From Thermoanaerobaculia bacterium (GTDB lineage Bacteria; Acidobacteriota; Thermoanaerobaculia; Thermoanaerobaculales; Sulfomarinibacteraceae), in the NCBI GenBank assembly GCA_027067575.1, contig JAMOVQ010000179.1:8885-72884 (forward strand): a stretch of DNA of 64,000 bases, written 5' to 3'. Made by a program: the position numbers and the translations under genes. How positions within the stretch are numbered: position 1 is the first letter of the stretch; each line of letters begins with the position of its first letter. The notes under the pieces were generated by a model, which saw only the letters and a list, made by a program, of their open reading frames with translations, was not told the origin of the DNA and searched no databases. Below are positions 1 through 64,000 of this stretch, piece after piece.

Positions 1-1082
1 CGCTTGACCGCCGTGTACAGCGCGTTGGACTTGGGCGCCAGGGCGAGGTAGACCGCACACTGCGCCAGCGCCAGGTCGCACTCCGGCATCCCCACGTGCT
101 CCACGGCGTGGGCCGCTGCCGCCGCCTGCTGGAGCGCCCGCGGATCCGCCATCCCCACGTCCTCCGACGCGATCCGGAGCAGACGCCGGGCGATGAACCG
201 CGGGTCGGCCCCGCCCTCCAGCATCCGGACGAGCCAGTACAGCGCGGCGTCCACGTCGGAGTTCCGGACCGACTTGTGGAGCGCCGAGATCAGGTCGTAG
301 TGCGCCTCGCCGCCCTTGTCGTAGACGGCCACGGCCTCCTGGACCGCCCGCTCCACCGTGGCCGGATCGACCGTTCCATCGCCCGTCGTCCGGGCGAGTC
401 CCGCCGCGACCTCCAGCGTGTTCAGGGCCTGCCGGGCGTCCCCGGCGGCCATCCGCGCAATGGTCTCCAGCGCCGCGCCCTCCACCACGACCCCCGAACC
501 GCCGAGCCCCCGTTCGGGATCGTCCAGCGCGCGGCGCAACACCGTCAGGAGGGCCTCCTCCCCCAGGGGGTCCAGGGTGTAGACCGTCAGCCGCGAGAGC
601 AGGGCCCTGTTGAGCTCGCAGGAGGGGTTCTCCGTCGTCGCGCCGATCAGCACGATGTCGCCCGACTCGACGTACGGGAGGAAGGCGTCCTGCTGCGCCT
701 TGTTGAACCGGTGGATCTCATCCACGAACAGGACGGTGCGCCCGCCGCCGGCCCGCCGGTTCCGCTGCGCCCGGGCCATGATCTCCCGCGCCTCCCGGAC
801 CCCGGAGAGCACGGCGGAGAACCGGACCATCTCCCAGCCCACCGCCGAAGCCAGGATCCTGGCGATGGTGGTCTTGCCCGTGCCCGGCGGCCCCCACAGG
901 ACCATGGACGGCAGCTCCCCCGCCTCGGCGAACGTCCGGAACGGCCCCCCAGGCCCCGTCAGCCGTTCCTGTCCGACGACCTCGTCCAGCGTCCGGGGCC
1001 GCATCCGGTCGGCCAGCGGCGGCCGCGTGCCCCCGTCGAACAGGCCGCCCGCCCGCTCTCCCTCCGTCCCCCTACCCTGCAT
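1..1082 (-). CDS. rarA: Replication-associated recombination protein A (RarA/MgsA AAA+ ATPase); C-terminal part lies beyond the window edge
   Basis: Absent from the ORF track because it runs off the edge. Reverse translation from ATG at 1082 gives [41 protein letters not shown]. Walker A is [17 protein letters not shown] (about 841-900). Walker B region is [13 protein letters not shown] (about 700-740). Confidence 0.85.
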
Positions 1083-1377
1083 CGGGCCGGTCCCCCGGGG
1101 AGCTGTCCCCACGCTGCGCAGCCTCCCGGCACGCCTCCCCGCAGTAGCGGCCCGAACGGCCGGCGACGAGCCAGCTCTCCGGAACGTGGACCCCGCACCG
1201 GTCGCACGGCGCCAGCGTCTCGCCCTCGTCCCGGAAGCGGTCCCGTCGCCGGGCCGAGAACCGGGAGAAGTCGTCCGCCCGGGCCGCGGTCCTCCTCTGC
1301 CGGTTCCCCACGGCGACGAGGATCCGCCACAGGACGTAAAGGATGACGATCAGGACGAGGAGGCGGCGCGGCACCAT
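1072..1377 (-). CDS. Small membrane-anchored zinc-ribbon protein (N-terminal TM helix, CDRCG...YCGEAC; PP0621-like)
   Basis: 101-aa ORF. Hydrophobic N-terminus [18 protein letters not shown], then a C-x2-C ... C-x3-C motif. Its stop overlaps the rarA start by 11 nt. Confidence 0.6.
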
Positions 1378-1386
1378 GACCCCTTC

Positions 1387-2007
1387 TCAACCGTTTCCGC
1401 CGAGCTCCTTCTGGAGTCCGGAGAGGTCGGGAACCTGGGGGTTCTCCTGCTTCAGGCGCTCGAGGGCTGCGAGGACCTTCCGGGCCTCGTCGTGCCGGTG
1501 GAGGTCGAAGTGCAGCACCACGACCTTGTTGAACAGCGCCTGCCACTTCCCGGGATCGATGGCGATGGCGCGGTCGAGCAGCTCCAGCGCCCGCTCGGGC
1601 TCGTGGAGGTTCCGGTAGCACACGGCGAGGTCCGTCAGAAGCGACGCGTCGTCCGGCCGCGACTGCCGGGCGGCCTCGTACGCCTCCCGGGCGTCCTTCC
1701 AGCGGCCGGCGTCGAAGTAGAGGTTGCCGAGCGCCACGAGGAGGTCCGGGTCACCGGGCCGTTTCCGCAGCGCCGCCTCGAGCTGGCCGACCTGTTCCGC
1801 CAGCGCCGGATCCTCGCCGGCGGGCGCGGCGGAACCAGCATCACCCACTGGTGGGTGCCCCGGCGGAACGGCTCCGGTCTCGTCCCCGGCCATCCCCTTC
1901 ATCATGGCCCGTGCCGGCGGCACGGGCTGGAGCTCCGCCAGAGCGTACCCCACCACGAGCCCCACCATCGCTCCAAGGATCAGGTTGAACCACCACGTCT
2001 TGAACAT
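1387..2007 (-). CDS. TPR-repeat protein with N-terminal membrane anchor
   Basis: Start chosen at internal ATG 2007 (MFKTWWFNLILGAMVGLVVGYAL). TPR-like repeats follow (LVALGNLYFDAGRWKDAREAYEAA..., LTDLAVCYRNLHEPERALELLDRAIAIDP). The upstream part of the 269-aa ORF is Arg-rich with no recognisable motif. Confidence 0.7.
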   Translation of the reverse strand: MFKTWWFNLILGAMVGLVVGYALAELQPVPPARAMMKGMAGDETGAVPPGHPPVGDAGSAAPAGEDPALAEQVGQLEAALRKRPGDPDLLVALGNLYFDAGRWKDAREAYEAARQSRPDDASLLTDLAVCYRNLHEPERALELLDRAIAIDPGKWQALFNKVVVLHFDLHRHDEARKVLAALERLKQENPQVPDLSGLQKELGGNG

Positions 2008-2056
2008 GCCGCTCGACCTCTCGTCTCTCCGCGGCCGGTCCCCCGGCCGTCCGATG

Positions 2057-2815
2057 TCATTCTTCGCCGATAACGTCCTCGCTCCCGCGGATCTTCCGCG
2101 CGACCCACGTGCCGCTCGACGGCAACCCCGCCGAGAGGTTCGTGGCCTCCCAGGTTCCCTGGATCCGCGGCGGATCCTCGTCCGCGAACAGCTCACCGTA
2201 GAAGATCGCCGCGAAACCGAGCTGGGAGTCGATCCGCTCCAGCCGGAGCTTTCCGGAGACCAGGGTCCCCTTCAGGGAACCGTACCACCCCCCGGACAGC
2301 GTGTAGACGCCGGTGACAAGGGTCCCGTCCAGCTCGAGCTGGACCTCGCCCTCCATGTCACCCGGCTCCACGGTCAGCGTCCACCGCCCGCTCAGCGGGT
2401 CCTCGGCCTCCTCCCCGCCGCGACGCAACGCGTCGAGCTTCCGTTCGAGGAGGTCGATCTCCTCCTCGAGCGCGAGGAGGCCCGACCGGAGCTCCCGGGC
2501 CTGTCCGATCACCGCGACCAGCTCCGCCTCGGCGAGCCGCAGGTCGTTTTCCCGCAGCTGGAGACTCTGGAGGCTTTCACCCTCCTCGTGCGCCCTTGCG
2601 AGGTCCGACGACAGATGAGCGACCCGTGCCCAGGCCTGATCGAGGTCCGTCTGGATATCCTCGAGCGCCTTGAGCCGTCCCGTGAGGAGCTCCCTGTCGA
2701 GCTTCAACCGGAGCTCGAGCTGGCCGGCCATCCCACCCGAACCCGCCACCGCAACCGCTGTGGAGGCAAGGAGGACTACCGCCATCGAGCAGAAAACACG
2801 CCGTACCATCTGCAC
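2057..2815 (-). CDS. Secreted coiled-coil protein of unknown function
   Basis: Signal-peptide-like N-terminus (MAVVLLASTAVAVAGSGG). A long heptad-like Leu/Glu-rich segment is followed by a beta-rich C-terminus (GTLVTGVYTLSGGWYGSLKGTLVSGKL). Confidence 0.6.
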   Translation of the reverse strand: MQMVRRVFCSMAVVLLASTAVAVAGSGGMAGQLELRLKLDRELLTGRLKALEDIQTDLDQAWARVAHLSSDLARAHEEGESLQSLQLRENDLRLAEAELVAVIGQARELRSGLLALEEEIDLLERKLDALRRGGEEAEDPLSGRWTLTVEPGDMEGEVQLELDGTLVTGVYTLSGGWYGSLKGTLVSGKLRLERIDSQLGFAAIFYGELFADEDPPRIQGTWEATNLSAGLPSSGTWVARKIRGSEDVIGEE

Positions 2816-2920
2816 CCTCCGTCCCGGCCGGACGCACCGCCCCGTTCCGGCCTGGCGAGAACTGCGCGAACCGCCCCCGCCCTGCCTCCGAACGCCGGGA
2901 GTCCGCCGTCCACACCGGCG

Positions 2921-3430
2921 CTACGAATCCGCCTCCTCCACACCCTGCCGTTCCCGGATCGCCTCGTCGATCTCCCGTTCCACGTCCTCGACGTTCCGCC
3001 CCTCGACCTCGGCGACCTCGTAGACGAGAAGCTGCCGCGCATGGTCAAACATCTTCCGTTCCCTAAACGACAGCGATTTCCGGGATGCCACCCTCGTCAA
3101 GCAGAGGATGACGTCCACCACGGCCTCGAGGTCGCCGGTCTTCAGGCGGTCGAGATTCGCCTTGTACCGGTCCTTCCAGTCCCCGTCGCCGCTGGCCGCG
3201 CGGTCCCGCAACCGGTCCATCACCTTCCGGACATGTTCGCGGGCCGACAGGGGTCTCAGCCCGACCCGATCGCTGTTGGCGACGGGCACCATGACGCGGG
3301 AGTTCGTGCTCAGGAGTCTCAGGTTGTAGCAACGAACGGCCTCCCCGAGGAACTCCTGGGTCGTGATGCTCTCCACCACCGACACGCCCTGCGTCGGATA
3401 CACGACCATGTCACCGACCTCGAACTCCAC
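2921..3430 (-). CDS. carD: CarD/CdnL-family RNA-polymerase-binding transcription factor
   Basis: The sequence FEVGDMVVYPTQGVSVVESI...YYNLRL-type N-terminal domain plus a helical C-terminus is typical of CarD_CdnL_TRCF. GTG start at 3430 is preceded by GGAAAGGGGG. Confidence 0.8.
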   Translation of the reverse strand: MEFEVGDMVVYPTQGVSVVESITTQEFLGEAVRCYNLRLLSTNSRVMVPVANSDRVGLRPLSAREHVRKVMDRLRDRAASGDGDWKDRYKANLDRLKTGDLEAVVDVILCLTRVASRKSLSFRERKMFDHARQLLVYEVAEVEGRNVEDVEREIDEAIRERQGVEEADS

Positions 3431-3843
3431 GGGAGACCCCCTTTCCGATCGATTGTACCGAAGCACCCCGGCGATCGCCAGCGCCACGCCGCAGCCGCGC
3501 ACAACCGGCCTGACGGGGAGTGAACCGGCGGCCGGCCCGGGGCTTGCCCTCGCCTCCGTCGCCGGACCGCCCCCGCCCCCACGCCGGCCCGTTCCTCGTG
3601 GGGCGCTCGATCGCTGGATGGCGAAGGACTCCGTTGTGGGGACAGTCCCGATCGTGAAGGGCCTGGTTCACTGAGGCGCCAATCGGGACGTCGCTTCGCT
3701 CGTCCCTGGGGACCCGGAGAAGGCGAGGGTGAGTATTTCCGGCGCTCCTCGTGGAGCCGGAATCGATCCCGGCCGTTCCCGCACGCGCCCTCGGCGACGT
3801 CTGCGGCCTCACCTCCGGCCCTGTCGTCAACGTCGATGATTTC

Positions 3844-3852
3844 TGGTATGAT
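3844..3852 (+). promoter_or_regulatory. Putative extended -10 promoter (TGgTATGAT) about 230 nt upstream of the LRR gene
   Basis: TGGTATGAT at 3844-3852 lies in an unusually AT-richer patch. The -35 is weak (TCGTCA). The predicted TSS near 3859 would give a long leader to ATG 4081. Confidence 0.3.
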
Positions 3853-4080
3853 CCAGAGAACAAACGGTTGCAGCATGGCAACGAGAATGATCGGACGGTC
3901 CTTCGCTGACGGCCAGCGCATCGTGACGGCAACACGGCGCTGGTGTGGGGGACGTCCGCGAGAGAACCGGCCGGGCCGTCTCCCCCGGACCTCATTCGCG
4001 AGGTCCAATGACACCCGGACCGGGAGGCGGAACCGTCCCCGCAGGGGAAGCGGGCGGCGAACGGCACGAGGGAGGACGGC

Positions 4081-5829
4081 ATGGGCAGAAAAGAATGGGC
4101 GATCGTTGCACTGGCCGCCATGGCACTGCTCCCAGCGGTGGGAATCGAGGCGGCAATTCCGCAGTCCGAGCGCGATGCGCTGATGGCGCTCTACACCGCC
4201 ACGAACGGCGACTCATGGGGAAACAACGACGGCTGGGGTGGTGCAGCCGGTACCGAATGCACGTGGCACGGAGTCACGTGCGACGCCGGGGAGACCACCG
4301 TCATCGGGATCGACCTCTCGTCGACCCAACTGGACGGGGCGATCCCCCCAGAGATCGGCGACCTGACGAACCTCGAGATCCTCGATCTCTCCTTCGGTCA
4401 CCTCCCCGCGCCGATCCCGGTCGAGATCGGAGATCTCACACACCTCGTGGAGCTGCGTCTTAGCGGCGTCCAGGCATCGGAGGAGATCCCGCCCGTGATC
4501 GGCGACCTGCCCGTCCTGGAGGTCCTCGACCTGTCCTGGAACTACCTCACCGGCGCGATCCCGCCCGAGCTCGGCAACCTCTCGACTCTGCGGGAGCTGT
4601 ACTTGAACACCTGCCGGCTGACGGGTGAGATCCCGGCCCAGCTCGGGAACCTCGGAAACCTCGAGGTGCTCTTCCTCGGGTGGAACCGGGGACTGAGCGG
4701 CCCCATTCCGCCAGAGCTGGGCAATCTCGCCGCCCTGACCACGCTCGAATTGGGGGACAACCTGCTGACTGGCCCCATCCCGGTCGAGCTCGGGAACCTC
4801 TCGAACCTTGAGACGCTGAGCCTCTATCGGAACCACCTCCGGGGGACGATCCCCCGGCAGCTCAGCAACCTCACCAACTTGATCAGACTGGACCTTCTCG
4901 GCAACCGCCTGAGCGGACCGATCCCGCCCGAACTGGGAAACCTTCCGAACCTCGTGTCGCTCACCCTCTCCGAGAACGGGTTGAGCGGACCGATCCCGCC
5001 TGAGCTCGCCGGCCTCCCCAGCCTGGAGCGGCTCTCGCTTCTCAAGAACCGGCTCTCGGGTGAAATCCCGTCGGAGCTCGCCGGCCTCTCGACCCTCACC
5101 TACTTGTCGCTGGCATCCAACCTGCTGACTGGCCCCATTCCGGCAGAGCTCGGCGATCTGGAGAACCTCGAACACATCTACCTGGAAGGGAACCAGCTGA
5201 CGGGTGAGATCCCGGGAACCCTGGCGAACCTCAGTGCTCTGGCCGACGAAGCGTCCAACATCGGGTGGAACGGCCTTCACACGACAGACGAGGCCCTTGC
5301 CGAGTTTCTGGACCGGAAGAGCACCGGCTGGCGCTCGACCCAGACCGTGTGGCCGGAGAACATCACGGCCGGTAACGGCACCGTGTGCTCCGTAGAACTG
5401 ACCTGGGATGCGGTCGCCTACACAGCCGACGCCGGCGGATACCGGATCGAGACGGCCACCTCGGCCTCGGGCCCTTGGGAGGAGGCCGACGTCTTCGTGC
5501 CGTCCAAGACCACCACATCGGTGGCCGTGACCGGACTCGCCCCTGGGACGACGTACTGGTTCAGGGTCCGCAGCTACACCTTGCCCCACGACCACAACCC
5601 GGGCACGGTGCTCGGCGACCCCTCTCCCGCCGTCCAGGCCACCACGCTCCCGACCGGCGACCTGATCGACGGCGATGTGGACGGCGACACGAGCACCGAC
5701 GTGGGCGATCTCTCGGCGCTGCTCGGCTACCTGTACGGTCCCGAGCCGACGTACCGACCCGACGTGGACTGCGGCGGTGATGTCAACGCCGGGGATCTGT
5801 CGGATCTGGTCAGACTGCTCGGGCCCTGA
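4081..5829 (+). CDS. Secreted plant-type leucine-rich-repeat protein with FN3-like domain and C-terminal dockerin-like module
   Basis: SD GGGAGGA precedes the ATG, and the N-terminus looks like a signal peptide (AIVALAAMALLPAVGIEA). The cap ERDALMALYTATNGDSWGNNDGW...CTWHGVTCD resembles LRRNT_2. About 13 tandem 24-aa LxxLxxLxLxxNxLtGxIPxELG repeats follow. An FN3-like segment (ELTWDAVAYTADAGGYRIE...TTYWFRVRSY) comes next. Two Ca-binding dockerin-like repeats end the protein (DVDGDTSTDVGDLSALLGYL; DVDCGGDVNAGDLSDLVRLL). Confidence 0.85.
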   Translation: MGRKEWAIVALAAMALLPAVGIEAAIPQSERDALMALYTATNGDSWGNNDGWGGAAGTECTWHGVTCDAGETTVIGIDLSSTQLDGAIPPEIGDLTNLEILDLSFGHLPAPIPVEIGDLTHLVELRLSGVQASEEIPPVIGDLPVLEVLDLSWNYLTGAIPPELGNLSTLRELYLNTCRLTGEIPAQLGNLGNLEVLFLGWNRGLSGPIPPELGNLAALTTLELGDNLLTGPIPVELGNLSNLETLSLYRNHLRGTIPRQLSNLTNLIRLDLLGNRLSGPIPPELGNLPNLVSLTLSENGLSGPIPPELAGLPSLERLSLLKNRLSGEIPSELAGLSTLTYLSLASNLLTGPIPAELGDLENLEHIYLEGNQLTGEIPGTLANLSALADEASNIGWNGLHTTDEALAEFLDRKSTGWRSTQTVWPENITAGNGTVCSVELTWDAVAYTADAGGYRIETATSASGPWEEADVFVPSKTTTSVAVTGLAPGTTYWFRVRSYTLPHDHNPGTVLGDPSPAVQATTLPTGDLIDGDVDGDTSTDVGDLSALLGYLYGPEPTYRPDVDCGGDVNAGDLSDLVRLLGP

Positions 5830-5904
5830 CGTGGCACCCTTGGGCCGTCGCGCTCACCGTCCGGGAATCATGGGCCATCCTCCTGACAGCGGCGATCCTC
5901 CCAC

Positions 5905-6047
5905 GTCCCGCCCCGGGTGCACCGGCGCAACCCCTGCGATCATTGCATGAGTCCTGGAGCCCCCCAACTGCGGGATTCTGGGTGTCTCTTGCCAGCCTGT
6001 CCAACCTCACGGCCGGTGAAGGGCGAAGGGCGCGGCTGTGAAAATCC
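5905..6047 (+). repeat. Intergenic repeat, copy A (paralogous to 48125-48256)
   Basis: Shares GTCCCGCCCC...CACCG...CATG...CCCCAACTGCGGGAT(T/C)CTGGGTGTC(T/C)CTTG(C/A)CA...GGCGCGGC with copy B in the same orientation. The near-identical core is at 5961-5995. An indel between the copies breaks any common reading frame. Confidence 0.5.
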
Positions 6048-6142
6048 GAGTATCCCTGCCCACCTATGCCAATTGCGATCAGGAAATGAACCCGGTCTCC
6101 CGCTGCCTTCTTGGGCCGGAGAAAGGAGAGAGTTCGCGGGAC

Positions 6143-9100
6143 TCAGAAGACCTGCCCGATCCCGAAATAGACGTGGAGCCCGGAGCTGATTCCCTTGTGT
6201 GCGACGGGGATGGCGAGGTCGAGCCGGAGGGGTCCGAGGGGCGTGCCCCAACGGATGCCGATTCCAGCCCCGGTGGACAGCCGGAGATCGGCGTCGGACC
6301 AGCGCTCCCATACCTGGCCTGCGTCGAGGAACACCACCCCACGAAGCGTTCCGGTGATGGGAAACCGGATTTCGTTGTTGAGCACGAGAAGCGCTCCGCC
6401 ACCCGCCGGGGAGCAGCGGCCGAAAAAGCAGCCGACCGGCCCTACCCAGTCCCGCTCGAACCCGCGGATCGACCACTCGCCACCCGCGTAGAAGCGGTGC
6501 GTCGGGTCGAGCACGCCCCGGAGTGCGCGGGCCGCACCAAGGCGGACGCCGAGGGCGGCGGTCCACCGGCGCCGCGGTTCGGTGGCCAGGGAGAATGTGG
6601 TCATGGTCCGCGCCGCACGAAGGTCCGACCCGAGCAGTCCGCCGCTGTACGAACCGTCCACGGAGAGGAACCACCCGTGCCGTGGATCGAGCAGATCGTC
6701 CCGCCGGTCCAGGATGAGCTGCCCACCCAGGCTGGCCACGGTCACCGTCAGATCCAGGGGGAAGAACGGGTCGGGATCCTTCTCGTACAGGTGGGACCGC
6801 TCCCGCTGGAGGTAGATCCGGATCTCGTCCCGTCCACCCCGTTCGAGCCATCCTTCGAGGCTGAACAGCCCGGTCCGCTCGATCCGCGAACCCCGTTCGG
6901 TGTGCGTGAACGTCGTGGAGAACGCCAGGTGGAACCGTCCGCCCGGGGCCGGCGGCAGGCCGAACAAAAGCTGGCCGAGCCGGTCCTTCGAGCCCCACCG
7001 CATCCGGAACCGCGCGCTGACACCACGCCCGAACAGGTTCTCGTCGTCGAGCTCGAGCAGCAGCTGGCTCCCACGGTCGGAGCTCCACCGCACGCCGGTT
7101 CCGGCAGTCCAGCGGGGACGCTCCCGAAGGTCGATGAGCACGTCCGTCATCCCGCCGTCCCGGGTCTCGGTCCGGGCGGTCACTCGCGAGACGGGCGGGA
7201 ACGCACCGATCCGGGCCATGGACTCGTCGAGGGCGCTCTCACGGAGCGGTTCCCCCGTCCGGAGAACGACACCCTTGCGCAACACGCTCTCGCGGGTCTG
7301 CCGCGCCCCCCGGAACCGGATCGTACCCACGACCCGCTGGACACCCGGCTCCAGCTCGATCGTTACCGTCCCATCATCCGGACCGGATGGTCGCCGGATA
7401 CGCACCTGCACGTCGATGTACCCTGCCTCACGGTACCGTTCGAGGAGTGTCCTCCGTGCAGCCGACAGGGCCCTGCGGCAGAGACACGCGCCGGGGCGCA
7501 GAGCAAAGTCCGGAGAGCCGACCACACCGAGCGGATCCTCCCCGACGAGTCTGACCTCCCGGACGAGAACCTCGGGACCGGGGTCCACCGTGACGCGGAC
7601 CCGCCCCTCGTGCTTCCCGTCGCGGACGAGCTCCACGTCCCGGATCCGTGCGCCCGGGCGGCCCTCACCCGCCAGCGTCGCCCGTAGCCGCGCCAGCGCC
7701 TCCTCCCGGCCCGCGAGGAGCGCCGCGAGGTCGGCGGGCGCGGTCCACCACCGGGCGACTCCACGGGCCACGTCCGGATGCAGACCGGAAATCTCCAGAC
7801 CCATAAGCTCCAGACGCTTCCCCCGCTCGGTCCGGATGACGATCTCCCCGTCCTCCCGTGACACGGTCACCCGCGCATCCGGCCAGCCGTGGGCAGCGAA
7901 CCACCGCCTGACAGCCTCCCGCATCGCCTGGAAGGAGACTGTGTCCGGAAGGGCGGGCGTCCAGAGGGCCACGACGCTTCGCCGGGTGGCCTTGTCCGGT
8001 CTCCTGCCCTCCCAGCGGACGACGACCCGATCGCCCGCCTGGCAGCGGAACGTCACGACCCGTTTCTCCGGAGGTCCGGTCACCTCGACGGTCACCCGGG
8101 CGTCAGGGTAGCCGTACCCGGCGAGCTCGCGCTCCAGGCGGACCCTGGACGCGAACGCCATGAACGGTTCCCACCGTTGTCCGGCGAAAAGCCCGAGCCT
8201 CGCCCGGACGGTCCACTTCGAGAGTGGCCACTCCCCTTCCAGCCGGATCTTCCGGATCCGCTCGCCGGCATCCTCCTCGTCGGGCGAGCCACCCCACCGC
8301 ATCCGTTCGAGGACCGCCCAGCCGTCGCTCTCCGTGCTGCTGGAGATCCACTGCCCGTACAGGCCGGGGATGCCCATCTCACCGACCTGGACGATCTGGG
8401 TGGTGTCCTGGGTGTCCGCGAGGTTCGTCGTGAAGAAGTAGCTCAGATGCTTGCCGAAGCGGCGCCCCAGCGTCAGCCGCCGGGCCGGGTCGGTCTCGGT
8501 CTCGGCCGCCACCTCGACGGGGTCGATGGCCGTACTCTCGAACCCGAACAGACGTCCCATGCTCGCCGCGGCGCCCGCCTGGACGATGTCGGCCAGATCC
8601 AGCGTCTCAAGCCCCGCCGAGAGAGACCGGGTGTCGCGGACGACCAATGTGACTTCCGGCTCCTCTCCGGCACCGCCGGGCAGCTCGATCCGTCCCCGGA
8701 CGATGGCGGTGGTCCGTCCCCCGACCCTGATCCGTCCTCCGGGAATCAGCTCCAGGCTCCCCGAGATCATCGGACGCGCCAGTGTCCCTTCCACCTCGAG
8801 CCGGCGCCACGCGAGCTGGAACGTCCCGAGGTTGTTCTCCACGAGGATCCCGTTCCGTCCCCGGACCTCCATCTGGAGATCGATCCGGTCCAGGGGATCG
8901 TCGACGCCGGTGGGAAGCGCGACCCCTCCGGAGGCAAGCTGAAGAAGGTCGAACGGCGTGTCCCACACCCCTCTCACGAGCTCGAGGTCTCCGGCGAGCC
9001 GCACCCGGCCGTCTTCGCCCGGCTCCAGGGCCAGAAGACCGTCCCAGCGAGTGACGATTCCGGGCGGGACGACGAACGCCACATGCTCGAGCTCCGCAAC

Positions 9101-11950
9101 GATCCCCTGACCGCTGGCCGGATCCCAGCCGCCACCGAGCTCCACGTGGCCGCCGTTCACCGTTGCCGAGCCGTCCGGAACCTCCACGAGCCCGTCCTCG
9201 AGGACGAGCGCCGCATGGATGCCGCGAAGCTCCACCGGAGGGTCGGTCAGTACGATCAGGCCGTCTCCCTGCTCCACCTCCACCTCGCCCGAGATCCCGC
9301 CCAACGGGCCCGCAACCCGGAGGTGGACCCCGAGCCCGCCCTCGACCCTGGCCATCGGCAGGAGCATTTCGAGCAGCGGGGCGCCGAGCTTCCCGTCGGC
9401 GTCGAGCTCGACCCGGCCGGCTCCGATGTCCGCCCACCCCTCGGCGACCAGCGTCCCGGCGTCGCCCCCGATCCACGTCCTCTCGAGCTCGAACCGTCCC
9501 TCGTCGGCCCGCACCACGACGTCCCGGGCCGCACGCATCCGGGCGTACTCCGAATCGATCACCAGGTTCCGAAGGACCACGAGCCCCTTGACCGTGCTGA
9601 CCGCCGCAGGATCCACCTCGAGGTCGGCCTCCACGTCCGCCCGCACCGAGACCGGAAGAGCCGGCCGGCCCAGCGCCGCCAGCAGCGGTCCGCTCTCGAG
9701 CGAACAGCCGGAGAGGTACACGCGGACAGGGCCATCGGACGCCCCGGGCCACAACCAGGACGGACGCGGCAGGCCGCCGAGCGGTACCGTCAGGTGGACG
9801 GCCAGCGGACCGGCCGCCGTCACGATCCGCGGTGCGTCGACCGTCGCCAGGCCGTCCCGGATCTCGATCCCGGCCTCCGCCGTCCCGAGCGCCTCGCCTG
9901 CCTGGTCCGGGCGCCATGAGACCGTACCGGTGAGCCGTGGATCTCCCAGTGTACCACCCACCCCAGCCGCGAACCGCACCGACCCGTGGAGCGCGTGCCA
10001 CGGCCCCTGCTCCACCAGATCCGGGCGGAGGTCCATCGCCTCGGCGCGCAGGATCAGCGGCGCCTCCGGCCCCCACCCGCCGATCGTTCCCGCCAGTTCG
10101 AGGCGCCCGGCCCCGGAGGCCGCCCGAACGCCGACGGTGAGACCTGAAAGGTCCGCCAGGCATGCGAGGTGGAACGTCCGCACGGGAACGCCGCCGATCC
10201 GCCCATCCTTCATCCGGGCGTCTGCCGTCACCCGCCAGACCCCGTCCCCGTACGACGCCGATCCGCCGGCCGTGATCATCCCCTCGGCGGGGATCGTCGC
10301 CCCGGCGAACGCCTCCACCAGGTCCTCCACGGTGGAGATGGCCGTCCAGTGGAGGACCGCCACGGCGTCCGGCACGTCCACGGCACCGCGGCCCGTCACC
10401 GTTCCGCCGCCGGGCAGCGAGGCAGAGGCCGCCACGTCGAGGGCGTCCAGCGGCCCGCGAAGGCACACCCGGGCCCACGCAGACGCGATTCGGTCCACGG
10501 CGAGCGGCCCGGCGTCCAGCTCGAGATCGAGCACGGGACGCCGCGGCCGCCCGGTGATCCGGCCGTCGAGACGGACCGTACCCGCCGGCAGCGAGACGGC
10601 GGGGAGCGGCGCGCCCCATCGCGCCGCCTCCCGGGCCGCCGCACCGAGGTCGGTGGCCCGTGCGTGCACCGCGAGATCGAGCCGGGGCCAGGCGGCTCCC
10701 GACACCTCTGCGGAGGCTCCGGGAAGAACGACCCGCGCCGTCCGCACCCGCAGCGCGTCCCCATCCAGCGCGGCATCGACCTCGGCCCGGCCACCGGACC
10801 AGGCGAAGGCCGCGTCAGCGCCGGCTCCGAGCAGCCTCGCGCCCCCGCCACCGAACGCCACGCCGGCACGGAGCGTCCCGTCCACCACGGCGTCCGCCGG
10901 GAACGCCACCGGGAGCTCCGGAAGCCACGCTGCCGCGGCGCGGACCGGAAACCCCGTCAGGCGGCATTCGGCCCGCGCCGTCCCCGCCGGGTCGATCCGG
11001 GCGGTCACCTGGCCCCACCCACCGCCCGCCGCACGCATGTGGAGAACGCCGTCCTCGTACCGGAGACCGACGGATCCGAGCCCGAGCCCCACGAGCCCGA
11101 GTCCCTCGCCCGCACCGTCGAGCCGTACCCGCGGCGCTCCGTCCTCGAGAAAGGCGGTACCCTCGAGCCGGAGCGCCCCCTGCGCGGCGACCCGGGCGGC
11201 GAGGACGGGATCGAGGAACGTCAGGATGGGCCCGGGACGGATCGTCCCGTGGAACCGGAACGACCCCGACGGCGCATCCCAGGGCGCCACCATCCGGCCC
11301 GAGGCCTCGATGGCGAGTGGTGTACCGTCGAGCTCGAACCGTTCCACCACCGCGCCCGGCGCCCCGAACGCCCCCGCGAGATCCACCGTCCCCAGATCGA
11401 GGTCCCGGCCGTCACGGCCGAGGCGGACACGGCCCTTTGCCGCGATCTGCGCACTCCCCTCCCGTAGCGAACCCTCGATCACGGCCTCCTGGACCGCGAC
11501 GAGCACCGGACCCGCCGGGCCCGCCGCGCCACCACGGATCTCGAGACGCCCGACCTCGAGGGATGTTCCGGTCTCCCGTCCCTCCCCACCCACGCCCCCC
11601 ACGGCCGCGGCGGCAGCCAGGTCGAGGGCCAGACCGTCGATGCCGAGCCGTTCCAGCCTGTGCCTCGGACCGATCAGCCGCAGCCACCGCCACGCGGCGG
11701 TGACACGGTCCGCCGTGAGCACCGTCTCCCCACCCACGGGCCCAGCCTCGACCCCGTCGAGCTCGAGGCGCGCCGGCCACACCCGGAACCGGACATGGTC
11801 CGCCCGGAGGCGCCACCCCGCCCGTTCCTGGATCGTCCGGGTGGCCGCGTTCCATGCGGCGCGCTGGACGGGCGGGAGATGGACCACCAGCAGCGCGGCC
11901 CCGAGGACCACGAGGACGGCCACCACGCCACGGACGGTCCAGCGTCTCAC
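6143..11950 (-). CDS. Fusion protein: TamB-like (N-terminal TM anchor, AsmA-like repeats, DUF490-like end) joined to TamA/BamA-like POTRA repeats plus Omp85 beta-barrel
   Basis: One uninterrupted 1935-aa ORF. The N-terminal anchor is VVAVLVVLGAALLVVHL. The TamB C-terminal signature is ...RLTLGRRFGKHLSYFFTTNLADTQDTTQIVQVGEM...WAVLERMRWGG, ending near nt 8288. POTRA-like units follow (IRKIRLEGE..., LMGLEISGL..., VREVRLVGE..., GTIRFRGARQTRESVLRKGVVLRTGEPL). The barrel ends ...GLHVYFGIGQVF with a terminal aromatic residue. Confidence 0.85.
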   Translation of the reverse strand: MRRWTVRGVVAVLVVLGAALLVVHLPPVQRAAWNAATRTIQERAGWRLRADHVRFRVWPARLELDGVEAGPVGGETVLTADRVTAAWRWLRLIGPRHRLERLGIDGLALDLAAAAAVGGVGGEGRETGTSLEVGRLEIRGGAAGPAGPVLVAVQEAVIEGSLREGSAQIAAKGRVRLGRDGRDLDLGTVDLAGAFGAPGAVVERFELDGTPLAIEASGRMVAPWDAPSGSFRFHGTIRPGPILTFLDPVLAARVAAQGALRLEGTAFLEDGAPRVRLDGAGEGLGLVGLGLGSVGLRYEDGVLHMRAAGGGWGQVTARIDPAGTARAECRLTGFPVRAAAAWLPELPVAFPADAVVDGTLRAGVAFGGGGARLLGAGADAAFAWSGGRAEVDAALDGDALRVRTARVVLPGASAEVSGAAWPRLDLAVHARATDLGAAAREAARWGAPLPAVSLPAGTVRLDGRITGRPRRPVLDLELDAGPLAVDRIASAWARVCLRGPLDALDVAASASLPGGGTVTGRGAVDVPDAVAVLHWTAISTVEDLVEAFAGATIPAEGMITAGGSASYGDGVWRVTADARMKDGRIGGVPVRTFHLACLADLSGLTVGVRAASGAGRLELAGTIGGWGPEAPLILRAEAMDLRPDLVEQGPWHALHGSVRFAAGVGGTLGDPRLTGTVSWRPDQAGEALGTAEAGIEIRDGLATVDAPRIVTAAGPLAVHLTVPLGGLPRPSWLWPGASDGPVRVYLSGCSLESGPLLAALGRPALPVSVRADVEADLEVDPAAVSTVKGLVVLRNLVIDSEYARMRAARDVVVRADEGRFELERTWIGGDAGTLVAEGWADIGAGRVELDADGKLGAPLLEMLLPMARVEGGLGVHLRVAGPLGGISGEVEVEQGDGLIVLTDPPVELRGIHAALVLEDGLVEVPDGSATVNGGHVELGGGWDPASGQGIVAELEHVAFVVPPGIVTRWDGLLALEPGEDGRVRLAGDLELVRGVWDTPFDLLQLASGGVALPTGVDDPLDRIDLQMEVRGRNGILVENNLGTFQLAWRRLEVEGTLARPMISGSLELIPGGRIRVGGRTTAIVRGRIELPGGAGEEPEVTLVVRDTRSLSAGLETLDLADIVQAGAAASMGRLFGFESTAIDPVEVAAETETDPARRLTLGRRFGKHLSYFFTTNLADTQDTTQIVQVGEMGIPGLYGQWISSSTESDGWAVLERMRWGGSPDEEDAGERIRKIRLEGEWPLSKWTVRARLGLFAGQRWEPFMAFASRVRLERELAGYGYPDARVTVEVTGPPEKRVVTFRCQAGDRVVVRWEGRRPDKATRRSVVALWTPALPDTVSFQAMREAVRRWFAAHGWPDARVTVSREDGEIVIRTERGKRLELMGLEISGLHPDVARGVARWWTAPADLAALLAGREEALARLRATLAGEGRPGARIRDVELVRDGKHEGRVRVTVDPGPEVLVREVRLVGEDPLGVVGSPDFALRPGACLCRRALSAARRTLLERYREAGYIDVQVRIRRPSGPDDGTVTIELEPGVQRVVGTIRFRGARQTRESVLRKGVVLRTGEPLRESALDESMARIGAFPPVSRVTARTETRDGGMTDVLIDLRERPRWTAGTGVRWSSDRGSQLLLELDDENLFGRGVSARFRMRWGSKDRLGQLLFGLPPAPGGRFHLAFSTTFTHTERGSRIERTGLFSLEGWLERGGRDEIRIYLQRERSHLYEKDPDPFFPLDLTVTVASLGGQLILDRRDDLLDPRHGWFLSVDGSYSGGLLGSDLRAARTMTTFSLATEPRRRWTAALGVRLGAARALRGVLDPTHRFYAGGEWSIRGFERDWVGPVGCFFGRCSPAGGGALLVLNNEIRFPITGTLRGVVFLDAGQVWERWSDADLRLSTGAGIGIRWGTPLGPLRLDLAIPVAHKGISSGLHVYFGIGQVF

Positions 11951-11999
11951 CGACCGAGTGTAGCCTTCCCCGGCCTCGGGAGCGCCCCGGTGGCGCCCG

Positions 12000-12521
12000 T
12001 CAGGCCTTCCGGATCCAGAGCACCCAGGCGGAGCCGTCCGGCTCGCAGAAGACGCCGTGACCCTTGCGCTCGAGGGCGTCGATCATGGGCGAGGGGCGGA
12101 ACGAGGCGTTCAGCCGGACGACGCCACCGGTCTCGAGCTCCGAGAGCGCCGACGTGACCTCGGCCACGGGGCTCCTTCCCTCGCCCAGCAGCGCATCGGC
12201 GTCAAGGGCCACCGACGGCGAGGCCTCCTCGGCCCAGGCCGGGCGAGCGGACGGCGACGATACCGGAGCGTCGAGGACGGTCAGCAGCGGGGGCTGGCCC
12301 AGCGCCCGCCGCAGGGGGTTGACGATCTCGGCCACCGGCTTGCCTGCCATCCTCGCCGCCTGAGCCAAGGTGGCGACCCGCGCCACGGTCCGCCGCAGCA
12401 CGGGGTTCTTCAGCGCCGAAAACGCCGGCGCCAGACCGATCAGCGTCTCCTCCAGCTCGGGGTGGGCCTCGAGCAGCTCGGAAACCCGCGTCTCGGGCAC
12501 GACCATGTCGTCGTGGTTCAC
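12000..12521 (-). CDS. DUF1858 plus DUF2249-type two-domain protein
   Basis: The N-terminus (VSELLEAHPELEETLIGLAPAFSALKNPVLRRTVARVATLAQAA) is the hybrid-cluster-associated DUF1858 pattern. The C-terminus (LDADALLGEGRSPVAEVTSALSELETGGVVRLNASFRPSPMIDALERKGH) is DUF2249-like. The start overlaps the upstream stop by 4 nt. Confidence 0.65.
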   Translation of the reverse strand: MNHDDMVVPETRVSELLEAHPELEETLIGLAPAFSALKNPVLRRTVARVATLAQAARMAGKPVAEIVNPLRRALGQPPLLTVLDAPVSSPSARPAWAEEASPSVALDADALLGEGRSPVAEVTSALSELETGGVVRLNASFRPSPMIDALERKGHGVFCEPDGSAWVLWIRKA

Positions 12522-13762
12522 CGGTCACCTCCCTCGTCCAAGAGTCGCCGTTCTCCCTCGAGCTTCCGGATGGCCGTCACGTCCTGCGTCACCTCGAGGG
12601 TCCCGAGGTAGTCGCCGGAGACCGAACGGACGGCAAAGTACCGGATGTGGACGAACCGGCCGCCCATCTGGATCCAGAACTCCGCCACGTCCCGGACGCC
12701 CGACCGCAGCTCCGCGACGACCCGCTGGACGATGTGGAGGCTCTTGGGCGGATGGCAGTTTTCGACCTTGCGCCCGATGATCGTGCGGCTCCTCGGGAAG
12801 ATCCGGTCCGGGCCTTCGGAGAAGAACGCGACCCGGTCATCGGCGTCGACGAAGGTCAGGTCGAACGGCATGGTGGAGAGGATCGCTCCGAGCTGCTCCA
12901 CGGTCAGCGAGCCGGAGGGAAGCCGGATCGCGCCCTCCGGGGCGTCCCCGTTCTCCTGCGGAGACGCGGGGCCGTCGAGCACGGGCAACCACACGCCGCG
13001 CGGCTCGGCGAGCATGGGGCCGAGATCGCGCCACTGGCGGGCGATCTCGCCCCAGTCGCTCGCGGAGAGGTGCTCCGCCAACATCGGCACGAGGATTCCG
13101 TCCTCCTTGTCGGCCATGGAAACGAGCTGCTCGAGCATCGGGTCGAACACGGTGGCGCGGGCCAGCTCAAGCTCCTCCGGTCCCAGTTCGCCGACGTTCT
13201 CGACGAGCTCGGCCGCTGCCCTGACGAGCTCGCGGATCTCGTCGTCCACACCCCACATCACCTTGGGCGGCCCGGTCAGCCCGGCCTTCTCGAGGAACGG
13301 GAAGAGCAGGAGCTCCTTGCGCTGGTAGTGGACGTCCACGAGCCGGATCCGGGTCATGGTTTCACGGAGCGTTTCCGCCGCGGACTCCCGAACCGGCCCA
13401 TCGCCGTCCAGAAACCGCGCGAGCGCCTCCCGGAACGTGCCGGCCAGCTCCCGGATGACGTCGTTCTCGATCTTGAGCGTGTTGGCGGGGTGGCCCGCGA
13501 TCCGGGCGAGGTCGGGAAGCTCGGCCCGGCTCTCCCGGAACAGCGCCGCATGGACGTCGCACATGCGCTGGATCTCCTCCTGGGGCATCCCCTCCCGCAT
13601 CAGCTCCGTCTCCAGCGCCGAGATCTCCGTGGCGCCGGTCTCGCCGATGATGCCGGCGAACTCGTCCTTGAGCGCCTCGGGGTCCTCCCCGTCGTGCAGA
13701 CGGCGGATCATCGTCTTGAGCCGGTCGAGACGGTACCGGCGGTTGTCGAGTAGCTCGCTCAT
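12518..13762 (-). CDS. DUF438 / hemerythrin-like / PAS domain protein
   Basis: The N-terminus is DUF438-like (RLKTMIRRLHDGEDPEALKDEFAGII...ISALETELMREGMPQEEIQRMCDVH). The middle has HHE-type helices (DVHYQRKELLLFPFLEK). The C-terminal PAS-like segment is (PFDLTFVDADDRVAFFSEGPDRIFPRSRTIIGRKVENCHPPKS). Confidence 0.7.
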   Translation of the reverse strand: MSELLDNRRYRLDRLKTMIRRLHDGEDPEALKDEFAGIIGETGATEISALETELMREGMPQEEIQRMCDVHAALFRESRAELPDLARIAGHPANTLKIENDVIRELAGTFREALARFLDGDGPVRESAAETLRETMTRIRLVDVHYQRKELLLFPFLEKAGLTGPPKVMWGVDDEIRELVRAAAELVENVGELGPEELELARATVFDPMLEQLVSMADKEDGILVPMLAEHLSASDWGEIARQWRDLGPMLAEPRGVWLPVLDGPASPQENGDAPEGAIRLPSGSLTVEQLGAILSTMPFDLTFVDADDRVAFFSEGPDRIFPRSRTIIGRKVENCHPPKSLHIVQRVVAELRSGVRDVAEFWIQMGGRFVHIRYFAVRSVSGDYLGTLEVTQDVTAIRKLEGERRLLDEGGDR

Positions 13763-13877
13763 CGTGACCCTCCTGTTCCGGGGCGGCGTCCACGGCCGGT
13801 CCCCGGCCTGCGGACAACGGCGCAGGCCGGCCGCCTATTCCCGGCCGCCCGGGGGAAGAGCGCGGTATGATCGGGGA

Positions 13878-15368
13878 ATGGAGATCGAACGCGCCGCCGG
13901 GGTGCTCCTGCACCCAACGAGTCTGCCTTCGGAGTTCGGGATCGGAGACCTGGGGCCGGGCGCACACCGGTACCTGGAGTGGCTCGCGTCCGCCGGGGTC
14001 CGGTGGTGGCAGATGCTCCCCCTCAACCCGCCCGGCGCCGGCTTCTCGCCGTACTCGGCCCGCTCCACCTTCGCCGGGAACCCCCTGCTCGTCTCGCCCG
14101 CTGCGATGGCTGGGGACGGCCTTCTCGACCGGGCCGACCTGGAGGATTACCCGGCGCTCCCGAATGAACGGGTGGACTACCCCGCGGTGGCGGCGGCGAA
14201 GGACCGTCTCCTGCGAGGGGCCTGGGAACGTTCGGGGGGACGGCTCCCCGGCGAGCTCGGGGCGGCGTTCGAGCGGTTCTGCTCGGAGGAGGCCGGCTGG
14301 CTGGACGACTGGGCGCTCTACGACGCCCTCCACCGGGCCCACCGGGGCGCGCCGTGGACGGCCTGGCCGCCCCCACTGCGCGACCGCGACCCCGCGACCC
14401 TCCGGTCGTGGGCGGACGTCCACCGGGACGATGTCGCCTTCTCCCGGTTCTGCCAGTGGCAGTTCTTCCGGCAGTGGAACGCCCTCCACGAACGGGCCCG
14501 CGATCTCCGGGTCTCGATCCTCGGGGACGTCCCGATCTTCGTCGCCCACGACTCGGCGGAGGTCTGGGCCAACCGGGAGCTGTTCCGGCTCGACGCCGAA
14601 GGCCGGCCGGTGGCGGTGGCCGGGGTGCCGCCGGACTACTTCTCCGAGACCGGCCAGTTGTGGGGCAACCCGCTCTACGACTGGGACCGGATGGCCCGGG
14701 ACGGCTACGCCTGGTGGGTCCGGCGGCTGGGACACGCCCTGCGCCTGGCCGACGCCGTGCGGCTCGACCACTTCCGGGGGTTCGCCGCGTTCTGGGAGGT
14801 TCCGGCGGGTGCGGAGACCGCCGCGGAGGGCCGGTGGGTGCCGGGGCCGGGCGAGGCGCTGTTCCGGGCGCTGGACGCCTCCCTTGGAGGGCTTCCGTTC
14901 GTCGCCGAGGACCTGGGCACCATCACGCCGGACGTCCACGCCCTGCGCCGCCGCCTGGGCCTTCCGGGGATGGCGATCCTCCAGTTCGCCTTCACCCCGG
15001 AGCCCCGCTCGTCCTACCTGCCGTACAACCTGACCCGGGACACGGTTCTCTACACGGGGACCCACGACAACGACACGACGGTGGGGTGGTGGCTCGGAAA
15101 GGCGACGGAGGCCGAACGCGACTTCGCCCGCCGGTACATGGGGACGGACGGGAGGGAGATCCACTGGGACATGATCCGGCTGGCACTGTCCACCGTGGCG
15201 GACCTCGCCGTGGTGCCCCACCAGGACCTGGCGGGCCTGGGCTCCGACTGCCGGATGAACGTCCCGGGACGCCCGGACGGGAACTGGGCGTTCCGGATCA
15301 CCGACTGGATGCTGGCCCCCGGCATCCGGGACCGACTGGCCGAGCTGGTCGAGATCTACGGCCGGTAG
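13878..15368 (+). CDS. malQ: 4-alpha-glucanotransferase (amylomaltase, GH77)
   Basis: Internal ATG at 13878: MEIERAAGVLLHPTSLPSEFGIGDLG..., LPLNPPG..SPYS, RLDHFRGF, FVAEDLG and TGTHDNDT motifs are typical of MalQ. Confidence 0.9.
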   Translation: MEIERAAGVLLHPTSLPSEFGIGDLGPGAHRYLEWLASAGVRWWQMLPLNPPGAGFSPYSARSTFAGNPLLVSPAAMAGDGLLDRADLEDYPALPNERVDYPAVAAAKDRLLRGAWERSGGRLPGELGAAFERFCSEEAGWLDDWALYDALHRAHRGAPWTAWPPPLRDRDPATLRSWADVHRDDVAFSRFCQWQFFRQWNALHERARDLRVSILGDVPIFVAHDSAEVWANRELFRLDAEGRPVAVAGVPPDYFSETGQLWGNPLYDWDRMARDGYAWWVRRLGHALRLADAVRLDHFRGFAAFWEVPAGAETAAEGRWVPGPGEALFRALDASLGGLPFVAEDLGTITPDVHALRRRLGLPGMAILQFAFTPEPRSSYLPYNLTRDTVLYTGTHDNDTTVGWWLGKATEAERDFARRYMGTDGREIHWDMIRLALSTVADLAVVPHQDLAGLGSDCRMNVPGRPDGNWAFRITDWMLAPGIRDRLAELVEIYGR

Positions 15369-15640
15369 GCTGGCGCGCTTCTCTCCCCGGTGCCCCCCGC
15401 CGCGTGCTGTGGCCGTTCCTGGGCGGCGGCTCCCCCCAGCCCCGCCTCCACGCGGATCTTGAGGGAAGATAGAGGTCTTGGCGGGCTGGCTGCAGCGGCG
15501 CTCCGCGGGGGGCTTCGGTTCGTGGCCCTCGTCCACGACACGGCGCGCGGCGCCGACGGGGGCGCGTTCCTCGACGCCGCCCGGCCGGCGGCGGGGGGAC
15601 TGCTGCTGCACGGCTGGAGGTACGGCCGGCCTGACCGGTG

Positions 15641-17788
15641 TCAGGGGCTCTCCATGCCGAGGGTCTTCACCAGGAACGCCAGTCGGTCCGCGGCCTCGTC
15701 GATCCGCTTGGAGACGGGTTTCCCCGCCCCGTGTCCCGCGCGGGTCTCGATCCGGATCAGGATCGGCCGGTCGCATCCCTGGGCGGCCTGGAGCCGGGCC
15801 GCGTACTTGAACGAGTGGGCCGGAAACACGCGGTCGTCGTGGTCGGCGGTGGTGATCAACGTCGCCGGGTAGCAGATGCCAGGTGTGATGTTGTGGTACG
15901 GCGAGTACCGGGAGAGTACCCGGAACATCGTGGGGTCGTTCGGATCGCCGTACTCGGGGATCCATGCCCAGCCGATGGTGAACTCGGGGTAGCGGAGCAT
16001 GTCCATCACGCCCACCGCGGGCAGCGCCGCCGCGAACAGGTCCGGGCGCTGGTTCATCACGGCGCCGACGAGCAGACCGCCGTTGGAGGCACCGGAGATC
16101 GCCAGCCGGTCGATGGTGGTGGTTCCGGAGGCGATCAGCCATTCGGCCGCGGCGATGAAGTCGTCGAAGACGTTCTGCTTGTTCTCGAGCATCCCCGCCC
16201 TGTGCCATGCTTCGCCGTACTCACCACCTCCGCGGAGGTTCGGGACGGCCAGCACCCCACCGCGCTCCATCCAGACGAGGTTGGGGACGGAGAAGAACGG
16301 CGTCAGGGAGATGTCGAACCCGCCGTACCCGTACAGCACGGTGGGGGACGGTCCGGATGAACGGTTCAGGTCCTTCCGGTGGCTGACGAACATCGGGATC
16401 CGTGTGCCGTCCTTCGAGGTGTAGAACACCTGCTCGGTGACGTAGCTCGAGGGATCGAACCGGAGCTCCGGTCTCCGGAACGGGGCGCTCCTCCGGGTCG
16501 TGAGGTCGAAGCGGTGGATGGTGGACGGCGTGGAGAAGCTTCGGAACGAATAGAACGTCTCCCTGTCCGACCGGCGGCCCGAGAAACCGGCCACGGATCC
16601 CGGGCCTGGAAGCGGCACCTCACCCTGTGACCGTCCGTTCAGATCGTGGAGCGTGACCACGCTCATCGCGTCGCGGAGCCCCGCGCAGACGAGGGTGTCC
16701 CCGAACAGGGAGGCACCCCGGAGGATGATCTCGCCCGGCGGGACGATCTCGCGCCAGCTTGCCGGCTCCGGATGCTCGAGGTCGATGGCCACGATCCGCC
16801 CGTGATCCGGCTGGTTTGAGTGGAGGTAGAACACCGTGCCGTCGTTGCCGACGTAGCCGTACTGCGCCTCGAACTCCGGAGTCAGCGTCCTGGGGGGCGC
16901 TCCGGGCCGGGAGAGGTCGGCCACCAGCAGGAGGTTGGCCGGGTCCGTGCCGCGGCTGACGTGGATGACGAGCCAGCGCCCGTCCTCCGTGACCACGGGA
17001 GAGAACCCCCAGTCGGGGTGCTCCCGGCTCTCGAACACGAGCCTGTCTTCGGCCTGGGACGTCCCCAGGCGGTGGAAGAACAGCTTCTGGAACCGGGTCG
17101 TCTCCTTGAGCGCCGCGCCCTCGCGCGGTGCGTCGTACCGGGCGTAGTAGAACCCCGAGTCATCCGGCGCCCAGGCGGCGCCGGAGAACTTCGACCAGTG
17201 GAGCGTGTCGGGCAGATCCTCCCCGCTGGAGACCCGGCGGACGTGCCAGGTCTGCCAGTCCGATCCCGCCTCGGAGGTGGCCCAGGCCAGGAGGTCGCCG
17301 CGCCACGAGGGCTCCACGCCGGAGATCGCGACGGTACCGTCCTCGGACAGGGTGTTGGGATCGATCAGGACCCTGCCCGGATCGGCGGGGGATTCCGCCG
17401 TGAACAGGACGCTCTGAGGCTGGAGACCGGTGTTGTGGAACCAGAAGAAGTGCCGGCCGGCCTTGAACGGGATCGAGTACCGTTCGAAGTTCCAGAGCTC
17501 CTCGAGCCGAGCACGGAGGGCCGTCCGTCCCGGGATCGCGGCGAGCCATGCGTCGGTCAGAGCGTTCTCCGCGTCGATCCACTCCCGGACCTCCTCGGAG
17601 TCCACGTCCTCCATCCACCGGTACGGGTCGGGGACGGTGACGCCGGCGATGGTGTCCGCCGTCGTTTTGGCCAGGGCGGGCGGATACCGAAGCGGCCCGC
17701 CGGTTCCGGGATGCCGTGAGCACCCGGGCGTCACGGCAAGCAGGGTGGCGGCGAGTGCGAGTGCGGGAAACGGGCGGAACTGTGTCAT
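15641..17788 (-). CDS. Prolyl oligopeptidase (S9A) lipoprotein
   Basis: Start MTQFRPFPALALAATLLAVTPGCS (lipobox), then DPYRWMED. The catalytic region is GGSNGGLL-type (ISGASNGGLLVGAV) and the C-terminus has TTADHDDRV. Only the last 716 codons of the 978-aa ORF are used. Confidence 0.9.
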   Translation of the reverse strand: MTQFRPFPALALAATLLAVTPGCSRHPGTGGPLRYPPALAKTTADTIAGVTVPDPYRWMEDVDSEEVREWIDAENALTDAWLAAIPGRTALRARLEELWNFERYSIPFKAGRHFFWFHNTGLQPQSVLFTAESPADPGRVLIDPNTLSEDGTVAISGVEPSWRGDLLAWATSEAGSDWQTWHVRRVSSGEDLPDTLHWSKFSGAAWAPDDSGFYYARYDAPREGAALKETTRFQKLFFHRLGTSQAEDRLVFESREHPDWGFSPVVTEDGRWLVIHVSRGTDPANLLLVADLSRPGAPPRTLTPEFEAQYGYVGNDGTVFYLHSNQPDHGRIVAIDLEHPEPASWREIVPPGEIILRGASLFGDTLVCAGLRDAMSVVTLHDLNGRSQGEVPLPGPGSVAGFSGRRSDRETFYSFRSFSTPSTIHRFDLTTRRSAPFRRPELRFDPSSYVTEQVFYTSKDGTRIPMFVSHRKDLNRSSGPSPTVLYGYGGFDISLTPFFSVPNLVWMERGGVLAVPNLRGGGEYGEAWHRAGMLENKQNVFDDFIAAAEWLIASGTTTIDRLAISGASNGGLLVGAVMNQRPDLFAAALPAVGVMDMLRYPEFTIGWAWIPEYGDPNDPTMFRVLSRYSPYHNITPGICYPATLITTADHDDRVFPAHSFKYAARLQAAQGCDRPILIRIETRAGHGAGKPVSKRIDEAADRLAFLVKTLGMESP

Positions 17789-17851
17789 GGAACACTCCTC
17801 TTCGGAGACCGATTCTACCGCGCCCTCCGAAAGGCGCGGTATGATGAAAGG

Positions 17852-18568
17852 GTGCCGGTCGGGATCCAGCGACACGTTCTCTTGGTTGGAGTGCAGCGGA
17901 GTGCGGTGGAGCACCTCGTGCCGCTCCTCCAGCGGGAGGAGATCGAGGTCATCTCCGTCGATGCCGACCCGGCGGTGGCCGATCTCACCCGGATCACACC
18001 GTTCGAGCTGGTCATGGTGCGGTTCCCCATCGAGGGTCTCGATGCCGGCGAGTTCCTGAGCATCGTGAGGGATCCCTCCTCGGCGTCCCGGCGGGCGGGG
18101 GTCATGCTGCTTGCGGACGAGGCCCACCTCGAGGAGGCGGCGGCGTTCCTCGATCGGGGCGCAAACCGGATCGTCTCGGCGACATGGTCCGATGCCCGGA
18201 TCTGGCGCGCCGTGGCGGATCTCCTCGACGTGGCGCCCCGTGTCGCGCTGCGGGTTCCCGTCATGGTGGACGTGGACCTGGCGTCGGAAGGTGTGCCCGA
18301 GGTCTGCCGCTCGGTGGATCTCTCCACGTCGGGCATCCGGCTCGAGAGCCCCAACGGCTACGGACCAGGAACGCGACTTCAGATCGGCCTCGTCCTCCCG
18401 AAGGTGGGTGGAGTCGTCCGTGTGCAGGCAGAGATCGTGCGCCGGACCGATCCCGAACGTGAAGGCGTTCACGGGTTCGCTGCCCGGTTCACCTCCATGA
18501 GCGAGGAGGACGAGGCGCGCCTCGCCCGGTTCGTCGACATGGTCCGCCGGGAGCTCGTGGGCTCCTGA
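17852..18568 (+). CDS. Pseudo-receiver domain plus PilZ domain protein (probable c-di-GMP effector)
   Basis: GTG start. The REC-like fold lacks the acidic pair (VLLVGVQRS) and the phospho-acceptor Asp (ELVMVRFPIEGLD). The PilZ motifs are RVALRVPV and DLSTSGIRL. Confidence 0.7.
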   Translation: MPVGIQRHVLLVGVQRSAVEHLVPLLQREEIEVISVDADPAVADLTRITPFELVMVRFPIEGLDAGEFLSIVRDPSSASRRAGVMLLADEAHLEEAAAFLDRGANRIVSATWSDARIWRAVADLLDVAPRVALRVPVMVDVDLASEGVPEVCRSVDLSTSGIRLESPNGYGPGTRLQIGLVLPKVGGVVRVQAEIVRRTDPEREGVHGFAARFTSMSEEDEARLARFVDMVRRELVGS

Positions 18569-18593
18569 GTCACCCACGGCTCCGAGGGCCGCT

Positions 18594-19793
18594 TCAGACC
18601 CTGATCAGGACCTCCCCGCTCCCGATCCCGCCCCCGACGCACCGCGTGGTTACCCCGATCCGCGCGTCCCGGCGTCGGAGCTGGTGGACCATGTCCACGA
18701 CCTGGCGGGCGCCGGTGCACCCGACGGGGTGGCCCAGGGAAATCCCGCTGCCCCACTGGTTCACCCGCTCCACGGGCAGGTCGGGCAGGAACCGGAAGGC
18801 GGCGGCGAGCACGGTCGCGAACGCCTCGTTGAGCTCCCACAGGTCCACGTCCCCGATCCCGAGACCGGCGCGGGCGAGGAGCGGGGGAATCACCTTGAAC
18901 GCCCCCTCGCCCATGTACTCCCGCTCGACCCCGACGTTGGCGAACGCCCGGAGCTCGGCGAGCGGTTCCAGGCCGAGCTCCTGCGCACGTTCCTCCGTCG
19001 TCACGATCACCGCCGCCGCGGCGTCGTTGACCGAGGAGGCGTTGAGTGTGGTGATCGTTCCGCCGTCGGGCTTGAAGTAGGGCCGTGCGGCGGCCAGCTC
19101 CTCGCGGGTGATCGAACGCGGTCCTTCGTCCCGCGTCACGAGGATCGGATCCTTCCGCCGTCGCGGGACCTCGACGGGCGCGACATACTCGTCGTCGAAG
19201 AACCCCTCCTCCCACGCCCGGAGCGCCGCGTGGTGGCTCCGGTACGCGATCTCATCCTGCTCCTCCCGGGTCAGCCCGTACCGCTCCACGAGCCGTTCCG
19301 TCATCAGACCCATCAGCTCGCCTTTACCGACGTGGGTGTCGGTCAGCGCCCCGAACAGACCGTCCACGAGGGTCATGTCCCCGTAGAGCTGGCCCCTGGT
19401 ACGGCCGGTGAACAGGTAGCGCGCCACGTTGGACATGGACTCCACGCCCCCGGCGACACCCAGCGTCACCTCGCCGAGGCGGATTCTCCGGTAGAGCGAG
19501 TGGATCGCGGCGCCCCCGGAGGCGCAGTTCTCGTGGAACGTCGTCGCCGGGGCGCTCCACGGAATCCCGGCGGCGAGCGCCGCGTTGCGGGCCACGTTCG
19601 GCGAGCGGGGATCCTGCATGACCCAACCCATGCATGTGTACTCGACCTGCTCGGGATCGAGCCCGGTGCGCCGGAGCAGCTCACGAATGGCGATGGCCGC
19701 CAGGTCCTCGGCCTGGAAGGGGGCCAGCGCCCCTCCGATCGAGCCGATGGGCGTCCGGACGGCTCCGGCGATGACGATCCTCGACGGGCTCAT
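18594..19793 (-). CDS. Acetyl-CoA C-acetyltransferase (thiolase II)
   Basis: MSPSRIVIAGAVRTPIGSIGG..., NCASGG, the C-terminal GHPVGCTGARQVV and CVGGGIG. ATG 19793 has a strong SD (GAGGAGGTGAGC-ATG). An in-frame upstream ATG at 19898 is discussed in findings. Confidence 0.9.
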   Translation of the reverse strand: MSPSRIVIAGAVRTPIGSIGGALAPFQAEDLAAIAIRELLRRTGLDPEQVEYTCMGWVMQDPRSPNVARNAALAAGIPWSAPATTFHENCASGGAAIHSLYRRIRLGEVTLGVAGGVESMSNVARYLFTGRTRGQLYGDMTLVDGLFGALTDTHVGKGELMGLMTERLVERYGLTREEQDEIAYRSHHAALRAWEEGFFDDEYVAPVEVPRRRKDPILVTRDEGPRSITREELAAARPYFKPDGGTITTLNASSVNDAAAAVIVTTEERAQELGLEPLAELRAFANVGVEREYMGEGAFKVIPPLLARAGLGIGDVDLWELNEAFATVLAAAFRFLPDLPVERVNQWGSGISLGHPVGCTGARQVVDMVHQLRRRDARIGVTTRCVGGGIGSGEVLIRV

Positions 19794-19894
19794 GCTCACC
19801 TCCTCGTGAAGTCCACCGGCGCTGAACAGGCCATGCGCCGTGGCGTTCTCGCCGAGCCCCGTGGGAACCGTTGCGGCCCGGCGGCCGGTGCCGG

Positions 19895-20170
19895 TCATCC
19901 CAGCCTCCGCAAGAACTCGGCGAGAAACGCGTCGAGATCGCTCCGGGCCGTGGTCTCGTCCACATCGAACACGCGGACCAGCTCCCGGACGAGCTCGTCC
20001 CCATCCGTGACACCGTTTGCGACGGTGTCCAGCAGGAACATCCCCGTCTCGTTCAGGGAGAAGACCTGAAGCCCCTCCACCTCGAGCAGGACACCGCTGC
20101 CGTCAGGAAGGTGCGTCACCGCGAACCGGTTCGAGCGGAGGTTCTCGGCGATCCGTTCGAGCCCGTTCAT
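19895..20170 (-). CDS. PqqD-family protein (RiPP recognition element; lasso-peptide B1-like)
   Basis: 91 aa. AVTHLPDGSGVLLEVEGLQVFSLNETGMFLLDTV...ELVRELVRVFDVDETTARSDLDAFLAEFLRRLG matches the PqqD/RRE winged-helix pattern. There are ATGA overlaps with both the upstream and downstream ORFs. Confidence 0.75.
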   Translation of the reverse strand: MNGLERIAENLRSNRFAVTHLPDGSGVLLEVEGLQVFSLNETGMFLLDTVANGVTDGDELVRELVRVFDVDETTARSDLDAFLAEFLRRLG

Positions 20171-20682
20171 TCCGGTATCTCCGCGCCGCTGCCGGTGGTG
20201 AAGACGACCGAGTACGCCCGCTCGAACGGCGGTCCGTCCGGAGGCGAGACCACCTGAAGCGGCGCACCGTCCACCTCGAGCCAGGCGTGCCCCTCGGCGT
20301 GTGCGCTGTCACGCCCCGGCCGGAACCCGGTCACGAGCCGGACGTCGTGGTACGGCGCGAGCATCCGCCCCGCCACCAGACTTCGCACGAGACAGCTGTC
20401 CACGGCTCCTGTCAGGCCGTGCCAGAGGCGAGAGGCCCTGGCAGTCGCGGAGAGGGCCCGGTCCACGTCGGGTGACGAGGGGGCCGGACGTCTGGCGAGG
20501 AGCCGGACGAGTTCCGCGAGTGGCACCTCGTTCGCACGCTGTGCAGCGGCCACGACGGGGACGGCGGCGGCGGCCAGCCAGAGATCGCGCGCCGAGCGCC
20601 GCCGCCCCGCGCCGCCGCTCGCCGGTGTCCCCCGTCGCCTCGTGCCGTCCATACGACCGGATTGTAGCGGAGCAGAGTTCAC
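20167..20682 (-). CDS. Transglutaminase-like cysteine protease, lasso-peptide B2-like
   Basis: The catalytic-type Cys context is DSCLVRSLVAGRML and the His context is AEGHAWLEVDG, as in lasso B2 leader peptidases. An alternative start is at 20652 (MDGTRRRG). Confidence 0.7.
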   Translation of the reverse strand: MNSAPLQSGRMDGTRRRGTPASGGAGRRRSARDLWLAAAAVPVVAAAQRANEVPLAELVRLLARRPAPSSPDVDRALSATARASRLWHGLTGAVDSCLVRSLVAGRMLAPYHDVRLVTGFRPGRDSAHAEGHAWLEVDGAPLQVVSPPDGPPFERAYSVVFTTGSGAEIPE

Positions 20683-20707
20683 CCGGCGCCGGCGAAAGAC
20701 GATGTCC

Positions 20708-22498
20708 TCAGTCCACCGTCAGCGTCTTGGAGAGGTTGCGCGGGAAGTCGGGGTCGTGCCCCCGGAGCACCGAGAGCCGGTAGGCCAGGAGCTGGAGCGG
20801 CACCACGGCGAGCAGCGGGTTGACCTCCGGCGGCGCGGCCGGGAGCTCGACGACGTGGTCCGCGTTGGCCTCGATCCTCGGATCGGGTTCCGCGATGCAG
20901 ATCGCGCGGCCGCCCCGGCAGGTGACCTCGTTGATCGCCGAGATCATCACGGGCACGTCCTCCGGCCCGGGGACGAAGAGGACGGGGTACCCCTCGGTGA
21001 CCGCGGAGAGCGGCCCGTGCTTGAACTCCGTGGAGAGCATCCCCTCGCAGTGGGCGTAGGTGATCTCCTTGAGCTTCAGCGCGCCCTCCAGCGCAATGCC
21101 GAAGGTCAGGCCGTACCCGAGGCAGTACAGATCCTCCCGGTCCGCCAGCTCGCGGGCGATGGCCTCGACCTGGGGCAGGGCCCGTTCGATGGCAGCCTCC
21201 AGGAGCGCCGGGATCCTGGCCAGGCAGTCGGCGTCGCGGTTGCCCAGGCGGTGCGCGATGAACAGGAAGGCGATCACCTGGTTCGTGAACGTCTTCGTGG
21301 CGGGCACGCTGATCTCGTACCCGCACGCCAGCGGGAGGTAGTGGTCGGCGGCGTTCATCAGCGTGGAGCCAAGGACGTTGGCCAGGGCGAGCACCCCCAT
21401 GCCGCGGGCCCGCGCGGCCTCCACGGCGTTCAGGACGTCCTTGGTCTCGCCGCTCTGGCTGACGAAGATCCCCACGTCCTCCGGGCCCACCGAGGCTCCG
21501 TACTGGGCGATGAACTGGGGTGCCAGGACCGGCGTCGCGGAACGGCCGGCCAAACGGTTGAGGTAGACGGCGCCCTCGAGGCATGCGTGGTGGCTCGTGC
21601 CGCACCCGACGAGGTAGAGGTGCCGCGCCCGCCCCGCCATCTCCAGGAACGGCACCACGTGCTTCGACTCGCCGAGCAGGTGGAGGAGGTCACCGGCGAC
21701 CTTCGGCTGTTCGTGGATCTCCTTGAGCATGAAATGCGGGAACCCGCCCTTCTCGGCGGTCTCCATGTCGTCCTCGACCAGCTCCGGCTCGCGGTGGACG
21801 GTCTCCCCCGTCTCCACGCCGACCACGGTGACGCCGTCCGCGTCGAGCACGGCGATCTCCCCGTCGTTCAGACGAATCACCCGCCGTGTCAGCGGGAGGA
21901 TCGACGGCAGGTCGGAGGAGACGCAGGTGAACCCGTCCCCGATCCCGGCGACGAGCCCCGAGCCCATCTTGATGGCGTAGAGCCGGTCGTCCCCGGCCTC
22001 GCCGATGACGAAGGCGTAGTCTCCGTGCAGGTCGTTCGCCGCCTTCCGGATCGCCGTCACCATGTCGTCCCCGGCCCGGCGGTACCGCTCCACGGCGTGG
22101 ACGCAGCTCTCGCCGTCGTTGGTCGACCGGACGGTCATCCCCTCGGCGATGAACCGTTCCCGGAGCTCGACGTTGTTCACCACGTTGCCGTTGTGGGCAC
22201 CGACCATGCGCCCCTCGGAATCCAGGTGGGGCTGGGCGTTCGTCCGGGATGGCGCCCCGAACGTCGCCCACCGGAGCTGGGTGATCCCGCGCCGCCCGCG
22301 CATCTCCGCGAACCCGAGGCGCTCCGCGACCTCCTCGACCCTGCCCACGTCCTTCCGAAGGTCGATCGTTCCATCATCGCAAAGCACGGCACAACCAACC
22401 GAGTCGTACCCCCGGTACGCGAGGCGCCGGCCGGCCTCAATCAGCACCGGTCCCAGGGTGCGTTCCTCCCTCGTGACGATTCCGAAGATTCCACACAT
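20708..22498 (-). CDS. glmS: Glutamine--fructose-6-phosphate aminotransferase (isomerizing)
   Basis: MCGIFGIV N-terminal nucleophile, two SIS domains, and a C-terminal ...NLSKTLTVD. SD GGAGGAG lies upstream. Confidence 0.95.
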   Translation of the reverse strand: MCGIFGIVTREERTLGPVLIEAGRRLAYRGYDSVGCAVLCDDGTIDLRKDVGRVEEVAERLGFAEMRGRRGITQLRWATFGAPSRTNAQPHLDSEGRMVGAHNGNVVNNVELRERFIAEGMTVRSTNDGESCVHAVERYRRAGDDMVTAIRKAANDLHGDYAFVIGEAGDDRLYAIKMGSGLVAGIGDGFTCVSSDLPSILPLTRRVIRLNDGEIAVLDADGVTVVGVETGETVHREPELVEDDMETAEKGGFPHFMLKEIHEQPKVAGDLLHLLGESKHVVPFLEMAGRARHLYLVGCGTSHHACLEGAVYLNRLAGRSATPVLAPQFIAQYGASVGPEDVGIFVSQSGETKDVLNAVEAARARGMGVLALANVLGSTLMNAADHYLPLACGYEISVPATKTFTNQVIAFLFIAHRLGNRDADCLARIPALLEAAIERALPQVEAIARELADREDLYCLGYGLTFGIALEGALKLKEITYAHCEGMLSTEFKHGPLSAVTEGYPVLFVPGPEDVPVMISAINEVTCRGGRAICIAEPDPRIEANADHVVELPAAPPEVNPLLAVVPLQLLAYRLSVLRGHDPDFPRNLSKTLTVD

Positions 22499-22713
22499 GC
22501 GCTCCTCCAGGAGCCGGATTCTACACGGTCACCTGCGCATTCGGGCTCCACGCCGGCGTCCGTGCCGGAAGCCTTCACCCGGCGGAGACCTGTCTTCGAC
22601 ACCAGCAGCGCCTGCACTCCGGGAGCCTTCACGGCAACGGTCTCTGGAACCAGTGGACCGGAAACGCGGAGCCGCGGTTGCTGGCGTTCCGGATCACGGT
22701 GATCCTGGAGAGG

Positions 22714-23736
22714 TTATGCGACGCACCAGAAGTCCGTGCCCTCGACGAGCCCCATTCCCCGGAGCCTCGCACGGATCAGATCCCGCGCACCGAGCGCGGA
22801 GACGGCCGCCAGGACGGTGGTCTTGGGGCCGATCATCTCCGGGAGCTCCTCCGGAGCGAGGATCGGAACCCCTCGCCGTCTCCGGCCGTGGAGCCGGGTG
22901 TCGATGTCGACGAACGCCGTCGGGGCCATGCCTTCCACTTCCAGCTCCCGGGCCAGGCGCCGTCCGGTGGGGCCCGCTCCCCAGATCACGATCTCCTTGC
23001 CGGCAGAGAGAGCTCCCCGTGCCATGTGGTGGGCCTTGAGGCGAAGGAACGCCGCCTTCGAGTAGCGGGCGTCACGCCAGGTCAGCCGTCCGTGGTGCTG
23101 GCGCCAGAACAGCAGGACTTTCGCAACCTTGCCGAACCGCACACCCTGACCAAACAACCGGAGCCACAGGTCGTGGTCCTCCGGCCATCCCAGGTCCCGC
23201 CAACCACCTGCCGCCTCCAGGATCCTCCGCCGGATCATGACACTGGGATGGGCCACGGGACTCTCCACGAACCGCTCCCGGGCCATGGCCTCGTGGTCCA
23301 GCAACCCGTTGAGCCACGTCTCGTACCTTCGCAGTCCGCCGTCGATCCCCTGGACGGGGAAGTGACGGACCAGACAGGACACCACACCGGTCTCCGGGTT
23401 GGCTGTCAACCACGCCGTCTGGAGCTCCAGGCGGTGCGGGTGCATGGCGTCGTCGGCATCCATCCGGGCCACGAATGGGGCGCGGCACGCCTCGAGCCCG
23501 GCGTTGAGAGCGGGGACGAGCCCGTGGGGTGGGGTATGGATCACCCGCCATCGGGGGTCCGCCGTGGCGATCCTGTCGAGCACCGCGCCCGAGCCGTCGG
23601 CGGATCCGTCATCCACCACCACGACCTCGAGATCGCTCAGAGTCTGCCGGCGGATCGACCGAAGACAGGAAGTCAGCCACGGCATCCCGTCACGAACCGG
23701 GAGCAGGACCGAGACGCGGGGATGGTTCCTCGCCAC
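22714..23736 (-). CDS. Family 2 glycosyltransferase with C-terminal Rossmann-like extension
   Basis: RVSVLLPVRDGMPWLTSCLRSIRRQT...VVVVDDGSADGS...ARMDADD is a GT-A/GT2 pattern. The C-terminus has IVIWGAGPTGRRLAREL. GTG start at 23736 is assumed, since there is no in-frame ATG near the domain start. Confidence 0.75.
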   Translation of the reverse strand: MARNHPRVSVLLPVRDGMPWLTSCLRSIRRQTLSDLEVVVVDDGSADGSGAVLDRIATADPRWRVIHTPPHGLVPALNAGLEACRAPFVARMDADDAMHPHRLELQTAWLTANPETGVVSCLVRHFPVQGIDGGLRRYETWLNGLLDHEAMARERFVESPVAHPSVMIRRRILEAAGGWRDLGWPEDHDLWLRLFGQGVRFGKVAKVLLFWRQHHGRLTWRDARYSKAAFLRLKAHHMARGALSAGKEIVIWGAGPTGRRLARELEVEGMAPTAFVDIDTRLHGRRRRGVPILAPEELPEMIGPKTTVLAAVSALGARDLIRARLRGMGLVEGTDFWCVA

Positions 23737-23967
23737 GGGAACACGGTACCGTAGCCCGTGATGCTGTCTGTCCGTCCACAGGCCAAGGTGCGGGCTGTCT
23801 CCATTGACTCCGGGCACGCTCCATCCTCGAGAGTCCGGGCGCTTCCGCCACGAACTCGTGGCGTGCCGGCGGCCGGGCGTCGACGGTGAGCAGTGTCCCG
23901 GCCCGGACGAGCCGTTGCGGCGCGAGGAGAAAGGAACCGGCTGGAGATCGGAAGGTACAATCCAGGC

Positions 23968-24663
23968 ATGGATGAGAGGGTGTTCGCGGTCGTCGTGCCA
24001 GCGCTCGACGAGGCTGAGAGGATCGCGGCGTGCCTCCGGTCTGTGGGGCCGGAGGCGGCCGAAGTGGTGGTGGTGGACGGGGGGAGCCGGGACGGTACGC
24101 GGGAGGTTCTGGCGGGGTTCGATCGGGTCACGGTGCTCGAGAGTCCCCGGGGCCGCGGGGTCCAGCTCGACCGGGGGGCGCGGGCCACCTCGGCCCCGTA
24201 CCTCCTGTTCCTCCACGCGGACTGCCGTCTCCCGGAGGGGTGGGCCGCATCGGCGGGGAGGGCCCTCGACGATCCGGACGTGGCGCTCGCCTGTTTCCGG
24301 CTCCACACTGAGCCCTCGGACCCCGGCGCGGGCCGACTGGCCCGCCTGTGGGCGAAGCTGCTCGACCTTCGCTCGTTCGGACCCGCGCTGCCGTACGGGG
24401 ACCAGGGGTTCGCCGTCCGGCGAGAGGTGTATGAGGCCGTGGGCGGGTTTCCCCACATCCCGCTGATGGAGGACCTGGCGTTCGCGCGGGCGTGCCGGCG
24501 CGTAGGCCGTATCCGGCGCCTGCCGCTTTCGGTGCGGACCACGAGCCGCCGGTTCGACGGGATGCCGGTCCGGGCCCGGCTGTGCACGGCAACGTTCCCT
24601 CTGCTGTTCCGGCTGGGCGTCTCGCCGTGGACCCTTGCGCGGTGGTACCGGGAGGTCCGGTGA
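23968..24663 (+). CDS. GT2-like transferase (resembles the family recalled as TIGR04283, rSAM/selenodomain-associated transferase 2)
   Basis: MDERVFAVVVPALDEAERIAACL...VVVVDGGSRDGT...LFLHADCRLP...YGDQGFAVRREVYEAVGGFP...MEDLAFARA. The family name is from memory and was not searched. Confidence 0.7.
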   Translation: MDERVFAVVVPALDEAERIAACLRSVGPEAAEVVVVDGGSRDGTREVLAGFDRVTVLESPRGRGVQLDRGARATSAPYLLFLHADCRLPEGWAASAGRALDDPDVALACFRLHTEPSDPGAGRLARLWAKLLDLRSFGPALPYGDQGFAVRREVYEAVGGFPHIPLMEDLAFARACRRVGRIRRLPLSVRTTSRRFDGMPVRARLCTATFPLLFRLGVSPWTLARWYREVR

Positions 24664-25262
24664 ACGGGGTGATCGTGGTGTTCGGCCGCGAGCCGGTCCC
24701 CGGCCGGACCAAGACCCGGCTCGCCCACGCCATCGGGGCCAAGCGGGCGGCAGCGGTCTCCCGGGCGCTCCTCGAACGGACGCTGGCGGAGGCCGCGGCC
24801 ACGGGGGTCCCCGTGGTGCTGTCGCTGGCCGCCCCCCTGACCGGGGTCTGGTCCCCGCCCGGGGGCGTGGCGGTGGAGGTGCAATGCGGCGGCGACCTGG
24901 GCCGGCGCATGGGGGACGCCTTCGCCCGCCGGTTCGCGGCCGGTGCGGAAAGGGTACTCCTGGTGGGTTCGGACTGCCCCGGGGCCGATGCGGGCCGCCT
25001 CGGGGCGGCCCTGGGGCTCCTCGACACCCACCCGGTGGTGCTCGGTCCCGCCCGGGACGGCGGCTACTGGGCGATCGGACAGCGGGCGCCGGGCGTCGAC
25101 TGCTTCACGGGCGTGCCGTGGTCCTCGCCGGAGACGCTCCGCGCCACGCGGGAACGGCTGCGGGGCCTGGGCGTCTCGTGGGCCGAGACCGTGGCGCTGG
25201 CCGACGTGGACACGGTGGAGGACCTGGAGCGCCTCCAGCGGGAGGGCCCCGGGTTCCGGTGA
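24660..25262 (+). CDS. DUF2064-type transferase (resembles the family recalled as TIGR04282, rSAM/selenodomain-associated transferase 1)
   Basis: The GTG start overlaps the upstream TGA (GTGA). VIVVFGREPVPGRTKTRLA...GGDLGRRM...LLVGSDCPG...GPARDGGYWAIG is the DUF2064 pattern. Confidence 0.7.
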   Translation: MNGVIVVFGREPVPGRTKTRLAHAIGAKRAAAVSRALLERTLAEAAATGVPVVLSLAAPLTGVWSPPGGVAVEVQCGGDLGRRMGDAFARRFAAGAERVLLVGSDCPGADAGRLGAALGLLDTHPVVLGPARDGGYWAIGQRAPGVDCFTGVPWSSPETLRATRERLRGLGVSWAETVALADVDTVEDLERLQREGPGFR

Positions 25263-25307
25263 GGGAGGCCGGGCGGTCCGCGGTGCCGTTCCCCGGTCCT
25301 GGCGGTG

Positions 25308-25679
25308 CTACTCGCCGAGGAGCGACCGGACGGTCTCCAGCACCTCTGCGGGGGAGAACGGCTTGGTGATGTACCCCATCGCCCCGACCTCATGGCCCCG
25401 CCGGACGTCGTCGGCCAGGGTCCGGGCGGTCAGCATGACCACGGGGAGGTCCCTCGTGCGATCGTCCTCCCGCAGCCGGGCGGCGAGGTCGAACCCCGTG
25501 GTGGGCGTGGCCAGGGTGACGTCGAGCAGCACGAGGTCGATCCGGTTGCCGCGGATGATCTCCCACGCATCCTCGGCCGATTCGGCCTCGAACGCCGTGT
25601 ACCCCTCCCGCCGGAGCTTGTACGCCAGGATCTTGAGGATGTACGGCTCGTCATCGACGATGAGCACGCGCTTCGCCAT
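25308..25679 (-). CDS. Stand-alone CheY-like response regulator receiver
   Basis: MAKRVLIVDDEPYI...DLVLLDVTL...VVMLTAR...GYITKPFSP contains the canonical DD, D and K receiver residues. Confidence 0.85.
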   Translation of the reverse strand: MAKRVLIVDDEPYILKILAYKLRREGYTAFEAESAEDAWEIIRGNRIDLVLLDVTLATPTTGFDLAARLREDDRTRDLPVVMLTARTLADDVRRGHEVGAMGYITKPFSPAEVLETVRSLLGE

Positions 25680-25859
25680 CACTCCCATCATACCCAAGGC
25701 GGACGGCGAGCAATAAGGAAAAGGGACACCGTTCTTTTCTGGAGGGTCGATCTGTTCCCCGCCGCACTGAAACTGGTCATCGGCCCAGCCCCCGGCCGGG
25801 TTTGTCCGATCGGTTCCATTCGCCCGAGGACCGTAGCCGCGGTGCTCCGTGCGGTCGGG

Positions 25860-27338
25860 TCAGGAACCCACGAGCATCCGGTTGGCCGCGCTCCGGGTCT
25901 CCCCGGCGGTGGAGACCCGGATGGCCGCGTGCTCACCGGCCGGGCACCGGTTCTCGCAGATCCCGCAGCCGACGCAACGCGCCGGATCGATCCGGGGGCG
26001 CTGCAGGCGAACGGCGTTCCCGTCCCTTCCGTGGTCGACGGCCTCCTCGAGCCAGATCGCCTTCGGGTCGGTGGGGCACATCTCCTCGCAGACGATGCAC
26101 GGGGTGGCCATGGCCCACGGGAGGCAGCGGCCCCGGTCGATGAACGCCGTGCCGATCCGGACCGGCGGATCATCATTCCGCCCGATCTTCTCGTCTGCGG
26201 TCAGCAGACGGATCGCCCCCGTGGGACACACCTCCCCGCACCGCGTGCAGGTGTACTCGCACCAGCCTCGGCGCATGTCGAGGACCGGCGTCCAGAACCC
26301 CTCGACGCCGACGCCCGAGAGGGCGGGCTGGATCGCCCCGGTGGGGCACGCCTGCTGGCACAGCATGCACTTGACGCAGCGGTCCAGGAACTCGTTCTCG
26401 GGAACGGAGCCGGGCGGGCGGATCGCCGTGGCGCTCCGGGCGGTGCGGCCCCCGCCAGAGGCCCGCAGAACGGGACCGAGCACGAGCCCCCCCGCCAGAG
26501 CGCCCAGCGCCCGTCTCCGGGAGAGGTCCGGGACGGCGGGCAACGGGGAGGGGGCGGAGGAGAACCCGTAGGAGAGCGCATGCTCGCCGCACCGGTCGAT
26601 GCACTCCAGGCAGACCATGCACTCCTCCACCCGGTGGTCCCCGAGCGGCTCGTCGGCCCCCTGGCAGTCCGTCACGCAGAGCAGACACCCGGTGCACCTG
26701 CCGTCGATCCGCCTGATCCGGAAGAGGGAGAACCGTGCGAGGAGCCCGAGCAGTGCTCCCAGCGGGCAGAACGCCCTGCAGAACAGCCGGGGGGTCCACA
26801 CGGAGGCGAGCACCACGGCCGCGAGCAGGGCGCCGGCGATCCAGCCACCGGGAACGGGCCCGCGCACGGGAAGGAGAGGCCAGACGGCGGCCGCCAGTCC
26901 GCGGGCGAGCAGGGAGAGCGGATCGAGGAGACCGGTCTGGAGGGAACCGAGAACGGCCCAGCCGGCGAGGAGCGCCAGGAGCACGTACTTCGTGCGGTAC
27001 AGCGGCCGCCAGCGGTTCCGGCCGGACCGCTCGCGGAGCCGCCTGGGCGTGCCCCATCGCGCCACCAGCTCCTGGAGCGTGCCGAGGGGGCAGATCCAGC
27101 CGCAGAAGATCCGGCCGCCGGCGAGCGTCAGGAGGACCACGGCGAGGGACAACCCCAGTGCGGTAGGAACGGCGTGGTGGGCCAGGGCGAGCCCGGCCGC
27201 GGTCAGCGGGTCCCCGTGGTGGAGGAGGTCGTACGGGAGCGTCCGGGGGTCTCCCGCCGCGAGGCGCTCGAGAAGCCAGAGGAGCAGCGCGAGGAAGGCA
27301 AGCTGGTAGAGCAGCCGGAGCCGTCGCCACCAGATCAT
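25860..27338 (-). CDS. Membrane polyferredoxin (NapH/MauN-like N-terminal half plus additional 4Fe-4S clusters)
   Basis: Start at MIWWRRLRLLYQLAFLALLL. It has several TM helices with the CGWICPLG and CRAFCPLG motifs. Cys clusters are CTGCLLCVTDC, CMVCLECIDRC, CVKCMLCQQACP, CTRCGEVCP, CIVCEEMCP and CVGCGICENRCP. Confidence 0.8.
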   Translation of the reverse strand: MIWWRRLRLLYQLAFLALLLWLLERLAAGDPRTLPYDLLHHGDPLTAAGLALAHHAVPTALGLSLAVVLLTLAGGRIFCGWICPLGTLQELVARWGTPRRLRERSGRNRWRPLYRTKYVLLALLAGWAVLGSLQTGLLDPLSLLARGLAAAVWPLLPVRGPVPGGWIAGALLAAVVLASVWTPRLFCRAFCPLGALLGLLARFSLFRIRRIDGRCTGCLLCVTDCQGADEPLGDHRVEECMVCLECIDRCGEHALSYGFSSAPSPLPAVPDLSRRRALGALAGGLVLGPVLRASGGGRTARSATAIRPPGSVPENEFLDRCVKCMLCQQACPTGAIQPALSGVGVEGFWTPVLDMRRGWCEYTCTRCGEVCPTGAIRLLTADEKIGRNDDPPVRIGTAFIDRGRCLPWAMATPCIVCEEMCPTDPKAIWLEEAVDHGRDGNAVRLQRPRIDPARCVGCGICENRCPAGEHAAIRVSTAGETRSAANRMLVGS

Positions 27339-28294
27339 GCGGTGCCGAGCTCCTCCAGCGAGGACGGGTCGCCGAGACCCAGCCCGAGCTTCTCGGCCTC
27401 GGCGATGAAGCCGAGCCGCCGGTGGTCGAGGCCGAGGAGGCTCGCGCCCCATGCGTCGAGCGCAACGGGGTCGGTTCCGGCCGCGACTGCGTCCACGCGC
27501 CGGACGTCGTCGAGGCTCCCGCCCTGGGGGCCGTTGGCCACGAGGATCCGGGTGGCGTCCACGACCGTCAGCGTCGGGCGGAAGGCGGCGCCCAGCTCGG
27601 CGATGGCCCGGTGGATCCCCTGGTGCAGCCGTGGGCGGCCGCCGCCGATCACGCCGAACCAGTTCTTCATCCCGAGGGTCGCCTTCGCCAGGCTGTGGTG
27701 CTTGACAACGGGCACGTTGATGACGCGGTCGGCCCGGGGCAGGAGCTCCATGACCTCGAGCCCCGCCAGAACGCCGGGCAGGTCGGCGGGACGGGTTCCC
27801 AGCGAGGGGGGGTAGACGATCGTGGCCCCGGCCTTCCTGGCGGCCGGCCCGATCCGGGACCGGGTGAAGCTCCGCCTGGGGTCGTTGCACGGGAAGTCGG
27901 CCACGACGACCCGGGCCGCACCCGCCTCCAGGCAGAGCCGGACGAGCTCGGCCACCACGTCCGGATCGGTGTTGGCCGCCTGCTCCGGCACCCGGTCCCA
28001 CCCGACGTTGGGCTTGATCAGGACCGTCTCGCCCCGGCCAGCGAACCGCTCCATCCCGCCGAGGGCCGCCACCGCCCGGCGGACGTTGGCCGCCGGGTCG
28101 GATCCGCGTGCGATGGCACCGGCACGTTGGCCTCCAGTCCTTCGCCAGTCGAAGATCCCGGGTGTGGCGGACCGCTCCCGCGGCCGCTCGCGGAGGACGT
28201 GGTAGAGCACTCCGAACCCGCCGGCCGCCAGGCCGGTCCGGGCGAGCCCCAGCAGGACCTGCCTCCGGTCACGGCCCGTCTCACGATCCGCCAC
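27335..28294 (-). CDS. DUF362 domain protein with twin-arginine signal
   Basis: The Tat-like motif is GRDRRQVLLGLARTGLAAGG. VLIKPNVGW...VVVADFP...INVPVVKHHSLAKATLGMKNWFG matches the DUF362 pattern. The start overlaps the polyferredoxin... upstream gene by 14 nt and its stop overlaps the next start by 4 nt. Confidence 0.75.
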   Translation of the reverse strand: MADRETGRDRRQVLLGLARTGLAAGGFGVLYHVLRERPRERSATPGIFDWRRTGGQRAGAIARGSDPAANVRRAVAALGGMERFAGRGETVLIKPNVGWDRVPEQAANTDPDVVAELVRLCLEAGAARVVVADFPCNDPRRSFTRSRIGPAARKAGATIVYPPSLGTRPADLPGVLAGLEVMELLPRADRVINVPVVKHHSLAKATLGMKNWFGVIGGGRPRLHQGIHRAIAELGAAFRPTLTVVDATRILVANGPQGGSLDDVRRVDAVAAGTDPVALDAWGASLLGLDHRRLGFIAEAEKLGLGLGDPSSLEELGTA

Positions 28295-28841
28295 GGGGTC
28301 CTCCGATCATCGCCGACCAGACTGCGGCGAGGCGCACCATGCGCGGGTCGATGCCGTCGCCGGGGGGCACGGCGAGAAGCCGCAGAAGCCATCGGCCCCG
28401 CACCATGACGAGCTCGCCCGGAGCGGCCACGGCGCCGGCTAGACCGTCCACCGGCGTGCCGTTCGCCGGCCGGAGGTCGGCCGCCGAAGCCGCGGCGCCG
28501 CCGGAGTCCTCGAAACCCATGGCAGCGGCCTCGATCTCGGTCTCCCCTCCGCCCTCTCCGGCGAACAGGTAGCGCGCTACCACGATCGTCCGGAGCCCAC
28601 GGGCGAGGTGGATCTCGGCTCCGCCGTCGAGGTATTCGTACACGCCATCGCCGCCGAACCGCGCGGGAGTGCTCCGCCCGGCGGCGTCCACGGCCGACGC
28701 GGAGGGGAGCACGGCCGACGCCGGACGGGCAGGTTGCGGCGTCCCCGGCGGTGGCGCGGAAGACCGGACGAGGATCCAGACGAGGAGTGCGATCAGGGGG
28801 ACCGCGGCCAGCACGGGACCGAGACGGCGCACGAAGTTCAC
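28281..28841 (-). CDS. Hypothetical membrane-anchored/exported protein
   Basis: GTG start at 28841 is assumed: VNFVRRLGPVLAAVPLIALLVWILV (anchor). No recognisable domain. It is the first gene of the DUF362/polyferredoxin operon. Confidence 0.45.
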   Translation of the reverse strand: MNFVRRLGPVLAAVPLIALLVWILVRSSAPPPGTPQPARPASAVLPSASAVDAAGRSTPARFGGDGVYEYLDGGAEIHLARGLRTIVVARYLFAGEGGGETEIEAAAMGFEDSGGAAASAADLRPANGTPVDGLAGAVAAPGELVMVRGRWLLRLLAVPPGDGIDPRMVRLAAVWSAMIGGPRGGS

Positions 28842-28926
28842 GCTCCCATTGTACCGGCGACGGCTGTCCCGGTGATTCCCTGGGTGAGGGCGAGCTGGTT
28901 CACGGTACTCCGGCGATGGTCGTGCT

Positions 28927-31809
28927 ATGATGCCGAGAATGATTCCGGGACGCGAAGGAGTGCGCCGGTTCCTGGCACCTCTCCCGGCCGTCGTCGTCTT
29001 TGCGATGGCCTGTGTGTCCACTGTCATTGCAGAGCGGCTCAACTTCAAGAACTACGGTGATTTCGAGGGGTTACCTCAGAGTCAGATCCTTGCAGTCACC
29101 CGGGATGCGGACGGGTTTCTCTGGATCGGGACCTACGGGGGGCTGAGCCGGTACGACGGCAGAACGTTCCGGACGTGGACAACGGCGGACGGGCTGTGCG
29201 CCAACGCCGTACGGGACATTGCGGTGGACCGGGCCGGAGCGCTGTGGATCGGGACGGTTGGAGGCGGTGTCTGCCGGATCGACCACGGCACGGTGGACGC
29301 AGTGATCCGAGGGGAGCAGCTCGTCGACGATGACGTGCAGGATCTCGAGGTGGCGGGGGACGGATCAGTCTGGGCGGCGGGGTGTGGTGGTGTGACACGA
29401 ATCCGCCCCGATGGAACGACTGAACTGTATCCGCTTCCTGAAGACCGGTGCGGCCGGATGGCCTGGAAGATCGTTCTCGCGCAGGATGGCCGGACTCTGG
29501 TCGGGACCGACCGGGGTGTCTTCGCCTTCGATGACGGACGGTTCAGCCCCGTGGTCACGGGCCGGGGGACAGCGCTCATGGCGCGGTCGATGCTCGTCCT
29601 GTCCGACGGCACGATCCTCGTGGGGACCGAGGATGGACTCTACCGGTTCCAGGACGATCGGCTGATCTCGGTGCCACTCACCGGAGGAAGACCGCTCCAC
29701 GTGAACGATCTGGACCGGTTGGGGGATGGTCCTGTCTGGGTTGCAACAAGGGAGGGTCTCTTCCGGCTCGATCTGGAAAGCGGCGCTGTCGAAAGACTGA
29801 CGGTGCGAGAGGGACTTCCCAACGAGATCGTGTACCGAGTCTTTGCCGATCGGGAGGGAGAAATCTGGTGCGGGACGGACGACGGCCTGGCGAAGCTCGT
29901 GCCAGGACCGTTCGTCGCGTTTGGTACGGAGGATGGTCTCCCGAACCGGGCGGTCCGGGCGATCGCAACGGACCGTGCGGGAAGAGTGTGGTTCGGAACG
30001 CGGAAAGGGGTGGCGGTTCTGGGTGATGACGACTGGTTTCATCAGGTTGCCGCGCAGCTTACCTCCCCGGCCGTCTACGCCCTGGCCCCGCTGGCCGACG
30101 GTGGGATGCTGGCAGGGGGACGGGGAGGTCTGTTCCTCATCAGAAACGGACGGGTGACCGCGCACTGGAGCGAGGCCGAGGGGCTTCCGGACGACTACTG
30201 TGTGGCGATGTTGCCACGGACCGGAGGGCGCTCGGTCTGGATCGGGACGTCCGGCGGGATCGTCGTCTGGGAGGATGGGCATCTGCGCCGTCCACACGAT
30301 CCCGACCTTGCGTCGGCCCGCCCACTGTCCATGGTGCGAGATGCCAGCGGCAGGATCTGGATCGGACTGGAGTCCGGCGGCGTCCTCGTGGTGGAGAACA
30401 GGCGGGTCGTCCGGCACCTCGGTCCGGCCGACGGGCTCTCCGGAGAGACGGTGTGGTCGCTCTCCCCGGACGGAGCGGACGGGATGTGGATCGGAACGAA
30501 CGGCGATGGAGCGTTCCACGTGAGCGGTGCTCGGATCGAGCGGTACACACAGCTGGAGGGGCTTGCGAACAACTTCGTCTGGCAGGTTCTCCGGGCACAC
30601 AACGGCGATGTCTGGTTCTACACCTCGAGGGGGCTGGACCGGTTGCGTGGCGGCGGGTTCCGGCACTACGGTCGGGGGGCGGGCCTGATCGGGCTCGAGG
30701 GAATGGCGGGAGCGGCGATGGAGGACCGGCAGGGAAGACTCTGGTTCGCCTCTACCCATGGTGTGATGCGGTACGATCCGGCGAAGGAGATCGAGCCGTT
30801 TCCGCTTCCCGCCCCGGCCCTCCTCGATGCCGTCTCGAGCACGGCTGGCCAGCTCGAGGACGGCTGCCGGATTCCAAGTCCGCCGGGTGTCCTGCGGTTC
30901 CGGGTGGCGGTCCCATGGTACCGGGATGAGGATTCCGTCGTCTTCGTCTACCGGTTGCTCCCGGTGAACACCTCGTGGTCGGCTCCGCAGCGGGGGAATG
31001 TCCTGCGGTTCGCCAGTATGGCGCCGGGACGGTACCGTCTGGAAGTACTGGCCATCGGGGCCGACGGAGAGCGTTCAGGGAAGGCGGCGGTGTTCTCCTT
31101 CATCGTCCTGCGGCCCTGGTGGCGCACCCCGTGGGCGGCGGCCGGCTGGCTGCTCATGGGGGTTCTTCTCGTGGTGGCGTCTCTTGCGTGGAGGACCCGT
31201 CGCATCGAGCGGGAGCGCCTCAAGCTGCGGCGGATGGTGGACGAGAGGACGGAGGAGATCCGGCGCCAGGCCGAGGAGCTGGAACGGCTCGCTACGACGG
31301 ACGAGCTGACGGGGACGTGGAACCGGCGGTCGTTCATGGAGACGCTGGGGATGGAGCTGAAACGCCTGGGACGAGCCCCGCAGGATGCGCGCCTGGCCCT
31401 GATGATACTCGACCTCGACGGGTTCAAGGATGTCAACGACACATGGGGCCACGCCGTGGGCGATCGGCTTCTCGGAGCGATCGGCCGGAAGCTCCCGCAG
31501 GTCCTGCGTTCCACGGATCTCGTCGCCCGGTACGGTGGGGACGAGTTTGCAGTCCTCCTGTCCATGACGACGCGGGAAGGGGCGATGGTCGCGGCGACGA
31601 AGCTGGTGCGGGTCGTTGCGGCCACCCGGATCGATGTGGGCGACATCGGAATCAGCGTCACGGCGAGCGTGGGACTAGCGATCGTGGCGCCGTCGTCCTC
31701 CCTCGACGTGGGAGTGGAACGCCTCATCGCCCGGGCCGACGTGGCGCTCTACGCTGCCAAGCGCGCGGGCGGCAACCGGGTGATGTCGGATGAGGAGACG
31801 CTGTACTGA
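28927..31809 (+). CDS. Sensor diguanylate cyclase: periplasmic two-component-regulator propeller / Y_Y_Y region, TM helix, GGDEF domain
   Basis: Repeated FLWIGTYGGLSRYDG-type propeller blades precede the TM helix WAAAGWLLMGVLLVVASLAW. A coiled coil follows, then the GGDEF core RYGGDEFAVLL with DELTGTWNRR upstream. Confidence 0.85.
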   Translation: MMPRMIPGREGVRRFLAPLPAVVVFAMACVSTVIAERLNFKNYGDFEGLPQSQILAVTRDADGFLWIGTYGGLSRYDGRTFRTWTTADGLCANAVRDIAVDRAGALWIGTVGGGVCRIDHGTVDAVIRGEQLVDDDVQDLEVAGDGSVWAAGCGGVTRIRPDGTTELYPLPEDRCGRMAWKIVLAQDGRTLVGTDRGVFAFDDGRFSPVVTGRGTALMARSMLVLSDGTILVGTEDGLYRFQDDRLISVPLTGGRPLHVNDLDRLGDGPVWVATREGLFRLDLESGAVERLTVREGLPNEIVYRVFADREGEIWCGTDDGLAKLVPGPFVAFGTEDGLPNRAVRAIATDRAGRVWFGTRKGVAVLGDDDWFHQVAAQLTSPAVYALAPLADGGMLAGGRGGLFLIRNGRVTAHWSEAEGLPDDYCVAMLPRTGGRSVWIGTSGGIVVWEDGHLRRPHDPDLASARPLSMVRDASGRIWIGLESGGVLVVENRRVVRHLGPADGLSGETVWSLSPDGADGMWIGTNGDGAFHVSGARIERYTQLEGLANNFVWQVLRAHNGDVWFYTSRGLDRLRGGGFRHYGRGAGLIGLEGMAGAAMEDRQGRLWFASTHGVMRYDPAKEIEPFPLPAPALLDAVSSTAGQLEDGCRIPSPPGVLRFRVAVPWYRDEDSVVFVYRLLPVNTSWSAPQRGNVLRFASMAPGRYRLEVLAIGADGERSGKAAVFSFIVLRPWWRTPWAAAGWLLMGVLLVVASLAWRTRRIERERLKLRRMVDERTEEIRRQAEELERLATTDELTGTWNRRSFMETLGMELKRLGRAPQDARLALMILDLDGFKDVNDTWGHAVGDRLLGAIGRKLPQVLRSTDLVARYGGDEFAVLLSMTTREGAMVAATKLVRVVAATRIDVGDIGISVTASVGLAIVAPSSSLDVGVERLIARADVALYAAKRAGGNRVMSDEETLY

Positions 31810-31977
31810 GCCCCGGCCGGAAGATCCGAAGCGGCAGCGGCCACCCCGGACGCTCCGGAGCTCCGAAAGGGAAAATGGGGCGCCCGATTCCATGGCGATT
31901 GAAGGGGAAAAGAGCCCCCGGGTGTCGCTCAGTGGATGCGGCGGAAGATGGTGCGAGAATCAGGGCGGGGGTCGGTC

Positions 31978-32520
31978 ATGAACGGTGAGCTCCTGGCACG
32001 GGTGGAACGCGGCGAGACGGCGTTGACGGCTGTCCTCGGGGATATCACGGAGCAGGCGGTCGATGCCGTGGTCAACGCGGCGAACGAGCGGCTCGAGCAC
32101 GGTGGTGGGCTCGCTGGGGCGATCGTGCGCCGGGGTGGGCGGGAGATCCAGGAGGAGTCGAGGGCGCTGGCGCCGGTGCCCACCGGCGGGGCGGTGGTCA
32201 CGGGGGCGGGCCGGCTGCCCGCCCGGTGGGTCGTCCACGCGGTGGGGCCCGTGTGGGGGAGCGGCGACGAGGAGCGGAAGCTGCGTTCGGCGGTCCGCTC
32301 GGCGCTGGACCGGACCGTGGAGGCCGGCGCCCGGTCCGTCGCCATGCCCGCCATCTCCACGGGGATCTTCGGCTACCCGAAGCGGGAGGGCGTGGCGGCG
32401 ATCGTGGACGAGGTCGTCCGCTGGATCGACGCCAACCCGGGCACTCTGACGGAAATCCGGTTCACGGCCGTTGATCGTGAGACCGCGTCGCGATTCATTG
32501 ATGCGCTGAAAACACTGTAA
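31978..32520 (+). CDS. Macro domain protein (ADP-ribose / O-acetyl-ADP-ribose binding or hydrolase)
   Basis: GDITEQAVDAVVNAANERLEHGGGLAGAI...GGAVVTGAGRLPARWVVHAVGPVW...SVAMPAISTGIFGYP are the canonical macro motifs. The start is taken at MNGELLARVE. Confidence 0.8.
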   Translation: MNGELLARVERGETALTAVLGDITEQAVDAVVNAANERLEHGGGLAGAIVRRGGREIQEESRALAPVPTGGAVVTGAGRLPARWVVHAVGPVWGSGDEERKLRSAVRSALDRTVEAGARSVAMPAISTGIFGYPKREGVAAIVDEVVRWIDANPGTLTEIRFTAVDRETASRFIDALKTL

Positions 32521-32604
32521 GTCAAAGGGTTGTCGCTTTTCGTGGCTCATTGTGGTACAATGCGCCGCCGGAGTGTGATACGGAAGGGAGGGAAAGCGCA
32601 GCCC

Positions 32605-34095
32605 ATGGCCGATCTCTACCAGTTTCGCGGTGAGCCCGAAGAACCGCTCGATTGTCTCTACGTTCTCAACACCAGCGGGAGCGACCCGCTCGACCGCTTG
32701 GAACTTCCGGCGAAGGACCGGAAGGCGCTGAAGGCGAAGGCGAAGGCCCTCGCGCCCCGTGGCGAGGAGGGCGAGCTGATCTCCGGCGAGTGCCCGATGA
32801 AGGCGGCGCGCCGGGTGACGTTCGTCGGTGTTGGTGAGGAGCGCAAGCTGACCCACGCGAAGGTGCGATCCGTCCTGCGAACGGTGATCCGTCAGGCGGC
32901 ACGCAACCGCGAGTACCAGATCGGTCTGGCGCTCCCGGTCAGGATCCACGGCCTGCCGGATGGGGAGTCCCGCCTCTTCACGATCCTCGAAGCGGCGCTC
33001 GCGGACTACACCTTCGACCATTTCAAGTCGAAGAAGAACGAGTTCGACAAGATCGACGGGATGCACCTGATCCCGCTCGCCGGCGAGACGGAGGAGGAGC
33101 TCGAAGCCCGTCTCGAGAAGGTTCGCCTCTTCGGTGGCGCGGTCCGGTTCGCACGGGACCTGGGGAACCGCCCGGGCAGCGACCTGACGCCCGAGGCGCT
33201 GGCCTCGGCGGCGCGGGACCTCGCCGAGGAGAGCTCGGGGATCCGCGTGACCGTTCTCGGGCCGAAGGAGCTGACCAAGGAGAAGATGGGCGGGATCCTC
33301 GGTGTGGCGAAGGGATCCGCGGAGGAGCCCAGGCTGATCGTGCTGGAGCACCGCCCGAAGAAACCGAAGAAGAGCATCGTGCTGGTCGGCAAGGGTGTGA
33401 CCTTCGACGCCGGGGGAATCTCCCTCAAGCCGTCGAAGGGGATGGAGTGGATGAAGTACGACATGGCCGGGGCGGCGACGGTGCTGGCCGTCATGCGGGC
33501 CATCGGCGCCATGGAACTGCCGATCAAGGTCGTCGGCCTCGTTCCGGCCGCGGAGAACCTGCCCTCGGGTACGGCGCTCAAGCCGGGCGACATCATCACG
33601 CTGTCCAACGGCAAGACCGTCGAGGTGGACAACACCGACGCCGAGGGCCGCTTGCTGCTTGCGGACGCCCTGGCGTACTCGGCGAAGTTCAACCCGGACG
33701 TCGTCATCGACCTGGCCACGCTGACGGGGGCCTGTGTCGTGGCGCTCGGCCACGAGGCGGCGGGGATCATGGGCAACGACCCGGAGCTGACCGACCGGCT
33801 GGTGAAGCTGGGCGAGGAGGTGGGCGAACGGGTTTGGCCACTCCCCCTCTACGACGAGTACCTCGACTACCTCAAGAGCGAGTGGGCCGACCTCAAGAAC
33901 GCCGGGAGCCGGTGGGGCGGGCCGGTGACGGCCGGGACGTTCCTCAAACAGTTCGTGCCGGAGAACGTCTCCTGGGCGCACCTGGACGTGGCGGGTGTGG
34001 CCTACCTCGAGAGCGCCCACAACGGCTTCGGTCCCGGGTCCACGGGGTTCGGAGTCGTACTGCTGCTCTCCTACATCGAGCGGCTCCTGAAGTAG
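32605..34095 (+). CDS. pepA: Leucyl aminopeptidase (M17)
   Basis: VGKGVTFDAGGISLKP, MKYDMAGAA and NTDAEGRLLLADAL are present, together with a C-terminal M17 fold. SD GGAAGGGAGGGAAAG precedes ATG 32605. Confidence 0.9.
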   Translation: MADLYQFRGEPEEPLDCLYVLNTSGSDPLDRLELPAKDRKALKAKAKALAPRGEEGELISGECPMKAARRVTFVGVGEERKLTHAKVRSVLRTVIRQAARNREYQIGLALPVRIHGLPDGESRLFTILEAALADYTFDHFKSKKNEFDKIDGMHLIPLAGETEEELEARLEKVRLFGGAVRFARDLGNRPGSDLTPEALASAARDLAEESSGIRVTVLGPKELTKEKMGGILGVAKGSAEEPRLIVLEHRPKKPKKSIVLVGKGVTFDAGGISLKPSKGMEWMKYDMAGAATVLAVMRAIGAMELPIKVVGLVPAAENLPSGTALKPGDIITLSNGKTVEVDNTDAEGRLLLADALAYSAKFNPDVVIDLATLTGACVVALGHEAAGIMGNDPELTDRLVKLGEEVGERVWPLPLYDEYLDYLKSEWADLKNAGSRWGGPVTAGTFLKQFVPENVSWAHLDVAGVAYLESAHNGFGPGSTGFGVVLLLSYIERLLK

Positions 34096-34099
34096 GCGC

Positions 34100-34873
34100 T
34101 CAGCCCCGGACCGTCCGGTCCAGCCAGTCGAGGACGAGGTCGGCGACGGCCTCCCACCCTGGCTGCGCGAGGACCCAGTGGGCCGCGCCGGCGATCTCGT
34201 GGTGCTCCGCCTGCGGGTAGCGGCGGGCGACCTTCCGGACCACGGACGCCGGGGTGGCCCGGTCGTTCTCCGCCCCCACCACCAGGACGGGGCACCGCAC
34301 GTCCCCGGCGGGAACGCGCGTGGCGCGGCGGCGGTCCAGCAGCCACAGGCCGATCTCGAAGACCGCACGTCCCGATTCGGGGACGAGCCGCCCATAGAGC
34401 TCGTGGCGTTCGGCCTCGTCGGGGAAGCCGTTGAGCAGACCGTACCGGGCGGCGTTCCACGAGGGGAGGACCGGCTTCCGCCAGAACCCCGGTGTGGCCA
34501 TGATTCCAGCAAATGAGCGGAGTACGGCGGGAGAGATGCCGACGATCCCCGCCGGGGCGGCGGGAGTCAGGAGGACCGCCGCCGAGGCGAGGCCGCGTGC
34601 GGCGAGCATCTGCGCCAGCAGGCCGCCCATCGAGTGGCCGATCACCACCGGGGGCTCGGGGAGCGCCCGGATCGTGACCTCGAGGTCGGCGGCGTAGCCG
34701 AGGACGCTGGTCGTTCCGAGCGCCCCGGGCGCTGGTTCCGACGGCTCGTGGTCGTGGTGGCGCAGAACGGGGGTCAGACAGCGCCATCCCCGCTCCGTGA
34801 ATCGAGGAACGTACCGTTCCCAGACCCAGGGTCTGCTGAACATTCCGTGGATCATCACGGCTGTGCGCTCCAT
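34100..34873 (-). CDS. Alpha/beta hydrolase
   Basis: MERTAVMIHGMF... with the nucleophile elbow GHSMGG and the C-terminal His context AAHWV. Confidence 0.8.
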   Translation of the reverse strand: MERTAVMIHGMFSRPWVWERYVPRFTERGWRCLTPVLRHHDHEPSEPAPGALGTTSVLGYAADLEVTIRALPEPPVVIGHSMGGLLAQMLAARGLASAAVLLTPAAPAGIVGISPAVLRSFAGIMATPGFWRKPVLPSWNAARYGLLNGFPDEAERHELYGRLVPESGRAVFEIGLWLLDRRRATRVPAGDVRCPVLVVGAENDRATPASVVRKVARRYPQAEHHEIAGAAHWVLAQPGWEAVADLVLDWLDRTVRG

Positions 34874-34935
34874 CGGCTCCCTCCGTGCTGATGATGACGG
34901 CAGTATACCGGTCTGCCGGCCGGTTCTCCACGGGG

Positions 34936-34964
34936 TGGACAATCATGGGGAGCGGGCCTATACT
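34936..34964 (+). promoter_or_regulatory. Near-consensus sigma70-type promoter (TGGACA-N17-TATACT) with no protein gene downstream
   Basis: TGGACA is at 34936-34941, followed by a 17-nt spacer and TATACT at 34959-34964. The predicted TSS is about 34971. Confidence 0.45.
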
Positions 34965-34970
34965 CTTCCG

Positions 34971-35142
34971 CAGAGCACGAATGGGAGGGATCCGGGAAGG
35001 CTGACCACCTTGTACCTGCCTGTACCAAGGCCAACCTGAACGGACCTACCAAGACCGACCCGCCTTTGATGGCCTACCAACGAAGGCTGACCGGACCTCC
35101 CGGCTCGAGCATGTCCGGCCTCGCGGCCGGACATGTTGTTTC
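34971..35142 (+). ncRNA. Candidate small RNA (about 170 nt), class unknown
   Basis: It is bounded by the promoter above and a strong intrinsic terminator. A long-range helix pairs GGGAGG..CCGG (34983-34995) with CCGG.CCTCCC (35091-35101). An internal hairpin lies at 35008-35030. Direct repeats are GAAGGCTGACC (34996, 35082) and CCTACCAA (35045, 35073). No credible ORF is present. Confidence 0.45.
35110..35142 (+). terminator. Intrinsic terminator (11-bp perfect stem CATGTCCGGCC/GGCCGGACATG, loop TCGC, then TTGTTTC)
   Basis: Read directly from the sequence. The T-rich tail is on the + strand only, so it terminates a + strand transcript rather than the convergent peptidase gene. Confidence 0.6.
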
Positions 35143-35160
35143 ATGCAGATACCCGGCCGG

Positions 35161-36348
35161 TCAGGCGCCGATCAGGACGAGCTCCCGCTGGATCGGTCCG
35201 ACGACCTCCACCGATCCGGACGGTGTGATGAAGACATCGATCTCCGTCCGGACGGCCATCTCCCCGGAAATGTAGATCCCGGGTTCGATGGAGAAGCAGA
35301 TCCCGGGAACAAGGAGCCGGTCGTCCCGGGTCTCCAGGTTGTCGATGTTGACGCCGTTCCCGTGGACCGATTCTCCGATCGAGTGGCCGGTCCTGTGGAT
35401 GAAATGGTCGCAGTACCCCGCTTCCCACACGACGGACCGGCAGGCGTCGTCCACCTCCCACCCGTGGAGCGGCTCACCGGCAGCGAACCGCTGACGGACC
35501 AGGTCGAGAGCTGCGTCGCGGGCCTTACAGACGATGTCGAAGATCTTCACATACTCCTGGGGCGGGTCCTCGCCGACGTACCCGCACCAGGTAATGTCGT
35601 AGTAGATCGAGCCTGGCCTCGCGAACCGCGCCCAGAGGTCGATCAGGATCCTGTCTCCCGGGCGGATCGGCCGCGAGTTCTCCGGCGTGGGTTCGAAGTG
35701 GGGGTTGGCCTGCTGCTCGTCGCTTCCCACGATCGGATGGTCCCCGTCGTCGGTCAGTCCCTCCTCGTGGAAGCGGCGCACGATGAACTGCTGGACCTCG
35801 TACTGGGTCAGGTCCCGGCCCGCACTCACGGCGTCGCCGATCAGCCGGAACGCCTCGTCCTTGATCGCATGGACCCTGAGCCCCGCCTCGGCGTGGGAAC
35901 GGTATGCCACCTCGTCGAGTACCGCCTCGAACGTCTGGACCAGGTCGGCGGAGCTGACCACCTCGTACCCGAACGACCGGATCAGGTCGATCGTGCCGGC
36001 GTCCACGACGGAGACGTACGGGATGTTGGCCATGGGGGAGAACTGCATCGCCACGGTACGGGCCGAGCCGAGGATGGAGCGGAGCCCGGCGTGGAGCTCC
36101 TGCCACGAGAGGTACCGGTGCTTCGTGCCGGGGAGCGCGTCGAGCCGGTCGGCCTCGACCTTCGACACCAGCCCGGCGGGTTCGCCCTCCGCGGGGATCC
36201 AGTAGAACCAGCGCCGCGTCGCCATCGCGCCGGAGTCGAGGCCCAGGACCCGGTACGCGATCCCGTCGCGGTTGTGGAAGTCGTAGAACAGCCAGCCGTC
36301 GATCCCGGCGGCCCGGAGCTCTTGCTGGATTCGTGCGATGTCGGCCAT
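35161..36348 (-). CDS. Xaa-Pro aminopeptidase / M24 family peptidase
   Basis: Start at MADIARIQQELRAAGIDGWLFYDF. The C-terminal pita-bread metal ligands include HRTGHSIG, FSIEPGIY and the final EID region. Confidence 0.85.
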   Translation of the reverse strand: MADIARIQQELRAAGIDGWLFYDFHNRDGIAYRVLGLDSGAMATRRWFYWIPAEGEPAGLVSKVEADRLDALPGTKHRYLSWQELHAGLRSILGSARTVAMQFSPMANIPYVSVVDAGTIDLIRSFGYEVVSSADLVQTFEAVLDEVAYRSHAEAGLRVHAIKDEAFRLIGDAVSAGRDLTQYEVQQFIVRRFHEEGLTDDGDHPIVGSDEQQANPHFEPTPENSRPIRPGDRILIDLWARFARPGSIYYDITWCGYVGEDPPQEYVKIFDIVCKARDAALDLVRQRFAAGEPLHGWEVDDACRSVVWEAGYCDHFIHRTGHSIGESVHGNGVNIDNLETRDDRLLVPGICFSIEPGIYISGEMAVRTEIDVFITPSGSVEVVGPIQRELVLIGA

Positions 36349-36466
36349 CGGCGCCTCCTCCGGGCAGGCTACCACGTCCGACGGGAATGGCGGGCCGGGA
36401 CACCGGCACGGGCCAGGGAAGGTGGTTGCGCTCGCGGACCGGGCGCGGTATGATCCGCCTCCCGGT

Positions 36467-36542
36467 GGGGCCGTAGCTCAGCTGGGAGAGCGCTGGAATC
36501 GCACTCCAGAGGTCGAGGGTTCGACTCCCTTCGGCTCCACCA
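36467..36542 (+). tRNA. tRNA-Ala (anticodon CGC)
   Basis: The cloverleaf was read by hand. The acceptor stem is GGGGCCG/CGGCTCC with the G3:U70 Ala identity pair. The D arm is GCTC/GAGC, the anticodon loop is ATCGCAC, and the T arm is GAGGG-TTCGACT-CCCTT. CCA is encoded. Confidence 0.95.
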
Positions 36543-36559
36543 GACCGATCCGGAGATCG

Positions 36560-36588
36560 CCGCCGTTCGCCGTGAGCGGCGGTTTTTT
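36560..36588 (+). terminator. Intrinsic terminator after tRNA-Ala
   Basis: The stem CCGCCGTTC/GAGCGGCGG (36560-36582) is followed by TTTTTT (36583-36588). Confidence 0.75.
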
Positions 36589-36762
36589 CATGGGCAGCGC
36601 CGAAGGGAGTCTCACCTTCGGTTGCCTGCCTCCGGGGCGCTGCCCCTGCGGCGGCGTCGGCCCGCGACGAGCGGGCGGCTGCACGCCGGGCACCCGCCCT
36701 CCTTCGGACCCCCTCCGGCTGCATCCGCGCACCGCTCCTCGCGGTCGGGGTACACTCCACGG

Positions 36763-37665
36763 GTGGCACGGGACGGACGCCGGAAGCTCAAGCACGATCT
36801 GATCTACGCGGGGTTCCGTGCGTTCCTCGGGGCTGGGTCGCGGCTTCCGCTCGGCATGACTCGGCCCTTGGGGCGTACGGTCGGCCGCGCGGCGCTCCTG
36901 CTGGCGGCGCGGGACAGGGCGCGGGCCGAGGCACACCTGCGCCTCGCTTGGCCGGAGATGGAGGACGCCGACCGCCGGCGGATGCTCCGCGCCACGGCAC
37001 GGCATCTGGGCGAGACGCTCGCCGAGGTCGTCTGGCTGTGGCGCGCCCGGCCCGAGGCGATCCTGGCGCGGACCGAGATCCACGGCTTCGAGCACCTCAG
37101 GGCAGCGCTCGATGCCGGGCGTGGCGCCGTGCTGGTCACCTGCCACTGTGGAAACTGGGAGTGGCTCAACGCAGTCCTCGGCCTGGAGGGGATCCCCATG
37201 ACGCTGGCCGTCCGGGCCCTCTACGATCCCCGGATGGGGGCGCTCGCCACGAGGCTGAGGAGCCGCTTCGGAGCGAGGGTTCTCGAACGGGGGCGCAGCG
37301 CCGGGCGGGGCCTCCTGGCCGCCATCCGGAGGAACCGGGTCGCCGGGCTCCTGATCGATCAGGACATCCGCGGCGTCCCGGGCGTCTTCGTCCCGTTCTT
37401 CGGCCGGGAGGCGTGGACGCCGTCCGGCGCCGCGCAGCTCGCCCTGGCGGCGAACGCCCCGGTGATTCCCGCCTTCATCCACCGGCGAGAGGACGGGGTC
37501 CACGTGGCCCAGGCCCACCCGCCCCTGCCCGTTCCGGAGACCGCCGACCGGGACTCTGCCGTCCGCGAGCTGACCGCTGCGGCCACGGCGGCCATCGAGG
37601 CCCATGTCCGCCGGCACCCGCCCCAGTGGGTCTGGATGCACCGCCGCTGGCGCACCCGGCCCTGA
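36763..37665 (+). CDS. Lysophospholipid / lipid A late acyltransferase (LpxL/HtrB family)
   Basis: The HX4D-type catalytic context is LVTCHCGNWEW. LLIDQD...VPFFGREAWTPSGAAQLA...P.QWVWMHRRW is also present. The start is uncertain; GTG 36763 is chosen just before the N-terminal hydrophobic segment. Confidence 0.75.
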   Translation: MARDGRRKLKHDLIYAGFRAFLGAGSRLPLGMTRPLGRTVGRAALLLAARDRARAEAHLRLAWPEMEDADRRRMLRATARHLGETLAEVVWLWRARPEAILARTEIHGFEHLRAALDAGRGAVLVTCHCGNWEWLNAVLGLEGIPMTLAVRALYDPRMGALATRLRSRFGARVLERGRSAGRGLLAAIRRNRVAGLLIDQDIRGVPGVFVPFFGREAWTPSGAAQLALAANAPVIPAFIHRREDGVHVAQAHPPLPVPETADRDSAVRELTAAATAAIEAHVRRHPPQWVWMHRRWRTRP

Positions 37666-37959
37666 GGTTTCGCGGATACCGAGGCAGACGAGACATCCGC
37701 ATCCGGACCGAGCCGAGTCGAGCCGAGGAACGGGACGGCGTGGGGGTGATACGCCAGCGGCGCCCTGCCTGCGACCACGCATCAACGGAGCGGTGAGGGG
37801 TCGCACAGGCTCGTCCTCCAGCGAGCCGGTTCCAGCGGCCGGGATCCATGCCTTGTTGTAAGCGGTTGGTTCGGCCCGTCCGGGCCGCGAAACGACATAC
37901 CGGCTCGCGGATTTTCCGGGGTAGAATGATGCGCCGCGTCCGGCGGCTCTGGAGGTACG

Positions 37960-38451
37960 ATGAGGCGAGCGACGGTGTGGATCCTTGCGGGGACGATGAT
38001 TCTCTCGGTGGGTTCGTGCTCGAAGGGCGGTGGAGAGCCGGAGGCCGGAGCACAGGCCGGTGCTGCGGCAGGGACGGCAATGGAACCGGCCGTTTCGGCG
38101 CACGCCGGGAACGACCTCACCTGGGAGACCTCCTGGGACCGCGCCATGGAGCGGGCGCGTGAGGAGAACAAGCCGGTCGTGGTCGACTTCTACGCCGACT
38201 GGTGCGTCTGGTGCAAGACGCTGGACAGCACGACGTACAAGGATCCGAGGGTCGTCGAGATGCTGACCTCGAAGGCGATCCCGCTCAAGATCGACGTGGA
38301 TCACGGCGGCAGAGCGCTGGCCAGGCAGCACCGCGTCTCGGGGCTGCCGACGATCCTGATCGTCGCCCCGGACGGCCGCGAGCTCGGCCGCATTCCGGGG
38401 TACCTCCCTGCGAGCGACTTCCTCGCGGAGATCCAGAAGCACCTCGGCTGA
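37960..38451 (+). CDS. Thioredoxin-fold lipoprotein (WCVWC active site)
   Basis: The lipobox is ILSVGSC. The thioredoxin motif is VVVDFYADWCVWCK, with a downstream GLPT cis-Pro loop. Confidence 0.8.
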   Translation: MRRATVWILAGTMILSVGSCSKGGGEPEAGAQAGAAAGTAMEPAVSAHAGNDLTWETSWDRAMERAREENKPVVVDFYADWCVWCKTLDSTTYKDPRVVEMLTSKAIPLKIDVDHGGRALARQHRVSGLPTILIVAPDGRELGRIPGYLPASDFLAEIQKHLG

Positions 38452-38541
38452 CGGCGATCCCGGCGCGTACGGTCCGGGAAGATCCACGGACGGCGGAGGC
38501 GGGGAGGGTCCGTTCGTCCCTCCCGACGTCTGTCCCGGGCC

Positions 38542-40974
38542 TCAATGGGCCGCCGTTCTCCTCTCCGTCTCGCGCGCGATCCGCTCGTCGGCCACGGCGA
38601 TCGCTTCCGGGGTCGGCATTGGCTCGCCGGGCCTCGGCGTGTAGTACGGCTCCTGGAACGGCCATGGCAGCTTGACGATCTCGTGCATCTCCGGCGGACA
38701 GTCTCTCGTGGGCTCCGTCCCGTCGAGGAACGCCTCGAGAAGCACCCACTCCGGAGGGCAGGCGGGGGTCGCCCGGAGCCCCGTCCGTCCATCGACGGGA
38801 GAGAACACCACACCGCCGGGAACGGGGAAGTCGAGCTTCCGTTCTTCCTCGGACAACCCCTCGAGGTACGCCTTCATGAACCGGATCCAGATCGGCAAGG
38901 CGGCCCGGGCGCCGGTCATCCTGCGCCCGATGGAGTCCTTCCGGTCGCGTCCGACCCAGACGCCAACGGTGATCCTCGGCGAGAACCCGACGAACCAGGC
39001 GTCGGTGTAGTCGTTCGTGGTGCCCGTCTTGCCGCAGAGCACGGCGGGCAGCTTCCGGGCCTGCTGGCCCGTCCCGCGGAGGACGACGCCCCGGAGCACC
39101 TGAACGAGCAGGTAGGTCGGCGCCGGTGCACCGGCCCGCGTCATCGCTGGAAAATGGTGCTCGAGCACCCGGCCGTTCCGGTCGTCGACCTCATGGACCA
39201 GAACCGGCTCCGGGGCCTCACCAAGGTTGGCAAACCCCGCGTACGCCCGCGTCATCTCGATCAAACGCACCTCGAGGGACCCCAGCGCCAGCGAGGCGAA
39301 CGGGTGGAGCGGCGTCGTGATCCCGAACGCCTTCGCCGTGTCCACCACCGCACGCCCCCCGACCAGTTGCTGGAGCTTCACCGCTGTGGCGTTGTAGCTG
39401 TGTTCGAGCGCCCGCCGGAGCGGCGTGATGCCGTGATAGGTGCCGTGATAGTTCCTCGGGCAGTAGGTCAGCTGGCCCCTGGCGTCGGCGAGCAGGAACG
39501 GACAGTCAAAGAGGGTATCGGCCGGCGAAAACCCCTGTTCGAACGCTGCGAGGTAGACGAAAGGCTTGAACGCGGAGCCACACTGCCGCAGCGCCTGGGT
39601 CGCGCGGTTGAACTGACTCCGGGCGAAGTCGAACCCGCCGACCATCGCCAGTACGTCGCCCGTGGCGTTGTCGATGGCGACCAGCGCACCCTCCAGCCCC
39701 GGATCCTGGAGCAACCTCACCTCGAGCGGGGCGTCCTCCCCCGGGAGCGGATCCGGCAGCCGGACCAGGACGCGGTCCCCCGGCCTCAGCACGCGCCTGA
39801 GGGAACCAGCACCGGTCCAGCGGATCGCCTTCCGGGGCAGCACGGCCTCGCGATCCCCGATCCGCAACCGGGCCTCCCTCCGCCCAACGGACGCCACGAT
39901 GGCGTACACCATGCTGTCCGGTTCGAGGACAAGAGGGTGCCAGGCCGGATCGTCCCACGCCTCGGGCGACCTCACCTTCCCGGAGTCCACGACGTTCTCC
40001 GGCCGCCGATACCCCAGTGACATGTCGAGGGAGACCAGGCCATCACGGACTGCCCGCTCCGCCACCCGCTGGAGAACCGGATCCATGGCCGTGTGGACGA
40101 CGAGTCCGCTCCGGTACAGCTCGTCGGTGCCGTAGGTGCGTTCGAGCTCCCGCCGGACCGTCTCCAGGTAGTACCCGCCCGTCCGGTGGGTCCGGAGGTG
40201 CAGGGTCGCCCCGAGCGGCTCGGCGATCGCCTCGTCGTACGCATCCTTCGTGATAAAGCCGTGCTCCAGCATCCTGGCGAGCACTGCGTTGCGGCGCGCC
40301 AGGGCGTTGGCCGGGTTCTGGATCGGTGAGAACTTCCGGTTCGGGCTGGGAATGATCGCCGCCAGCAAGGCCGCCTGGGCCAGAGACAGCTCCTTTGCAG
40401 GTTTGCCGAAGTACAGCCGCGAGGCGGCCTCCACGCCGTACGCCCCATGTCCGAGGAACACGAGGTTGGCGTACATGGTCAGGATCTGGTCCTTGGTGTA
40501 CCGCTTCTCGATGTCGATGGCGAGCAGCGCCTCCCGAATCTTTCGCACCAGGGTGTGCTCCCGGGTCAGGAACAGGTTGAGGGCAAGTTGCTGGGTCAGC
40601 GTCGAGGCACCACCCTTGGCCCCGAGCTTCCACGCCCGGACCGACTGGTAGACCGCCCGGAGTACGGCGAACGGATCGACGCCGCTGTGGGCGTAGAAGT
40701 CCACGTCCTCCGCCGCGACGATCGCCAGCTTGAGGTTGTCCGGGATCTCGTCCGGCTTGAGCGGAATCCTCTTCTCGACGGCGAAGGAGGCGACCTCGTC
40801 ACCGTTTCGATCCAGCACCCGGGTGGCCGCCGCCAGCTCGATCGTGTCGAGCCGATCCACCTGGGGCAGGTGGATCAGCTGGGCGAACCCCCACCCTACG
40901 AGGGCTCCGGTGACACACCCCGCCACCGCGACCCACACCAGGAACGTCAGCGTCCGGATCCACCGCTCTCGCAC
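38542..40974 (-). CDS. Penicillin-binding protein 1A (bifunctional glycosyltransferase/transpeptidase)
   Basis: GT51 motifs are AAEDVDFYAHSGVD, GASTLTQQL and RKIREA. Transpeptidase motifs are SAFKP, SYN and KTGTTND. GTG start (VRERWIRTLTFLVWVAV) is assumed. Confidence 0.9.
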   Translation of the reverse strand: MRERWIRTLTFLVWVAVAGCVTGALVGWGFAQLIHLPQVDRLDTIELAAATRVLDRNGDEVASFAVEKRIPLKPDEIPDNLKLAIVAAEDVDFYAHSGVDPFAVLRAVYQSVRAWKLGAKGGASTLTQQLALNLFLTREHTLVRKIREALLAIDIEKRYTKDQILTMYANLVFLGHGAYGVEAASRLYFGKPAKELSLAQAALLAAIIPSPNRKFSPIQNPANALARRNAVLARMLEHGFITKDAYDEAIAEPLGATLHLRTHRTGGYYLETVRRELERTYGTDELYRSGLVVHTAMDPVLQRVAERAVRDGLVSLDMSLGYRRPENVVDSGKVRSPEAWDDPAWHPLVLEPDSMVYAIVASVGRREARLRIGDREAVLPRKAIRWTGAGSLRRVLRPGDRVLVRLPDPLPGEDAPLEVRLLQDPGLEGALVAIDNATGDVLAMVGGFDFARSQFNRATQALRQCGSAFKPFVYLAAFEQGFSPADTLFDCPFLLADARGQLTYCPRNYHGTYHGITPLRRALEHSYNATAVKLQQLVGGRAVVDTAKAFGITTPLHPFASLALGSLEVRLIEMTRAYAGFANLGEAPEPVLVHEVDDRNGRVLEHHFPAMTRAGAPAPTYLLVQVLRGVVLRGTGQQARKLPAVLCGKTGTTNDYTDAWFVGFSPRITVGVWVGRDRKDSIGRRMTGARAALPIWIRFMKAYLEGLSEEERKLDFPVPGGVVFSPVDGRTGLRATPACPPEWVLLEAFLDGTEPTRDCPPEMHEIVKLPWPFQEPYYTPRPGEPMPTPEAIAVADERIARETERRTAAH

Positions 40975-41008
40975 GAGGGTCAGGGTAGCAGAGCCGGAAG
41001 CCGCAGCG

Positions 41009-42865
41009 TCACGACCCGTTCTTGATCGCGACTGCGAGGTCGGCCGCGTCCAGCACGCCGTCCGAGTTTCCATCGGATTCGGCCTCGGGGCAGGGGTTCG
41101 GATCGTCGCACCGGTCCGCGGCCGCCGTGCCGTCCGTGTCGAACAGCTCCCGGACGATCATGTCGAGATCGTCGCCATCGACCGTCCCATCCCCGGTCGC
41201 GTCGCCGGGGATCGGTCCCGAGACGACGGTCAGGGTAGCCGTCGGGCTGAACGCATCACACGGCTCCGGCGGAGCGGGGATGGCGTCATCGCAGCAGTTC
41301 ACCCGGACATGGATCCGAACCGTGCCGTCCCCGGCACCCGCGGTCACCGTCGCCGTGTACCGGCCGTCGCCGAGATCCTCGAACGGCACGTCCGGGTACG
41401 GAGTCCCGCGATCGAGGGATCCCGTGGCGCTCCCGGACGTCGTCTCGATCCAGCCACGAACGACCTGGCCCGGTACCGCGCCGGAACCGTCGGAGAGCGT
41501 GACCGTCACCGTGGCACTTCCGTTCGGCGACACGGTGGCGGGCGAGACGGTGACGGAGGAGTTCGGGGAAAGCCCGGTGTCCACCCTGGCGGCGGGGTAC
41601 AACCAGTAGGCGACACATCGGTCGTCCTCGCCGAGGGTATCGGCAAGGGCCCCCCCGTGGGAGAACCACCGCATCAGCGCATCCTCGGTCAGGGCGTTGC
41701 CGTTCTCGCCGTTGTCGTACGAATGCCCGAACCCAAGGGTGTGCCCGAGCTCGTGCTGGATCACCTCGGTCAGATCGTCCGCGTCGAGCCAGGCACAATC
41801 CTGGTTCCAGTTCTGGAACACCACGTCCCCCTCGACGGCCGACCACCAGGTGCCGCCCCGGTACGTGTGCTGGCCCGATGCACCATGGATCCCGCCAAAC
41901 GCCAGGACCCCACCGTTGGCACAACTGAACGCACCGTCGATCTCGTCGTACGGATCGTTGAACAGCACCTCCGAGACACCGTCGGTCCCGTTCGCCCACC
42001 CCACACCGTGGGGGGTGTGCCGCCCGGCGTTCGTCATCTCGATCGTCGCCACGGTCTCTCCCGACCACGCCGCCAGCGCCCGGCCGAACTCTGCGGGGCC
42101 GTTGGCGTTGAAGCCGACCTGGGGGTCGTTGCCGTAGTACCACGCTTCCGATCCACCGGTATCGAAAACGTGCCACCGTGCACTGTTCCCCATCAGCTTC
42201 CATTTCCGAGAAGGCTCATCCTCCGGGGTCTCCGGTCCCACGACACCCCCGGACGCCTCGATCTCCGCCCGTGTCAGCCTGTACCGAATATCGCTGGAGG
42301 AGCCCTCCTCCCGCGCCCGGATCCATTCCCGGAACGCGGCGAACTCCCGTGGCCCGTCGGCGAACGGTTCGAAACCCGGCCCCCGCAGGAACAGCCCCTC
42401 TCCGTGGGGGGAACGGCTGACGATCGCCCGCCCGTCCGCGAGCTCGAGCACCCGGAACGCCCCGGCCCAGAAGTCCAGGACCGACCACGCTCCGGAGCGC
42501 GTGCGAACGAGGAACAGGACGACATCCTCCCCACTCCGGAACGGTGGCACGCCGGGAACACGGTCCATCGCCTCCCGTGTGACGCCACCCGGTTCGACGA
42601 TCTCGATCTCCGAATCCGGGATCGAGCCCTTCCACGTCTCGTGGACCAGCAGTTCGACGTGGGTGAAGACGCGGCCGTTCTCGTGGAGCCTGGCCTCCAC
42701 GTCCCCGACCGTGGCGTGGACGATCGCATCCGCCGCAGCCACCATGTTCGCATCGTCTCGGACGACGATGGTCATCGCGGCGGCATCGGACACTGCCAGG
42801 AGCACGATGGCTCCGATCACCAATGCGATCGCTCGTGTTCCCTTGTTCCGGCCCGGACCGTTCAT
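41009..42865 (-). CDS. Secreted zinc metalloprotease (HExxHxxGxxH) with Ig-like domain and C-terminal dockerin-like module
   Basis: SD GGGAGGAAG precedes ATG 42865 and a signal anchor AIALVIGAIVLLAV follows. The metzincin-type motif is VIQHELGHTLGFGH. A Big-like segment follows (VTVSPATVSPNGSATVTVTLSDGSG). Dockerin-like repeats are DATGDGTVDGDDLDMIVRELF and DGNSDGVLDAADLAVAIKNG. Confidence 0.75.
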   Translation of the reverse strand: MNGPGRNKGTRAIALVIGAIVLLAVSDAAAMTIVVRDDANMVAAADAIVHATVGDVEARLHENGRVFTHVELLVHETWKGSIPDSEIEIVEPGGVTREAMDRVPGVPPFRSGEDVVLFLVRTRSGAWSVLDFWAGAFRVLELADGRAIVSRSPHGEGLFLRGPGFEPFADGPREFAAFREWIRAREEGSSSDIRYRLTRAEIEASGGVVGPETPEDEPSRKWKLMGNSARWHVFDTGGSEAWYYGNDPQVGFNANGPAEFGRALAAWSGETVATIEMTNAGRHTPHGVGWANGTDGVSEVLFNDPYDEIDGAFSCANGGVLAFGGIHGASGQHTYRGGTWWSAVEGDVVFQNWNQDCAWLDADDLTEVIQHELGHTLGFGHSYDNGENGNALTEDALMRWFSHGGALADTLGEDDRCVAYWLYPAARVDTGLSPNSSVTVSPATVSPNGSATVTVTLSDGSGAVPGQVVRGWIETTSGSATGSLDRGTPYPDVPFEDLGDGRYTATVTAGAGDGTVRIHVRVNCCDDAIPAPPEPCDAFSPTATLTVVSGPIPGDATGDGTVDGDDLDMIVRELFDTDGTAAADRCDDPNPCPEAESDGNSDGVLDAADLAVAIKNGS

Positions 42866-42969
42866 TGCACTTCCTCCCGTTCCCAACGTACGATGAAACG
42901 ATCCGGCGGGACACTCTCTTCCCGGATCGAGGGGGCATCGGTCGTGAGGACGGTCACGGAAACACCCAC

Positions 42970-43455
42970 ATGCGGTTGATACTCGGTCTCGGCGGCAACC
43001 TCGACGACCCCCCGGCGGCGTTCCAGGGGGCCTTGGATGCCCTCGGCCGGTTCGTCCGCGTCGTGACCGTGTCCTCGCTCTACCGGAGCGACCCTATCGG
43101 CCCCCCACAACCACGGTACTGGAACATGGCCGCACTGCTCGAGATCGCCGTACCGCCCGTCGAGCTTCTCGACCGGTGTCAGGAGCTCGAAGCGGCCGCG
43201 GGACGCGACCGGTCGCGGGAGGTCCTGTGGGGGCCACGGCCGCTGGACCTCGATCTGCTTCTGGCCGAGGGAATCATCGTTCTTGGGGCACGGCTGATCC
43301 TCCCCCATCCCCGGCTCCTCGAACGCCCGTTCGCCCTCGTCCCCGCCGCGGAGGCGGCACCGGACCTTCTCCACCCGCTGGCGGACCGGACCCTGGCCGA
43401 GCTCGCCGCGGGCCCGCACCCCGGACTGGTCCGGGTTGGCCCGTTGCACGGGTGA
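42970..43455 (+). CDS. folK: 2-amino-4-hydroxy-6-hydroxymethyldihydropteridine diphosphokinase
   Basis: MRLILGLGGNL...SSLYRSDPIGPP.QP.Y.N...WGPRPLDLDLL...LILPHPRL.ERPFAL.P is the HPPK signature. Confidence 0.85.
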   Translation: MRLILGLGGNLDDPPAAFQGALDALGRFVRVVTVSSLYRSDPIGPPQPRYWNMAALLEIAVPPVELLDRCQELEAAAGRDRSREVLWGPRPLDLDLLLAEGIIVLGARLILPHPRLLERPFALVPAAEAAPDLLHPLADRTLAELAAGPHPGLVRVGPLHG

Positions 43456-43583
43456 ACGTCGCCTGGGGCCGACAGGCGGACCGGATCAGGGTCCGGGGCG
43501 CTGGGGATACACCGATGATCCTGCGGATCGACGTCCGGGTCCGCCGTTCGGTCCGTTCCTTCCCCTCCCGGAGCGCGTACGCC

Positions 43584-44726
43584 TTATCGCAGGGCGGCGC
43601 GGACGGCGTCCACGGCCGCGTCGATCGCCTCGGCCGTCAGGAACGGGCCGATCCCGGCGCGCACCGTCCCCGAAGGGAAGGTGCCCAGGCGGCGGTGGGC
43701 CGCCGGCGCGCAGTGCAGCCCCGGCCGGAGCATGACGCCGTGGTCCCGGTCGAGCCGGCCGGCCAGTTCCCCGGAGTCTGCGCCCTCTACGGTGAAGGAC
43801 ACTGTGGCCACGCGCGGCTCATCCTCCGTCCAGCCGTGAAGCCGGACGCCGGGGATGCCACGGAGCCCGTCCACGAGCCGGCGGACGAGGCCGAGGGTCC
43901 TCTCGTGGATCGTTGGGACACCCTCCCCGGCGAGCCACCGCACGGCCTCCCCCAGTCCCGCGAACCCCGCTGCGTTGGGCGTTCCCGCCTCGAGCCGGTC
44001 CGGGAGCCAGTCCGGCATCGCCTCCGACTCGGAGCGGGAGCCCGTCCCGCCACGGACCAGCGGCTCCAAGGTCTCCGCCAGCGCCTCCGACAGCAGCAGG
44101 ATGCCCGTTCCCGGCGGCCCGAGCAACCCCTTGTGCCCCGAGGCGACGAACGCCGCCAGGCCCGAGCGGCCGAAGTGGAACGGGACGCTCCCGGCGGTCT
44201 GGGCGCCGTCCGCCACCACCGGAACCGGGGCCACCGCCCGGGCGACGGCCTCCACGGGCAGCACCGCCCCCGAGACGTTGGAGGCGTGGGCGAGCACCAC
44301 GAGGCGGGTCCGCGTCTCCCCCACGGCCGCCGCGATCTCCTCCGGCTTCGGCACCCCCCACCGGTGGGCGGCCTCCACGACCCGGACCCCGATCCCGGCC
44401 GTGCGCTCCAGGTGCCGCAGCGGCCGCATCACCGCATTGTGCTCCAGCGCCGACACCACGACTCTGTCGCCCGTCCCCAGGATGCCCGCCAACACCGTGT
44501 TGATCCAGAACGTCGCACCTGGGCCGAGGAGCGTGCGCTCCGGATCGGCTCCCAGCAGGCTGGCCACCGCGTCGCGGCACCCCTCGACGGCCCTCGAGGC
44601 GGCCACGGTCAGGCGGTGCCCACCCCGGCCGGGGTTGCCCGCGGACTCGTCGAGGAACCGCGCCACCGCCCGGGAGACGCCGGGGGCCTTGGGGAACGAG
44701 GTGGCGGCGTGGTCCAGGTAGATCAC
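43584..44726 (-). CDS. Class V aminotransferase (cysteine desulfurase / selenocysteine lyase family)
   Basis: VIYLDHAATSFPKAPGV..., HASNVSG, and the PLP-Lys context SGHKGLLGPPGTG are present, with the C-terminal RPGLHCAP loop. The GTG start overlaps the yedF stop (GTGA). Confidence 0.85.
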   Translation of the reverse strand: MIYLDHAATSFPKAPGVSRAVARFLDESAGNPGRGGHRLTVAASRAVEGCRDAVASLLGADPERTLLGPGATFWINTVLAGILGTGDRVVVSALEHNAVMRPLRHLERTAGIGVRVVEAAHRWGVPKPEEIAAAVGETRTRLVVLAHASNVSGAVLPVEAVARAVAPVPVVADGAQTAGSVPFHFGRSGLAAFVASGHKGLLGPPGTGILLLSEALAETLEPLVRGGTGSRSESEAMPDWLPDRLEAGTPNAAGFAGLGEAVRWLAGEGVPTIHERTLGLVRRLVDGLRGIPGVRLHGWTEDEPRVATVSFTVEGADSGELAGRLDRDHGVMLRPGLHCAPAAHRRLGTFPSGTVRAGIGPFLTAEAIDAAVDAVRAALR

Positions 44727-45361
44727 GGGCGGACGATCCGGCCCGCCTCCGACAGCCGGGAGGCGATCTCGAGCATGTCCGATCCGCGGCCCACGGCCAG
44801 CTTCGGGGCCAGGCCGAAGAAGTTGAGGCACGTCCCACAGGCGATGATCTCCACGCCCGTCTCCTCCAGCACCCGGAGGTCGTCGAGCAGCGGGGAGCCC
44901 TCGCAGCACAGGCGGACACCCGCGTTGTAGAAGATGATCGCGTCCGGTGTCAGGTGCGGTTCGAGCTGACGCTGGGTCTTGAGGAACGAGCGCAGGAGGA
45001 GCGCTCCCAGCTCGTCATCGCCCCGGCCCATCCGGTCCCCGGTCACCTGGACGACCAGCGGCCTCCCCGGCGCCCGCTCCAGCCCCCCCTCCCCCGGGAG
45101 GGTGCACTCGAGCCCCTGGTCGCCCTCCGGCGGCGGTGCGACCGAGGCGTCCGAGGCCCGGACCGTCACCACCCAGCCGCCGCCCTCGAGAGGCTCGGCC
45201 TCCACATCGGCCTGGCGGGACGCGGCGAACCGCGTCACATTGGAGCGAGCCAGGTCGTCGGCGACCAGGACGCGGATCTCACGCTCCCCGGCCTCGAGCT
45301 GCTTGCGGACCTCCAGAACCGGTCCCGGACACGGCAGGTGTCGGACGTCGATCTCCCTCAC
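44723..45361 (-). CDS. yedF: YedF-type sulfurtransferase-like selenium metabolism protein (TusA-like plus DsrE-like domains)
   Basis: GTG 45361 is preceded by GGAGGGAGAT. VREIDVRHLPCPGPVLEVRKQL is the TusA CPxP motif. The C-terminal half (LVVQVTGDRMGRGDDELGALLLRSFLKT...IIFYNAGV...ACGTCLNFF) is DsrE/F-like. The remaining N-terminal 421 codons of the 633-aa track ORF are antisense to the next gene and are rejected. Confidence 0.8.
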   Translation of the reverse strand: MREIDVRHLPCPGPVLEVRKQLEAGEREIRVLVADDLARSNVTRFAASRQADVEAEPLEGGGWVVTVRASDASVAPPPEGDQGLECTLPGEGGLERAPGRPLVVQVTGDRMGRGDDELGALLLRSFLKTQRQLEPHLTPDAIIFYNAGVRLCCEGSPLLDDLRVLEETGVEIIACGTCLNFFGLAPKLAVGRGSDMLEIASRLSEAGRIVRP

Positions 45362-45485
45362 ATCTCCCTCCGGCGGGCATTCTATCCGAGCGGGTGCCGG
45401 TGGTGACGCCGGAGATCCGGGCTCCGTAGGAGGTGGGTGTAGAATGCTCGTCGCCGCCGGAAGCGGCGGCAGCAGGGAGGGTTCG

Positions 45486-46760
45486 ATGCGGAGAAGTTCG
45501 ATGCTCGTTCCGGTGATGGTTCTCGGCCTCGCGACCGGCGTCGCCGCCGCAGGCCAGCAGCAAGCCGCTCCCACCGCGACGAAGGCGCCGAGGCAGATGA
45601 TCCGGGTGGAGAAGGCCCACTTGGAGCTCGGCACATTCATCGCGGGCAGCGAGGTGGTCGGCACCTTCGTCTTCCACAACGACGGCGACCGGCCCGTCAA
45701 GATCGTCCGCGCCAAACCCACGTGAGGATGCACGGTGGCCGGGTACGACCCGGTGATCCCGGCAGGTGGGTCGGGAAAGCTCACGGCGAAGGTCAAGACC
45801 CATGCATCCCAGAGCGGGCATCTGACGAAGGTCGTTACGGTGACGACGGACGATCCTGTGGCCAAGACGATCCAGCTCAAGATGAGCTTCGACGTCAAGC
45901 CGGCGATCGAGGTCAAGCCGGAGGCCAGACCGCAGCTCGAGGCCATCGAGGGAGGCACGGCGTCGAAGACGCTGGTGCTGCACCGTGTCGATGGCAAGCC
46001 GCTCGAGGTGACGCGCATCGACACCGGCAGCCCGAAGCTGCTCACGGTCACGTCCCGTCCGGCAACGAAGAAGGACCGGAAGCTCGGCGCGGTGGAGGGC
46101 GACGTCGTCCTCGAGATCCGGAGCAAGGAGCTCTCGGGGTTCACCCAGCGCACCCAGATCCTGACCCTCCACACGAACCACCCCAAGCTCGAGACGATGC
46201 GGCTCCCCGTCAGGATCCGCGTGAAGCCCGTGATCGCCGCCATGCCGGCGCAGGTCCGGCTGTGGGCCCCGGCGGGCGAGGAAGCGCGTGACCTGGTCTC
46301 CGTTGTCACGGTCCTGAGTAACACGGGGAAGCCGTTCACCATCACCGCGGTGGAGAGCTCGCACCCGGACGTGGTCACCGCTGAAGTGAAGGGCAAGGGT
46401 TCTGCGACGCGGCACACCATCGCGTTGCACGTGCCGGCGAAGGTCGTCTCGGGCATCGGCCTCGGAACCAAGCGGGCAACGCTGACGATCCGGACCGATA
46501 ACGCCAGGAAACCGGTGCTGGAGGTTCCCGTCCTCATCGCCCGCCGGAGGAAGCCGAAACGGTTCCCCGGCGCCGTTCCGATCCACGGGGCCCGGTCGCT
46601 GCCGGGCACGCCCAAGGACCTCATCCTCGAGCCGAAGGGACGGGAACACCTCCGGCTCGTGCCCGAGGCGCAGGTCGGGAAGCCGGCCAGTCAGCAGCCC
46701 GCTCCGACGGCCGCGCCGTCCGGGAAGGTTCCGGCGAGCGGCGGGGAACAGGGCGAATAA
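45486..46760 (+). CDS. Exported DUF1573-repeat protein with in-frame TGA (45723-45725) read as selenocysteine: candidate selenoprotein with U-G-C motif
   Basis: ATG 45486 has SD AGGGAGGG and a signal peptide MRRSSMLVPVMVLGLATGVAAAG. Track ORFs ending at 45725 and starting at 45735 are in the same frame. The junction reads FVFHNDGDRPVKIVRAKPT-TGA-GCTVAGYDPVIPAGGSGKLTAKV, which is the DUF1573 xCGCT pattern with TGA in place of the first Cys. Two further Ig-like DUF1573-type domains follow. Confidence 0.7.
45734..45758 (+). promoter_or_regulatory. Candidate bacterial SECIS-like hairpin downstream of the in-frame UGA
   Basis: The core stem CCGGGU/ACCCGG (45739-45744 / 45748-45753) has an ACG apical loop. 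It is extendable with G:U pairs and a mismatch to 45734-45758. It starts 11-16 nt after the UGA. It was not scored with any SECIS model. Confidence 0.4.
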
Positions 46761-46802
46761 CGTACAGCCACGCGGCGGAGAACAACGGGCCATGGAGAGC
46801 GC

Positions 46803-47966
46803 ATGAGCGGTGAGATGGGTGGCAGCATGGCGCGGGAGGCCGGACAATCGGCCTCCCGGCCCCTCGAGGCAATCACGCCCGTCGAGATCTTCGATCACCT
46901 CAAGAAGGGGGTGCTCGGACAGGACGGGGCGCTGCGGTACGTCTCCGTGGCGGTGTACAAGCACGTCACGGGGAAGGTCCCCGGCAACATCCTCCTGATC
47001 GGCAGCTCCGGTACGGGCAAGACGACGATCATGAACAACATCCAGCGCCTGTACCAGGAGGTGCCGGAGTACCTGCCGTTCCGGGCGATGACGATCATCA
47101 ACGCCAACCTGCTCGTGGACGCCGACCGTCTGGAGTTCCGGCCGGACCGGCTCATGGCCGCCGTGGAGCAGCGGGCCCGGGCGCTCCTCGGCGGCCGCGC
47201 CACGGCCGAGGAGCTGCGGCAGGCCATGGAGCGGGCCACCATCTGCATCGACGAGGTGGACAAGATGTCCTCCGTCGTGGCGGGCAAGCCGAACCCGCTC
47301 GGTGTGGTGCTCCAGCAGGGGCTCCTGACCCTGATGGAGGGCGAGCACGTGGCCTACCGCACCCACGCCGTCACCGACGACGGCGAGGAGAAGCCCGTCA
47401 CCCTCGACCTCGACACCGGCCACATGATGTTCATCTGCGGCGGTGCCTTCGAGGAGTTGTACGACCAGGTCTACCTCCGGGTCACCAAGCCCGGCAGCGG
47501 TGAGCGGCTCAAGAGCCATGCCATCCAGACCGCCGACGGCCAGGTCCGCATCGAGGAGCGGTTCTCCCTGGCCGACTTCCTCAAGATCGAGGACCTGTTC
47601 GAGTACGGCATGGTCCCCCAGTTCATCGCGCGGTTCGACAACATCGTCCTGCTCAACGACCTGACCGTCGACGTCCTCAAGGCGATCCTGCTGAAGTCGT
47701 ACGACTCCCCGTTCATCCGCTCGCGCCGGTACTTCGACGTGATGGGGATCGACCTCGAGATCGAGGACCTCGCCGCCGCCCTGATCGCCGAGGCCGCGGA
47801 GAAGCACTCCCGGACCGGCGCCCGGGCGCTCCGGACGATCTTCGGCAAGATCGTCAACCGGCTCGAGTTCGACCCCGAGGGCAGCAACCGCCTCGAAGAA
47901 GGTGAGGACGGCCGCAAGCGCCTCCGCATCACCGCCGACATGGTCCGCCGGGTCACCGCCGCCTGA
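46803..47966 (+). CDS. ClpX-like AAA+ ATPase lacking N-terminal zinc finger, GYVG pore loop and IGF loop
   Basis: ITPVEIFDHLKKGVLGQDGALRYVSVAVYKH, Walker A GSSGTGKT, Walker B ICIDEVDKM, LQQGLLTLMEG, MFICGGAF, MVPQFIARF and sensor-2 TGARALRTI are all colinear with ClpX. The GYVGEDVE and IGFG positions are replaced. Confidence 0.8.
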   Translation: MSGEMGGSMAREAGQSASRPLEAITPVEIFDHLKKGVLGQDGALRYVSVAVYKHVTGKVPGNILLIGSSGTGKTTIMNNIQRLYQEVPEYLPFRAMTIINANLLVDADRLEFRPDRLMAAVEQRARALLGGRATAEELRQAMERATICIDEVDKMSSVVAGKPNPLGVVLQQGLLTLMEGEHVAYRTHAVTDDGEEKPVTLDLDTGHMMFICGGAFEELYDQVYLRVTKPGSGERLKSHAIQTADGQVRIEERFSLADFLKIEDLFEYGMVPQFIARFDNIVLLNDLTVDVLKAILLKSYDSPFIRSRRYFDVMGIDLEIEDLAAALIAEAAEKHSRTGARALRTIFGKIVNRLEFDPEGSNRLEEGEDGRKRLRITADMVRRVTAA

Positions 47967-48124
47967 CGGAGGGGAGCGAGAGGTCCCTCCCTCGGACTCC
48001 GGGGCAAAGGGTTCCCGGCCCCCGCCGTGTGGTCGTCCCCGCTCCTGGAACGAAACCGTTGCGCCAGGTCTCCCACCCGACCAACCGGATGGATGGAGCG
48101 CGGGCTTCGGCCCGCTCCCCCCTT

Positions 48125-48256
48125 GTCCCGCCCCAGGCCCACCGACACCCTCCTGGGACCCATGCGGAAATCTGGGTGTCCCCCAACTGCGGGATCCTGG
48201 GTGTCCCTTGACACCTGACCTGAGTTGTTGAACGGGGCGCGGCGTCACGGTAAGCT
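48125..48256 (+). repeat. Intergenic repeat, copy B (paralogous to 5905-6047)
   Basis: See copy A. The core is at 48178-48213. The 3' part contains a possible promoter TTGAAC-N17-TAAGCT for the SCP2 gene. Confidence 0.5.
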
Positions 48257-48293
48257 CGTTTGCAGCACGACGAGATGGACGGAGGAAAGAGAT

Positions 48294-48713
48294 ATGCCGG
48301 AGATCTTCACCGACGAGTGGGCCCAGGCCTGGTGCCAGCAGATCAACGAGAACGGCAACTATCGGGAGGCCGCGAGGAGCTGGGAGGGGCCGGTCGGACT
48401 GGTGATGCGGGCGGACGCATCCCAGGGGATCGAGTCGGAGCGGGCGGTCGTGGCCGACCTCTGGCACGGGGAGTGCCGTGGCGCCAGCGCCCGTCCCGAT
48501 GGCGACGTGGACGACGCGGCGTTCGTCATCGCCGCCGACGTGACCACGTGGAAGAGCGTGCTCGACGGCTCCACCGACCCCATCGTCGGGCTGATGGGCG
48601 GGAAGCTCAAGCTCCAGAAGGGGAGCCTCTTCAAGCTGCTGCCGTACGCCAAGGCCGCCAAGGAGATGGTCGCCTCGGCCCAGAAGGTGGACACGGTCTT
48701 CCCCGGGGACTGA
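48294..48713 (+). CDS. SCP2 sterol/lipid-carrier domain protein
   Basis: SD GGAGGAAAGAG precedes MPEIFTDEWAQAWCQQIN. The C-terminal GGKLKLQKGSLFKLLPY is typical of SCP2-like domains. Confidence 0.8.
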   Translation: MPEIFTDEWAQAWCQQINENGNYREAARSWEGPVGLVMRADASQGIESERAVVADLWHGECRGASARPDGDVDDAAFVIAADVTTWKSVLDGSTDPIVGLMGGKLKLQKGSLFKLLPYAKAAKEMVASAQKVDTVFPGD

Positions 48714-48740
48714 CGCCCCAAGCCCCGGCGCCTCGTCCCG

Positions 48741-50117
48741 TCAACCGTCGGCCTGCCGGCCGTCCGCCTCCGAGAGCAGGGCGTGCATCTCCTTCTCGAG
48801 GTAGTGGACGAGCGTGTCAGGATCGGGCACCAGGCTGGCGTCGACCGCGACACCCACCCGGACGTTCCCCGCGTAGCTGAAGATCGAGATCCCGAGGCCG
48901 AGTCCGCCGGACTGGGGAACCCAGAACATGATGTTCCGGACCGGGGAGCCCGCCAGGTAGAGCTGTTTCTGGGGCCCGGGCACGTTGGTCAGGACCATGG
49001 TCGCCTTGGAGGAGAAGATACTGACGGCGACCTTCTCCAGCTCGGGCCCGAGGGCGCCCATCAGGCCCAGCACCCCGAAGACGACGCCCGCCTCGGGGGA
49101 GGCCTTGATCTCCGCCATCCTCCGTTGGACGAGCCTGAGGCGTTCGGCCACGTCGTGTGTCCCGACGGGAAGATCGACGAACACCAGTCCGAACCGGTTG
49201 CCGAACTCCAGCGCCTCGTCCATGGGCCGGAGGTTGAACGGCACGACCGCCCGGAGCGTTTCCCCTCGGAACAGCTCGCCCCGGGCGATCATGTAGTGGC
49301 GGAGCGCCCCGGCCACGGCGGCGAGCATCACGTCGTTGACCGTGGCCCCGAACGCCTTTCCGATCCGCTTGACGTCCGGCAACGGGATGGGGCCAGACCA
49401 TGCGGCCTTCTTGGGGACGCTGAGCGCACCGTGGAACACGGTCCGCTCGTCCGGTGGGAGGGAGAGAAGCCTCCGGAGGATATCGATTCCGGTCATTCCC
49501 TGCTGGGCGAGCTCCATGGCGCGCCCGGGGTTGAGGATCATCTCTACACTCTGTCGGAGAATCCATTCCGGCATGGTCGCCCTTGCCGCCCGCCGCTTCG
49601 TGCCGGGCCGTCCCGCCGCACCGACGGCCGGAACGTCGGGCTCCTCGTCGGTCAGAGAGAACAACAGACGGATCAGGGCGATCCCGTCGGCGATGCAGTG
49701 GTGGATCCGGATCACCACGGCGGCGCCGCCCTCGTAGTCGTCGATCAGATGCATCTGCCACAGCGGCCGCGAGCGATCCAGAGGCGTACTCATCAGGTCC
49801 GAGACCAGCTCCTGCAACGCTTTCTGGTCCCGCGGCTCCGGCAAGGCGACGTGATGAAGGTGGGCCTTCAAGGAGAAGTGGTCGTCCTCAACCCAGGCCG
49901 GCCGCCCGAGACCCGTTGCAGGCTCCACGATCTTCTGGCGAAACCGGTCGTGGATGATGAACCGGTCCTCGATGATCTCCTTGAACCGCGCGTAGTCGAT
50001 CGGTCCTTCGAACGTCAGGACACCCGTGATCGTCATCAGGTTCGCCGCGTGTTCCATCCGGAGCCACGCCGCGTCCACAGCGGCCATGGGTTTTCGATCC
50101 CTGTCTCGCCCCATCAT
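48741..50117 (-). CDS. Wax ester synthase / diacylglycerol acyltransferase (WS/DGAT)
   Basis: The catalytic motif is HHCIADGIA. PLWQMHLI and the C-terminal NVPGP motif are present. SD GGAGAGGAG precedes ATG 50117. Confidence 0.85.
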   Translation of the reverse strand: MMGRDRDRKPMAAVDAAWLRMEHAANLMTITGVLTFEGPIDYARFKEIIEDRFIIHDRFRQKIVEPATGLGRPAWVEDDHFSLKAHLHHVALPEPRDQKALQELVSDLMSTPLDRSRPLWQMHLIDDYEGGAAVVIRIHHCIADGIALIRLLFSLTDEEPDVPAVGAAGRPGTKRRAARATMPEWILRQSVEMILNPGRAMELAQQGMTGIDILRRLLSLPPDERTVFHGALSVPKKAAWSGPIPLPDVKRIGKAFGATVNDVMLAAVAGALRHYMIARGELFRGETLRAVVPFNLRPMDEALEFGNRFGLVFVDLPVGTHDVAERLRLVQRRMAEIKASPEAGVVFGVLGLMGALGPELEKVAVSIFSSKATMVLTNVPGPQKQLYLAGSPVRNIMFWVPQSGGLGLGISIFSYAGNVRVGVAVDASLVPDPDTLVHYLEKEMHALLSEADGRQADG

Positions 50118-50316
50118 CGAAGGCTCCTCTCCACGGGTTGCCGCACTCTCCGGTCGCCACTTCACGAGCCCGGAAGAACCTGTCAAGTCTACCAGGGAGC
50201 CCCGGGAGCATCATGCCGCGCCGCGACGTCCCGCAACTTCTCACAACGCGGCAGAACCAACACGCCACAAAACAGTCGCGACAACAAGTCGCTATATCCC
50301 AATACCTTGTGAATAT

Positions 50317-50398
50317 CACCGCAGTGCGGCAATCAGGGGTTGACAGCTTTGCCGCAGCGCGTTATATTCTCCGTGGACGTGATGCCGCAGAGCGGCAT
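50317..50398 (+). promoter_or_regulatory. Three operator-like inverted repeats TGCCGC-N3-GCGGCA flanking and overlapping the phasin promoter
   Basis: CACCGC-AGT-GCGGCA is at 50317-50331, upstream of the -35. TGCCGC-AGC-GCGTTA is at 50350-50364, in the spacer and -10. ATGCCGC-AGA-GCGGCAT is at 50382-50398, a perfect 7+7 palindrome downstream of the -10. Confidence 0.45.
50340..50368 (+). promoter_or_regulatory. Consensus sigma70-type promoter of the phasin gene (TTGACA-N17-TATATT)
   Basis: TTGACA is at 50340-50345, followed by a 17-nt spacer and TATATT at 50363-50368, about 90 nt upstream of ATG 50460. Confidence 0.6.
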
Positions 50399-50459
50399 TG
50401 AACCGACAACCCGGCGCACCGCGCCACCATCGCCGGAACCACCGGCAGGGAGGAACACG

Positions 50460-50879
50460 ATGGCAACGAAGAAGAAGGTCAAGGAAGTCCAGACCGATCT
50501 GGCGGAATCCGCCCACAAGATCTGGCTCGCCGGGCTCGGCGCCCTGGCAGTCGCGGGCGAGGAAGGATCGAAGCTGTTCGACACGCTCGTCTCCCGCGGT
50601 CAGGAGCTCGAGGGCAAGGGCCGGAAGCAGGTGGAGAAGGCCAAGGAGACCGTCAGCGGCGTCAAGGTCGTCGCGGAGTCGTACTGGACCACCTTCGAGC
50701 AGAAGCTCGACGAACAGGTGACGAAGGTGATCCACCGTCTGGGCGTCCCGACGAAGGACGAGATCGAGACGCTGACGAAGAAGGTCGAGGAGCTGACGAA
50801 GTCGATCGAGAAGCTGCGCAAGGCCGAGTCGAAGCCCAAGACGAAGACGGCCACGAAGAGCACGAAGACCGCAAAGTGA
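50460..50879 (+). CDS. Phasin-family PHA/lipid granule-associated protein with Lys-rich C-terminal tail
   Basis: SD AGGGAGGAA precedes the start. AHKIWLAGLGALAVAGEEGSKLFDTLVSRGQELE resembles the PhaF/PhaI-type phasin N-terminus. A coiled-coil C-terminus ends in KPKTKTATKSTKTAK. Confidence 0.8.
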   Translation: MATKKKVKEVQTDLAESAHKIWLAGLGALAVAGEEGSKLFDTLVSRGQELEGKGRKQVEKAKETVSGVKVVAESYWTTFEQKLDEQVTKVIHRLGVPTKDEIETLTKKVEELTKSIEKLRKAESKPKTKTATKSTKTAK

Positions 50880-50900
50880 CCGCGAGCGACGGATGAACGG

Positions 50901-50929
50901 GGGCGGGGCTCAGGCCCCGCCCTTTCTCG
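50901..50929 (+). terminator. Intrinsic terminator after phasin; the hairpin loop contains the ccmF stop codon
   Basis: GGGCGGGGC-TCAG-GCCCCGCCC (50901-50922) is followed by TTTCTCG. The convergent ccmF ends with TGA at 50912-50910, inside the loop. Confidence 0.6.
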
Positions 50930-53489
50930 TCGTCCCTCGCCCCTCCCCCGTCGGGATGGGAACGACCGCCAGGTCCCGACGCCGGAGCAGGAGCGCCATG
51001 AAGATCCCGATGGTCGTCAGAATCGTGCCGATCCAGACGAGGCCGATCAGCGGCTTGACCGAAACGTCCAGCACGAGGCTCGGCGGAGCCAGCGGCCTCG
51101 GCCGAAGACGCGGATCGAACAGCCGGACCTCGACCCTGCCGTTCTCGGCATCGATCCGTCCGATATCGAGCGTCATGCCCCCGGCACCCGGGATCGCCGC
51201 AGGGGCGACCTCGGTGGTCCCGTCGGGCCGTTCATGGACCGACGCCACCACCTGGACGGTCTCGCCGTCCCGGACCACCGCGAACGGCACCCGGAGCTGG
51301 ACGTTGCCCGTCTCGTGCGCGCCGGCCATCTCGAACCCCTCGAACCGGACGGTGAGATCCCCGTAACGGAACGACTCGCCCTTCGCCAGCGTCACATCCC
51401 GGGCGATCCCACCCCCGAGCCCCAACAACTCGAGCCGAACGAGCCCCCGGGAGGCGTCCATGCCACCGATCCGGATCGCCCCCCCCGGCGTGCCGGGGAT
51501 CGGCACGGGCACCGGGGTGGCGCCGCCCTCGGAGGAGACGACGGACGGCTCGAGCCGCACGGGCTGCTCCCCAGGCCGCTCGAGGGTGACCACGACGCCC
51601 ACGGTGAACGCGCCGGGCACCGCGTGCTGGGAGGAGAGGTCGAACCCCTCGAAGGTCAGCTTCCAGTCGCGGAACGTCCCCGTCTCGCCCTTGGCGAGCA
51701 CGAGGCGCCCGCTGACCGGAGCGTCCTCGCCCGGATCGTACTGCTCGGGGGCGAGGTAGAGGTCGTGGGTGAAGAACCCCTCGATGTCCGGGTTGGCGAC
51801 GAGCTGATTGGTCTTCTCGTTGACCCACATCAACGGACGCATGGTCAGGTTCTTCCCCGACGGTGTCCGGACGTCCACCACCATGGCGTCGTGGGCGTCC
51901 GGCGTCGGGCGGTCGATCCCCTTGAACGTCATGGTGTACCCCATGACGTCCACGGCCTCTCCCTCGGGAAGCCGGACCTTCTCGCTCCGGTCGAAAACCC
52001 CGGAGACGAGGAAGGCGAGGATCATGACACCGACCCCCACATGGGACAGGTAGCCGCCCGCGGCGGCCAACCGGCCTCGCCGGAGGGTACGAATCACCGC
52101 CCAGACGTTCGCAAGAATGGAGAACGCGGCCGTCCCGATGTAGAGCAGGTTGAGCCACCCGTGGGCACCGAGAGCCGCCGCAGCGCCCGTGGCCGCCAGG
52201 GAGAGGCCGATGACGACGGCCAGCTTCCGGCCCGCGCCCTCTCGCGCCCGCTGCCACCCGAGGAACGGGATGATCCCAAGCCCCACGGAGAAGAGGATCG
52301 CCAGGGGAAGACCCACCGTGTTGTAGAAGTCCGGACCGACCTGGGCCGGCTTCTCCATCCACAGCCGCGTAATCAGCGGAGCCGACGTTCCGATGAGTAC
52401 CATCAGCCCCGTCCCGACGAGTACGATCACCCCGAGGACGAAGAAGACGGTCCGGGAAAGGAACGGCTCGTCACCGGTCTCTGTGGGGATCTCCCGCCAC
52501 CGCCAGACCAGCAGCCCGACGGAGACCAGGAGGAAGAAGGCCATGTTGAACACGAGCCAGCCGGTGATCCCGAGATCGACGAACGAGTGGACGGAGAAGT
52601 TCGCCAGAACACCGGAACGTGTCAGGAACGTGGCGTAGACCACGAGGAGGTACGAGAAGATCGCCAGCACCAGATTGAGCCGCCGGAACCGGTGCTTCCC
52701 CCGTTGGAGCACGAGGCCGTGCGCCAGCGCCGCGGTGGCGAGCCAGGGAACGAGCGAGGCGTTCTCCACGGGATCCCACCCCCAGTACCCGCCCCACCCC
52801 AGCGTCTCGTACGACCAGTAGCCGCCGAGCATGATGGCGGCCCCCAGCGTCAGGAGCGACAGCAGAACCCACGGCAACGAGACCCGGGCCCAGTCGTCGT
52901 ACCGCCGCATCCAGAGGGCGGCGAGGGCGAAGGCGAACGGCACCGCAAGACAGGCGTAGCCGAGGAACATGACGGGGGGATGGATGACCATCCACGGGTT
53001 CTGGAGCAGCGGGTTGAGCCCGTTGCCGTCGAGGGGGACCATCGACGCCGTCAACCCCTGGTGGAACCGGAACGGGTCCTGCTTGACCAGGAGGAGCACG
53101 AGCGAGAGCAACGTCAGGTTGTAGAAGAACATCACCCGCGGCTCGTAGTCGCGGGCGAACCGCATCAGCGGCAGGCCGAGCACGGCGGCCCAGAAGACCC
53201 ACAGCAGGAAGGATCCTTCCTGCCCTGCCCAGAACGCGGAGATCAGGAAGTGCAGTGGAAGCGAGTTGTCGGTGTACGCCGTGACGTAGAACACCCGGTA
53301 GTCGTGGGTCAGCAGCAGGTACATCAGCACGGCGGACGCCACGACGACTGCGGCGGTCATCAACACGTAGGTCTGGCGTGCGAGCCGCCGCCACCCCTCG
53401 TCCCCCCGGATCGCCAGGGCGTAGCAGACGGTGGAGGCCAGACCGAGGAGGAAGGCTCCCCAGATCAGGATGGTTCCCGGATAGTACAT
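50910..53489 (-). CDS. ccmF: Cytochrome c-type biogenesis protein CcmF (heme lyase), long form with extended C-terminal periplasmic region
   Basis: It is multi-TM with the WWD motif WGGYWGWDPVENASLVPWL. The 859-aa length includes an internally repeated beta-rich C-terminal segment and a final TM helix. Confidence 0.9.
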   Translation of the reverse strand: MYYPGTILIWGAFLLGLASTVCYALAIRGDEGWRRLARQTYVLMTAAVVVASAVLMYLLLTHDYRVFYVTAYTDNSLPLHFLISAFWAGQEGSFLLWVFWAAVLGLPLMRFARDYEPRVMFFYNLTLLSLVLLLVKQDPFRFHQGLTASMVPLDGNGLNPLLQNPWMVIHPPVMFLGYACLAVPFAFALAALWMRRYDDWARVSLPWVLLSLLTLGAAIMLGGYWSYETLGWGGYWGWDPVENASLVPWLATAALAHGLVLQRGKHRFRRLNLVLAIFSYLLVVYATFLTRSGVLANFSVHSFVDLGITGWLVFNMAFFLLVSVGLLVWRWREIPTETGDEPFLSRTVFFVLGVIVLVGTGLMVLIGTSAPLITRLWMEKPAQVGPDFYNTVGLPLAILFSVGLGIIPFLGWQRAREGAGRKLAVVIGLSLAATGAAAALGAHGWLNLLYIGTAAFSILANVWAVIRTLRRGRLAAAGGYLSHVGVGVMILAFLVSGVFDRSEKVRLPEGEAVDVMGYTMTFKGIDRPTPDAHDAMVVDVRTPSGKNLTMRPLMWVNEKTNQLVANPDIEGFFTHDLYLAPEQYDPGEDAPVSGRLVLAKGETGTFRDWKLTFEGFDLSSQHAVPGAFTVGVVVTLERPGEQPVRLEPSVVSSEGGATPVPVPIPGTPGGAIRIGGMDASRGLVRLELLGLGGGIARDVTLAKGESFRYGDLTVRFEGFEMAGAHETGNVQLRVPFAVVRDGETVQVVASVHERPDGTTEVAPAAIPGAGGMTLDIGRIDAENGRVEVRLFDPRLRPRPLAPPSLVLDVSVKPLIGLVWIGTILTTIGIFMALLLRRRDLAVVPIPTGEGRGTTRKGGA

Positions 53490-53547
53490 GCGTTCTTCCC
53501 TTTCCTGAATCGCTCGGATGGTGGTGCGAGACGCTGGACGTCACCGG

Positions 53548-53952
53548 TCAGGACGACGGCGTCGTCTCGAGTCCCTGGTACTTCGACGGGCACTTGACGA
53601 GGAGCTGCCCGGCCTCGAAGGCGCCATCGCCGTAGCTCCCCACCGCGACCACCTGCTTCGCCTCCTCGAAGTTCCCCGGTTTCGGCCCGTGGTACCGCAC
53701 GAGCATCGTCCGGCCTTCAGGATCCTTCATGAGGAACTCGAGCTGCCGGCTCGCTTCGACGTACCGTGCGCTCCCCTGGACGAGCTCACCGGCGACCTGG
53801 ACACGGGTCGCCCTGGCCTCCTTCGCCTGCTCGAACCCGACGTACGGTGTGATGTTCTTCCGGAACGAGGTCGCGCCGAAGGCGACGAACCCCGCGATCG
53901 CCACCCCTCCGATGACGTACCAGAGACGCCGTTGCCGTACCGGATCGCTCAT
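53548..53952 (-). CDS. ccmE: Heme chaperone CcmE, Cys-type variant (CxxxY instead of HxxxY)
   Basis: Start MSDPVRQRRLWYVIGGVAIAGFVAF (anchor), followed by an OB-fold body. The heme-binding position reads LLVKCPSKYQG. Confidence 0.85.
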   Translation of the reverse strand: MSDPVRQRRLWYVIGGVAIAGFVAFGATSFRKNITPYVGFEQAKEARATRVQVAGELVQGSARYVEASRQLEFLMKDPEGRTMLVRYHGPKPGNFEEAKQVVAVGSYGDGAFEAGQLLVKCPSKYQGLETTPSS

Positions 53953-54275
53953 GGTCCCTCCAGCCGCCGGACCTTCCGGTCCAGCCCGAAGACGTACAGG
54001 AACAGACCGAGCCAGATGATCAGGGTCACACCCATGACGGCCATCAGGCCCGAGCTCCCGCCACCGTCCGAAACAGCGGACGATGCCGCTACATTCCCGG
54101 CGGGATCGGGGGCCGGCGCCTCCACTTCGATGGCCGGCGCCAGGTCCGGACCACCGCTGTCCCGAGGTACGGCCGCCCGTGTTGCACCCCCCTGAGCCCG
54201 TACCACCGCGGCCGGGCCGCCTGCCAGAAGGAACGCAGCCACCAGGCACCAGCAGAGAACCGTTCTCTTCGTCAT
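53949..54275 (-). CDS. ccmD: Small membrane protein at the ccmD position (CcmD-like C-terminal helix)
   Basis: There are ATGA overlaps with ccmC upstream and ccmE downstream. The N-terminus is signal-like (MTKRTVLCWCLVAAFLLAGG) and the C-terminal TM is MAVMGVTLIIWLGLFLYVFGLDRKVRRLE. It is longer than the classical CcmD. Confidence 0.5.
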   Translation of the reverse strand: MTKRTVLCWCLVAAFLLAGGPAAVVRAQGGATRAAVPRDSGGPDLAPAIEVEAPAPDPAGNVAASSAVSDGGGSSGLMAVMGVTLIIWLGLFLYVFGLDRKVRRLEGP

Positions 54276-54943
54276 CACAGAATCTCCTCTTCCGCCTTGC
54301 GGCGCAGGGCCTCGATCCGGCACTCGAGATCGTACAGCCAGGCCGCGAGACCGGTGAATCCGGCGAGGGATGCCATGAAGACCCGGAACATCCGTGAGTC
54401 CATCGTGATCCGGCCCTTCGTGTTGATGATCGTGTCGGGGTGGAGCGACCAGTAGATCCGCGGGACCACGAACACGAGGAACGGGACCGTCACGAACGCC
54501 AGGATCGCGTACACGGCCGCGAGCGCCGCCTTCCGTTCCGGATCGGGAACCGCCCCGCGAAGCGCGAAGTACGCCGCGTAGATCAGCAGCAGGAAGGTGA
54601 TGGAGGTCTCCCGCGGGTCCCAGTTCCAGTAGGAGCCCCACATGATCCGCGCGAAGATCGAACCCGTCACCGTCGCCAGGATCGTGAAGACGATCCCCAG
54701 GGATGCGCTCGCGTGGGCCCGGACGTCCCAGCGCGGGTCCCGCGTCCGCAGGTACTGGACCGAGGCGATGAACGAGACCAGGAACGAGAGCGTGGCCACC
54801 CAGGCCGTGGGGACGTGGAAGAACACGATCCTGGAGGACTGGCCCAGGAACCCCGCCGCCGCCGGCGCCCACAGGAACGCCGCCCAGATGACGGCGGCCA
54901 TCCACAGAAAGAGCGCCCCGAGCAGGATGTCTCGCCTAGTCAT
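54275..54943 (-). CDS. ccmC: Heme exporter protein CcmC
   Basis: The WWD motif is MWGSYWNWDPRETS. Conserved His contexts are FFHVP and SLHP. Confidence 0.9.
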   Translation of the reverse strand: MTRRDILLGALFLWMAAVIWAAFLWAPAAAGFLGQSSRIVFFHVPTAWVATLSFLVSFIASVQYLRTRDPRWDVRAHASASLGIVFTILATVTGSIFARIMWGSYWNWDPRETSITFLLLIYAAYFALRGAVPDPERKAALAAVYAILAFVTVPFLVFVVPRIYWSLHPDTIINTKGRITMDSRMFRVFMASLAGFTGLAAWLYDLECRIEALRRKAEEEIL

Positions 54944-55616
54944 GCCACACCACCGGAAACAGGAACGCCGAAGCAACGGTCATCACACCTCCCAGGGACA
55001 CCACCGCCCGCAGCGCAGCGAGGACGTCGGGCACCCTCCCCTCGATCGCGGCCCGCGTTCCCTGGATGAGGAACACGAGGAGCGGGAGGAGAAGCGGTAC
55101 CGAGAGCACCGCGAACAGCGCTCCTCGACTCATCGCCCGCGCCACGATCGCTGCGACGATGGTGGTCGTCACCGCCAGCGCCAGGCAGCCGGCGGCCAGC
55201 ACGAGTATGAACCATCCCGGAGTCCGGACCGACAGTCCCATCAGCACCACGTACAACGGCACGAGGATCGCCATGAGCAGCGCCAGGGTCACGGTATTGA
55301 AAAGGAGCTTGCCGCCCCAGACGACGAGGGGACGCGCCGCGAGCCGCAGCAGAGGCGCCGTGTGGGTCTCCTCCTCCTTGACGAACGAGCGGTCGAGCCC
55401 GGCCATGGCGGCAAAGAAGACGACGATCCACAAGAGCGCCCCAAGCAGGTACGGCCGGTCCGCCTCGGCGATCCCGTACGGCCCGATGGTGTAGGAGACC
55501 GCGGCCAGCGTGGTCACCGCGAACAGCGCCAGGGAGTTGAACGCCACACGGGTCCGGAACTCGCACCGCATGTCCTTGGCGAACACGGCCATGGTCTCAC
55601 CCAGGAAGCGCCACAC
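54936..55616 (-). CDS. ccmB: Heme exporter membrane protein CcmB
   Basis: It has six hydrophobic segments and sits between ccmA and ccmC. An alternative start is at 55592 (MAVFAKDM). Confidence 0.85.
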   Translation of the reverse strand: MWRFLGETMAVFAKDMRCEFRTRVAFNSLALFAVTTLAAVSYTIGPYGIAEADRPYLLGALLWIVVFFAAMAGLDRSFVKEEETHTAPLLRLAARPLVVWGGKLLFNTVTLALLMAILVPLYVVLMGLSVRTPGWFILVLAAGCLALAVTTTIVAAIVARAMSRGALFAVLSVPLLLPLLVFLIQGTRAAIEGRVPDVLAALRAVVSLGGVMTVASAFLFPVVWHD

Positions 55617-56235
55617 GGTCCGTCCCCCACGTCATCTCGTCCCGGTCGTTCGTCGCCACCACCACGGTGCGGCCCTCCTCCGCCATCCCCCGGACGAACT
55701 CCGCGAGCCAGTCCTGCCCGTCGGGATCCAGGTTGGCGCCGGGCTCGTCGAGCAACAGGACGTCCGGGTCGTGAAGTACCGCCTGCGCGAGCTTCAGGCG
55801 CTGCTGCATCCCCGTGGAGAACCCTCCCACCACCGTCGGCCTGTCCGGATCGAGCCCCACCGCCACGAGACCGTTCCTCAGCCGGTCCCCGTCCACCTCC
55901 AGCCCCCGCACGCGGGCGCAGAACTCCAGGTTCTCCATCGCGGTCAGCTCCTCGTACAGCGCGAGGGCCGGGGCCGCCATCCCGATCCGGTGCCGCCATT
56001 CCTCCCTGGGCACCTCGCCGTCCCCGTCGAGGTAGCGGACCTCTCCCCGCGTCGGCCGGATCAGCCCGGCGAGGATCTGGAGCAGCGTCGACTTGCCGGA
56101 GCCGTTCGGCCCCGTCAGCACGAGGATCGATCCAGGCCGCGCCTGGCCCGCGATCCCCCGCATGACGACCCGTCTTCCGAACCGCTTGCCGATGCCCTCG
56201 AACCGGATCGTGACCCCTCTCCGCACCGGGCACAC
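55597..56235 (-). CDS. ccmA: Heme exporter ATP-binding protein CcmA
   Basis: Walker A is GPNGSGKST, the ABC signature is FSTGMQQRL, and Walker B is LLLDEP. Confidence 0.85.
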   Translation of the reverse strand: MCPVRRGVTIRFEGIGKRFGRRVVMRGIAGQARPGSILVLTGPNGSGKSTLLQILAGLIRPTRGEVRYLDGDGEVPREEWRHRIGMAAPALALYEELTAMENLEFCARVRGLEVDGDRLRNGLVAVGLDPDRPTVVGGFSTGMQQRLKLAQAVLHDPDVLLLDEPGANLDPDGQDWLAEFVRGMAEEGRTVVVATNDRDEMTWGTDRVALPG

Positions 56236-56260
56236 CTTACCATGCCCGGCCCCTCCCGGA

Positions 56261-57328
56261 TCACTTCCCGCCTGAACCCGCCGTCCCGTCCTCGGCCGTC
56301 AATCCGAGCCGCCGCATCTTCTTGAACAGACCGGCCCGCGTCAGACCCAGCCGCTCCGCCGCCCGTTGCCGGTGGCCTCCGACCTCGGCGAGAACCCTCG
56401 TGATGAACGCCCGTTCGAACCCGGCCACGGCATCGGCCAGAGTCACCCCGGGGAACTGCCCGGACTGGGACGCCGCGTCCACTTCCCCGTTCCCGTTGCC
56501 AGCCTCTGTCCGGGTCTTCCGTTCCAGCACGATCCCCAGAGCCGCTCTGAGCGCCCTGATCTCCACATCTGCCGGGACGACCCGGGCGAGATCCAGCACG
56601 AGCAGGTGGTTGGCTCCAACGGTCACGAGCCGGGTGGACTCGCCCACGGCGACCTCCCCGGGGAACGACTCTCCAGGCCCTGCAGGACTCCCGACTCCCT
56701 CTAGGAGCTTCTCGAGCCTCCCCCCCTGGAGCAGACGGCCGGTGTTCCCCGCACTGGCCACAACCCCGAGGGAGCCGGCTCTCTCCCGGACGATCACGAG
56801 AGCTCCCCGCACCTCGAGCCGCTGGACGGCCCATTCGAGAACGGGAACGGCTCCCCCGCCCCTGCATCCTTCCGCGATGTGCTCCATCAGCTCCACGATC
56901 TCGGCAAGGCCGAGACCCGACTGGTGGTGCACCGTCTCCTCGGAACGCTGCTCATCCCCGCCCCCCACCTGCTGTTCCCGAGTGGGGGTAGCCCTGTCGG
57001 GACTGTCGGGAACCGCTCCGAACGTGCCGGAGCTCATCTCCACCACCACGAACCTCGCCGAGGAGAGCATGACGGGATCGCCGCACCGGAAGGTCGCCGT
57101 GGTCACCCGTCGGCCATCGATCCACGTCCCGTTCTTGCTGTCCAGATCGACGATTCGGAGGGAGCCGGGGCCGACGGCCAGCTTCGCATGCCGGCGCGAG
57201 ACGTCCGGCTGTGGAAGGACGATGTCGTTGTCCTCCCTGGAGCCGATGGCGTACACCTTCCCCGGCTCCAGCTCGTGCCACTGTTCACCAAGCTCCGGAT
57301 GGTTGTAGACGAGAACGAGCCGTTTCAC
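56261..57328 (-). CDS. FHA domain / GAF-like middle domain / Fis-type HTH regulator
   Basis: FHA motifs are YAIGSREDNDIVLPQPDVSRRHAKL...DLDSKNGTWIDGRRV. The C-terminal HTH_8 is FERAFITRVLAEVGGHRQRAAERLGLTRAGLFKKMRRLGL. No AAA+ sigma54-activation domain is present. Confidence 0.75.
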   Translation of the reverse strand: MKRLVLVYNHPELGEQWHELEPGKVYAIGSREDNDIVLPQPDVSRRHAKLAVGPGSLRIVDLDSKNGTWIDGRRVTTATFRCGDPVMLSSARFVVVEMSSGTFGAVPDSPDRATPTREQQVGGGDEQRSEETVHHQSGLGLAEIVELMEHIAEGCRGGGAVPVLEWAVQRLEVRGALVIVRERAGSLGVVASAGNTGRLLQGGRLEKLLEGVGSPAGPGESFPGEVAVGESTRLVTVGANHLLVLDLARVVPADVEIRALRAALGIVLERKTRTEAGNGNGEVDAASQSGQFPGVTLADAVAGFERAFITRVLAEVGGHRQRAAERLGLTRAGLFKKMRRLGLTAEDGTAGSGGK

Positions 57329-57337
57329 CGTACCTCC

Positions 57338-58018
57338 TCAGGCCACCCGGTCGGCCCGGATCACCATGTAGCCGGAAAGGGACCCCGGAACGAACCGGAA
57401 ATGGAGCCGCGCGAGATCCCGGCGGACCTCCACCACGGCCGCGTCTCCGTTCACAGTCCTGAAACTCCGGCTCGCCTTGCGAAGCACACGCGCCCTGACC
57501 CCGAGGGAAACCTCCTCGATCGTCGCGAGATCATCGAGAAGCAGGACGATCCGGAGCGGAGCTTCGAGATCCAGTGCGAGCTCGAGGAAGGTCGTGTCCA
57601 GCGCCTCCACCAGTTCGTCCAGTGTCAGGCCCCGCTGGCCCCAGAGACCGACCGGTTCCATCGCAAGGACTGCAAGCCCTCGCTTGACAGCGTCCCGGCA
57701 GACCGCCAGGACGCTCCTCCGTACGTCACCCGGCCGGCAGCTCGGCGTGTGCTCGAGGTCGTGGACAACCGCCTGGTAGAGCCAATGGCGACGCCCCCCC
57801 CGAGGCCGCAGTAGCAGGTACCGGCCCTGGGGCAACGGCCGATGGTGCGCGATGGCCATGTAGGCCGAGTCGAGATCGTTCGCCGCATCGAGGTCGAGGA
57901 ACGGTGGAGCGCTCAGTACGAGGTTTCGATCCTCCTGGACGATCAGTGCGTCCGGCTCGAGCCGCCGCTCCATCGCGTCGCGAAGGTCCAGGTCGAAGCG
58001 CAGTACCGGCTGGCTCAC
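57338..58018 (-). CDS. Hypothetical protein
   Basis: GTG start at 58018 is assumed. The codon usage looks coding (strong GC3). No motif was recognised. The stop lies 10 nt upstream of the FHA gene start. Confidence 0.4.
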   Translation of the reverse strand: MSQPVLRFDLDLRDAMERRLEPDALIVQEDRNLVLSAPPFLDLDAANDLDSAYMAIAHHRPLPQGRYLLLRPRGGRRHWLYQAVVHDLEHTPSCRPGDVRRSVLAVCRDAVKRGLAVLAMEPVGLWGQRGLTLDELVEALDTTFLELALDLEAPLRIVLLLDDLATIEEVSLGVRARVLRKASRSFRTVNGDAAVVEVRRDLARLHFRFVPGSLSGYMVIRADRVA

Positions 58019-58097
58019 GCATCCAGTGTACCGCACTGCCCCGGAGCCAGACGAGTGCCCCCGCCTGTCACTCGAGCAGCCGTCCACCCATCTTTCC

Positions 58098-58946
58098 TCA
58101 CCCGCGTCCTCCCGTGCGGCGTTCCGGATCGCGGCCCCCGAGCTCCAGGCAGCGGCGGTACGCCGCCCAGACGGCGTCCGAGAGCACCGTGCGGAGACGG
58201 CCCCTCTCGAGCTGGTAGAGCGCCTCGGCCGTGGTTCCACCCGGCGAGGTCACCTGGTTGCGCATCCGCGCCACGTGCTCCGGCGCCTCCACGGCGTACT
58301 CCGCCGCCCCGAGGACCGTCTGCCGGACGAGCCGGGCGGCCACCCGACGTGAGAAGCCGAGGTGTACGCCAGCCTCGATCAGCGCCTCCATGAACAGGAA
58401 GACGTACGCGGGACCGGTTCCCGAGAGCGCCGTCGCCATGTCGATCTCCTCCTCGTGATCGACCCGCTCCTCCTCCCCCAGCGCCGAGAGCATGGTCCGG
58501 ACCCGCTCCCGTTCCGGCCCGCCGACGGCGTCCGTCGCCGTCCACACCGACATGCCGTGGCCGATCTGGGCAGGGGTGTTCGGCATCACCCGGACCACCC
58601 GCGACACACCGAGCGCCTCACCGATCCGGCCCATGGTCGTACCGGCCACGATGCTCACCACTGTCGAACCGGACGCCACCGCCCCGTCGAGACTCCCGAG
58701 GACCTCACCCAGCCGTTGCGGCTTCACCGCGAGCACGACGATGGTCGAGCCACGGGCCGCCTCCGCGTTGTCGGCCGTGACCGCGATCCCGTAGCGCTCG
58801 GCCAGCTCCTCCCTGCGCTCTTCCCGGGGGTGGCTCGCGACGATCCGGGCCGGAGGAAGGAGGTCGTGCCGCAGCAGCCCCTTCACCATCGCCTCGCCCA
58901 TGGTCCCGCACCCGATGAACGCGACCTGCTCGTTCCGCAACGCCAT
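58098..58946 (-). CDS. proC: Pyrroline-5-carboxylate reductase
   Basis: VAFIGCGTMGEAM (Rossmann), RVMPNTPAQIG, GSGPAY-type (SGTGPAYVF) and SPGGTT are present. Confidence 0.9.
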   Translation of the reverse strand: MALRNEQVAFIGCGTMGEAMVKGLLRHDLLPPARIVASHPREERREELAERYGIAVTADNAEAARGSTIVVLAVKPQRLGEVLGSLDGAVASGSTVVSIVAGTTMGRIGEALGVSRVVRVMPNTPAQIGHGMSVWTATDAVGGPERERVRTMLSALGEEERVDHEEEIDMATALSGTGPAYVFLFMEALIEAGVHLGFSRRVAARLVRQTVLGAAEYAVEAPEHVARMRNQVTSPGGTTAEALYQLERGRLRTVLSDAVWAAYRRCLELGGRDPERRTGGRG

Positions 58947-58999
58947 CGCAACCTCCCGCCCGATGGTACTCCCTCCCAGCGGTGACTGCTGCCCTGGCC

Positions 59000-59266
59000 T
59001 CACCCTCCCCGGAGACCAGTGAGGAGGAACAGGAGCACGACGCCGAACGCGACCACAGCGAGCACGAGGAGCCTCCCCCAGACCGGCGGAACCCTTCCAA
59101 GATCAACGAGCAGGCGGTACTCCTCGAGGAGAACCAGAGCCCCCTCCGCCGGATCGCCCCGATCTCCGAGGGCTCGCCAGACGTGGCGGCGGATCATCGC
59201 CCACGAACCGGCTGCCAGGATGCCGGACGCCACGGCCACCAGGCCCAGAGCTCCGCTGCTCTCCAT
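59000..59266 (-). CDS. Possible small two-TM membrane protein
   Basis: An internal ATG gives MESSGALGLVAVASGILAAGSWAMI...LLVLAVVAFGVVLLFLLTGL. It ends 4 nt inside the proC upstream region. There is no homology evidence. Confidence 0.3.
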   Translation of the reverse strand: MESSGALGLVAVASGILAAGSWAMIRRHVWRALGDRGDPAEGALVLLEEYRLLVDLGRVPPVWGRLLVLAVVAFGVVLLFLLTGLRGG

Positions 59267-59363
59267 ACCACCGATGATGGGATGCGCCCCATCGCCCCGC
59301 CATGGCCCCCGGCGACACCTTCCAGGATGAACGCGACAGGATCGCGGAAGGGTACAATGAGTC

Positions 59364-60728
59364 ATGCACCTCCGTTCCGGCGTCTGTCTCGTCGCCATGG
59401 CGATCCTCGCCGGTGTCCACGGCGCAGCGATGGGGGAAGAGCCCCCCACCGTCCCCTACCGGCGGACCACCATCCGGATCGATGGCGACCTCGGCGACTG
59501 GGCGGAACCGTTCGTGACTATCGATCTCCGGGAACCGGAGCCCGCACCCGACCCGAATACCGTCCGGGTCCACCTGGCATGGGACCGGGAATGGCTGTAC
59601 ACGGCGTTCGACGTCACCGACGGACGGCTCGTCCCGCCTCCGGACGGCGTACATCCGGCGGGCCTGTACCAGGGGGATTCCGTCGAGCTGTACGTCGACG
59701 GAAGGGGCAACCGTTCGGCCATGATGGACGCCGACGACTTCCAGTTCCTCGTGGCGTGCGACGGCCGGAGCGCCACGCTCCAGGGGGATCCGATCCTTGC
59801 ACGGCTCAAGATCCTGGAGGTCCCCAAGGTCGAACGGCCGAGCCCGGGGATCCGGAGCGCCGTCCGGATCCGGAACGGCGGGTATACGGTGGAGATGGCG
59901 GTGCCCCTGGCATCGATCCTGGCGGGCAGATCCCCGCACCGCGCCGTCATCGCCTACGACGTGGCGGTCAACGACTGGGACCGGCGCCATCCGGCCGTCG
60001 GCGATGTCACGCTGGACGACCTCATCGAGGCAGCCCGGAGCGAGCTCCGGGGCGAGGAGGTGCCCGGAGAGGAGGGTCCCGATCCGTTCGAGAAGGCCCG
60101 CACTCTCGGGTACCTCCCCTGGTCGCTCTGCAACGGACGCGATTTCGGCCACCCGGCCACCTGGCGCCTGGCGACGCTGTCGGGATCCCCCCCGTGGCCA
60201 GAGCGCCTGACCGACCGGTTCGGGGTGGCCCGGACCATCGGCGCGGCGGTCCTCGCCACGGCGGTCGCCTGGCTTGCCCTGCTCACGCTCCAAGAGATCC
60301 GCCACCGCCGGCGGGTGCGGGCGCTCCTCGAACGGCTGGAGCCACGGCCCGCCCCCGGCGCGGTCCGGGCCCCCGAGACCCCATCCTCCACCGGCACGGA
60401 CGCCATCCGCGACCCGGTGGTGCGGAAGGCGGTGGCGCTCGTCCGGGAGCAGCTTGGCGAACCGCTTGGCCCCGGGGAGCTGGCCACCGCCGTCCACGTG
60501 TCGCTGAGAACGTTGCAGCGCGCGCTCGACCGGGAGCTCCACTGCACGCCCCGGGAGCTGATCGTCGGCTCGAAGATGCGAGCGGCGCGTGAGATGCTGG
60601 CCTCCGGGGAATACCGAGTCAACGAGGTGGCCACACGGGTCGGGTTCGCGGATCCCGCGCACTTCTCCCGGCGGTACAAGGCCTACTTCGGAGAGTCGCC
60701 CTCTCGGGCGATCCCCGGCCGGAGCTGA
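59364..60728 (+). CDS. Transmembrane AraC-family regulator with extracytoplasmic CBM9/DOMON-like domain
   Basis: The signal peptide is CLVAMAILAGVHGAA. The exported domain (IRIDGDLGDW...WDREWLYTAFDVTD...GDSVELYVD...GGYTVEMAVPL) has the carbohydrate-binding family 9-like pattern. The TM helix is IGAAVLATAVAWLALLTL. The C-terminal AraC HTH is VNEVATRVGFADPAHFSRRYKAYFGESP. Confidence 0.75.
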   Translation: MHLRSGVCLVAMAILAGVHGAAMGEEPPTVPYRRTTIRIDGDLGDWAEPFVTIDLREPEPAPDPNTVRVHLAWDREWLYTAFDVTDGRLVPPPDGVHPAGLYQGDSVELYVDGRGNRSAMMDADDFQFLVACDGRSATLQGDPILARLKILEVPKVERPSPGIRSAVRIRNGGYTVEMAVPLASILAGRSPHRAVIAYDVAVNDWDRRHPAVGDVTLDDLIEAARSELRGEEVPGEEGPDPFEKARTLGYLPWSLCNGRDFGHPATWRLATLSGSPPWPERLTDRFGVARTIGAAVLATAVAWLALLTLQEIRHRRRVRALLERLEPRPAPGAVRAPETPSSTGTDAIRDPVVRKAVALVREQLGEPLGPGELATAVHVSLRTLQRALDRELHCTPRELIVGSKMRAAREMLASGEYRVNEVATRVGFADPAHFSRRYKAYFGESPSRAIPGRS

Positions 60729-60767
60729 ACCCCGGCCGGAGCCGGGTGGTCCGGAGAGTGTCGCCGC

Positions 60768-62588
60768 TCAGTCCGCCTCCGGGTGCAGAGCGCGGTGGAC
60801 CCGCGCCGCCAGCCGGGGCCCCAGGACGGCCCGCAGCTCCTCGATCGAGGCGCCCTCCACCCCGCGGACCGAGCCGAACCGCGTCAGGAGCGCCCTGGCC
60901 CGCGCGGGGCCGACCCCGGGGATCGCCAGGAGCTCGGTGGTCAGCGTGGTCTTCCGCCGCCGTCTCCGGTGGCGGGACACGGCGAACCGGTGCGCCTCGT
61001 CCCGGATGCGCCGCAGGAGCAGGTGGACCGGATCGGACCGGTCGATCTCGAGCGGCTCGTCCCGCTCGGGAAGCCAGACGAGCTCCTCCCGCTTCGCCAG
61101 CGCGGCCATGGGGAGCTCGAGCCCCAGCACCGCCACCGCCGCCCGGGCCGCGTTGAGCTGGCCCGCCCCCCCGTCGATCAGGACGAGCCCCGGCAGGGGG
61201 CGGTTCTCGTCCCGGAGCCGCCGGTACCGCCGCCCCACAGCCTCGGCGATGGCTGCGAAGTCATCCACGCCCTCCACGCCGCGAATGGTGAAGGTCCGGT
61301 ACTCCCGGCGGGCCATCCGGCCGTTCCGCCAGACGACGCAGGAGGCCACCGTCGCCTTGCCCGAGGCGTGGGAGATGTCGAAGCACTCGACGGTGTCCAC
61401 CGGTCCGGGCAGCCCGAGGACCTCCCCGAGCCGCCGGCCGATGACGCCCGCGCCGTCCGCCCTGCGGAACCGGAGGTCGAACGCCGAGCGCGCATTCTCC
61501 ACGGCGAGCTCCACCCGGCGCGCCCCGGCTCCCCGCCGCGGCACAACCAGCCGGACCGCACGGCCCCGGCGCTCCCGAAGCCACCGTTCCAGCACCTCCC
61601 GCTCGTCCCTCTCGACCGGGTGGGCGAGCTCTACCGAGCCTGGCACCTCCGGGTTGTGCCCGTAGAACTGGGGCAGGAACGCCGCGAGGAGCTCCCCCGC
61701 CCCCACGTCACCGACACCCTCGAAGTGGAACTCGCGCTTGTCCACGAGCTTCCCCGACCGGAACGGGAGGACGCACACCGTTGCGTGCTCGCCGTCGGCG
61801 TGGACTGCGAAGACGTCGGCGTCGCCCTGTCCCGGCTGCTCCACATCCTGGCGTTCGCGGAGGCGTCTGACGATGGCGACGAGATCCCGCAGCCGCGCCG
61901 CCCGCTCGAACGCCTCCTCCCGGGCCGCCTCCCACATGGCCGCTTCGAGCCGCGGGAGCAGCTCCCCGTGCCGGCCGGAGAGGAAGAGGAGCAGCTCGTC
62001 CACCGCCTCCCGGTACGCGGCCTCCGTGGTCATCCCGGCGACGCACGGTGCGAGACAGGCACCCATGTCGTGGTAGAGGCAGGGCCGTTCCAGCGACCCG
62101 TCGATCTCGAGGGCACACGTCCGGACAGCAAACCGGGTCCGGGCGAGCTCCATCAGGCGCCGGGCCATCTGGTGCCCCATGAACGGTCCGAAGGAGGTGT
62201 GGCCATCCCCCTCGCGGACGGTCCGTGTCAGCTCGACGCGGGGCCACCGCTCCCCCGTCGTGACACGCAGGTAGGGGTACGTCTTGTCGTCCCGGAGCAG
62301 CACGTTGAACCTCGGCCTGTGCCGCTTGATCAGCGTGTTCTCGAGGACCAGCGCCTCGACCTCCGTCGAGGTCACGGTGAAGTCGAGTGCCGCCGCCAGC
62401 GCCATCATCCGGCGGGTCCGTTCGGCGAGCCCCGTCCGGCGGAAGTAGGAGAGCACCCGGCGGCGGAGCACCCGGGCCTTCCCGACGTAGAGCACACGCC
62501 CGTTCCGGTCGAGGAACCGGTAGACGCCGGGGCGCTCCGGGGCGCTCCGGGCCGTCACGAGGAGGGGGTGTTCCGGCGTCTCCGTCAT
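60768..62588 (-). CDS. uvrC: Excinuclease ABC subunit C
   Basis: The GIY-YIG motifs are GVYRF...VLYVGKA. A UVR domain, an RNase H-like endonuclease domain and a C-terminal (HhH)2 (LLAIPGVGPARARALLTRFGS) follow. Confidence 0.95.
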   Translation of the reverse strand: MTETPEHPLLVTARSAPERPGVYRFLDRNGRVLYVGKARVLRRRVLSYFRRTGLAERTRRMMALAAALDFTVTSTEVEALVLENTLIKRHRPRFNVLLRDDKTYPYLRVTTGERWPRVELTRTVREGDGHTSFGPFMGHQMARRLMELARTRFAVRTCALEIDGSLERPCLYHDMGACLAPCVAGMTTEAAYREAVDELLLFLSGRHGELLPRLEAAMWEAAREEAFERAARLRDLVAIVRRLRERQDVEQPGQGDADVFAVHADGEHATVCVLPFRSGKLVDKREFHFEGVGDVGAGELLAAFLPQFYGHNPEVPGSVELAHPVERDEREVLERWLRERRGRAVRLVVPRRGAGARRVELAVENARSAFDLRFRRADGAGVIGRRLGEVLGLPGPVDTVECFDISHASGKATVASCVVWRNGRMARREYRTFTIRGVEGVDDFAAIAEAVGRRYRRLRDENRPLPGLVLIDGGAGQLNAARAAVAVLGLELPMAALAKREELVWLPERDEPLEIDRSDPVHLLLRRIRDEAHRFAVSRHRRRRRKTTLTTELLAIPGVGPARARALLTRFGSVRGVEGASIEELRAVLGPRLAARVHRALHPEAD

Positions 62589-62607
62589 CCGGGGGACGGG
62601 CCGCTCG

Positions 62608-62922
62608 TCACGGCCCCTCGAGCTCGAAGATCGAGGTGTCCGGCTTCGAGCCCGGCGTCACCACGCGGCGCGGGTCGGCCAGGTCCTCCCGGATCAGCAG
62701 CTCGATCAGCAGGTCCCGGACACCGGCCCGGCCGTGCTTCGCGTACACACGCCTGACCTGTACCGGACTCAGGCTGATCCCCGTCATGTGGTGCAGGTAC
62801 TGGCAGAAGACCCGCGGTCTCGAAAGGAACGAGACCACGAGCAGGATGAGCAGAACGAAGGCGGCCAGCGCCATCAGGAGCGAGAGCTCCATCTCCGGTG
62901 TCATCGAGCCGAGGAATCCCAT
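62608..62922 (-). CDS. Small membrane protein, unknown function
   Basis: The single TM is LSLLMALAAFVLLILLVVSFL. It lies between ftsK and uvrC on the same strand. No motif was recognised. Confidence 0.4.
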   Translation of the reverse strand: MGFLGSMTPEMELSLLMALAAFVLLILLVVSFLSRPRVFCQYLHHMTGISLSPVQVRRVYAKHGRAGVRDLLIELLIREDLADPRRVVTPGSKPDTSIFELEGP

Positions 62923-62950
62923 GGTCGCGCCTCCCGATCTCCCGCCGGCC

Positions 62951-64000
62951 TCATTCGCCGTCGGACCCGTTCAGGGCCTTCGTCGCATCCACCTCGTCGA
63001 AGAAATCGGGCGGCACGAGCACCTCCCGCCCCTTCGACCCGTTGAGCGGACCGACCAGTCCCTCCTCCTCCATCATGTCGATCAGCCGGGCCGCCCGGGT
63101 GTATCCCAGGCGAAGCCGGCGCTGAATGAAGCTCGCCGACGCCTTGCGTGTCTTGACCACCAGGCGCGCAGCCTCCTCGTACGCAGGGTCGTGCCGGGCC
63201 TCCCCGTCGTCGCCGCCGGACCGCCCAGAGCCCTGCTCCGCAGCCGGATTGTGGGTCAGGACCTCCCTCTGGTACTTCGGCTTGCCAAACCGCTTCGTGT
63301 GCCGCACCACCCGGGCGATCTCGACCTCCGTCACGAGCGGCCCGTGGATCCGCTGGAGCGCCGAGGTCCCGGGCGAGAGGTACAGCATGTCGCCCCGTCC
63401 CAGCAGCCGTTCCGCGCCCATGGAGTCCAGGATCGTCCGGGAGTCCGCCCGAGTGCGGACCTTGTACGCGACCCGGCACGGGAAGTTGGCCTTGATCGTC
63501 CCCGTCAGCACGTCGACCGACGGCCGCTGGGTGGCGCAGATCAGGTGGATCCCCACCGCCCGCGCCTTCTGCGCGAGCCGTGTGATCGACTCCTCCACGA
63601 CCTTCGAGCTCGCCATCATCAGGTCCGCCAGCTCGTCGATGACGATGACGATGCTCGGCATCCGTTCGGGTTCCGGCGCCTCCTCCCCCGGCGCGCCCAG
63701 CGCCAGGATCTCCTTGAGCGCCTCTCGGCGCGTGGGATCGCCCAGCGCCGCGTTGTACTGCTCGAGGTTCCGGACCCCCGCCGAGGCCAAGAGCCGGTAC
63801 CGGCGTTCCATCTCCGCCACGGCCCAGGCCAGGGCGTTGGCCGCCTTCTTCGGATCCGAGATGATCGGCGTCAGCAGGTGCGGAATGTCGGCGTAGACAC
63901 CCAGCTCCACGACCTTGGGATCCACCAGGATGAACTTGACCTCGTCGGGGTGCGCCTTGAACAGGATCGACATGATCATGGCGTTGATCCCGACGGACTT
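62951..64000 (-). CDS. ftsK: DNA translocase FtsK/SpoIIIE, C-terminal motor and gamma domains (5' end beyond window)
   Basis: The reading frame continues past 63979 (..KSVGINAMIMSILFK). LVDPK, IVIVIDELADLMM and ATQRPSVDV are present. The C-terminal winged-helix gamma domain is SASFIQRRLRLGYTRAARLIDMMEEEG. Confidence 0.9.
   Translation of the reverse strand, partial: KSVGINAMIMSILFKAHPDEVKFILVDPKVVELGVYADIPHLLTPIISDPKKAANALAWAVAEMERRYRLLASAGVRNLEQYNAALGDPTRREALKEILALGAPGEEAPEPERMPSIVIVIDELADLMMASSKVVEESITRLAQKARAVGIHLICATQRPSVDVLTGTIKANFPCRVAYKVRTRADSRTILDSMGAERLLGRGDMLYLSPGTSALQRIHGPLVTEVEIARVVRHTKRFGKPKYQREVLTHNPAAEQGSGRSGGDDGEARHDPAYEEAARLVVKTRKASASFIQRRLRLGYTRAARLIDMMEEEGLVGPLNGSKGREVLVPPDFFDEVDATKALNGSDGE

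Follow-up and report, generated by a model that had tools for sequence, protein, structure and literature searches.

A TamB-Omp85 fusion protein predicted to form a single-chain envelope bridge in uncultured Acidobacteriota

To our knowledge, TamB and its BamA-like barrel partner are separate proteins in every bacterium studied so far. The E. coli TAM is made of two polypeptides, whose genes lie side by side as tamA-tamB. TamA carries a signal peptide of its own, three POTRAs and an Omp85 barrel with 16 strands. TamB has an inner-membrane signal-anchor, a taco that spans the periplasm with about 1200 residues, a helix-containing DUF490 end and short terminal strands that end in a beta-signal-like sequence; its C-terminus is free. 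Cryo-EM of the E. coli TAM revealed that TamB's C-terminal strand pairs with beta-1 of TamA (PMC13119328), and among the solved TamAB structures hybrid-barrel and non-hybrid-barrel states both exist (PDB 9xdc, 9xdd). In the BAM-TAM of Borrelia burgdorferi, TamB (BB0794) is paired with a BamA-type Omp85 of five POTRAs (BB0795), the locus numbers giving the order tamB then bamA (PMC13382580; PMC5582053). The two Borrelia proteins are separate, and this BamA is the canonical and sole BamA, working with BamB and BamD. In the model of the Borrelia complex, the barrel of BamA is completed at beta-1 by the six C-terminal TamB strands, with POTRA1 close to POTRA5 (PMC13382580).

The gene order tamB-bamA-skp is widespread in Negativicutes, Halanaerobiales, Spirochaetes and other phyla (PMC5007114; PMC4494059), and the opposite order, bamA-tamB, has been reported for cultured Acidobacteria (PMC4494059). 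In chloroplasts, the outer-envelope Omp85 TOC75 is bound by TIC236, a homologue of TamB whose anchor lies in the inner envelope membrane (PMC10345924). N-terminal extension of the POTRA-Omp85 unit is also known, as in PlpD, a patatin-POTRA-barrel protein, and in WD40-Omp85 (PMC4104836). A TamB/DUF490 fusion is absent from that survey of Omp85 architectures, and no description of a natural TamB-Omp85 fusion was found in the open-access literature searched, although it may be mentioned elsewhere.

A gene in the window analysed here (the whole 64,000-nt stretch of a Thermoanaerobaculia contig) encodes both partners as one chain, the TamB part first and the Omp85 part second. Each element of E. 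coli TamB listed above, from the signal-anchor to the beta-signal-like last strand, has a predicted counterpart in the N-terminal part, and the C-terminal part contains, like TamA, POTRAs and a 16-strand Omp85 barrel. The differences from the E. coli TAM lie in the order of the parts, in the number of POTRAs (five instead of three), in the lack of an internal signal peptide and in the lack of a free TamB C-terminus, since the chain runs without a stop into POTRA1. The domain order is that of the Borrelia locus and of the tamB-bamA-skp clusters, in which, however, the genes are separate. TIC236-TOC75 resembles the fusion in its partnership, but is made of two proteins, is eukaryotic and is tied to protein import. 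PlpD and WD40-Omp85 share with it an additional functional module N-terminal to the POTRA-Omp85 unit; these modules are a secreted lipase and a BamB-like propeller respectively, and neither is a membrane-anchored intermembrane bridge.

The coding sequence occupies nt 6143-11950 of the minus strand, on which all the features described below are located. It comprises a GTG start at nt 11950, 1935 codons and a TGA stop (nt 6143-6145), and the calculated mass of the product is 205.8 kDa. The ORF listing bears out the first-pass annotation, which had reported a single 1935-aa ORF at 6143-11950, with the strand unstated, and a product of about 205 kDa. The protein strings quoted there are each present in the translation (GKHLSYFFTTNLADTQDTTQIVQVGEM and ERMRWGG at aa 1166-1221, and YFGIGQVF directly before the stop), and the junction that it had placed at about nt 8288 is found between aa 1221 and 1232 (nt ~8288-8257), where the frame is unbroken. 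A Shine-Dalgarno-like motif (GGGGAAGG) is present 13 nt 5′ of the GTG start, and the stop of the upstream gene is at nt 12000-12002. Scans for promoters and terminators gave nothing informative. A 914-aa ORF lies antisense to the fusion ORF; chance long ORFs arise in DNA of 70% G+C. The fusion frame itself has a coding signature in 32/32 successive windows, those at the junction included (GC3 0.79-0.92, GC2 0.42-0.66). Because this signature is unbroken, the fusion ORF is more than a chance product despite the 70% G+C. A database protein, P0001, is 100% identical to the fusion protein.

The N-terminal end of the protein (aa 1-24, MRRWTVRGVVAVLVVLGAALLVV; nt 11879-11950) is formed by a basic stretch and a hydrophobic helix. 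The only strongly hydrophobic segment of the entire chain is at aa 9-23 (Kyte-Doolittle 15-residue mean 3.3), AF2 places a helix at aa 2-23, and the homologues have the same N-terminal layout. This helix is predicted to be an inner-membrane signal-anchor of the TamB type, hydropathy being equally compatible with its retention and its cleavage. Weak HMM matches to AsmA/YhdP/DUF748-type N-terminal regions cover aa 2-129 (nt 11564-11947), namely DUF748 (aa 2-114, E 2.6e-4), YhdP TIGR02099 (aa 4-129) and GspN_Lepto; the DUF748, YhdP and AsmA scores are higher in relatives than in the fusion protein itself. A long all-beta span assigned to the taco (repeating beta-groove) by AF2 and Foldseek extends over aa 46-1118 (nt 8597-11815). 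The AF2 model of aa 1-1200 consists of the transmembrane helix and, after aa 46, of nearly all beta structure with about 75 consecutive strands (mean pLDDT 79.7). Foldseek matched this model to the solved TamB fragments 9xdc_B, 9xdd_B and 5vtg with probabilities of 0.99-1.0. The beta-taco fold of TamB is thus predicted to be present.

A DUF490-like C-terminal module was located at aa ~900-1221 (nt 8288-9253), where the family profile aligned to E. coli TamB residues 856-1199 (E 1.9e-48) and 1063-1200. On the fusion protein itself PF04357 stays below threshold (aa 1023-1093, 16 bits against a cut-off of 22.4), and phmmer with the N-terminal 1235 aa against PDB sequences found no TamB. The TamB identity of the N-terminal half is therefore supported at the family level and by the predicted fold. 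Against the PDB, the family profile gave E-values of 1.9e-48 for TamB (9xdc_B), 1.9e-86 for BamA and 3.7e-64 for TamA. The PF04357 cut-off is passed by the relatives P0003 (27.5 bits), P0004 (26.4) and P0005 (41.3), at 35-42% identity over 93-100% of the query. A further relative, P0021, has a full PF04357 domain at aa 1189-1523 (117.7 bits, E 9.8e-34) with POTRA following directly from aa 1551. By this transitivity, the view of the first-pass annotation that a TamB-type anchor is followed by about 1220 residues up to a DUF490-like end is supported by the family profile (E 1.9e-48), by P0021 and by the AF2 model.

Within the module, amphipathic helices at aa 1119-1151 (LADIVQAGAAASMGRLFG...; nt 8498-8596) appear in both AF2 models and may be the counterpart of the conserved alphaH1-3 of TamB described in PMC13119328. 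They are followed by five short beta-strands (aa 1158-1219; nt 8294-8479), which AF2 models as strands of 8-10 residues with pLDDT 75-92. The last of these is beta-signal-like (GWAVLERMRW, aa 1210-1219, then GG up to aa 1221), with the family consensus h-x-h-x-[FWL]-GG. By analogy, the strands of TamB that are embedded in the membrane as a 'pseudo-substrate' in E. coli and Borrelia would be the equivalents of these five.

The two halves are joined by the linker GGSPDEEDAGER (aa 1220-1231; nt 8258-8293), which is acidic and non-hydrophobic and has neither a stop nor a signal peptide. The hydropathy profile of the whole protein has no hydrophobic segment or signal peptide at the junction. Lacking a signal peptide, the Omp85 half cannot stand alone, and the fusion is thus obligate. 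The linker is 12 residues long in the fusion protein and has a median of 16 aa (range 11-35) across 63 family members. Its flanks, RWGGS and EGEWP, are kept within the clade of the window. The linker itself is exposed, either acidic or Pro/Arg-rich, and of variable sequence in the family, and it is modelled with lower confidence (pLDDT 66).

Five POTRA domains (aa 1232-1304, 1311-1375, 1381-1456, 1465-1534 and 1540-1610; nt 7121-8257) were delimited in the C-terminal half by AF2, Pfam and Foldseek. AF2 shows five beta-alpha-alpha-beta-beta units, the Pfam POTRA match has an E-value of 1.8e-15 (57.9 bits) and the family profile aligns to the BamA POTRAs. A 16-strand Omp85 barrel occupies aa 1614-1935 (nt 6146-7111), as indicated by the AF2 strands and by PF01103 at aa 1638-1935 (E 1.6e-38, 133.5 bits). 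The Omp85 family is defined, from BamA and TamA, by the (V/I)RG(F/Y) motif of loop 6 and by a C-terminal aromatic beta-signal. The translation contains an (I)RGF motif of this type (aa 1829-1831) in SIRGFERD (aa 1827-1834; within nt 6449-6472) and a C-terminal beta-signal, ...YFGIGQVF, that ends in F (nt 6146-6178). The AF2 model of aa 880-1935 (pLDDT 83.7, pTM 0.65) contains the five POTRAs and a barrel of about 16 strands. In Foldseek it matched full-length BamA with E ~1e-39 over ~810 columns, and TamA 4c00 with a TM-score of 0.70. The BamA equivalog TIGR03303 reached 155.7 bits against a cut-off of 297.15, with only model positions 268-741 aligned, and the TamA equivalog NF047950 reached 93.7 bits against 625. 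The Omp85 half, although below both curated cut-offs, is BamA-like, with five POTRAs, rather than TamA-like, with three. The first-pass annotation had proposed the order TamB then TamA, with TamA/BamA-like POTRAs and an Omp85 barrel. The POTRA and Omp85 assignments hold, with strong PF01103 and POTRA scores and a fold that superposes on full-length BamA; the assignment of the partner to TamA does not.

To address the conservation of the fusion, 63 full-length proteins were aligned with MAFFT. The 62 homologues, of 1885-2417 aa, align over the entire length, with 98-99% occupancy across the junction. A junction alignment of 17 sequences had no stretch conserved enough for a genome scan; the GTDB scan was built on the five closest sequences and so sampled the window's own clade. 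Split orthologues were sought in related genomes, and the fused form was found throughout. At 6/6 related GTDB loci, from Thermoanaerobaculia and Holophagae MAGs, the TamB and Omp85 parts are in one frame at the junction. Every one of the 150 top-scoring clusters (50% identity) of an exhaustive HMMER search gives a single unbroken match, of at least 359 bits, to the junction profile (positions 1-400). Both halves are present in all of the 145 new representatives, 101 of which are at least 1800 aa long. Assemblies made independently (JGI, NCBI, ENA and Logan) show the same continuous junction, at 23-60% identity. As judged from these sequences, the fusion architecture is not peculiar to one genome but common to a large family of uncultured Acidobacteriota (Thermoanaerobaculia, Holophagae and others); for the wider family, the taxonomic range is read from three source names ('Acidobacteria/Acidobacteriota bacterium'). 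Family members are named in databases merely 'BamA/TamA family' or 'TamB domain-containing', and name-based surveys of envelope machinery therefore miss the fusion architecture.

These results suggest that the gene encodes a natural single-chain TamB-Omp85 envelope bridge, a reading to which we give a probability of about three in four. The entire chain would be exported by Sec, with the N-terminal helix as its only targeting signal, and this helix would stay in the inner membrane. The taco would form a covalent hydrophobic conduit that joins the inner membrane to the outer one. The terminal TamB strands would dock on strand beta-1 of the barrel to form a hybrid barrel. The conduit may then work as proposed for E. 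coli TamA-TamB and Borrelia BamA-TamB, delivering phospholipids to the outer membrane, helping outer-membrane proteins to assemble, or both. A linker this short and conserved would require POTRA1 to be within ~40-55 Å of the TamB C-terminus. Such proximity would fit POTRAs arranged as a closed ring, with POTRA1 beside POTRA5. In the Borrelia geometry, POTRA1 is near POTRA5 and the TamB strands are on beta-1, and a short covalent linker would therefore be possible.

A merger of two adjacent genes by an assembly or base-calling error, or a pseudogene, can be regarded as effectively refuted. Stops can be lost in high-GC metagenomic contigs, and one related MAG (locus L005) does have two in-frame stops; both are inside its TamB half, not at the junction. 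The same junction recurs in the assemblies from the four independent sources, the coding signature is uninterrupted, and a separate Omp85 gene would have neither a signal peptide nor a start context here. The TamB-Omp85 fusion is real and not an artefact. A secretion system of type Vd, resembling PlpD, would also have the order passenger, POTRA, barrel (PMC4104836). The helix would then be a cleaved signal peptide and the beta-rich N-terminal part a passenger that reaches the cell surface by way of its own barrel or alongside it; a hydrophobic N-terminal segment by itself fits a signal peptide and an anchor equally. Yet the supposed passenger is TamB by family profile and fold and has an AsmA/YhdP-type N-terminus, the POTRAs number five and not one, a patatin match is absent in Pfam, and an A-x-A-type cleavage site is missing after the helix (...LLVVHLPPVQ). 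This reading is very improbable.

Cleavage of the chain deserves more weight, though we consider it unlikely. Here a periplasmic cut at the acidic linker would turn a one-piece precursor into an ordinary two-subunit complex of TamB and Omp85, and the fusion would exist solely for co-export and 1:1 stoichiometry. By the same route, the Omp85 half, which lacks a signal peptide, would get across the inner membrane. An exposed linker of acidic or Pro/Arg-rich, variable sequence and a pLDDT of 66 would suit a protease, and the known systems function as two chains. However, the linker has no conserved protease motif, the window's clade conserves its flanks RWGGS and EGEWP, and the fact that it stays short (median 16 aa) suggests that geometry constrains it and that it is not a disposable spacer. 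The bridge could also be real while its terminal TamB strands remain in the periplasm or find their docking site in trans, either on a second copy of the protein or on a separate, canonical BamA, so that the fused barrel is a mere outer-membrane anchor. Twelve residues leave little slack between a membrane-embedded strand and POTRA1 if the POTRAs do not form a closed ring, and E. coli TamAB was solved in hybrid and in non-hybrid states (9xdc, 9xdd). Docking within the chain is nevertheless made feasible by the Borrelia five-POTRA model, with POTRA1 beside POTRA5 and TamB strands on BamA beta-1. The terminal strands are, moreover, confidently modelled (pLDDT 75-92; chain pTM 0.65), and there is little probability, in our view, that they dock elsewhere.

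A single-chain bridge of this kind probably originated from a tamB-bamA gene pair that lost the stop codon and the BamA signal peptide. Such an origin is not straightforward for Acidobacteria, because bamA-tamB has been reported for the cultured members. Widespread covalent fusion provides independent, Rosetta-stone type evolutionary evidence that the TamB-Omp85 partnership is 1:1, permanent and functional. The closed-POTRA-ring and hybrid-barrel architecture has so far been proposed from cryo-EM of the E. coli TAM (PMC13119328) and from Borrelia modelling (PMC13382580); a tie with a median of 16 residues between the TamB C-terminus and the POTRA1 N-terminus favours it. The fusion also offers a stoichiometric single-chain target for structural work and a design idea for engineered single-chain TAMs. 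It raises the biogenesis question of how a 206-kDa chain with its ends in different membranes is exported and its barrel folded.

No other Omp85 or TamB gene was found in the 64-kb window or in the ±8-10-kb flanks of seven related loci. It is conceivable, but doubtful, that the fused protein is the sole Omp85/BamA in these Acidobacteriota cells. If so, the insertase for outer-membrane proteins, which is essential, would have a covalent link to the inner membrane and a permanent one to a lipid conduit, and protein insertion and phospholipid delivery would take place at one fixed trans-envelope site. In the window and the related loci alike, the genes adjoining the fusion include neither skp nor any other envelope gene, and none of the neighbours in the window recurs beside it in loci L001-L006. 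The neighbours of the fusion gene are unrelated to envelope biogenesis and are not conserved. The Holophagae loci share unrelated neighbours among themselves, namely GGDEF-EAL, FabH-like, hydrolase and AMP-binding genes.

The first-pass annotation had claimed a single ORF joining a TamB-like half to an Omp85 half. This ORF is present on the minus strand at 6143..11950 (1935 aa, GTG start in the ORF listing), and all the strings quoted from it were found in the translation, including the C-terminal ...YFGIGQVF before the stop. Its calculated mass is 205.8 kDa, in agreement with the ~205-kDa product expected. The start at 11950 is preceded, 13 nt upstream, by GGGGAAGG. The window has a G+C content of ~70%, and long ORFs therefore arise by chance. 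Those found antisense to the fused gene on the plus strand within 6038-11963, for example 9219-11963 (914 aa) and 7889-9919 (676 aa), were rejected as genes and are considered by-products of the 70% G+C, the coding GC3 signal being that of the minus-strand frame. When stop-to-stop frames were filtered by GC3, the fused-gene frame was also selected. Codon-position composition settles that this is the coding frame: GC3 was 0.79-0.92 and GC2 0.42-0.66 in 32 of 32 successive 120-codon windows, and the signature is unbroken over aa 1141-1320, spanning the junction.

The C-terminal region, proposed to be POTRA plus Omp85, was confirmed as such by Pfam, with an Omp85 domain at aa 1638-1935 (133.5 bits) and POTRA matches in three stretches (57.9 bits). 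The top NCBIfam models were BamA TIGR03303 (155.7 bits, cut-off 297) and TamA (93.7 bits, cut-off 625). As judged from these scores, this half is an Omp85 protein, yet neither a curated BamA nor a curated TamA equivalog. For aa 880-1935, AlphaFold2 with 30 family sequences as input gave a model of five POTRAs and a 16-strand barrel (mean pLDDT 83.7, pTM 0.65). In Foldseek, ~810 columns were aligned with full-length five-POTRA BamA (E ~1e-39), and the barrel with the last three POTRAs aligned to TamA 4c00 (TM 0.70). The (I)RGF motif lies at aa 1829-1831 and the beta-signal ends in the terminal F. Of the earlier description of the barrel as TamA/BamA-like, the BamA-like part holds, with five POTRAs, and the TamA-type part does not.

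The N-terminal half is harder to recognize. On its own it gave sub-threshold matches to the N-terminal parts of DUF748 and YhdP (Pfam, NCBIfam) and a weak single-sequence PF04357/TamB score of 16 bits, and phmmer of this half against PDB gave no match. A profile of 30 full-length relatives, in contrast, matched E. coli TamB 9xdc_B with E 1.9e-48 (profile positions 1046-1374 against TamB 856-1199); the same profile matched BamA with E 1.9e-86 and TamA with E 3.7e-64. The PF04357 cut-off was passed by relatives 35-42% identical over 93-100% of the query length, and the more distant homologue P0021 has a complete TamB domain at aa 1189-1523 (E 9.8e-34) with POTRA from aa 1551. The AlphaFold2 model of aa 1-1200 (pLDDT 79.7) shows helices at aa 2-23 and 26-44, then ~75 consecutive strands. 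The significant PDB matches of this model were to solved TamB fragments (9xdc_B, 9xdd_B and 5vtg, at probabilities of 0.99-1.0) and to the beta-belt with which ApoB100 binds lipid. Thus the predicted TamB identity of this half, weak alone, is clear at the family level.

To define the junction, the query and 62 full-length homologues were aligned with local MAFFT; occupancy was 98-99% through aa 1201-1300. After the TamB 'ETDPxxRLTxGxR' block come five short strands spanning aa 1158-1219, with the fifth beta-signal-like (GWAVLERMRW), then a conserved GG, the linker (GGSPDEEDAGER in the query), and strand 1 of POTRA1 (IRKIRLEGEW) from aa 1232. In the junction profile, the first part aligns with residues 1063-1200 of the 1259-residue TamB and the second part with BamA POTRAs, which places the fusion point at the very C-terminus of TamB. 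Linker length has a median of 16 residues (range 11-35, n=63 proteins). Strong hydrophobicity is confined to a single segment, aa 9-23, in an N-terminal layout of basic residues and then a hydrophobic helix that is common to the homologues. The hydrophobicity scan near the junction revealed nothing able to serve as a signal peptide, so the Omp85 half appears to rely on the N-terminal helix for export; if initiated internally, it would remain cytoplasmic. The fusion seems to be obligate, and it is family-wide.

A word-indexed protein search (64 matches out of 8000 candidates) yielded 63 proteins of 1885-2417 aa from JGI, NCBI, ENA and Logan with precomputed POTRA and Omp85 matches. Nearly all also carry TamB PF04357, which is absent from P0001, P0002 and P0008. 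The lone split match was a distant TamB-only protein (E 1.2e-6). These counts understate the family, as the Ala/Gly/Arg-rich, low-complexity TamB half probably swamps the index. A GTDB scan of one genome per species, using patterns drawn from the clade of the window, gave six loci, all in MAGs of Thermoanaerobaculia (including Ca. Sulfomarinibacteraceae) or Holophagae of the phylum Acidobacteriota. All six carry the TamB and Omp85 parts in a single frame over the junction, one of them being truncated at a contig end. In locus L005, from a Holophagae MAG, the TamB half contains two in-frame TGAs spaced by 28 codons (locus positions 6090-6173), and the junction is intact. These TGAs are most likely paired indel errors, since the intervening stretch resembles the orthologue in another frame. 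When the junction profile was run exhaustively with HMMER against 1.84 billion cluster representatives, 2173 of them matched at E ≤ 1e-30; each of the top 150 reached ≥359 bits and aligned with profile positions ~1-400 as a single stretch. Both halves were present in all 145 newly retrieved representatives (101 of them ≥1800 aa), and the family comprises at least 150 clusters at 50% identity. Orthologues that are always split had been named as the finding that would speak against a fusion; instead, they are fused in all six GTDB loci and in the best 150 of the 2173 matches. With such conservation across independent assemblies, an artefact has a negligible probability, and on this sequence evidence the fusion is neither an artefact nor a one-off.

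How such a chain could work may be inferred from two-chain systems, its anatomy and conservation being demonstrated. In the cryo-EM structure of the E. coli TamA-TamB module (TAM), the C-terminal beta-signal strand of TamB is bound to beta-1 of TamA, the hybrid barrel holds six TamB strands, a coupling loop lies on POTRA2, and lipid-like density is seen within the beta-groove, or taco (PMC13119328). Borrelia TamB partners a five-POTRA BamA (BAM-TAM), and modelling gives the same barrel completion, with a closed POTRA ring in which POTRA1 adjoins POTRA5 (PMC13382580). The fused protein may work like TAM or BAM-TAM. Its N-terminal helix would direct the chain to Sec and remain in the inner membrane, the hydrophobic groove of the taco would cross the periplasm, the barrel's own C-terminal beta-signal would mediate its insertion into the outer membrane, and the terminal TamB strands would dock onto barrel beta-1. 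A conserved tether of 11-16 residues needs the TamB C-terminal end close to POTRA1. The Borrelia geometry meets this need, as the last TamB strand would have its periplasmic end directly over POTRA5 and so close to POTRA1. The fusion is therefore consistent with the closed-ring hybrid-barrel architecture and lends it independent support.

Cleavage at the linker after export would separate the halves; it is unlikely, as no protease motif is conserved and linker length is constrained. Docking in trans, or a barrel serving as a mere anchor, is likewise considered improbable. Secretion of the beta-rich region in the manner of PlpD is very unlikely, given the TamB identity of that region and the five POTRAs. 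A single-chain bridge of the TAM or BAM-TAM type is the preferred reading. The gene could have originated from a tamB-bamA pair in which the stop codon and the signal peptide of BamA were lost; the order tamB-bamA(-skp) is widespread (PMC5007114), whereas bamA-tamB is the order reported in cultured Acidobacteria (PMC4494059).

In the open-access literature searched in full text, no account of a naturally occurring TamB-Omp85 fusion was found. None is described in a survey of Omp85 architectures (PMC4104836) or in the TAM and AsmA reviews, and the words 'fusion' and 'fused' are absent from the TAM evolution paper (PMC4494059). The architecture is already implicit in domain databases. The names given to these proteins in databases are 'BamA/TamA family outer membrane protein', 'TamB domain-containing protein' and, at JGI, a composite BamA/TamB label. 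The protein is outside the TamB, BamA and TamA equivalogs as defined, since it departs from them in the single-polypeptide, signal-peptide and score criteria. The TamB-Omp85 partnership itself is known, which limits the surprise; noteworthy are a chain that joins two membranes covalently, the constraint it places on their geometry and the size of a family so far unremarked.

The other genes of the window are ordinary chromosomal ones. Directly upstream on the same strand are genes for a DUF1858 + DUF2249 protein (12000-12521, minus) and a DUF438-hemerythrin-PAS_10 protein (12518-13762, minus), whose ends overlap by 4 nt. Co-transcription of this pair with the fused gene is possible, as the upstream stop is 49 nt from the fused-gene start. 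The pair was not found beside the fused gene in relatives, nor did any other window neighbour recur there. Four Holophagae and Thermoanaerobaculia loci (L002, L003, L005, L006) share unrelated neighbours of their own: a PAS-GGDEF-EAL protein upstream and, downstream, a FabH-like ketoacyl synthase, an alpha/beta hydrolase and an AMP-binding enzyme. The three downstream genes look like a small lipid or fatty-acid module. No second Omp85 or TamB-like ORF occurs in the 64-kb window or in the flanks of the related loci L001-L007. The fused gene thus looks like a stand-alone unit. The promoter/terminator scan gave no informative matches.

A plus-strand gene (4081-5829) that runs convergently towards the fused gene's 3' end encodes a 582-aa protein with many leucine-rich repeats, a match to the plant-type LRRNT_2 N-terminal cap, and an fn3 domain; this LRR architecture is eukaryote-like in look and unusual in a bacterium. 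Farther out are genes for MalQ, prolyl oligopeptidase, GlmS, PBP1A, CcmF, UvrC and others. The prolyl oligopeptidase (S9; 15641-18577, minus) has ~300 N-terminal residues without a Pfam match, its propeller beginning at aa 304. A WS/DGAT (wax-ester synthase/diacylglycerol acyltransferase) gene at 48741-50186 (minus) suggests neutral-lipid storage in this acidobacterium. The CcmF-type cytochrome c biogenesis protein (859 aa; 50910-53489, minus) has, at the far C-terminal end (aa 805-842), a weak ResB-like match and may be another fusion.

Follow-up and report, generated by a model that had tools for sequence, protein, structure and literature searches.

How bacteria tell selenium from the far more abundant sulfur and deliver it safely to SelD is, to our knowledge, only partly understood, and we know of no biochemical characterization of YedF or DUF3343 so far. 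In the sulfur relays IscS–TusA and SufS–SufE, a PLP-dependent desulfurase passes the persulfide on its loop cysteine to a cysteine of a small acceptor protein, with TusA using a CPxP motif. For selenium, Lin et al. 2015 (PMC5322559) describe that YedF, a selenocysteine (Sec) lyase, DUF3343 and SelD cluster and co-occur; the same work gives a CPXP and a CGXC motif as features of YedF and reports a few YedF-bearing organisms without SelD. A described example is Slackia heliotrinireducens, a Sec-decoding host like the organism studied here, in which the same four families are neighbors (Shel_25430–25460, with SelD as Shel_25360; PMC5322559). Furthermore, Mariotti et al. 2015 (PMC4561486) report NifS–SelD fusions and cite NifS-like selenium donors to SelD (Lacourciere et al. 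2000). SclA of Enterococcus faecalis is EF2568, the namesake of the protein family model TIGR01977, and is described in a preprint as cleaving L-selenocysteine in vitro, with cysteine as a competitive inhibitor (10.1101/2020.02.07.939272).

In this work, we analyzed a window of 64,000 nucleotides from a Thermoanaerobaculia bacterium (Acidobacteriota; assembly GCA_027067575.1, contig JAMOVQ010000179.1). 'Acidobacteria' does not occur as a word in the main text of Lin et al. 2015 (PMC5322559). The association of YedF, Sec lyase, DUF3343 and SelD was published between 2008 and 2015, and the locus is hence an ordinary added case of a known cluster that in this genome has been separated from selD. 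In contrast to the clusters described by Lin et al. (PMC5322559), only yedF and the lyase gene stand together, and DUF3343 is fused to SelD on another contig. From gene content and gene order, the yedF–lyase pair probably is a general selenium-mobilization operon for SelD and, via SelD, for the whole selenocysteine pathway. It would represent the local copy of the family's yedF–lyase–DUF3343::selD arrangement, with selD now located elsewhere. The features of the locus are collected in Table 1. GC3-based gene calling picked wrong, antisense frames in this DNA of 70% GC and overlooked both yedF and selD. Genes were therefore placed by HMM and tblastn matches, and the annotation of the flanks is approximate.

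Table 1. Features at the yedF–lyase locus, in positions of the window.
Feature	Position	Strand	Description
folK (HPPK)	42865–43455	plus	convergent with the lyase gene; Pfam HPPK 107.6 bits
Class V PLP enzyme, group II NifS-like / EF2568-SclA type, putative selenocysteine lyase	43584–44726	minus	380 aa
GTGA overlap, yedF stop / lyase start	44723–44726	minus	TCAC on the plus strand; read from sequence
yedF	44723–45361	minus	212 aa; GTG start; TIGR03527 match
Shine-Dalgarno GGAGG	45367–45371	minus	5 nt 5' of the yedF GTG; read from sequence
Putative −10 box TAGAAT, yedF–lyase operon	45379–45384	minus	−23 from the start codon; upstream-region comparison
Putative −10 box TAGAAT, DUF1573 gene	45440–45445	plus	ortholog comparison
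DUF1573 / OS_HP2-type exported protein (context, outside the module)	45486–46760	plus	Pfam DUF1573 56.6 bits
ClpX-like AAA ATPase (context)	46803–47966	plus	Pfam AAA_2/AAA_5

The initial annotation had described a YedF-type protein with a TusA-like and a DsrE-like domain, a GTGA overlap of its gene with that of a class V aminotransferase, and divergence of the pair from a UGA-containing DUF1573 gene, and our analyses bear out this architecture. The yedF protein starts with VREIDVRHLPCPGPV as read from the sequence, matching the N-terminus quoted earlier. It aligns to the NCBIfam model TIGR03527 (selenium_YedF) over the full profile, positions 1–194 of 194, with 170.1 bits (cut-off 110), and a search at the genome level reproduced this match. 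Pfam TusA covers YedF residues 2–68 (46 bits, cut-off 28.6). The Pfam DsrE match on residues 153–210 is weak, with 19 bits under a cut-off of 22.7, and the DsrE-like domain at the C-terminus thus rests on the full-length TIGR03527 match. The N-terminal TusA-like domain carries the motif C11-P-G-P and the DsrE-like one at the C-terminus the motif C175-G-T-C178, with Cys11, Cys175 and Cys178 being invariant in all 108 aligned homologs. The yedF stop codon TGA (44725–44723) overlaps the GTG start of the lyase gene (44726–44724), a start that agrees with the homologs and with profile position 1. This overlap indicates translational coupling of yedF and the lyase gene. In the 17 same-family relatives having the pair, the tblastn matches of both genes lie 0–24 nt apart.

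The second gene encodes a class V PLP enzyme (Pfam Aminotran_5, 236.9 bits). Its top NCBIfam match was TIGR01977 (am_tr_V_EF2568) with 341.9 bits, under the cut-off of 377; this model leads by 79 bits over the next family and by 140 over the SufS model (202.3 bits). The active site comprises H96-N97, the PLP-binding Lys199 (in SGHK) and the loop R334-P-G-L-H-C339-A. The group II RXGXHCA loop with the catalytic Cys, the PLP Lys and the conserved His are hence all in place, and the motifs were kept in 55 of 55 yedF-linked homologs. We regard the protein as a putative selenocysteine lyase that is nearest to the EF2568/SclA family, though just under the cut-off. Like SclA, it is group II NifS-like, with the RXGXHCA loop, the PLP Lys, a short N-terminus and a genomic link to selD; in contrast, SclA serves an 'orphan selD' molybdenum-hydroxylase trait, whereas the window's enzyme belongs to a Sec-decoding organism (10.1101/2020.02.07.939272). 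It also differs from SclA in scoring 262.9 bits with the SclA model NF040779, under the cut-off of 525, and in having Asn97 where SclA has His100 and human SCL has Asp146. This equivalence to His100 was drawn from the preprint's description and from alignment to the 'EHH' of SufS rather than from an alignment of the SclA sequence. In the preprint's account, the SclA H100N mutant is still active, with changes of less than 2-fold (10.1101/2020.02.07.939272). With Asn97 at the His100 position, the selectivity of the lyase is not readable from SclA. The Asn is invariant in the 55 of 55 yedF-linked homologs, and such an invariant residue at the proposed Se/S selectivity position provides a concrete target for testing.

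Enzymes of this type could also handle sulfur. The pair would then consist of a cysteine desulfurase and a TusA/DsrE-like persulfide acceptor for thio-cofactor synthesis or tRNA thiolation, and labeling it a selenium system would reflect an error of annotation. The enzyme does belong to the cysteine desulfurase superfamily; solved SufS and CsdA structures align to it as the closest ones, IscS and SufS chains are among its structure matches, and both selenium-specific lyase models stay under their cut-offs. TusA and DsrE, furthermore, are sulfur-relay folds, and Lin et al. (PMC5322559) report some YedF proteins in SelD-lacking organisms. Nevertheless, we consider a sulfur function unlikely. The genome also contains separate SufS-like and NifS-like desulfurases, which makes the class V enzyme an extra paralog, and SclA, as the characterized member of the family, is described as preferring selenocysteine and being inhibited by cysteine (10.1101/2020.02.07.939272).

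Gene order in relatives likewise argues against a sulfur function. Full-length yedF was found in 21 of 24 same-family relatives, with the lyase gene directly downstream in 17 of these 21. In 13 of the 17, a DUF3343::SelD gene follows on the same strand, placing yedF, lyase and selD in one transcription unit; the proteins encoded by these DUF3343::SelD genes are 67–75% identical to the SelD of the genome studied here. In another three relatives, a Sec-containing selD comes directly after a yedF of a second type. The yedF–lyase pair also adjoins selD in several other phyla, and among 80 yedF loci from named genomes, which include Desulfobacterota, Clostridia, Cloacimonadota and Coriobacteriia, a lyase gene was present within 5 kb in 38, selD in 26 and either of them in 48. 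The organism itself has selD, selA, selB and tRNA-Sec. Its selD, with the fused DUF3343, is located apart from yedF–lyase, and a complete yedF–lyase–DUF3343–selD cluster at one locus was not found in this genome. At the place that selD holds in relatives, folK is found here; a tblastn search for a selD remnant within the window gave none, with a best E-value of 0.08. The assembly is 100% complete, and searching it for YedE (TIGR04112) and SelU (TIGR03167) gave neither.

Phylogenetic profiling, as suggested by the initial annotation, points in the same direction. In a phylum sample of 201 genomes (163 with selD, 38 without), all 31 genomes positive for the YedF model contained selD, and a YedF match was present in 0 of the 38 selD-negative genomes, which speaks against a sulfur function. 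This corresponds to a one-sided Fisher p = 8e-4 with no kinship correction, and to p = 0.07 if the 12 genomes with full-length YedF are taken alone. As selD is found in 163 of the 201 genomes, co-occurrence of YedF and selD discriminates weakly; within the order, where 41 of 41 genomes have selD, such profiling is uninformative. The claimed selenium link of the pair is thus supported, both from the same-strand selD that follows it in relatives and from YedF matches that are confined to selD-positive genomes of the phylum sample. In the same sample, we also considered selenocysteine in stand-alone DsrE-like half-proteins; on translation, the respective TGAs turned out to be pre-start or stop codons.

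The divergent neighbor of the pair, a DUF1573 gene, very probably encodes a selenoprotein. Its codon 80 is an in-frame TGA (45723–45725, motif T-U-G-C-T), and a single in-frame TGA was found in 21 of the 22 best DUF1573 matches, taken from the 22 same-family relatives listed with loci. The gene product scores 79.9 bits with NF041425, under the cut-off of 100. Folding the UGA and what follows it, 68 nt in all, gave a 7-bp GC hairpin that begins 15 nt after the UGA. Its energy is no better than that of shuffles (z −0.33), and we make no SECIS claim for it.

Given this neighbor, the initial annotation had proposed a delivery module for selenium (or sulfur) that serves the DUF1573 selenoprotein alone or is regulated jointly with it. 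On such a reading, the shared control region would match selenium supply to selenoprotein synthesis. The genes lie back to back, with 124 nt separating the start codons of yedF (45361) and the DUF1573 gene (45486). The putative −10 regions TAGAATGCCCGCCG and TAGAATGCTCGTCG are near-identical, and both boxes are held by a 14-nt inverted repeat (45371–45384 / 45440–45453) that is 86% complementary, with arms 55 nt apart. The boxes emerged from upstream-region comparison; a consensus promoter/terminator scan of 43300–45800 gave no match, and an Rfam scan of 43000–47500 with E-values up to 1 gave no relevant RNA family. Similar boxes, however, are found elsewhere. A TAnmnT box at −22 to −27 is present in 14 of 18 yedF upstream regions of the family; over 500 shuffles, the count averaged 1.8 and peaked at 7. 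TAGAAT/TACAAT-like boxes also occur 5' of DUF1573-Sec orthologs away from yedF, namely in 12 of 29 DUF1573 loci in other contexts, at −40 to −82 from a guessed ATG. Since this −10 type is found at yedF and at DUF1573 loci in other contexts, it looks like a generic promoter, and each of the two genes has its own ortholog-type box.

Synteny argues against a dedicated supply. DUF1573 was beside yedF in 0 of 29 yedF loci of relatives, viewed with flanks of up to 1.5 kb (in one case just 270 nt on the upstream side). Conversely, 0 of 29 DUF1573 loci of relatives had yedF or the lyase gene at their side, and DUF1573 was present in 0 of 89 further yedF loci. Among the loci searched, the adjacency is found only in the genome studied here. 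The initial annotation had tied its proposal to conserved synteny; the three-gene order of aminotransferase, yedF and DUF1573-Sec was present in no other genome searched, and on these terms the proposed dedication fails. In five relatives, the DUF1573 ortholog instead adjoins the ClpX-like ATPase (76–82% identity) and is kept with this partner without yedF, which indicates that the DUF1573-Sec gene is part of a separate conserved unit with the ClpX-like ATPase downstream. ClpX models score only 135.7 bits with the ATPase, against a cut-off of 359. All Sec insertion, moreover, draws on one shared pool of selenophosphate, which also argues against supply of a single selenoprotein. We hence hold a dedicated or co-regulated module to be highly improbable; the pair most likely came to lie beside the selenoprotein gene as a side effect of a rearrangement.

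As a general selenium supply for SelD, the pair might work as follows. The PLP enzyme would split free L-selenocysteine into alanine and selenium, the latter being held as a perselenide on Cys339. Selenium would then pass to Cys11 in the TusA-like domain of YedF, and the CGTC dithiol of YedF may assist its release or its onward passage as selenide. The DUF3343 domain fused to SelD would be the selenium receiver, and selenophosphate from SelD would finally feed SelA and tRNA-Sec. Of this scheme, we infer the substrate (selenocysteine rather than cysteine), each of the transfers and the sequence in which they take place. The relay logic would be common to IscS–TusA and SufS–SufE; in contrast to these, the transferred element is probably selenium, and the acceptor has an added DsrE-like CGTC domain. 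NifS–SelD systems (PMC4561486) likewise lead from a class V lyase to selenophosphate synthetase and are backed by gene fusion or adjacency. They differ from the proposed route by the extra YedF step and by the SelD-fused domain, which here is DUF3343 and not NifS.

Alternatively, the pair might mainly serve selenium detoxification or recycling. The lyase would then degrade mis-made or released selenocysteine and the CGTC motif of YedF would reduce reactive selenium, with no committed donor for SelD. Lin et al. (PMC5322559) propose a redox or detoxification role of YedF from its CGXC motif, and the operon is detached from selD here. In the ancestral order, however, selD with its fused carrier domain follows immediately downstream of the pair, for which delivery is a better fit than disposal, and we judge a mainly detoxifying operon to be very unlikely. 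Roles in detoxification and in delivery to SelD do not exclude each other.

Within the general supply of selenium to SelD, we may tentatively speculate on a more specific arrangement, which we find possible though rather doubtful: a committed relay of three proteins could run from an SclA-type lyase to the DUF3343 domain of SelD, with YedF as the carrier in between. In the organism studied here, this relay would work in trans, the rearrangement having put its first two genes under a pair of divergent promoters that also serves the gene of an exported selenoprotein. The DUF3343::SelD fusion is kept in this acidobacterial family. Two papers that catalog SelD partners and fusions (PMC5322559, PMC4561486) do not mention it in the passages considered here.

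The locus itself adds no new principle. For annotation, it means that the neighborhood of a selenoprotein gene, as seen here, is not to be taken as a dedicated supply system. If the relay is true, the DUF3343::SelD fusion would be Rosetta-stone evidence for DUF3343 as a docking and acceptor module of SelD. The family-wide yedF–lyase–DUF3343::selD operon does offer a compact and testable candidate for such a relay.

The initial annotation described a YedF-type protein, with a TusA-like CPxP domain and a DsrE-like domain, coupled through a GTGA overlap to a class V aminotransferase and divergent from a UGA-containing DUF1573 gene at about 125 nt. Our analyses bear this layout out, with 124 nt between the yedF and DUF1573 starts on opposite strands. 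YedF covered the full profile of NCBIfam TIGR03527 ('sulfurtransferase-like selenium metabolism protein YedF') at 170.1 bits (cut-off 110); in Pfam, TusA scored 46 bits and DsrE was weak (19 bits, under 22.7). C11 of CPxP and C175 and C178 of CGTC were invariant in an alignment of 108 homologues, and Lin et al. 2015 (PMC5322559) give CPXP and CGXC as motifs of YedF (TIGR03527). Stand-alone DsrE-like halves of about 110–130 aa, which keep CGTC and lack TusA, occurred in the sister family and in other Acidobacteriota (loci L034–L041, L100–L117); in-frame TGAs were ruled out for them, since the TGAs fall outside the genes.

Features of the yedF–lyase locus and its divergent neighbours (window coordinates)
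Feature	Position	Strand	Remarks
Class V PLP enzyme gene (lyase)	43584-44726	minus	GTG start, 380 aa
GTGA tetranucleotide	44723-44726	minus	yedF TGA stop overlapping lyase GTG start; read from sequence
yedF	44723-45361	minus	GTG start, 212 aa, begins VREIDVRHLPCPGPV
GGAGG ahead of yedF start codon	45367-45371	minus	read from sequence
14-nt inverted repeat	45371-45384 / 45440-45453		
Putative -10 box TAGAAT, yedF side	45379-45384	minus	facing outwards
Putative -10 box TAGAAT, DUF1573 side	45440-45445	plus	facing outwards
DUF1573 gene	starts 45486	plus	424 codons; TGA is codon 80, T-U-G-C-T context
GC-rich hairpin	45737-45754	plus	GGCCGGGU-ACG-ACCCGGU
ClpX-like AAA ATPase	46803-47966	plus	135.7 bits vs ClpX cut-off 359

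The class V enzyme (Pfam Aminotran_5, 236.9 bits; hereafter the lyase) scored best with TIGR01977, the family named for EF2568, at 341.9 bits, slightly under the curated 377. The SclA selenocysteine-lyase model (262.9 vs cut-off 525) and SufS (202.3 vs 475) followed. Solved SufS and CsdA structures align with the lyase end to end, its N-terminus starting about 30 residues later. Its PLP lysine is K199, the conserved His is present as H96, and the group II loop reads R334-P-G-L-H-C339-A. Asn97 occupies the site of the second His of SufS and was Asn in all 55 yedF-linked homologues, from several phyla. In SclA (EF2568), the selenocysteine lyase of Enterococcus faecalis, the position matched by the preprint's description is instead His100, aligned there with human SCL Asp146 (10.1101/2020.02.07.939272). 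As the SclA H100N mutant still cleaved selenocysteine and was still inhibited by cysteine, both altered less than 2-fold (10.1101/2020.02.07.939272), Asn97 would be compatible with such activity, but it settles nothing on Se/S selectivity.

Among 24 genomes of the same family, 21 contained a full-length yedF above cut-off, immediately followed by the lyase in 17. In 13 of these 17, the lyase is followed in the same orientation by a gene (loci L072–L084) for DUF3343::SelD, a SelD fused to an N-terminal DUF3343 domain, with 67–75% identity to the SelD of our genome; lyase and selD were contiguous in 11 and separated by one unrelated gene in two. The fusions align from residue 2–3 to 417–434 of 435, reaching at least 426 in 12 of 13. 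Because this synteny recurs while genes outside the core vary (baeRF family 10 in six loci, RDD or FHA-RDD in five, and others), we regard yedF–lyase–selD as the conserved unit. The window carries this unit minus selD, as do four relatives (G004, G007, G009, G022); folK converges on the lyase where relatives have selD, and a tblastn search of the window found no selD remnant. The baeRF proteins (about 375 aa, bacterial eRF1-like domain, 99–113 bits) are encoded divergently about 80–250 nt upstream of yedF in L074, L075, L078, L081, L082 and L084.

A second, more distant yedF type (37–42% identity) was present in four relatives, in three of them (G011, G014, G017) directly 5' of a selD with an in-frame TGA. 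Across L085, L086 and L014 and the phylum-sample loci L091–L094, this type shows 30–42% identity to the window YedF and is directly followed by selD; in G103, G058 and G220 of the phylum sample, as in G011, G014 and G017, this selD has an in-frame TGA and so encodes a selenoprotein SelD. In L085, genes for a 2-hydroxyglutaryl-CoA dehydratase D-component and a BcrAD/BadFG activase precede yedF–selD, and Lin et al. 2015 (PMC5322559) give these same two neighbours for Slackia.

The assembly (191 contigs, 100% complete) contains selD (363 bits), selA (496 bits) and selB (317 bits), each above cut-off, and one tRNA-Sec; profile searches of it found neither YedE nor SelU. A SufS-like (466 bits over the matched stretch only) and a NifS-like (507 bits) enzyme are encoded elsewhere, and the yedF-linked lyase is therefore an additional paralogue. 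The sole selD, a single 435-aa open frame on contig C111 (L090:3008-4315, plus strand), encodes a Cys-type active site (GGCGAK) behind 71 residues matching Pfam Se_S_carrier (DUF3343, 56.8 bits). In the Desulfobacterales-titled locus L133, alignment to this SelD spans residues 3–426. Mariotti et al. 2015 (PMC4561486) name NADH-dehydrogenase-like and NifS-like domains as fusion partners of SelD; Lin et al. 2015 (PMC5322559) do not use 'fused' in their main text, and 'fusion' is there solely a STRING method term. Since DUF3343::SelD is not among the fusions named in these passages, it may so far be unreported.

Within 5 kb of 80 yedF loci from named genomes, in either gene order, we found the lyase at 38, selD at 26, both at 16 and at least one at 48; for the 69 loci not titled Acidobacteriota, lyase and selD numbered 27 and 20. 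In a phylum sample of 201 genomes, 163 with selD above cut-off, the YedF model (E <= 1e-20) matched 31 (12 full length, the rest stand-alone DsrE-like halves), all with selD, and none of the 38 selD-negative genomes. Three sampled genomes flagged as unpublished, G064, G089 and G191, are selD-positive and YedF-negative and underlie none of the conclusions. One-sided Fisher tests, ignoring relatedness, gave p = 8e-4 with all 31 matching genomes counted and p = 0.07 with just the 12 full-length ones. As selD is so common in the sample, the profile alone lends weak support, and within the order it is uninformative, selD being present in 41/41 genomes.

The earlier suggestion that the pair is a module dedicated to, or co-regulated with, the DUF1573 selenoprotein was not supported. 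By tblastn, DUF1573 lay beside yedF in none of 29 relatives' yedF loci (flanks up to 1.5 kb, in one locus 270 nt upstream only) and none of 89 further ones (80 from the named genomes, nine from the phylum sample); none of 29 fetched DUF1573 loci of relatives contained yedF or lyase, and the three-gene arrangement was found in no other locus searched. The DUF1573 protein itself (Pfam, 56.6 bits; nearest model OS_HP2 (seleno)protein NF041425, 79.9 bits, under cut-off 100) had a match in 40/40 relatives, with one in-frame TGA in 21 of the 22 best matches of same-family relatives. A review table (PMC9312934) includes 'DUF1573 domain-containing protein, UGC' among selenoprotein families. The hairpin begins 15 nt past the UGA, at a SECIS-like distance, and is no more stable than shuffled sequence. 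Because the same ClpX-like ATPase keeps its place after DUF1573-Sec in five close relatives (76–82% identity), the two form their own unit, and the ATPase may be a functional partner of the exported selenoprotein.

Both TAGAAT boxes lie within the inverted repeat, and sequence comparison of the intergenic region revealed no shared operator specific to both genes; shared regulation of the two seems unlikely. Of 18 family loci, 14 have a TAnmnT box between -22 and -27 relative to the start of yedF (1.8 expected), and DUF1573 orthologues elsewhere are also preceded by TAGAAT or TACAAT. In upstream regions of L044–L065 and L072–L089, the common -10-like element was TA(G/C/T)AAT, often with G/T-G-T before and C/G-rich bases after it, some 20–27 nt before yedF and 40–82 nt before DUF1573 starts. 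It is probably the housekeeping promoter of the lineage. As boxes of this kind precede orthologues of both genes elsewhere, yedF and DUF1573 each seem to have arrived with their usual promoter. The pair's adjacency to the selenoprotein gene appears incidental.

Lin et al. 2015 (PMC5322559) describe clustering and co-occurrence of YedF, Sec lyase, DUF3343 and SelD, and credit the first association to Zhang et al. 2008. The pair is a new member, from an uncultured acidobacterial lineage, of an ordinary, previously described selenium gene pairing. By NifS-like and SclA precedent, the lyase would cleave free L-selenocysteine and carry selenium on Cys339, from where YedF Cys11, in analogy to TusA, could take it over. 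The CGTC pair might then resolve or reduce the selenium, and the DUF3343 domain of SelD would receive selenide for selenophosphate synthesis. This selenophosphate would supply all Sec insertion in the cell, that of the DUF1573 protein included but not alone.

Follow-up and report, generated by a model that had tools for sequence, protein, structure and literature searches.

An in-frame UGA in a DUF1573 gene of Thermoanaerobaculia: a probable exported selenoprotein with a U-G-C motif

Selenoproteins built on the DUF1573 domain have been described from bacteria on several occasions. The first was reported in 2007 from the symbionts of Olavius algarvensis and was deltaproteobacterial (PMC1976440). 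In 2008 the family appeared as 'OS_HP2 / pfam07610 / UxC' in the selenoproteome table of the Global Ocean Sampling project, where 354 Cys-form homologues were listed (PMC2398784), and it is entered as 'DUF1573 domain-containing protein, UGC' in reviews of 2022 and 2026 (PMC9312934, PMC13188914).

The gene considered here lies in a 64-kb window, by which we mean the whole stretch of DNA that was analysed. It resembles the OS_HP2/DUF1573 selenoproteins, of which CAB1076174.1 and MDJ0815992.1 are published example sequences, in its Pfam domain, in the position of Sec and in having the UxC/UGC motif at the first Cys of CGC. The original OS_HP2 members belong to deltaproteobacterial symbionts, whereas the window-type loci are from Thermoanaerobaculia (Acidobacteriota). 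A preliminary description of this DNA had implied that a DUF1573 selenoprotein would be novel. That suggestion has to be withdrawn in view of the four publications above and of a curated NCBIfam model, NF041425; since the DUF1573 U-G-C protein has been listed as a bacterial selenoprotein family since 2007-2008, the window gene is a new, mis-annotated member and not a new family.

Other exported or periplasmic selenoproteins of bacteria, such as formate dehydrogenase-N/O, [NiFeSe] hydrogenase and the DsbA-/DsbG-like proteins, share with the window protein an N-terminal export signal combined with Sec. The catalytic subunits of formate dehydrogenase-N/O and of [NiFeSe] hydrogenase are periplasmic. 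The window protein differs from this group in having an Ig-like β-sandwich in place of a thioredoxin-like fold, in the absence of a cofactor-binding domain, and in its signal peptide, which looks Sec-type and not Tat-type. In the DsbA-/DsbG-like selenoproteins (PMC2398784), which are thiol-oxidoreductase-like, Sec is paired with a nearby Cys, as it is in the window protein.

The gene and its in-frame UGA

Read and translated directly, the frame opens at ATG 45486, reaches an in-frame TGA at 45723-45725, continues with GGA TGC ACG and closes at TAA 46758-46760. It can be divided as follows.

45475-45481, plus strand: Shine-Dalgarno-like G/A run (GGGAGG at 45475-45480, then G 45481), about 4 nt 5' of ATG 45486
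45486-46760, plus strand: probable selenoprotein gene, complete, of 424 codons with Sec80 counted, ending in TAA 46758-46760
45486-45551, plus strand: predicted Sec-type signal peptide, MRRSSMLVPVMVLGLATGVAAA, read by eye from the sequence
45603-45884, plus strand: DUF1573 (PF07610) Ig-like domain, residues 40-133, which holds the U-G-C-T motif
45723-45725, plus strand: UGA, codon 80, almost certainly decoded as selenocysteine, in the place of the first Cys of C-G-C-T in DUF1573
45729-45731, plus strand: TGC, Cys82, the partner of Sec80 in U-G-C, from direct reading and translation
45891-46535, plus strand: second and third Ig-like β-sandwich domains, approximately residues 136-350, placed by alignment to the Cys homologue P0016
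46536-46757, plus strand: variable Pro/Gly/Lys-rich tail following the third Ig-like domain

The two same-frame ORFs that the preliminary description saw parted by the TGA are both present in the mechanical ORF list, one ending at 45725 and the other starting from GTG 45735. Public annotation also cuts the gene in two, giving a stub of 80 residues and a 'hypothetical protein' of 341. Neither half had been thought to make sense alone. The downstream ORF would begin mid-domain and without a signal peptide, and no Pfam domain is found in the 341-aa truncated public gene call (P0001). The read-through translation, in contrast, runs ...VKIVRAKPT-[TGA]-GCTVAGYDPVIPAGGSGK..., and with Cys replacing the stop it matches PF07610 at 56.6 bits (cut-off 26.1) over profile positions 2-94 of 98. 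This match spans residues 40-133, and the TGA therefore lies inside the middle of a single domain. Orthologues are co-linear with the read-through frame along its whole length.

A Shine-Dalgarno sequence and a Sec-type signal peptide had been proposed at ATG 45486, and both can be recognised there, the former as the GGGAGG some 4 nt upstream and the latter by the features visible to the eye. The Shine-Dalgarno-like run shows no variation in the two closest relatives, and equivalent n-, h- and c-regions are found at the N-termini of the orthologues of all clades and of the Cys homologues. Cleavage would be expected after A-A-A, that is, between MRRSSMLVPVMVLGLATGVAAA and GQQ, and the protein would be exported via the Sec pathway.

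The codon itself was followed through 62 related loci, drawn from independent assemblies in ENA, JGI, NCBI and Logan, the retrieved genomes being Thermoanaerobaculia (Acidobacteriota). In each of the 62 this column is occupied by TGA, and in no case by TGC or TGT, even though identity falls as low as approximately 32% in the C-terminal part (tblastn) or 34% over the full length (L005). No other in-frame stop and no frameshift occurs in any of the 62. Both before and after the TGA, codon positions 1 and 2 are conserved and position 3 is variable, implying purifying selection on the whole frame. Cys82 is kept in all members of a five-sequence alignment (5/5) and in at least 90% of the sequences when Cys-form homologues are included. 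The more distant full-length Cys-form homologues, 15 in number, have the same architecture of a signal peptide and three domains, and every one of them has Cys (motif CGCT) at the TGA column; in the Cys-form genes L069 and L070 the codon at this position is TGC or TGT.

The central proposal of the preliminary description, that of a single gene in which the UGA at the first C-G-C cysteine is recoded, is thus upheld by a domain match that spans the TGA and by the occurrence of TGA in 62 of 62 loci. The two comparisons it had suggested gave concordant answers, the homologues showing Cys at the TGA column (15 of 15) and the orthologues showing TGA in every case, with independent stops or frameshifts in none. 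We conclude that this in-frame TGA almost certainly specifies selenocysteine.

Two hairpins downstream of the UGA

Canonical bacterial SECIS elements, of the E. coli fdhF type, are stable stem-loops located in the coding sequence directly 3' of the UGA. The window element has the same location and is likewise stable, but comprises two tandem hairpins where the canonical element has one.

45738-45754, plus strand: candidate SECIS hairpin 1, GCCGGG-UACGA-CCCGGU, 6-bp stem, 5-nt loop, -12.7 kcal/mol
45758-45775, plus strand: candidate SECIS hairpin 2, CCCGGC-AGGUGG-GUCGGG, 6-bp stem, 6-nt G-rich loop, -11.7 kcal/mol

A single hairpin 3' of the UGA had been described previously. That hairpin is real, with its 6-bp stem at 45738-45754 beginning 12 nt 3' of the UGA, but it proves to be only the first half of a conserved two-hairpin element of 42 nt, which spans 12-53 nt after the UGA and is nearly invariant.

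Comparison of the 64-nt segment from the window and the 62 related loci, which together give 47 distinct sequences, provides the evidence for this element. In hairpin 1 every cell is paired. A compensatory change is seen at pair 20-28, where 42 sequences have A-U and five have G-C, and the remaining variation in pairing is between G-U and A-U at 16-32 and between C-G and U-G at 18-30. Pair 20-28 is the single pair altered on both sides among the 47 sequences, and its change may reflect only one or two events. In hairpin 2 the lower 4 bp are near-invariant, the sole exception being A-C at pair 39-50 in L030, and only the loop and its two closing pairs vary. Taking the two hairpins together, 98.9% of cells are paired; a shift of the 3' partners by 1-3 columns lowers this to 19-51%. 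The majority fraction at third codon positions is 0.95 from +15 to +56, whereas it is 0.61 in the upstream flank and 0.50 in the downstream one. The Cys-form genes L069 and L070, from DNA that is equally rich in GC (67-71%), encode the identical peptide IPAGGSGK with different codons and without the two hairpins.

Judged from these alignments, the hairpin region is under constraint at the RNA level. The earlier expectation of a SECIS-like RNA downstream of the UGA is in keeping with all three lines of evidence: the third-position constraint, the one compensatory pair and the Cys-form genes that lack the two hairpins. Folding a single sequence gives no such indication, the 68 nt after the UGA being no stabler than shuffles (z = -0.33). 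Stability alone is uninformative in DNA of 70% GC, and the case for a SECIS therefore rests on the comparative data. Rfam returned no SECIS match, either from the whole window at gathering thresholds or from 45600-45900 at E<=10, and gave only one tRNA-Ala; the window contains no further copy of hairpin 2 at <=3 mismatches.

How well does the element conform to what is expected of a bacterial SECIS? The published rule calls for an apical loop of 3-9 nt, an upper stem of 4-16 bp, a stability of <=-7.5 kcal/mol, a G in the first two loop positions and a distance of 16-37 nt from the UGA to the apical loop (PMC13188914). Both hairpins fit the rules for loop size, stem length and stability. Hairpin 1 has a UGA-loop spacing of 18 nt and loops, such as UACGA, UUCGA and CAUGA, that have no G at positions 1-2. 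Hairpin 2, with AGGUGG, has G at loop position 2 and a spacing of 38 nt (37 nt if the closing C-G pair is open), so that the hairpin with the canonical loop lies 1 nt beyond the 16-37 nt range. Neither hairpin alone, then, satisfies every published rule. The loop of hairpin 2 is of the canonical GGU type. The SECIS loop of E. coli fdhF is AGGUCU, and we take the AGGUGG of hairpin 2 to resemble it.

These features suggest that a SECIS within the coding sequence would direct the decoding of UGA 45723 as Sec. Under the standard bacterial mechanism, SelB·GTP·Sec-tRNASec would be brought by the two-hairpin element to a ribosome that has the UGA in its A site, and we infer that decoding of UGA 45723 is SelB-dependent. 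It is conceivable, though in our judgement improbable, that the tandem hairpins represent a distinct class of bacterial SECIS, with hairpin 2 supplying the SelB-binding loop from a position past the 16-37 nt range and hairpin 1 serving as a covarying spacer that would fold at the mouth of the mRNA channel and so bring hairpin 2 into range. If this were true, rule-based SECIS searches would miss such elements, which could explain why the exported DUF1573 selenoproteins of this clade, more than 60 in number, are everywhere annotated as split hypothetical genes.

Neighbouring genes and the U-G-C motif

Three neighbouring genes bear on the possible role of the protein or on the conservation of the locus.

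43584-44726, minus strand: 380-aa class V aminotransferase (cysteine-desulfurase family), PF00266 at 236 bits, with a GTG start that overlaps the yedF stop (GTGA)
44723-45361, minus strand: yedF, divergent, with TusA-like and DsrE-like domains (Pfam TusA and DsrE) and a GTG start at 45361
46803-47966, plus strand: ClpX-like AAA+ ATPase, 43 nt downstream, with PF07724 and ClpX models below cut-off

The YedF protein gives a full-length match to TIGR03527 (170.1 bits, cut-off 110). To our knowledge, and as NCBI describes it, this family is confined to genomes that contain selD. The presence of yedF lends only indirect support to the occurrence of selA, selB, selD and selC in this genome. The aminotransferase, the start of which was set from the 380-aa calls in L001 and L003, falls below the cut-offs of both TIGR01977 (341 against 377 bits) and SclA NF040779 (262 against 525 bits), so that its identity is established only to the level of the class V aminotransferase/cysteine desulfurase family. 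The preliminary description had linked both genes to selenium handling. They do adjoin the DUF1573 gene, divergently, and YedF is confirmed by TIGR03527, but the linkage is seen only in the window and its two closest relatives (L001 and L003) and is absent from the other 60 loci. The ClpX-like AAA+ ATPase is a more widely conserved neighbour, in some 15 loci, and lies directly downstream, with 68-96% identity, in L001-L009, L011, L016, L019, L047 and L060. A gene for a 4Fe-4S protein is found upstream in 16 loci. No neighbouring gene is common to all clades among the related loci compared.

The AlphaFold model of the Cys homologue P0016 comprises three β-sandwiches (pLDDT 89.3). A Foldseek search of the PDB with this model found HYDIN/ASH-type arrays of Ig-like domains and 2qsv, which are generic matches that give no functional lead, and a sequence search of the PDB gave 2qsv only, an uncharacterised protein from P. 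gingivalis. The U-G-C motif would occupy a loop between two strands of domain 1, at a point where all the more distant relatives have C-G-C.

What might the U-G-C pair do? A CXC (CGC) disulfide-exchange motif described by Woycechowsky and Raines in 2003 is reportedly a functional mimic of protein disulfide isomerase. It and the window protein both present two redox-capable residues with one Gly between them, in an exposed loop of an exported protein; the likeness is in the motif only, as the window protein has no thioredoxin fold. By analogy with this motif, the pair could act as a periplasmic selenenylsulfide/selenol-thiol redox centre, a proposal for and against which we find the arguments evenly balanced. 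The C-terminal ResA/thioredoxin-like domain of P0026 was considered as evidence for redox function and set aside, as it has WNPIA in place of WCxxC.

The main alternative, which is less probable, is a true selenoprotein whose U-G-C binds a soft metal or metalloid (Cu, Hg, As or Se) and does not serve as a redox catalyst; as an extension, the protein might take part in selenium trafficking alongside YedF and the class V aminotransferase. Soft metals can be chelated by vicinal CXC pairs, and in the window, L001 and L003 the gene has yedF and the cysteine-desulfurase-like gene beside it. Several of the listed prokaryotic selenoprotein families handle metals, among them those of MerP-like proteins and of metal-transporting ATPases (PMC2398784). 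The same source, however, reflects the view of the family curators that UxC is a redox-type motif (PMC2398784). Lacking a signal peptide, YedF and the aminotransferase would be found in the cytoplasm, while the window protein is predicted to be exported, and their linkage to the gene does not extend to the remaining 60 loci. We therefore regard a metal or metalloid site as rather unlikely.

Decoding of the UGA and placement of the gene

TGA is the ordinary stop for most genes of the window, and the code is therefore not reassigned. Some other TGAs were considered as recoded and rejected, in a scan that was non-exhaustive, its composition filter having missed the TGA at 45723 too. The TGA at 57338-57340 (minus strand) divides two ordinary genes and is followed by GGAGG and a GTG start; just after that at 1387-1389 (minus strand) a small gene of its own begins; and those at 9917 and 48711 proved to be antisense artefacts.

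ARAGORN finds no tRNA-Sec, either in the 64 kb of the window or in the 20 related loci to which it was applied, and there is no selA, selB or selD among the ORFs of the window. Such a result is also compatible with recoding of the UGA to something other than Sec, with a tRNASec-like opal suppressor, either a selC*-type tRNACys or an allo-tRNA, inserting Cys or Ser at the SECIS-marked UGA. The selC* tRNACys mimics tRNASec and may serve as an opal suppressor, and allo-tRNAs, which may serve as nonsense suppressors, have been reported in Acidobacteria (PMC5389517), the phylum to which the related loci, of class Thermoanaerobaculia, belong. Yet selC* has been found in Firmicutes, Thermodesulfobacteria, Nitrospirae and Proteobacteria, and not in Acidobacteria (PMC5389517). 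The gene is adjoined by a YedF equivalog, and DUF1573/OS_HP2 proteins are on the published record as containing Sec. In addition, the UGA has been retained, and not mutated to TGC, in more than 60 lineages, for which an advantage of Sec is the simplest explanation. Suppression by such a tRNA is in our view very improbable.

Still less credence can be given to a pseudogene or a gene split by a nonsense codon, in which both halves would be dead or only the 341-aa downstream ORF would be expressed. The output of the public gene callers, an 80-aa stub and a 341-aa protein, is what this would predict, and the 64-kb window holds no Sec machinery that was found. Against it stand the TGA at one column in 62 of 62 loci, free of other stops and frameshifts and with protein conservation on both sides, the downstream ORF that would have to start mid-domain with no signal peptide, and an RNA element conserved at synonymous sites directly 3' of the TGA; the proposal is effectively refuted. 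A sequencing or assembly error, with TGC or TGT misread as TGA, has a negligible chance of being correct, given TGA in all 47 distinct 64-nt sequences from many samples and four repositories.

We conclude that 45486-46760 is very probably one gene, encoding an exported protein 424 residues long, in which UGA 45723 is read as Sec at the direction of a two-hairpin SECIS within the coding sequence. NCBIfam NF041425, the 'OS_HP2 family (seleno)protein' model, is the best and only NCBIfam match of this protein; it covers residues 45-137 and scores 79.9 bits, where the cut-off is 100. The Sec-form proteins tested, comprising the window protein and five relatives, score 62-81 bits, all below 100, while two Cys homologues, P0023 and P0026, exceed it with some 115 bits. 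By this curated threshold the window protein is a diverged sister group and not a member.

The window gene opens neither a new family nor a new mechanism. Its importance lies in the fact that it and at least 62 relatives are split in the public records into an 80-residue stub and a domainless 'hypothetical protein', and that the NCBI OS_HP2 model (NF041425) fails to reach Sec-form relatives of the window type. This could be remedied by lowering the NF041425 cut-off, or by a clade-specific model together with the conserved SECIS sequence. The 42-nt element, for which the Cys-form genes encoding the same peptide are natural controls, offers a test case for the maximum distance between a SECIS loop and its UGA. 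Finally, with the annotation corrected, the known distribution of DUF1573 selenoproteins would come to include sediment Acidobacteriota of the Thermoanaerobaculia type.

The in-frame TGA and its conservation

The reading frame considered here lies in DNA of 70% GC (whole window) and is interrupted, from its ATG onward, solely by a TGA at 45723-45725, with GGA TGC ACG immediately 3′:

ATG 45486 to TAA 46758-46760, + strand: selenoprotein reading frame (direct reading, translation)

A mechanical ORF list breaks this frame into two pieces, one ending at 45725 and the other of 341 aa from GTG 45735, in agreement with the preliminary description of two same-frame ORFs parted only by the TGA. With Cys substituted for the TGA, the 424-residue product matches DUF1573 (PF07610) over residues 40-133 (56.6 bits; gathering threshold 26.1), and the sequence around the TGA reads ...VKIVRAKPT-U-GCTVAGYDPVIPAGGSGK.... 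The match spans both sides of the TGA; the stop thus sits mid-domain, at the Cys site where it had been placed. A GGGAGG lies ∼4 nt 5′ of ATG 45486, and the N-terminus, MRRSSMLVPVMVLGLATGVAAA followed by GQQ, looks by eye like a Sec-type signal peptide, its charged, hydrophobic and A-x-A regions all being present, again as first described; every detail of that sequence observation was borne out. No Cys follows the signal peptide, which rules out a lipoprotein.

A protein search with the read-through product gave 34 matches, of which the 15 closest (P0001-P0015; 285-341 residues, without a Pfam domain) span only the part after the TGA and are truncated gene calls. Their contigs, with pattern-based scans of genome and metagenome collections, provided 62 related loci from ENA, JGI, NCBI and Logan assemblies, comprising 47 distinct sequences over the 64-nt segment that starts at the TGA. 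The lowest protein identities are ∼32% over the C-terminal part (tblastn) and 34% over the full length (L005), and MAGs of Thermoanaerobaculia or Thermoanaerobaculales (Acidobacteriota) account for the named genomes. In this comparison of orthologues, which the preliminary description had proposed, TGA occupies the same column in 62/62 loci, TGC or TGT in none, and wherever the contig is long enough the read-through frames align co-linearly over the whole protein, signal peptide and C-terminus included, without another stop or frameshift. Near the TGA, on both sides, first and second codon positions are conserved and third positions variable, which is the mark of a translated frame under purifying selection. 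The conserved TGA in independent assemblies, the co-linear frames and this codon-position pattern show that the TGA is not a sequencing error and that the locus is neither a pseudogene nor a pair of separate genes.

The more distant matches (P0016-P0032) are full-length proteins of 322-407 residues which, like the window protein, carry a DUF1573 domain and two more domains behind a signal peptide. The alignment suggested earlier places an invariant Cys in the TGA column in 15/15 aligned Cys homologues, within (S/T/A)-C-G-C-T, and the column reads as a classical Sec/Cys pair.

Decoding of the UGA

Two hairpins follow the UGA:

45738-45754, + strand: hairpin H1, GCCGGG-UACGA-CCCGGU, starting 12 nt after the UGA
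45758-45775, + strand: hairpin H2, CCCGGC-AGGUGG-GUCGGG, 3 nt after H1

The hairpin previously noticed just 3′ of the UGA, H1, is real. It is 100% paired among the 47 distinct sequences. For H1 and H2 together 98.9% of cells are paired, compared with 19-51% after a shift of the 3′ partners by 1-3 columns. In 42 sequences H1 pair 20-28 is A-U, and in the other 5 it is G-C, a change that requires two coordinated amino-acid replacements (Glu/Ser versus Gly/Pro), and wobble changes occur at two other H1 pairs. The lower four pairs of H2 are almost invariant, with a single A-C exception at pair 39-50 in the orthologue L030; the remaining variation falls in the loop (AGGUGG, UGGUCA, AGGUGA, AGGCGG) or the two closing pairs. 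In L030 (L030:3124-3187) four changes in hairpin 2, CCCACCCGGCGGGUCGGG, disrupt the usual register but permit another stem of 7 bp, which has a bulged C and a GGC triloop; the hairpin seems rebuilt rather than lost.

The third-codon-position majority-base fraction averages 0.95 from +15 to +56 relative to the TGA, against 0.61 over the ten codons preceding the TGA and 0.50 over the eleven that follow +57, and this synonymous-site constraint is the strongest evidence for a SECIS. The Cys-form genes L069 and L070 (71% and 67% GC DNA) encode IPAGGSGK exactly as the Sec forms do, using ATC CCC GCC GG[T/C] GGC AGC GGC AAG where the Sec forms have ATC CCG GCA GGT GGG TCG GGA AAG, and both genes lack H1 and H2. 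The nucleotide conservation is therefore no by-product of protein conservation or codon bias.

The bacterial SECIS rules applied here concern size, energy, a spacing of 16-37 nt and a G in the first two loop positions (PMC13188914). Both hairpins conform in size and energy (H1, -12.7 kcal/mol; H2, -11.7 kcal/mol). The H1 spacing of 18 nt lies within the range, but its loop lacks a G at the first two positions; the H2 loop is G-rich, but begins 38 nt from the UGA. Since each hairpin agrees with only part of the rules, the element is best described as a tandem-hairpin SECIS variant. It seems rather doubtful that the two hairpins constitute a SECIS class of their own, in which a spacer hairpin would place the SelB-binding loop within range. 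The H2 loop is fdhF-like. Neither an Rfam search (window and locus) nor single-sequence folding stability gave a signal for the element.

TGA is the normal stop of most window genes, so the genetic code is not reassigned. A tRNASec-like suppressor might instead insert Cys or Ser at the UGA, candidates being selC* tRNACys or allo-tRNAs in Acidobacteria (PMC5389517), but this is highly improbable. We conclude that the window gene is very probably a real selenoprotein gene, with Sec decoding by a SECIS. No tRNA-Sec was found in the window, part of a contig of ∼81 kb, by ARAGORN or Rfam (which gave only tRNA-Ala) or in 20 related loci, nor SelA, SelB or SelD among all composition-supported window ORFs, which were read and 14 of them scanned with NCBIfam. 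One neighbour bears on this machinery:

45361-44723, - strand: YedF equivalog adjoining the selenoprotein gene (full-length TIGR03527, 170 bits; cut-off 110)

The YedF family is reportedly restricted to genomes with selD, and its presence here indirectly supports Sec machinery in the genome.

Gene neighbourhood

The preliminary description regarded the adjoining yedF and class V aminotransferase genes as selenium-linked. The YedF equivalog provides a selenium context. The aminotransferase, a cysteine-desulfurase-family protein, does not reach the SclA and TIGR01977 cut-offs, and only the window, L001 and L003 have the pair 5′ of the selenoprotein gene. The intergenic stretch from which yedF and the selenoprotein gene diverge (window 45362-45485, 124 nt; L001:4957-5094; L003:2677-2801) is 86% conserved among these three closest relatives. 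Within it are found an invariant GGGTGTAGAATGC, with a -10-like TAGAAT at ∼45441-45446, and a hairpin, GCCGCCG-GAAG-CGGCGGC, at ∼45453-45470 just 5′ of the ribosome-binding site; the stretch may be a shared promoter or regulatory region. Other features of the window are:

46803-47966, + strand: ClpX-like AAA+ ATPase, 387 aa, 43 nt 3′ of the selenoprotein gene (ClpX models below cut-off)
50910-56298, - strand: cytochrome c maturation cluster (by eye: CcmA-like ABC ATPase, CcmB-like, CcmC-like, large CcmF/ResB-like membrane protein)
56261-58249, - strand: counterpart of a 226-aa protein/FHA-regulator pair, ∼9 kb away on the opposite strand
25863-27302 and 27338-28306, - strand: NapH/NapG-like polyferredoxin membrane protein and adjoining DUF362-type protein, unrelated to the selenoprotein (sole NCBIfam match of the latter Npun_F2552 family, weak, 63 bits; cut-off 500)

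The ATPase, whose match to the 418-position ClpX model starts at position 55, lies directly downstream in ∼15 loci (L002:11037-12191, L005:2139-3305, L009:11304-12455 and others) and is far better conserved than the selenoprotein (68-96% versus 34-86% identity). Directly after it, L002:12442-14990 and L005:3528-6085 encode a conserved 226-aa protein without family match and an FHA-domain regulator, which in L002, L005 and L007 is an FHA + sigma-54 activator. The homologous window genes are 57341-58249 (no family match) and 56264-57337 (N-terminal FHA, HTH-like C-terminus by eye, no sigma-54 AAA module); their displacement and opposite strand imply that the SCP2, wax-ester synthase, phasin and ccm genes arrived here through an inversion or insertion.

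In 16 loci of the clade without the AAA neighbour, a 4Fe-4S protein is encoded directly 5′ of the selenoprotein gene. It has ∼260-300 aa, with two 4Fe-4S ferredoxin-type motifs and, at the C-terminus, a domain rich in Cys (...MEVPCCSGL...), and lies 0.3-1.25 kb 5′ of the TGA on the same strand (L010, L013, L014, L017, L021, L023, L031, L034, L035, L043 and others). A LarA-like (DUF2088) gene and a cupin often come before it.

Possible role and family membership

An AlphaFold model of the Cys homologue P0016 (mean pLDDT 89.3, confident) has three consecutive β-sandwich domains, with C-G-C in a loop between two strands of the first. Its Foldseek matches are HYDIN/ASH-type Ig-like domain arrays and 2qsv, an uncharacterised P. 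gingivalis protein, and offer no catalytic lead. Another Cys form, P0026 (529 aa, 328-kb NCBI contig), carries the same three Ig-like domains and, fused to them at the C-terminus, a ResA/thioredoxin-like domain, which looks redox-dead because WNPIA replaces the active-site WCxxC.

The most likely role predicted for the window protein is a periplasmic selenenylsulfide/selenol-thiol exchange centre, because the family's describers class the motif as UxC and because of the known behaviour of CXC motifs in disulfide exchange. The main alternative is metal or metalloid binding at the U-G-C site, and gene context decides for neither. The cytochrome c maturation cluster lies 4 kb from the selenoprotein gene, and in L002, L004 and L007 a c-type cytochrome gene lies two genes 5′ of it; conceivably, the exported U-G-C protein might be tied to the periplasmic thiol redox that serves cytochrome maturation.

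The best and only NCBIfam match to the window protein is NF041425, "OS_HP2 family (seleno)protein", a name that dates from the Olavius symbiont study (PMC1976440). The Global Ocean Sampling selenoproteome table gives OS_HP2 with pfam07610, the motif class UxC and 354 Cys homologues (PMC2398784). The central discovery of the preliminary description, a DUF1573 selenoprotein, was therefore already on record. The window gene is a further member of a known selenoprotein family, and its new aspects are modest: a Sec-form clade in Thermoanaerobaculia-type Acidobacteriota that is mis-annotated throughout, that scores 62-81 bits against a curated NF041425 cut-off of 100 passed by some Cys homologues, and whose tandem-hairpin SECIS lies at the margin of the consensus rules.
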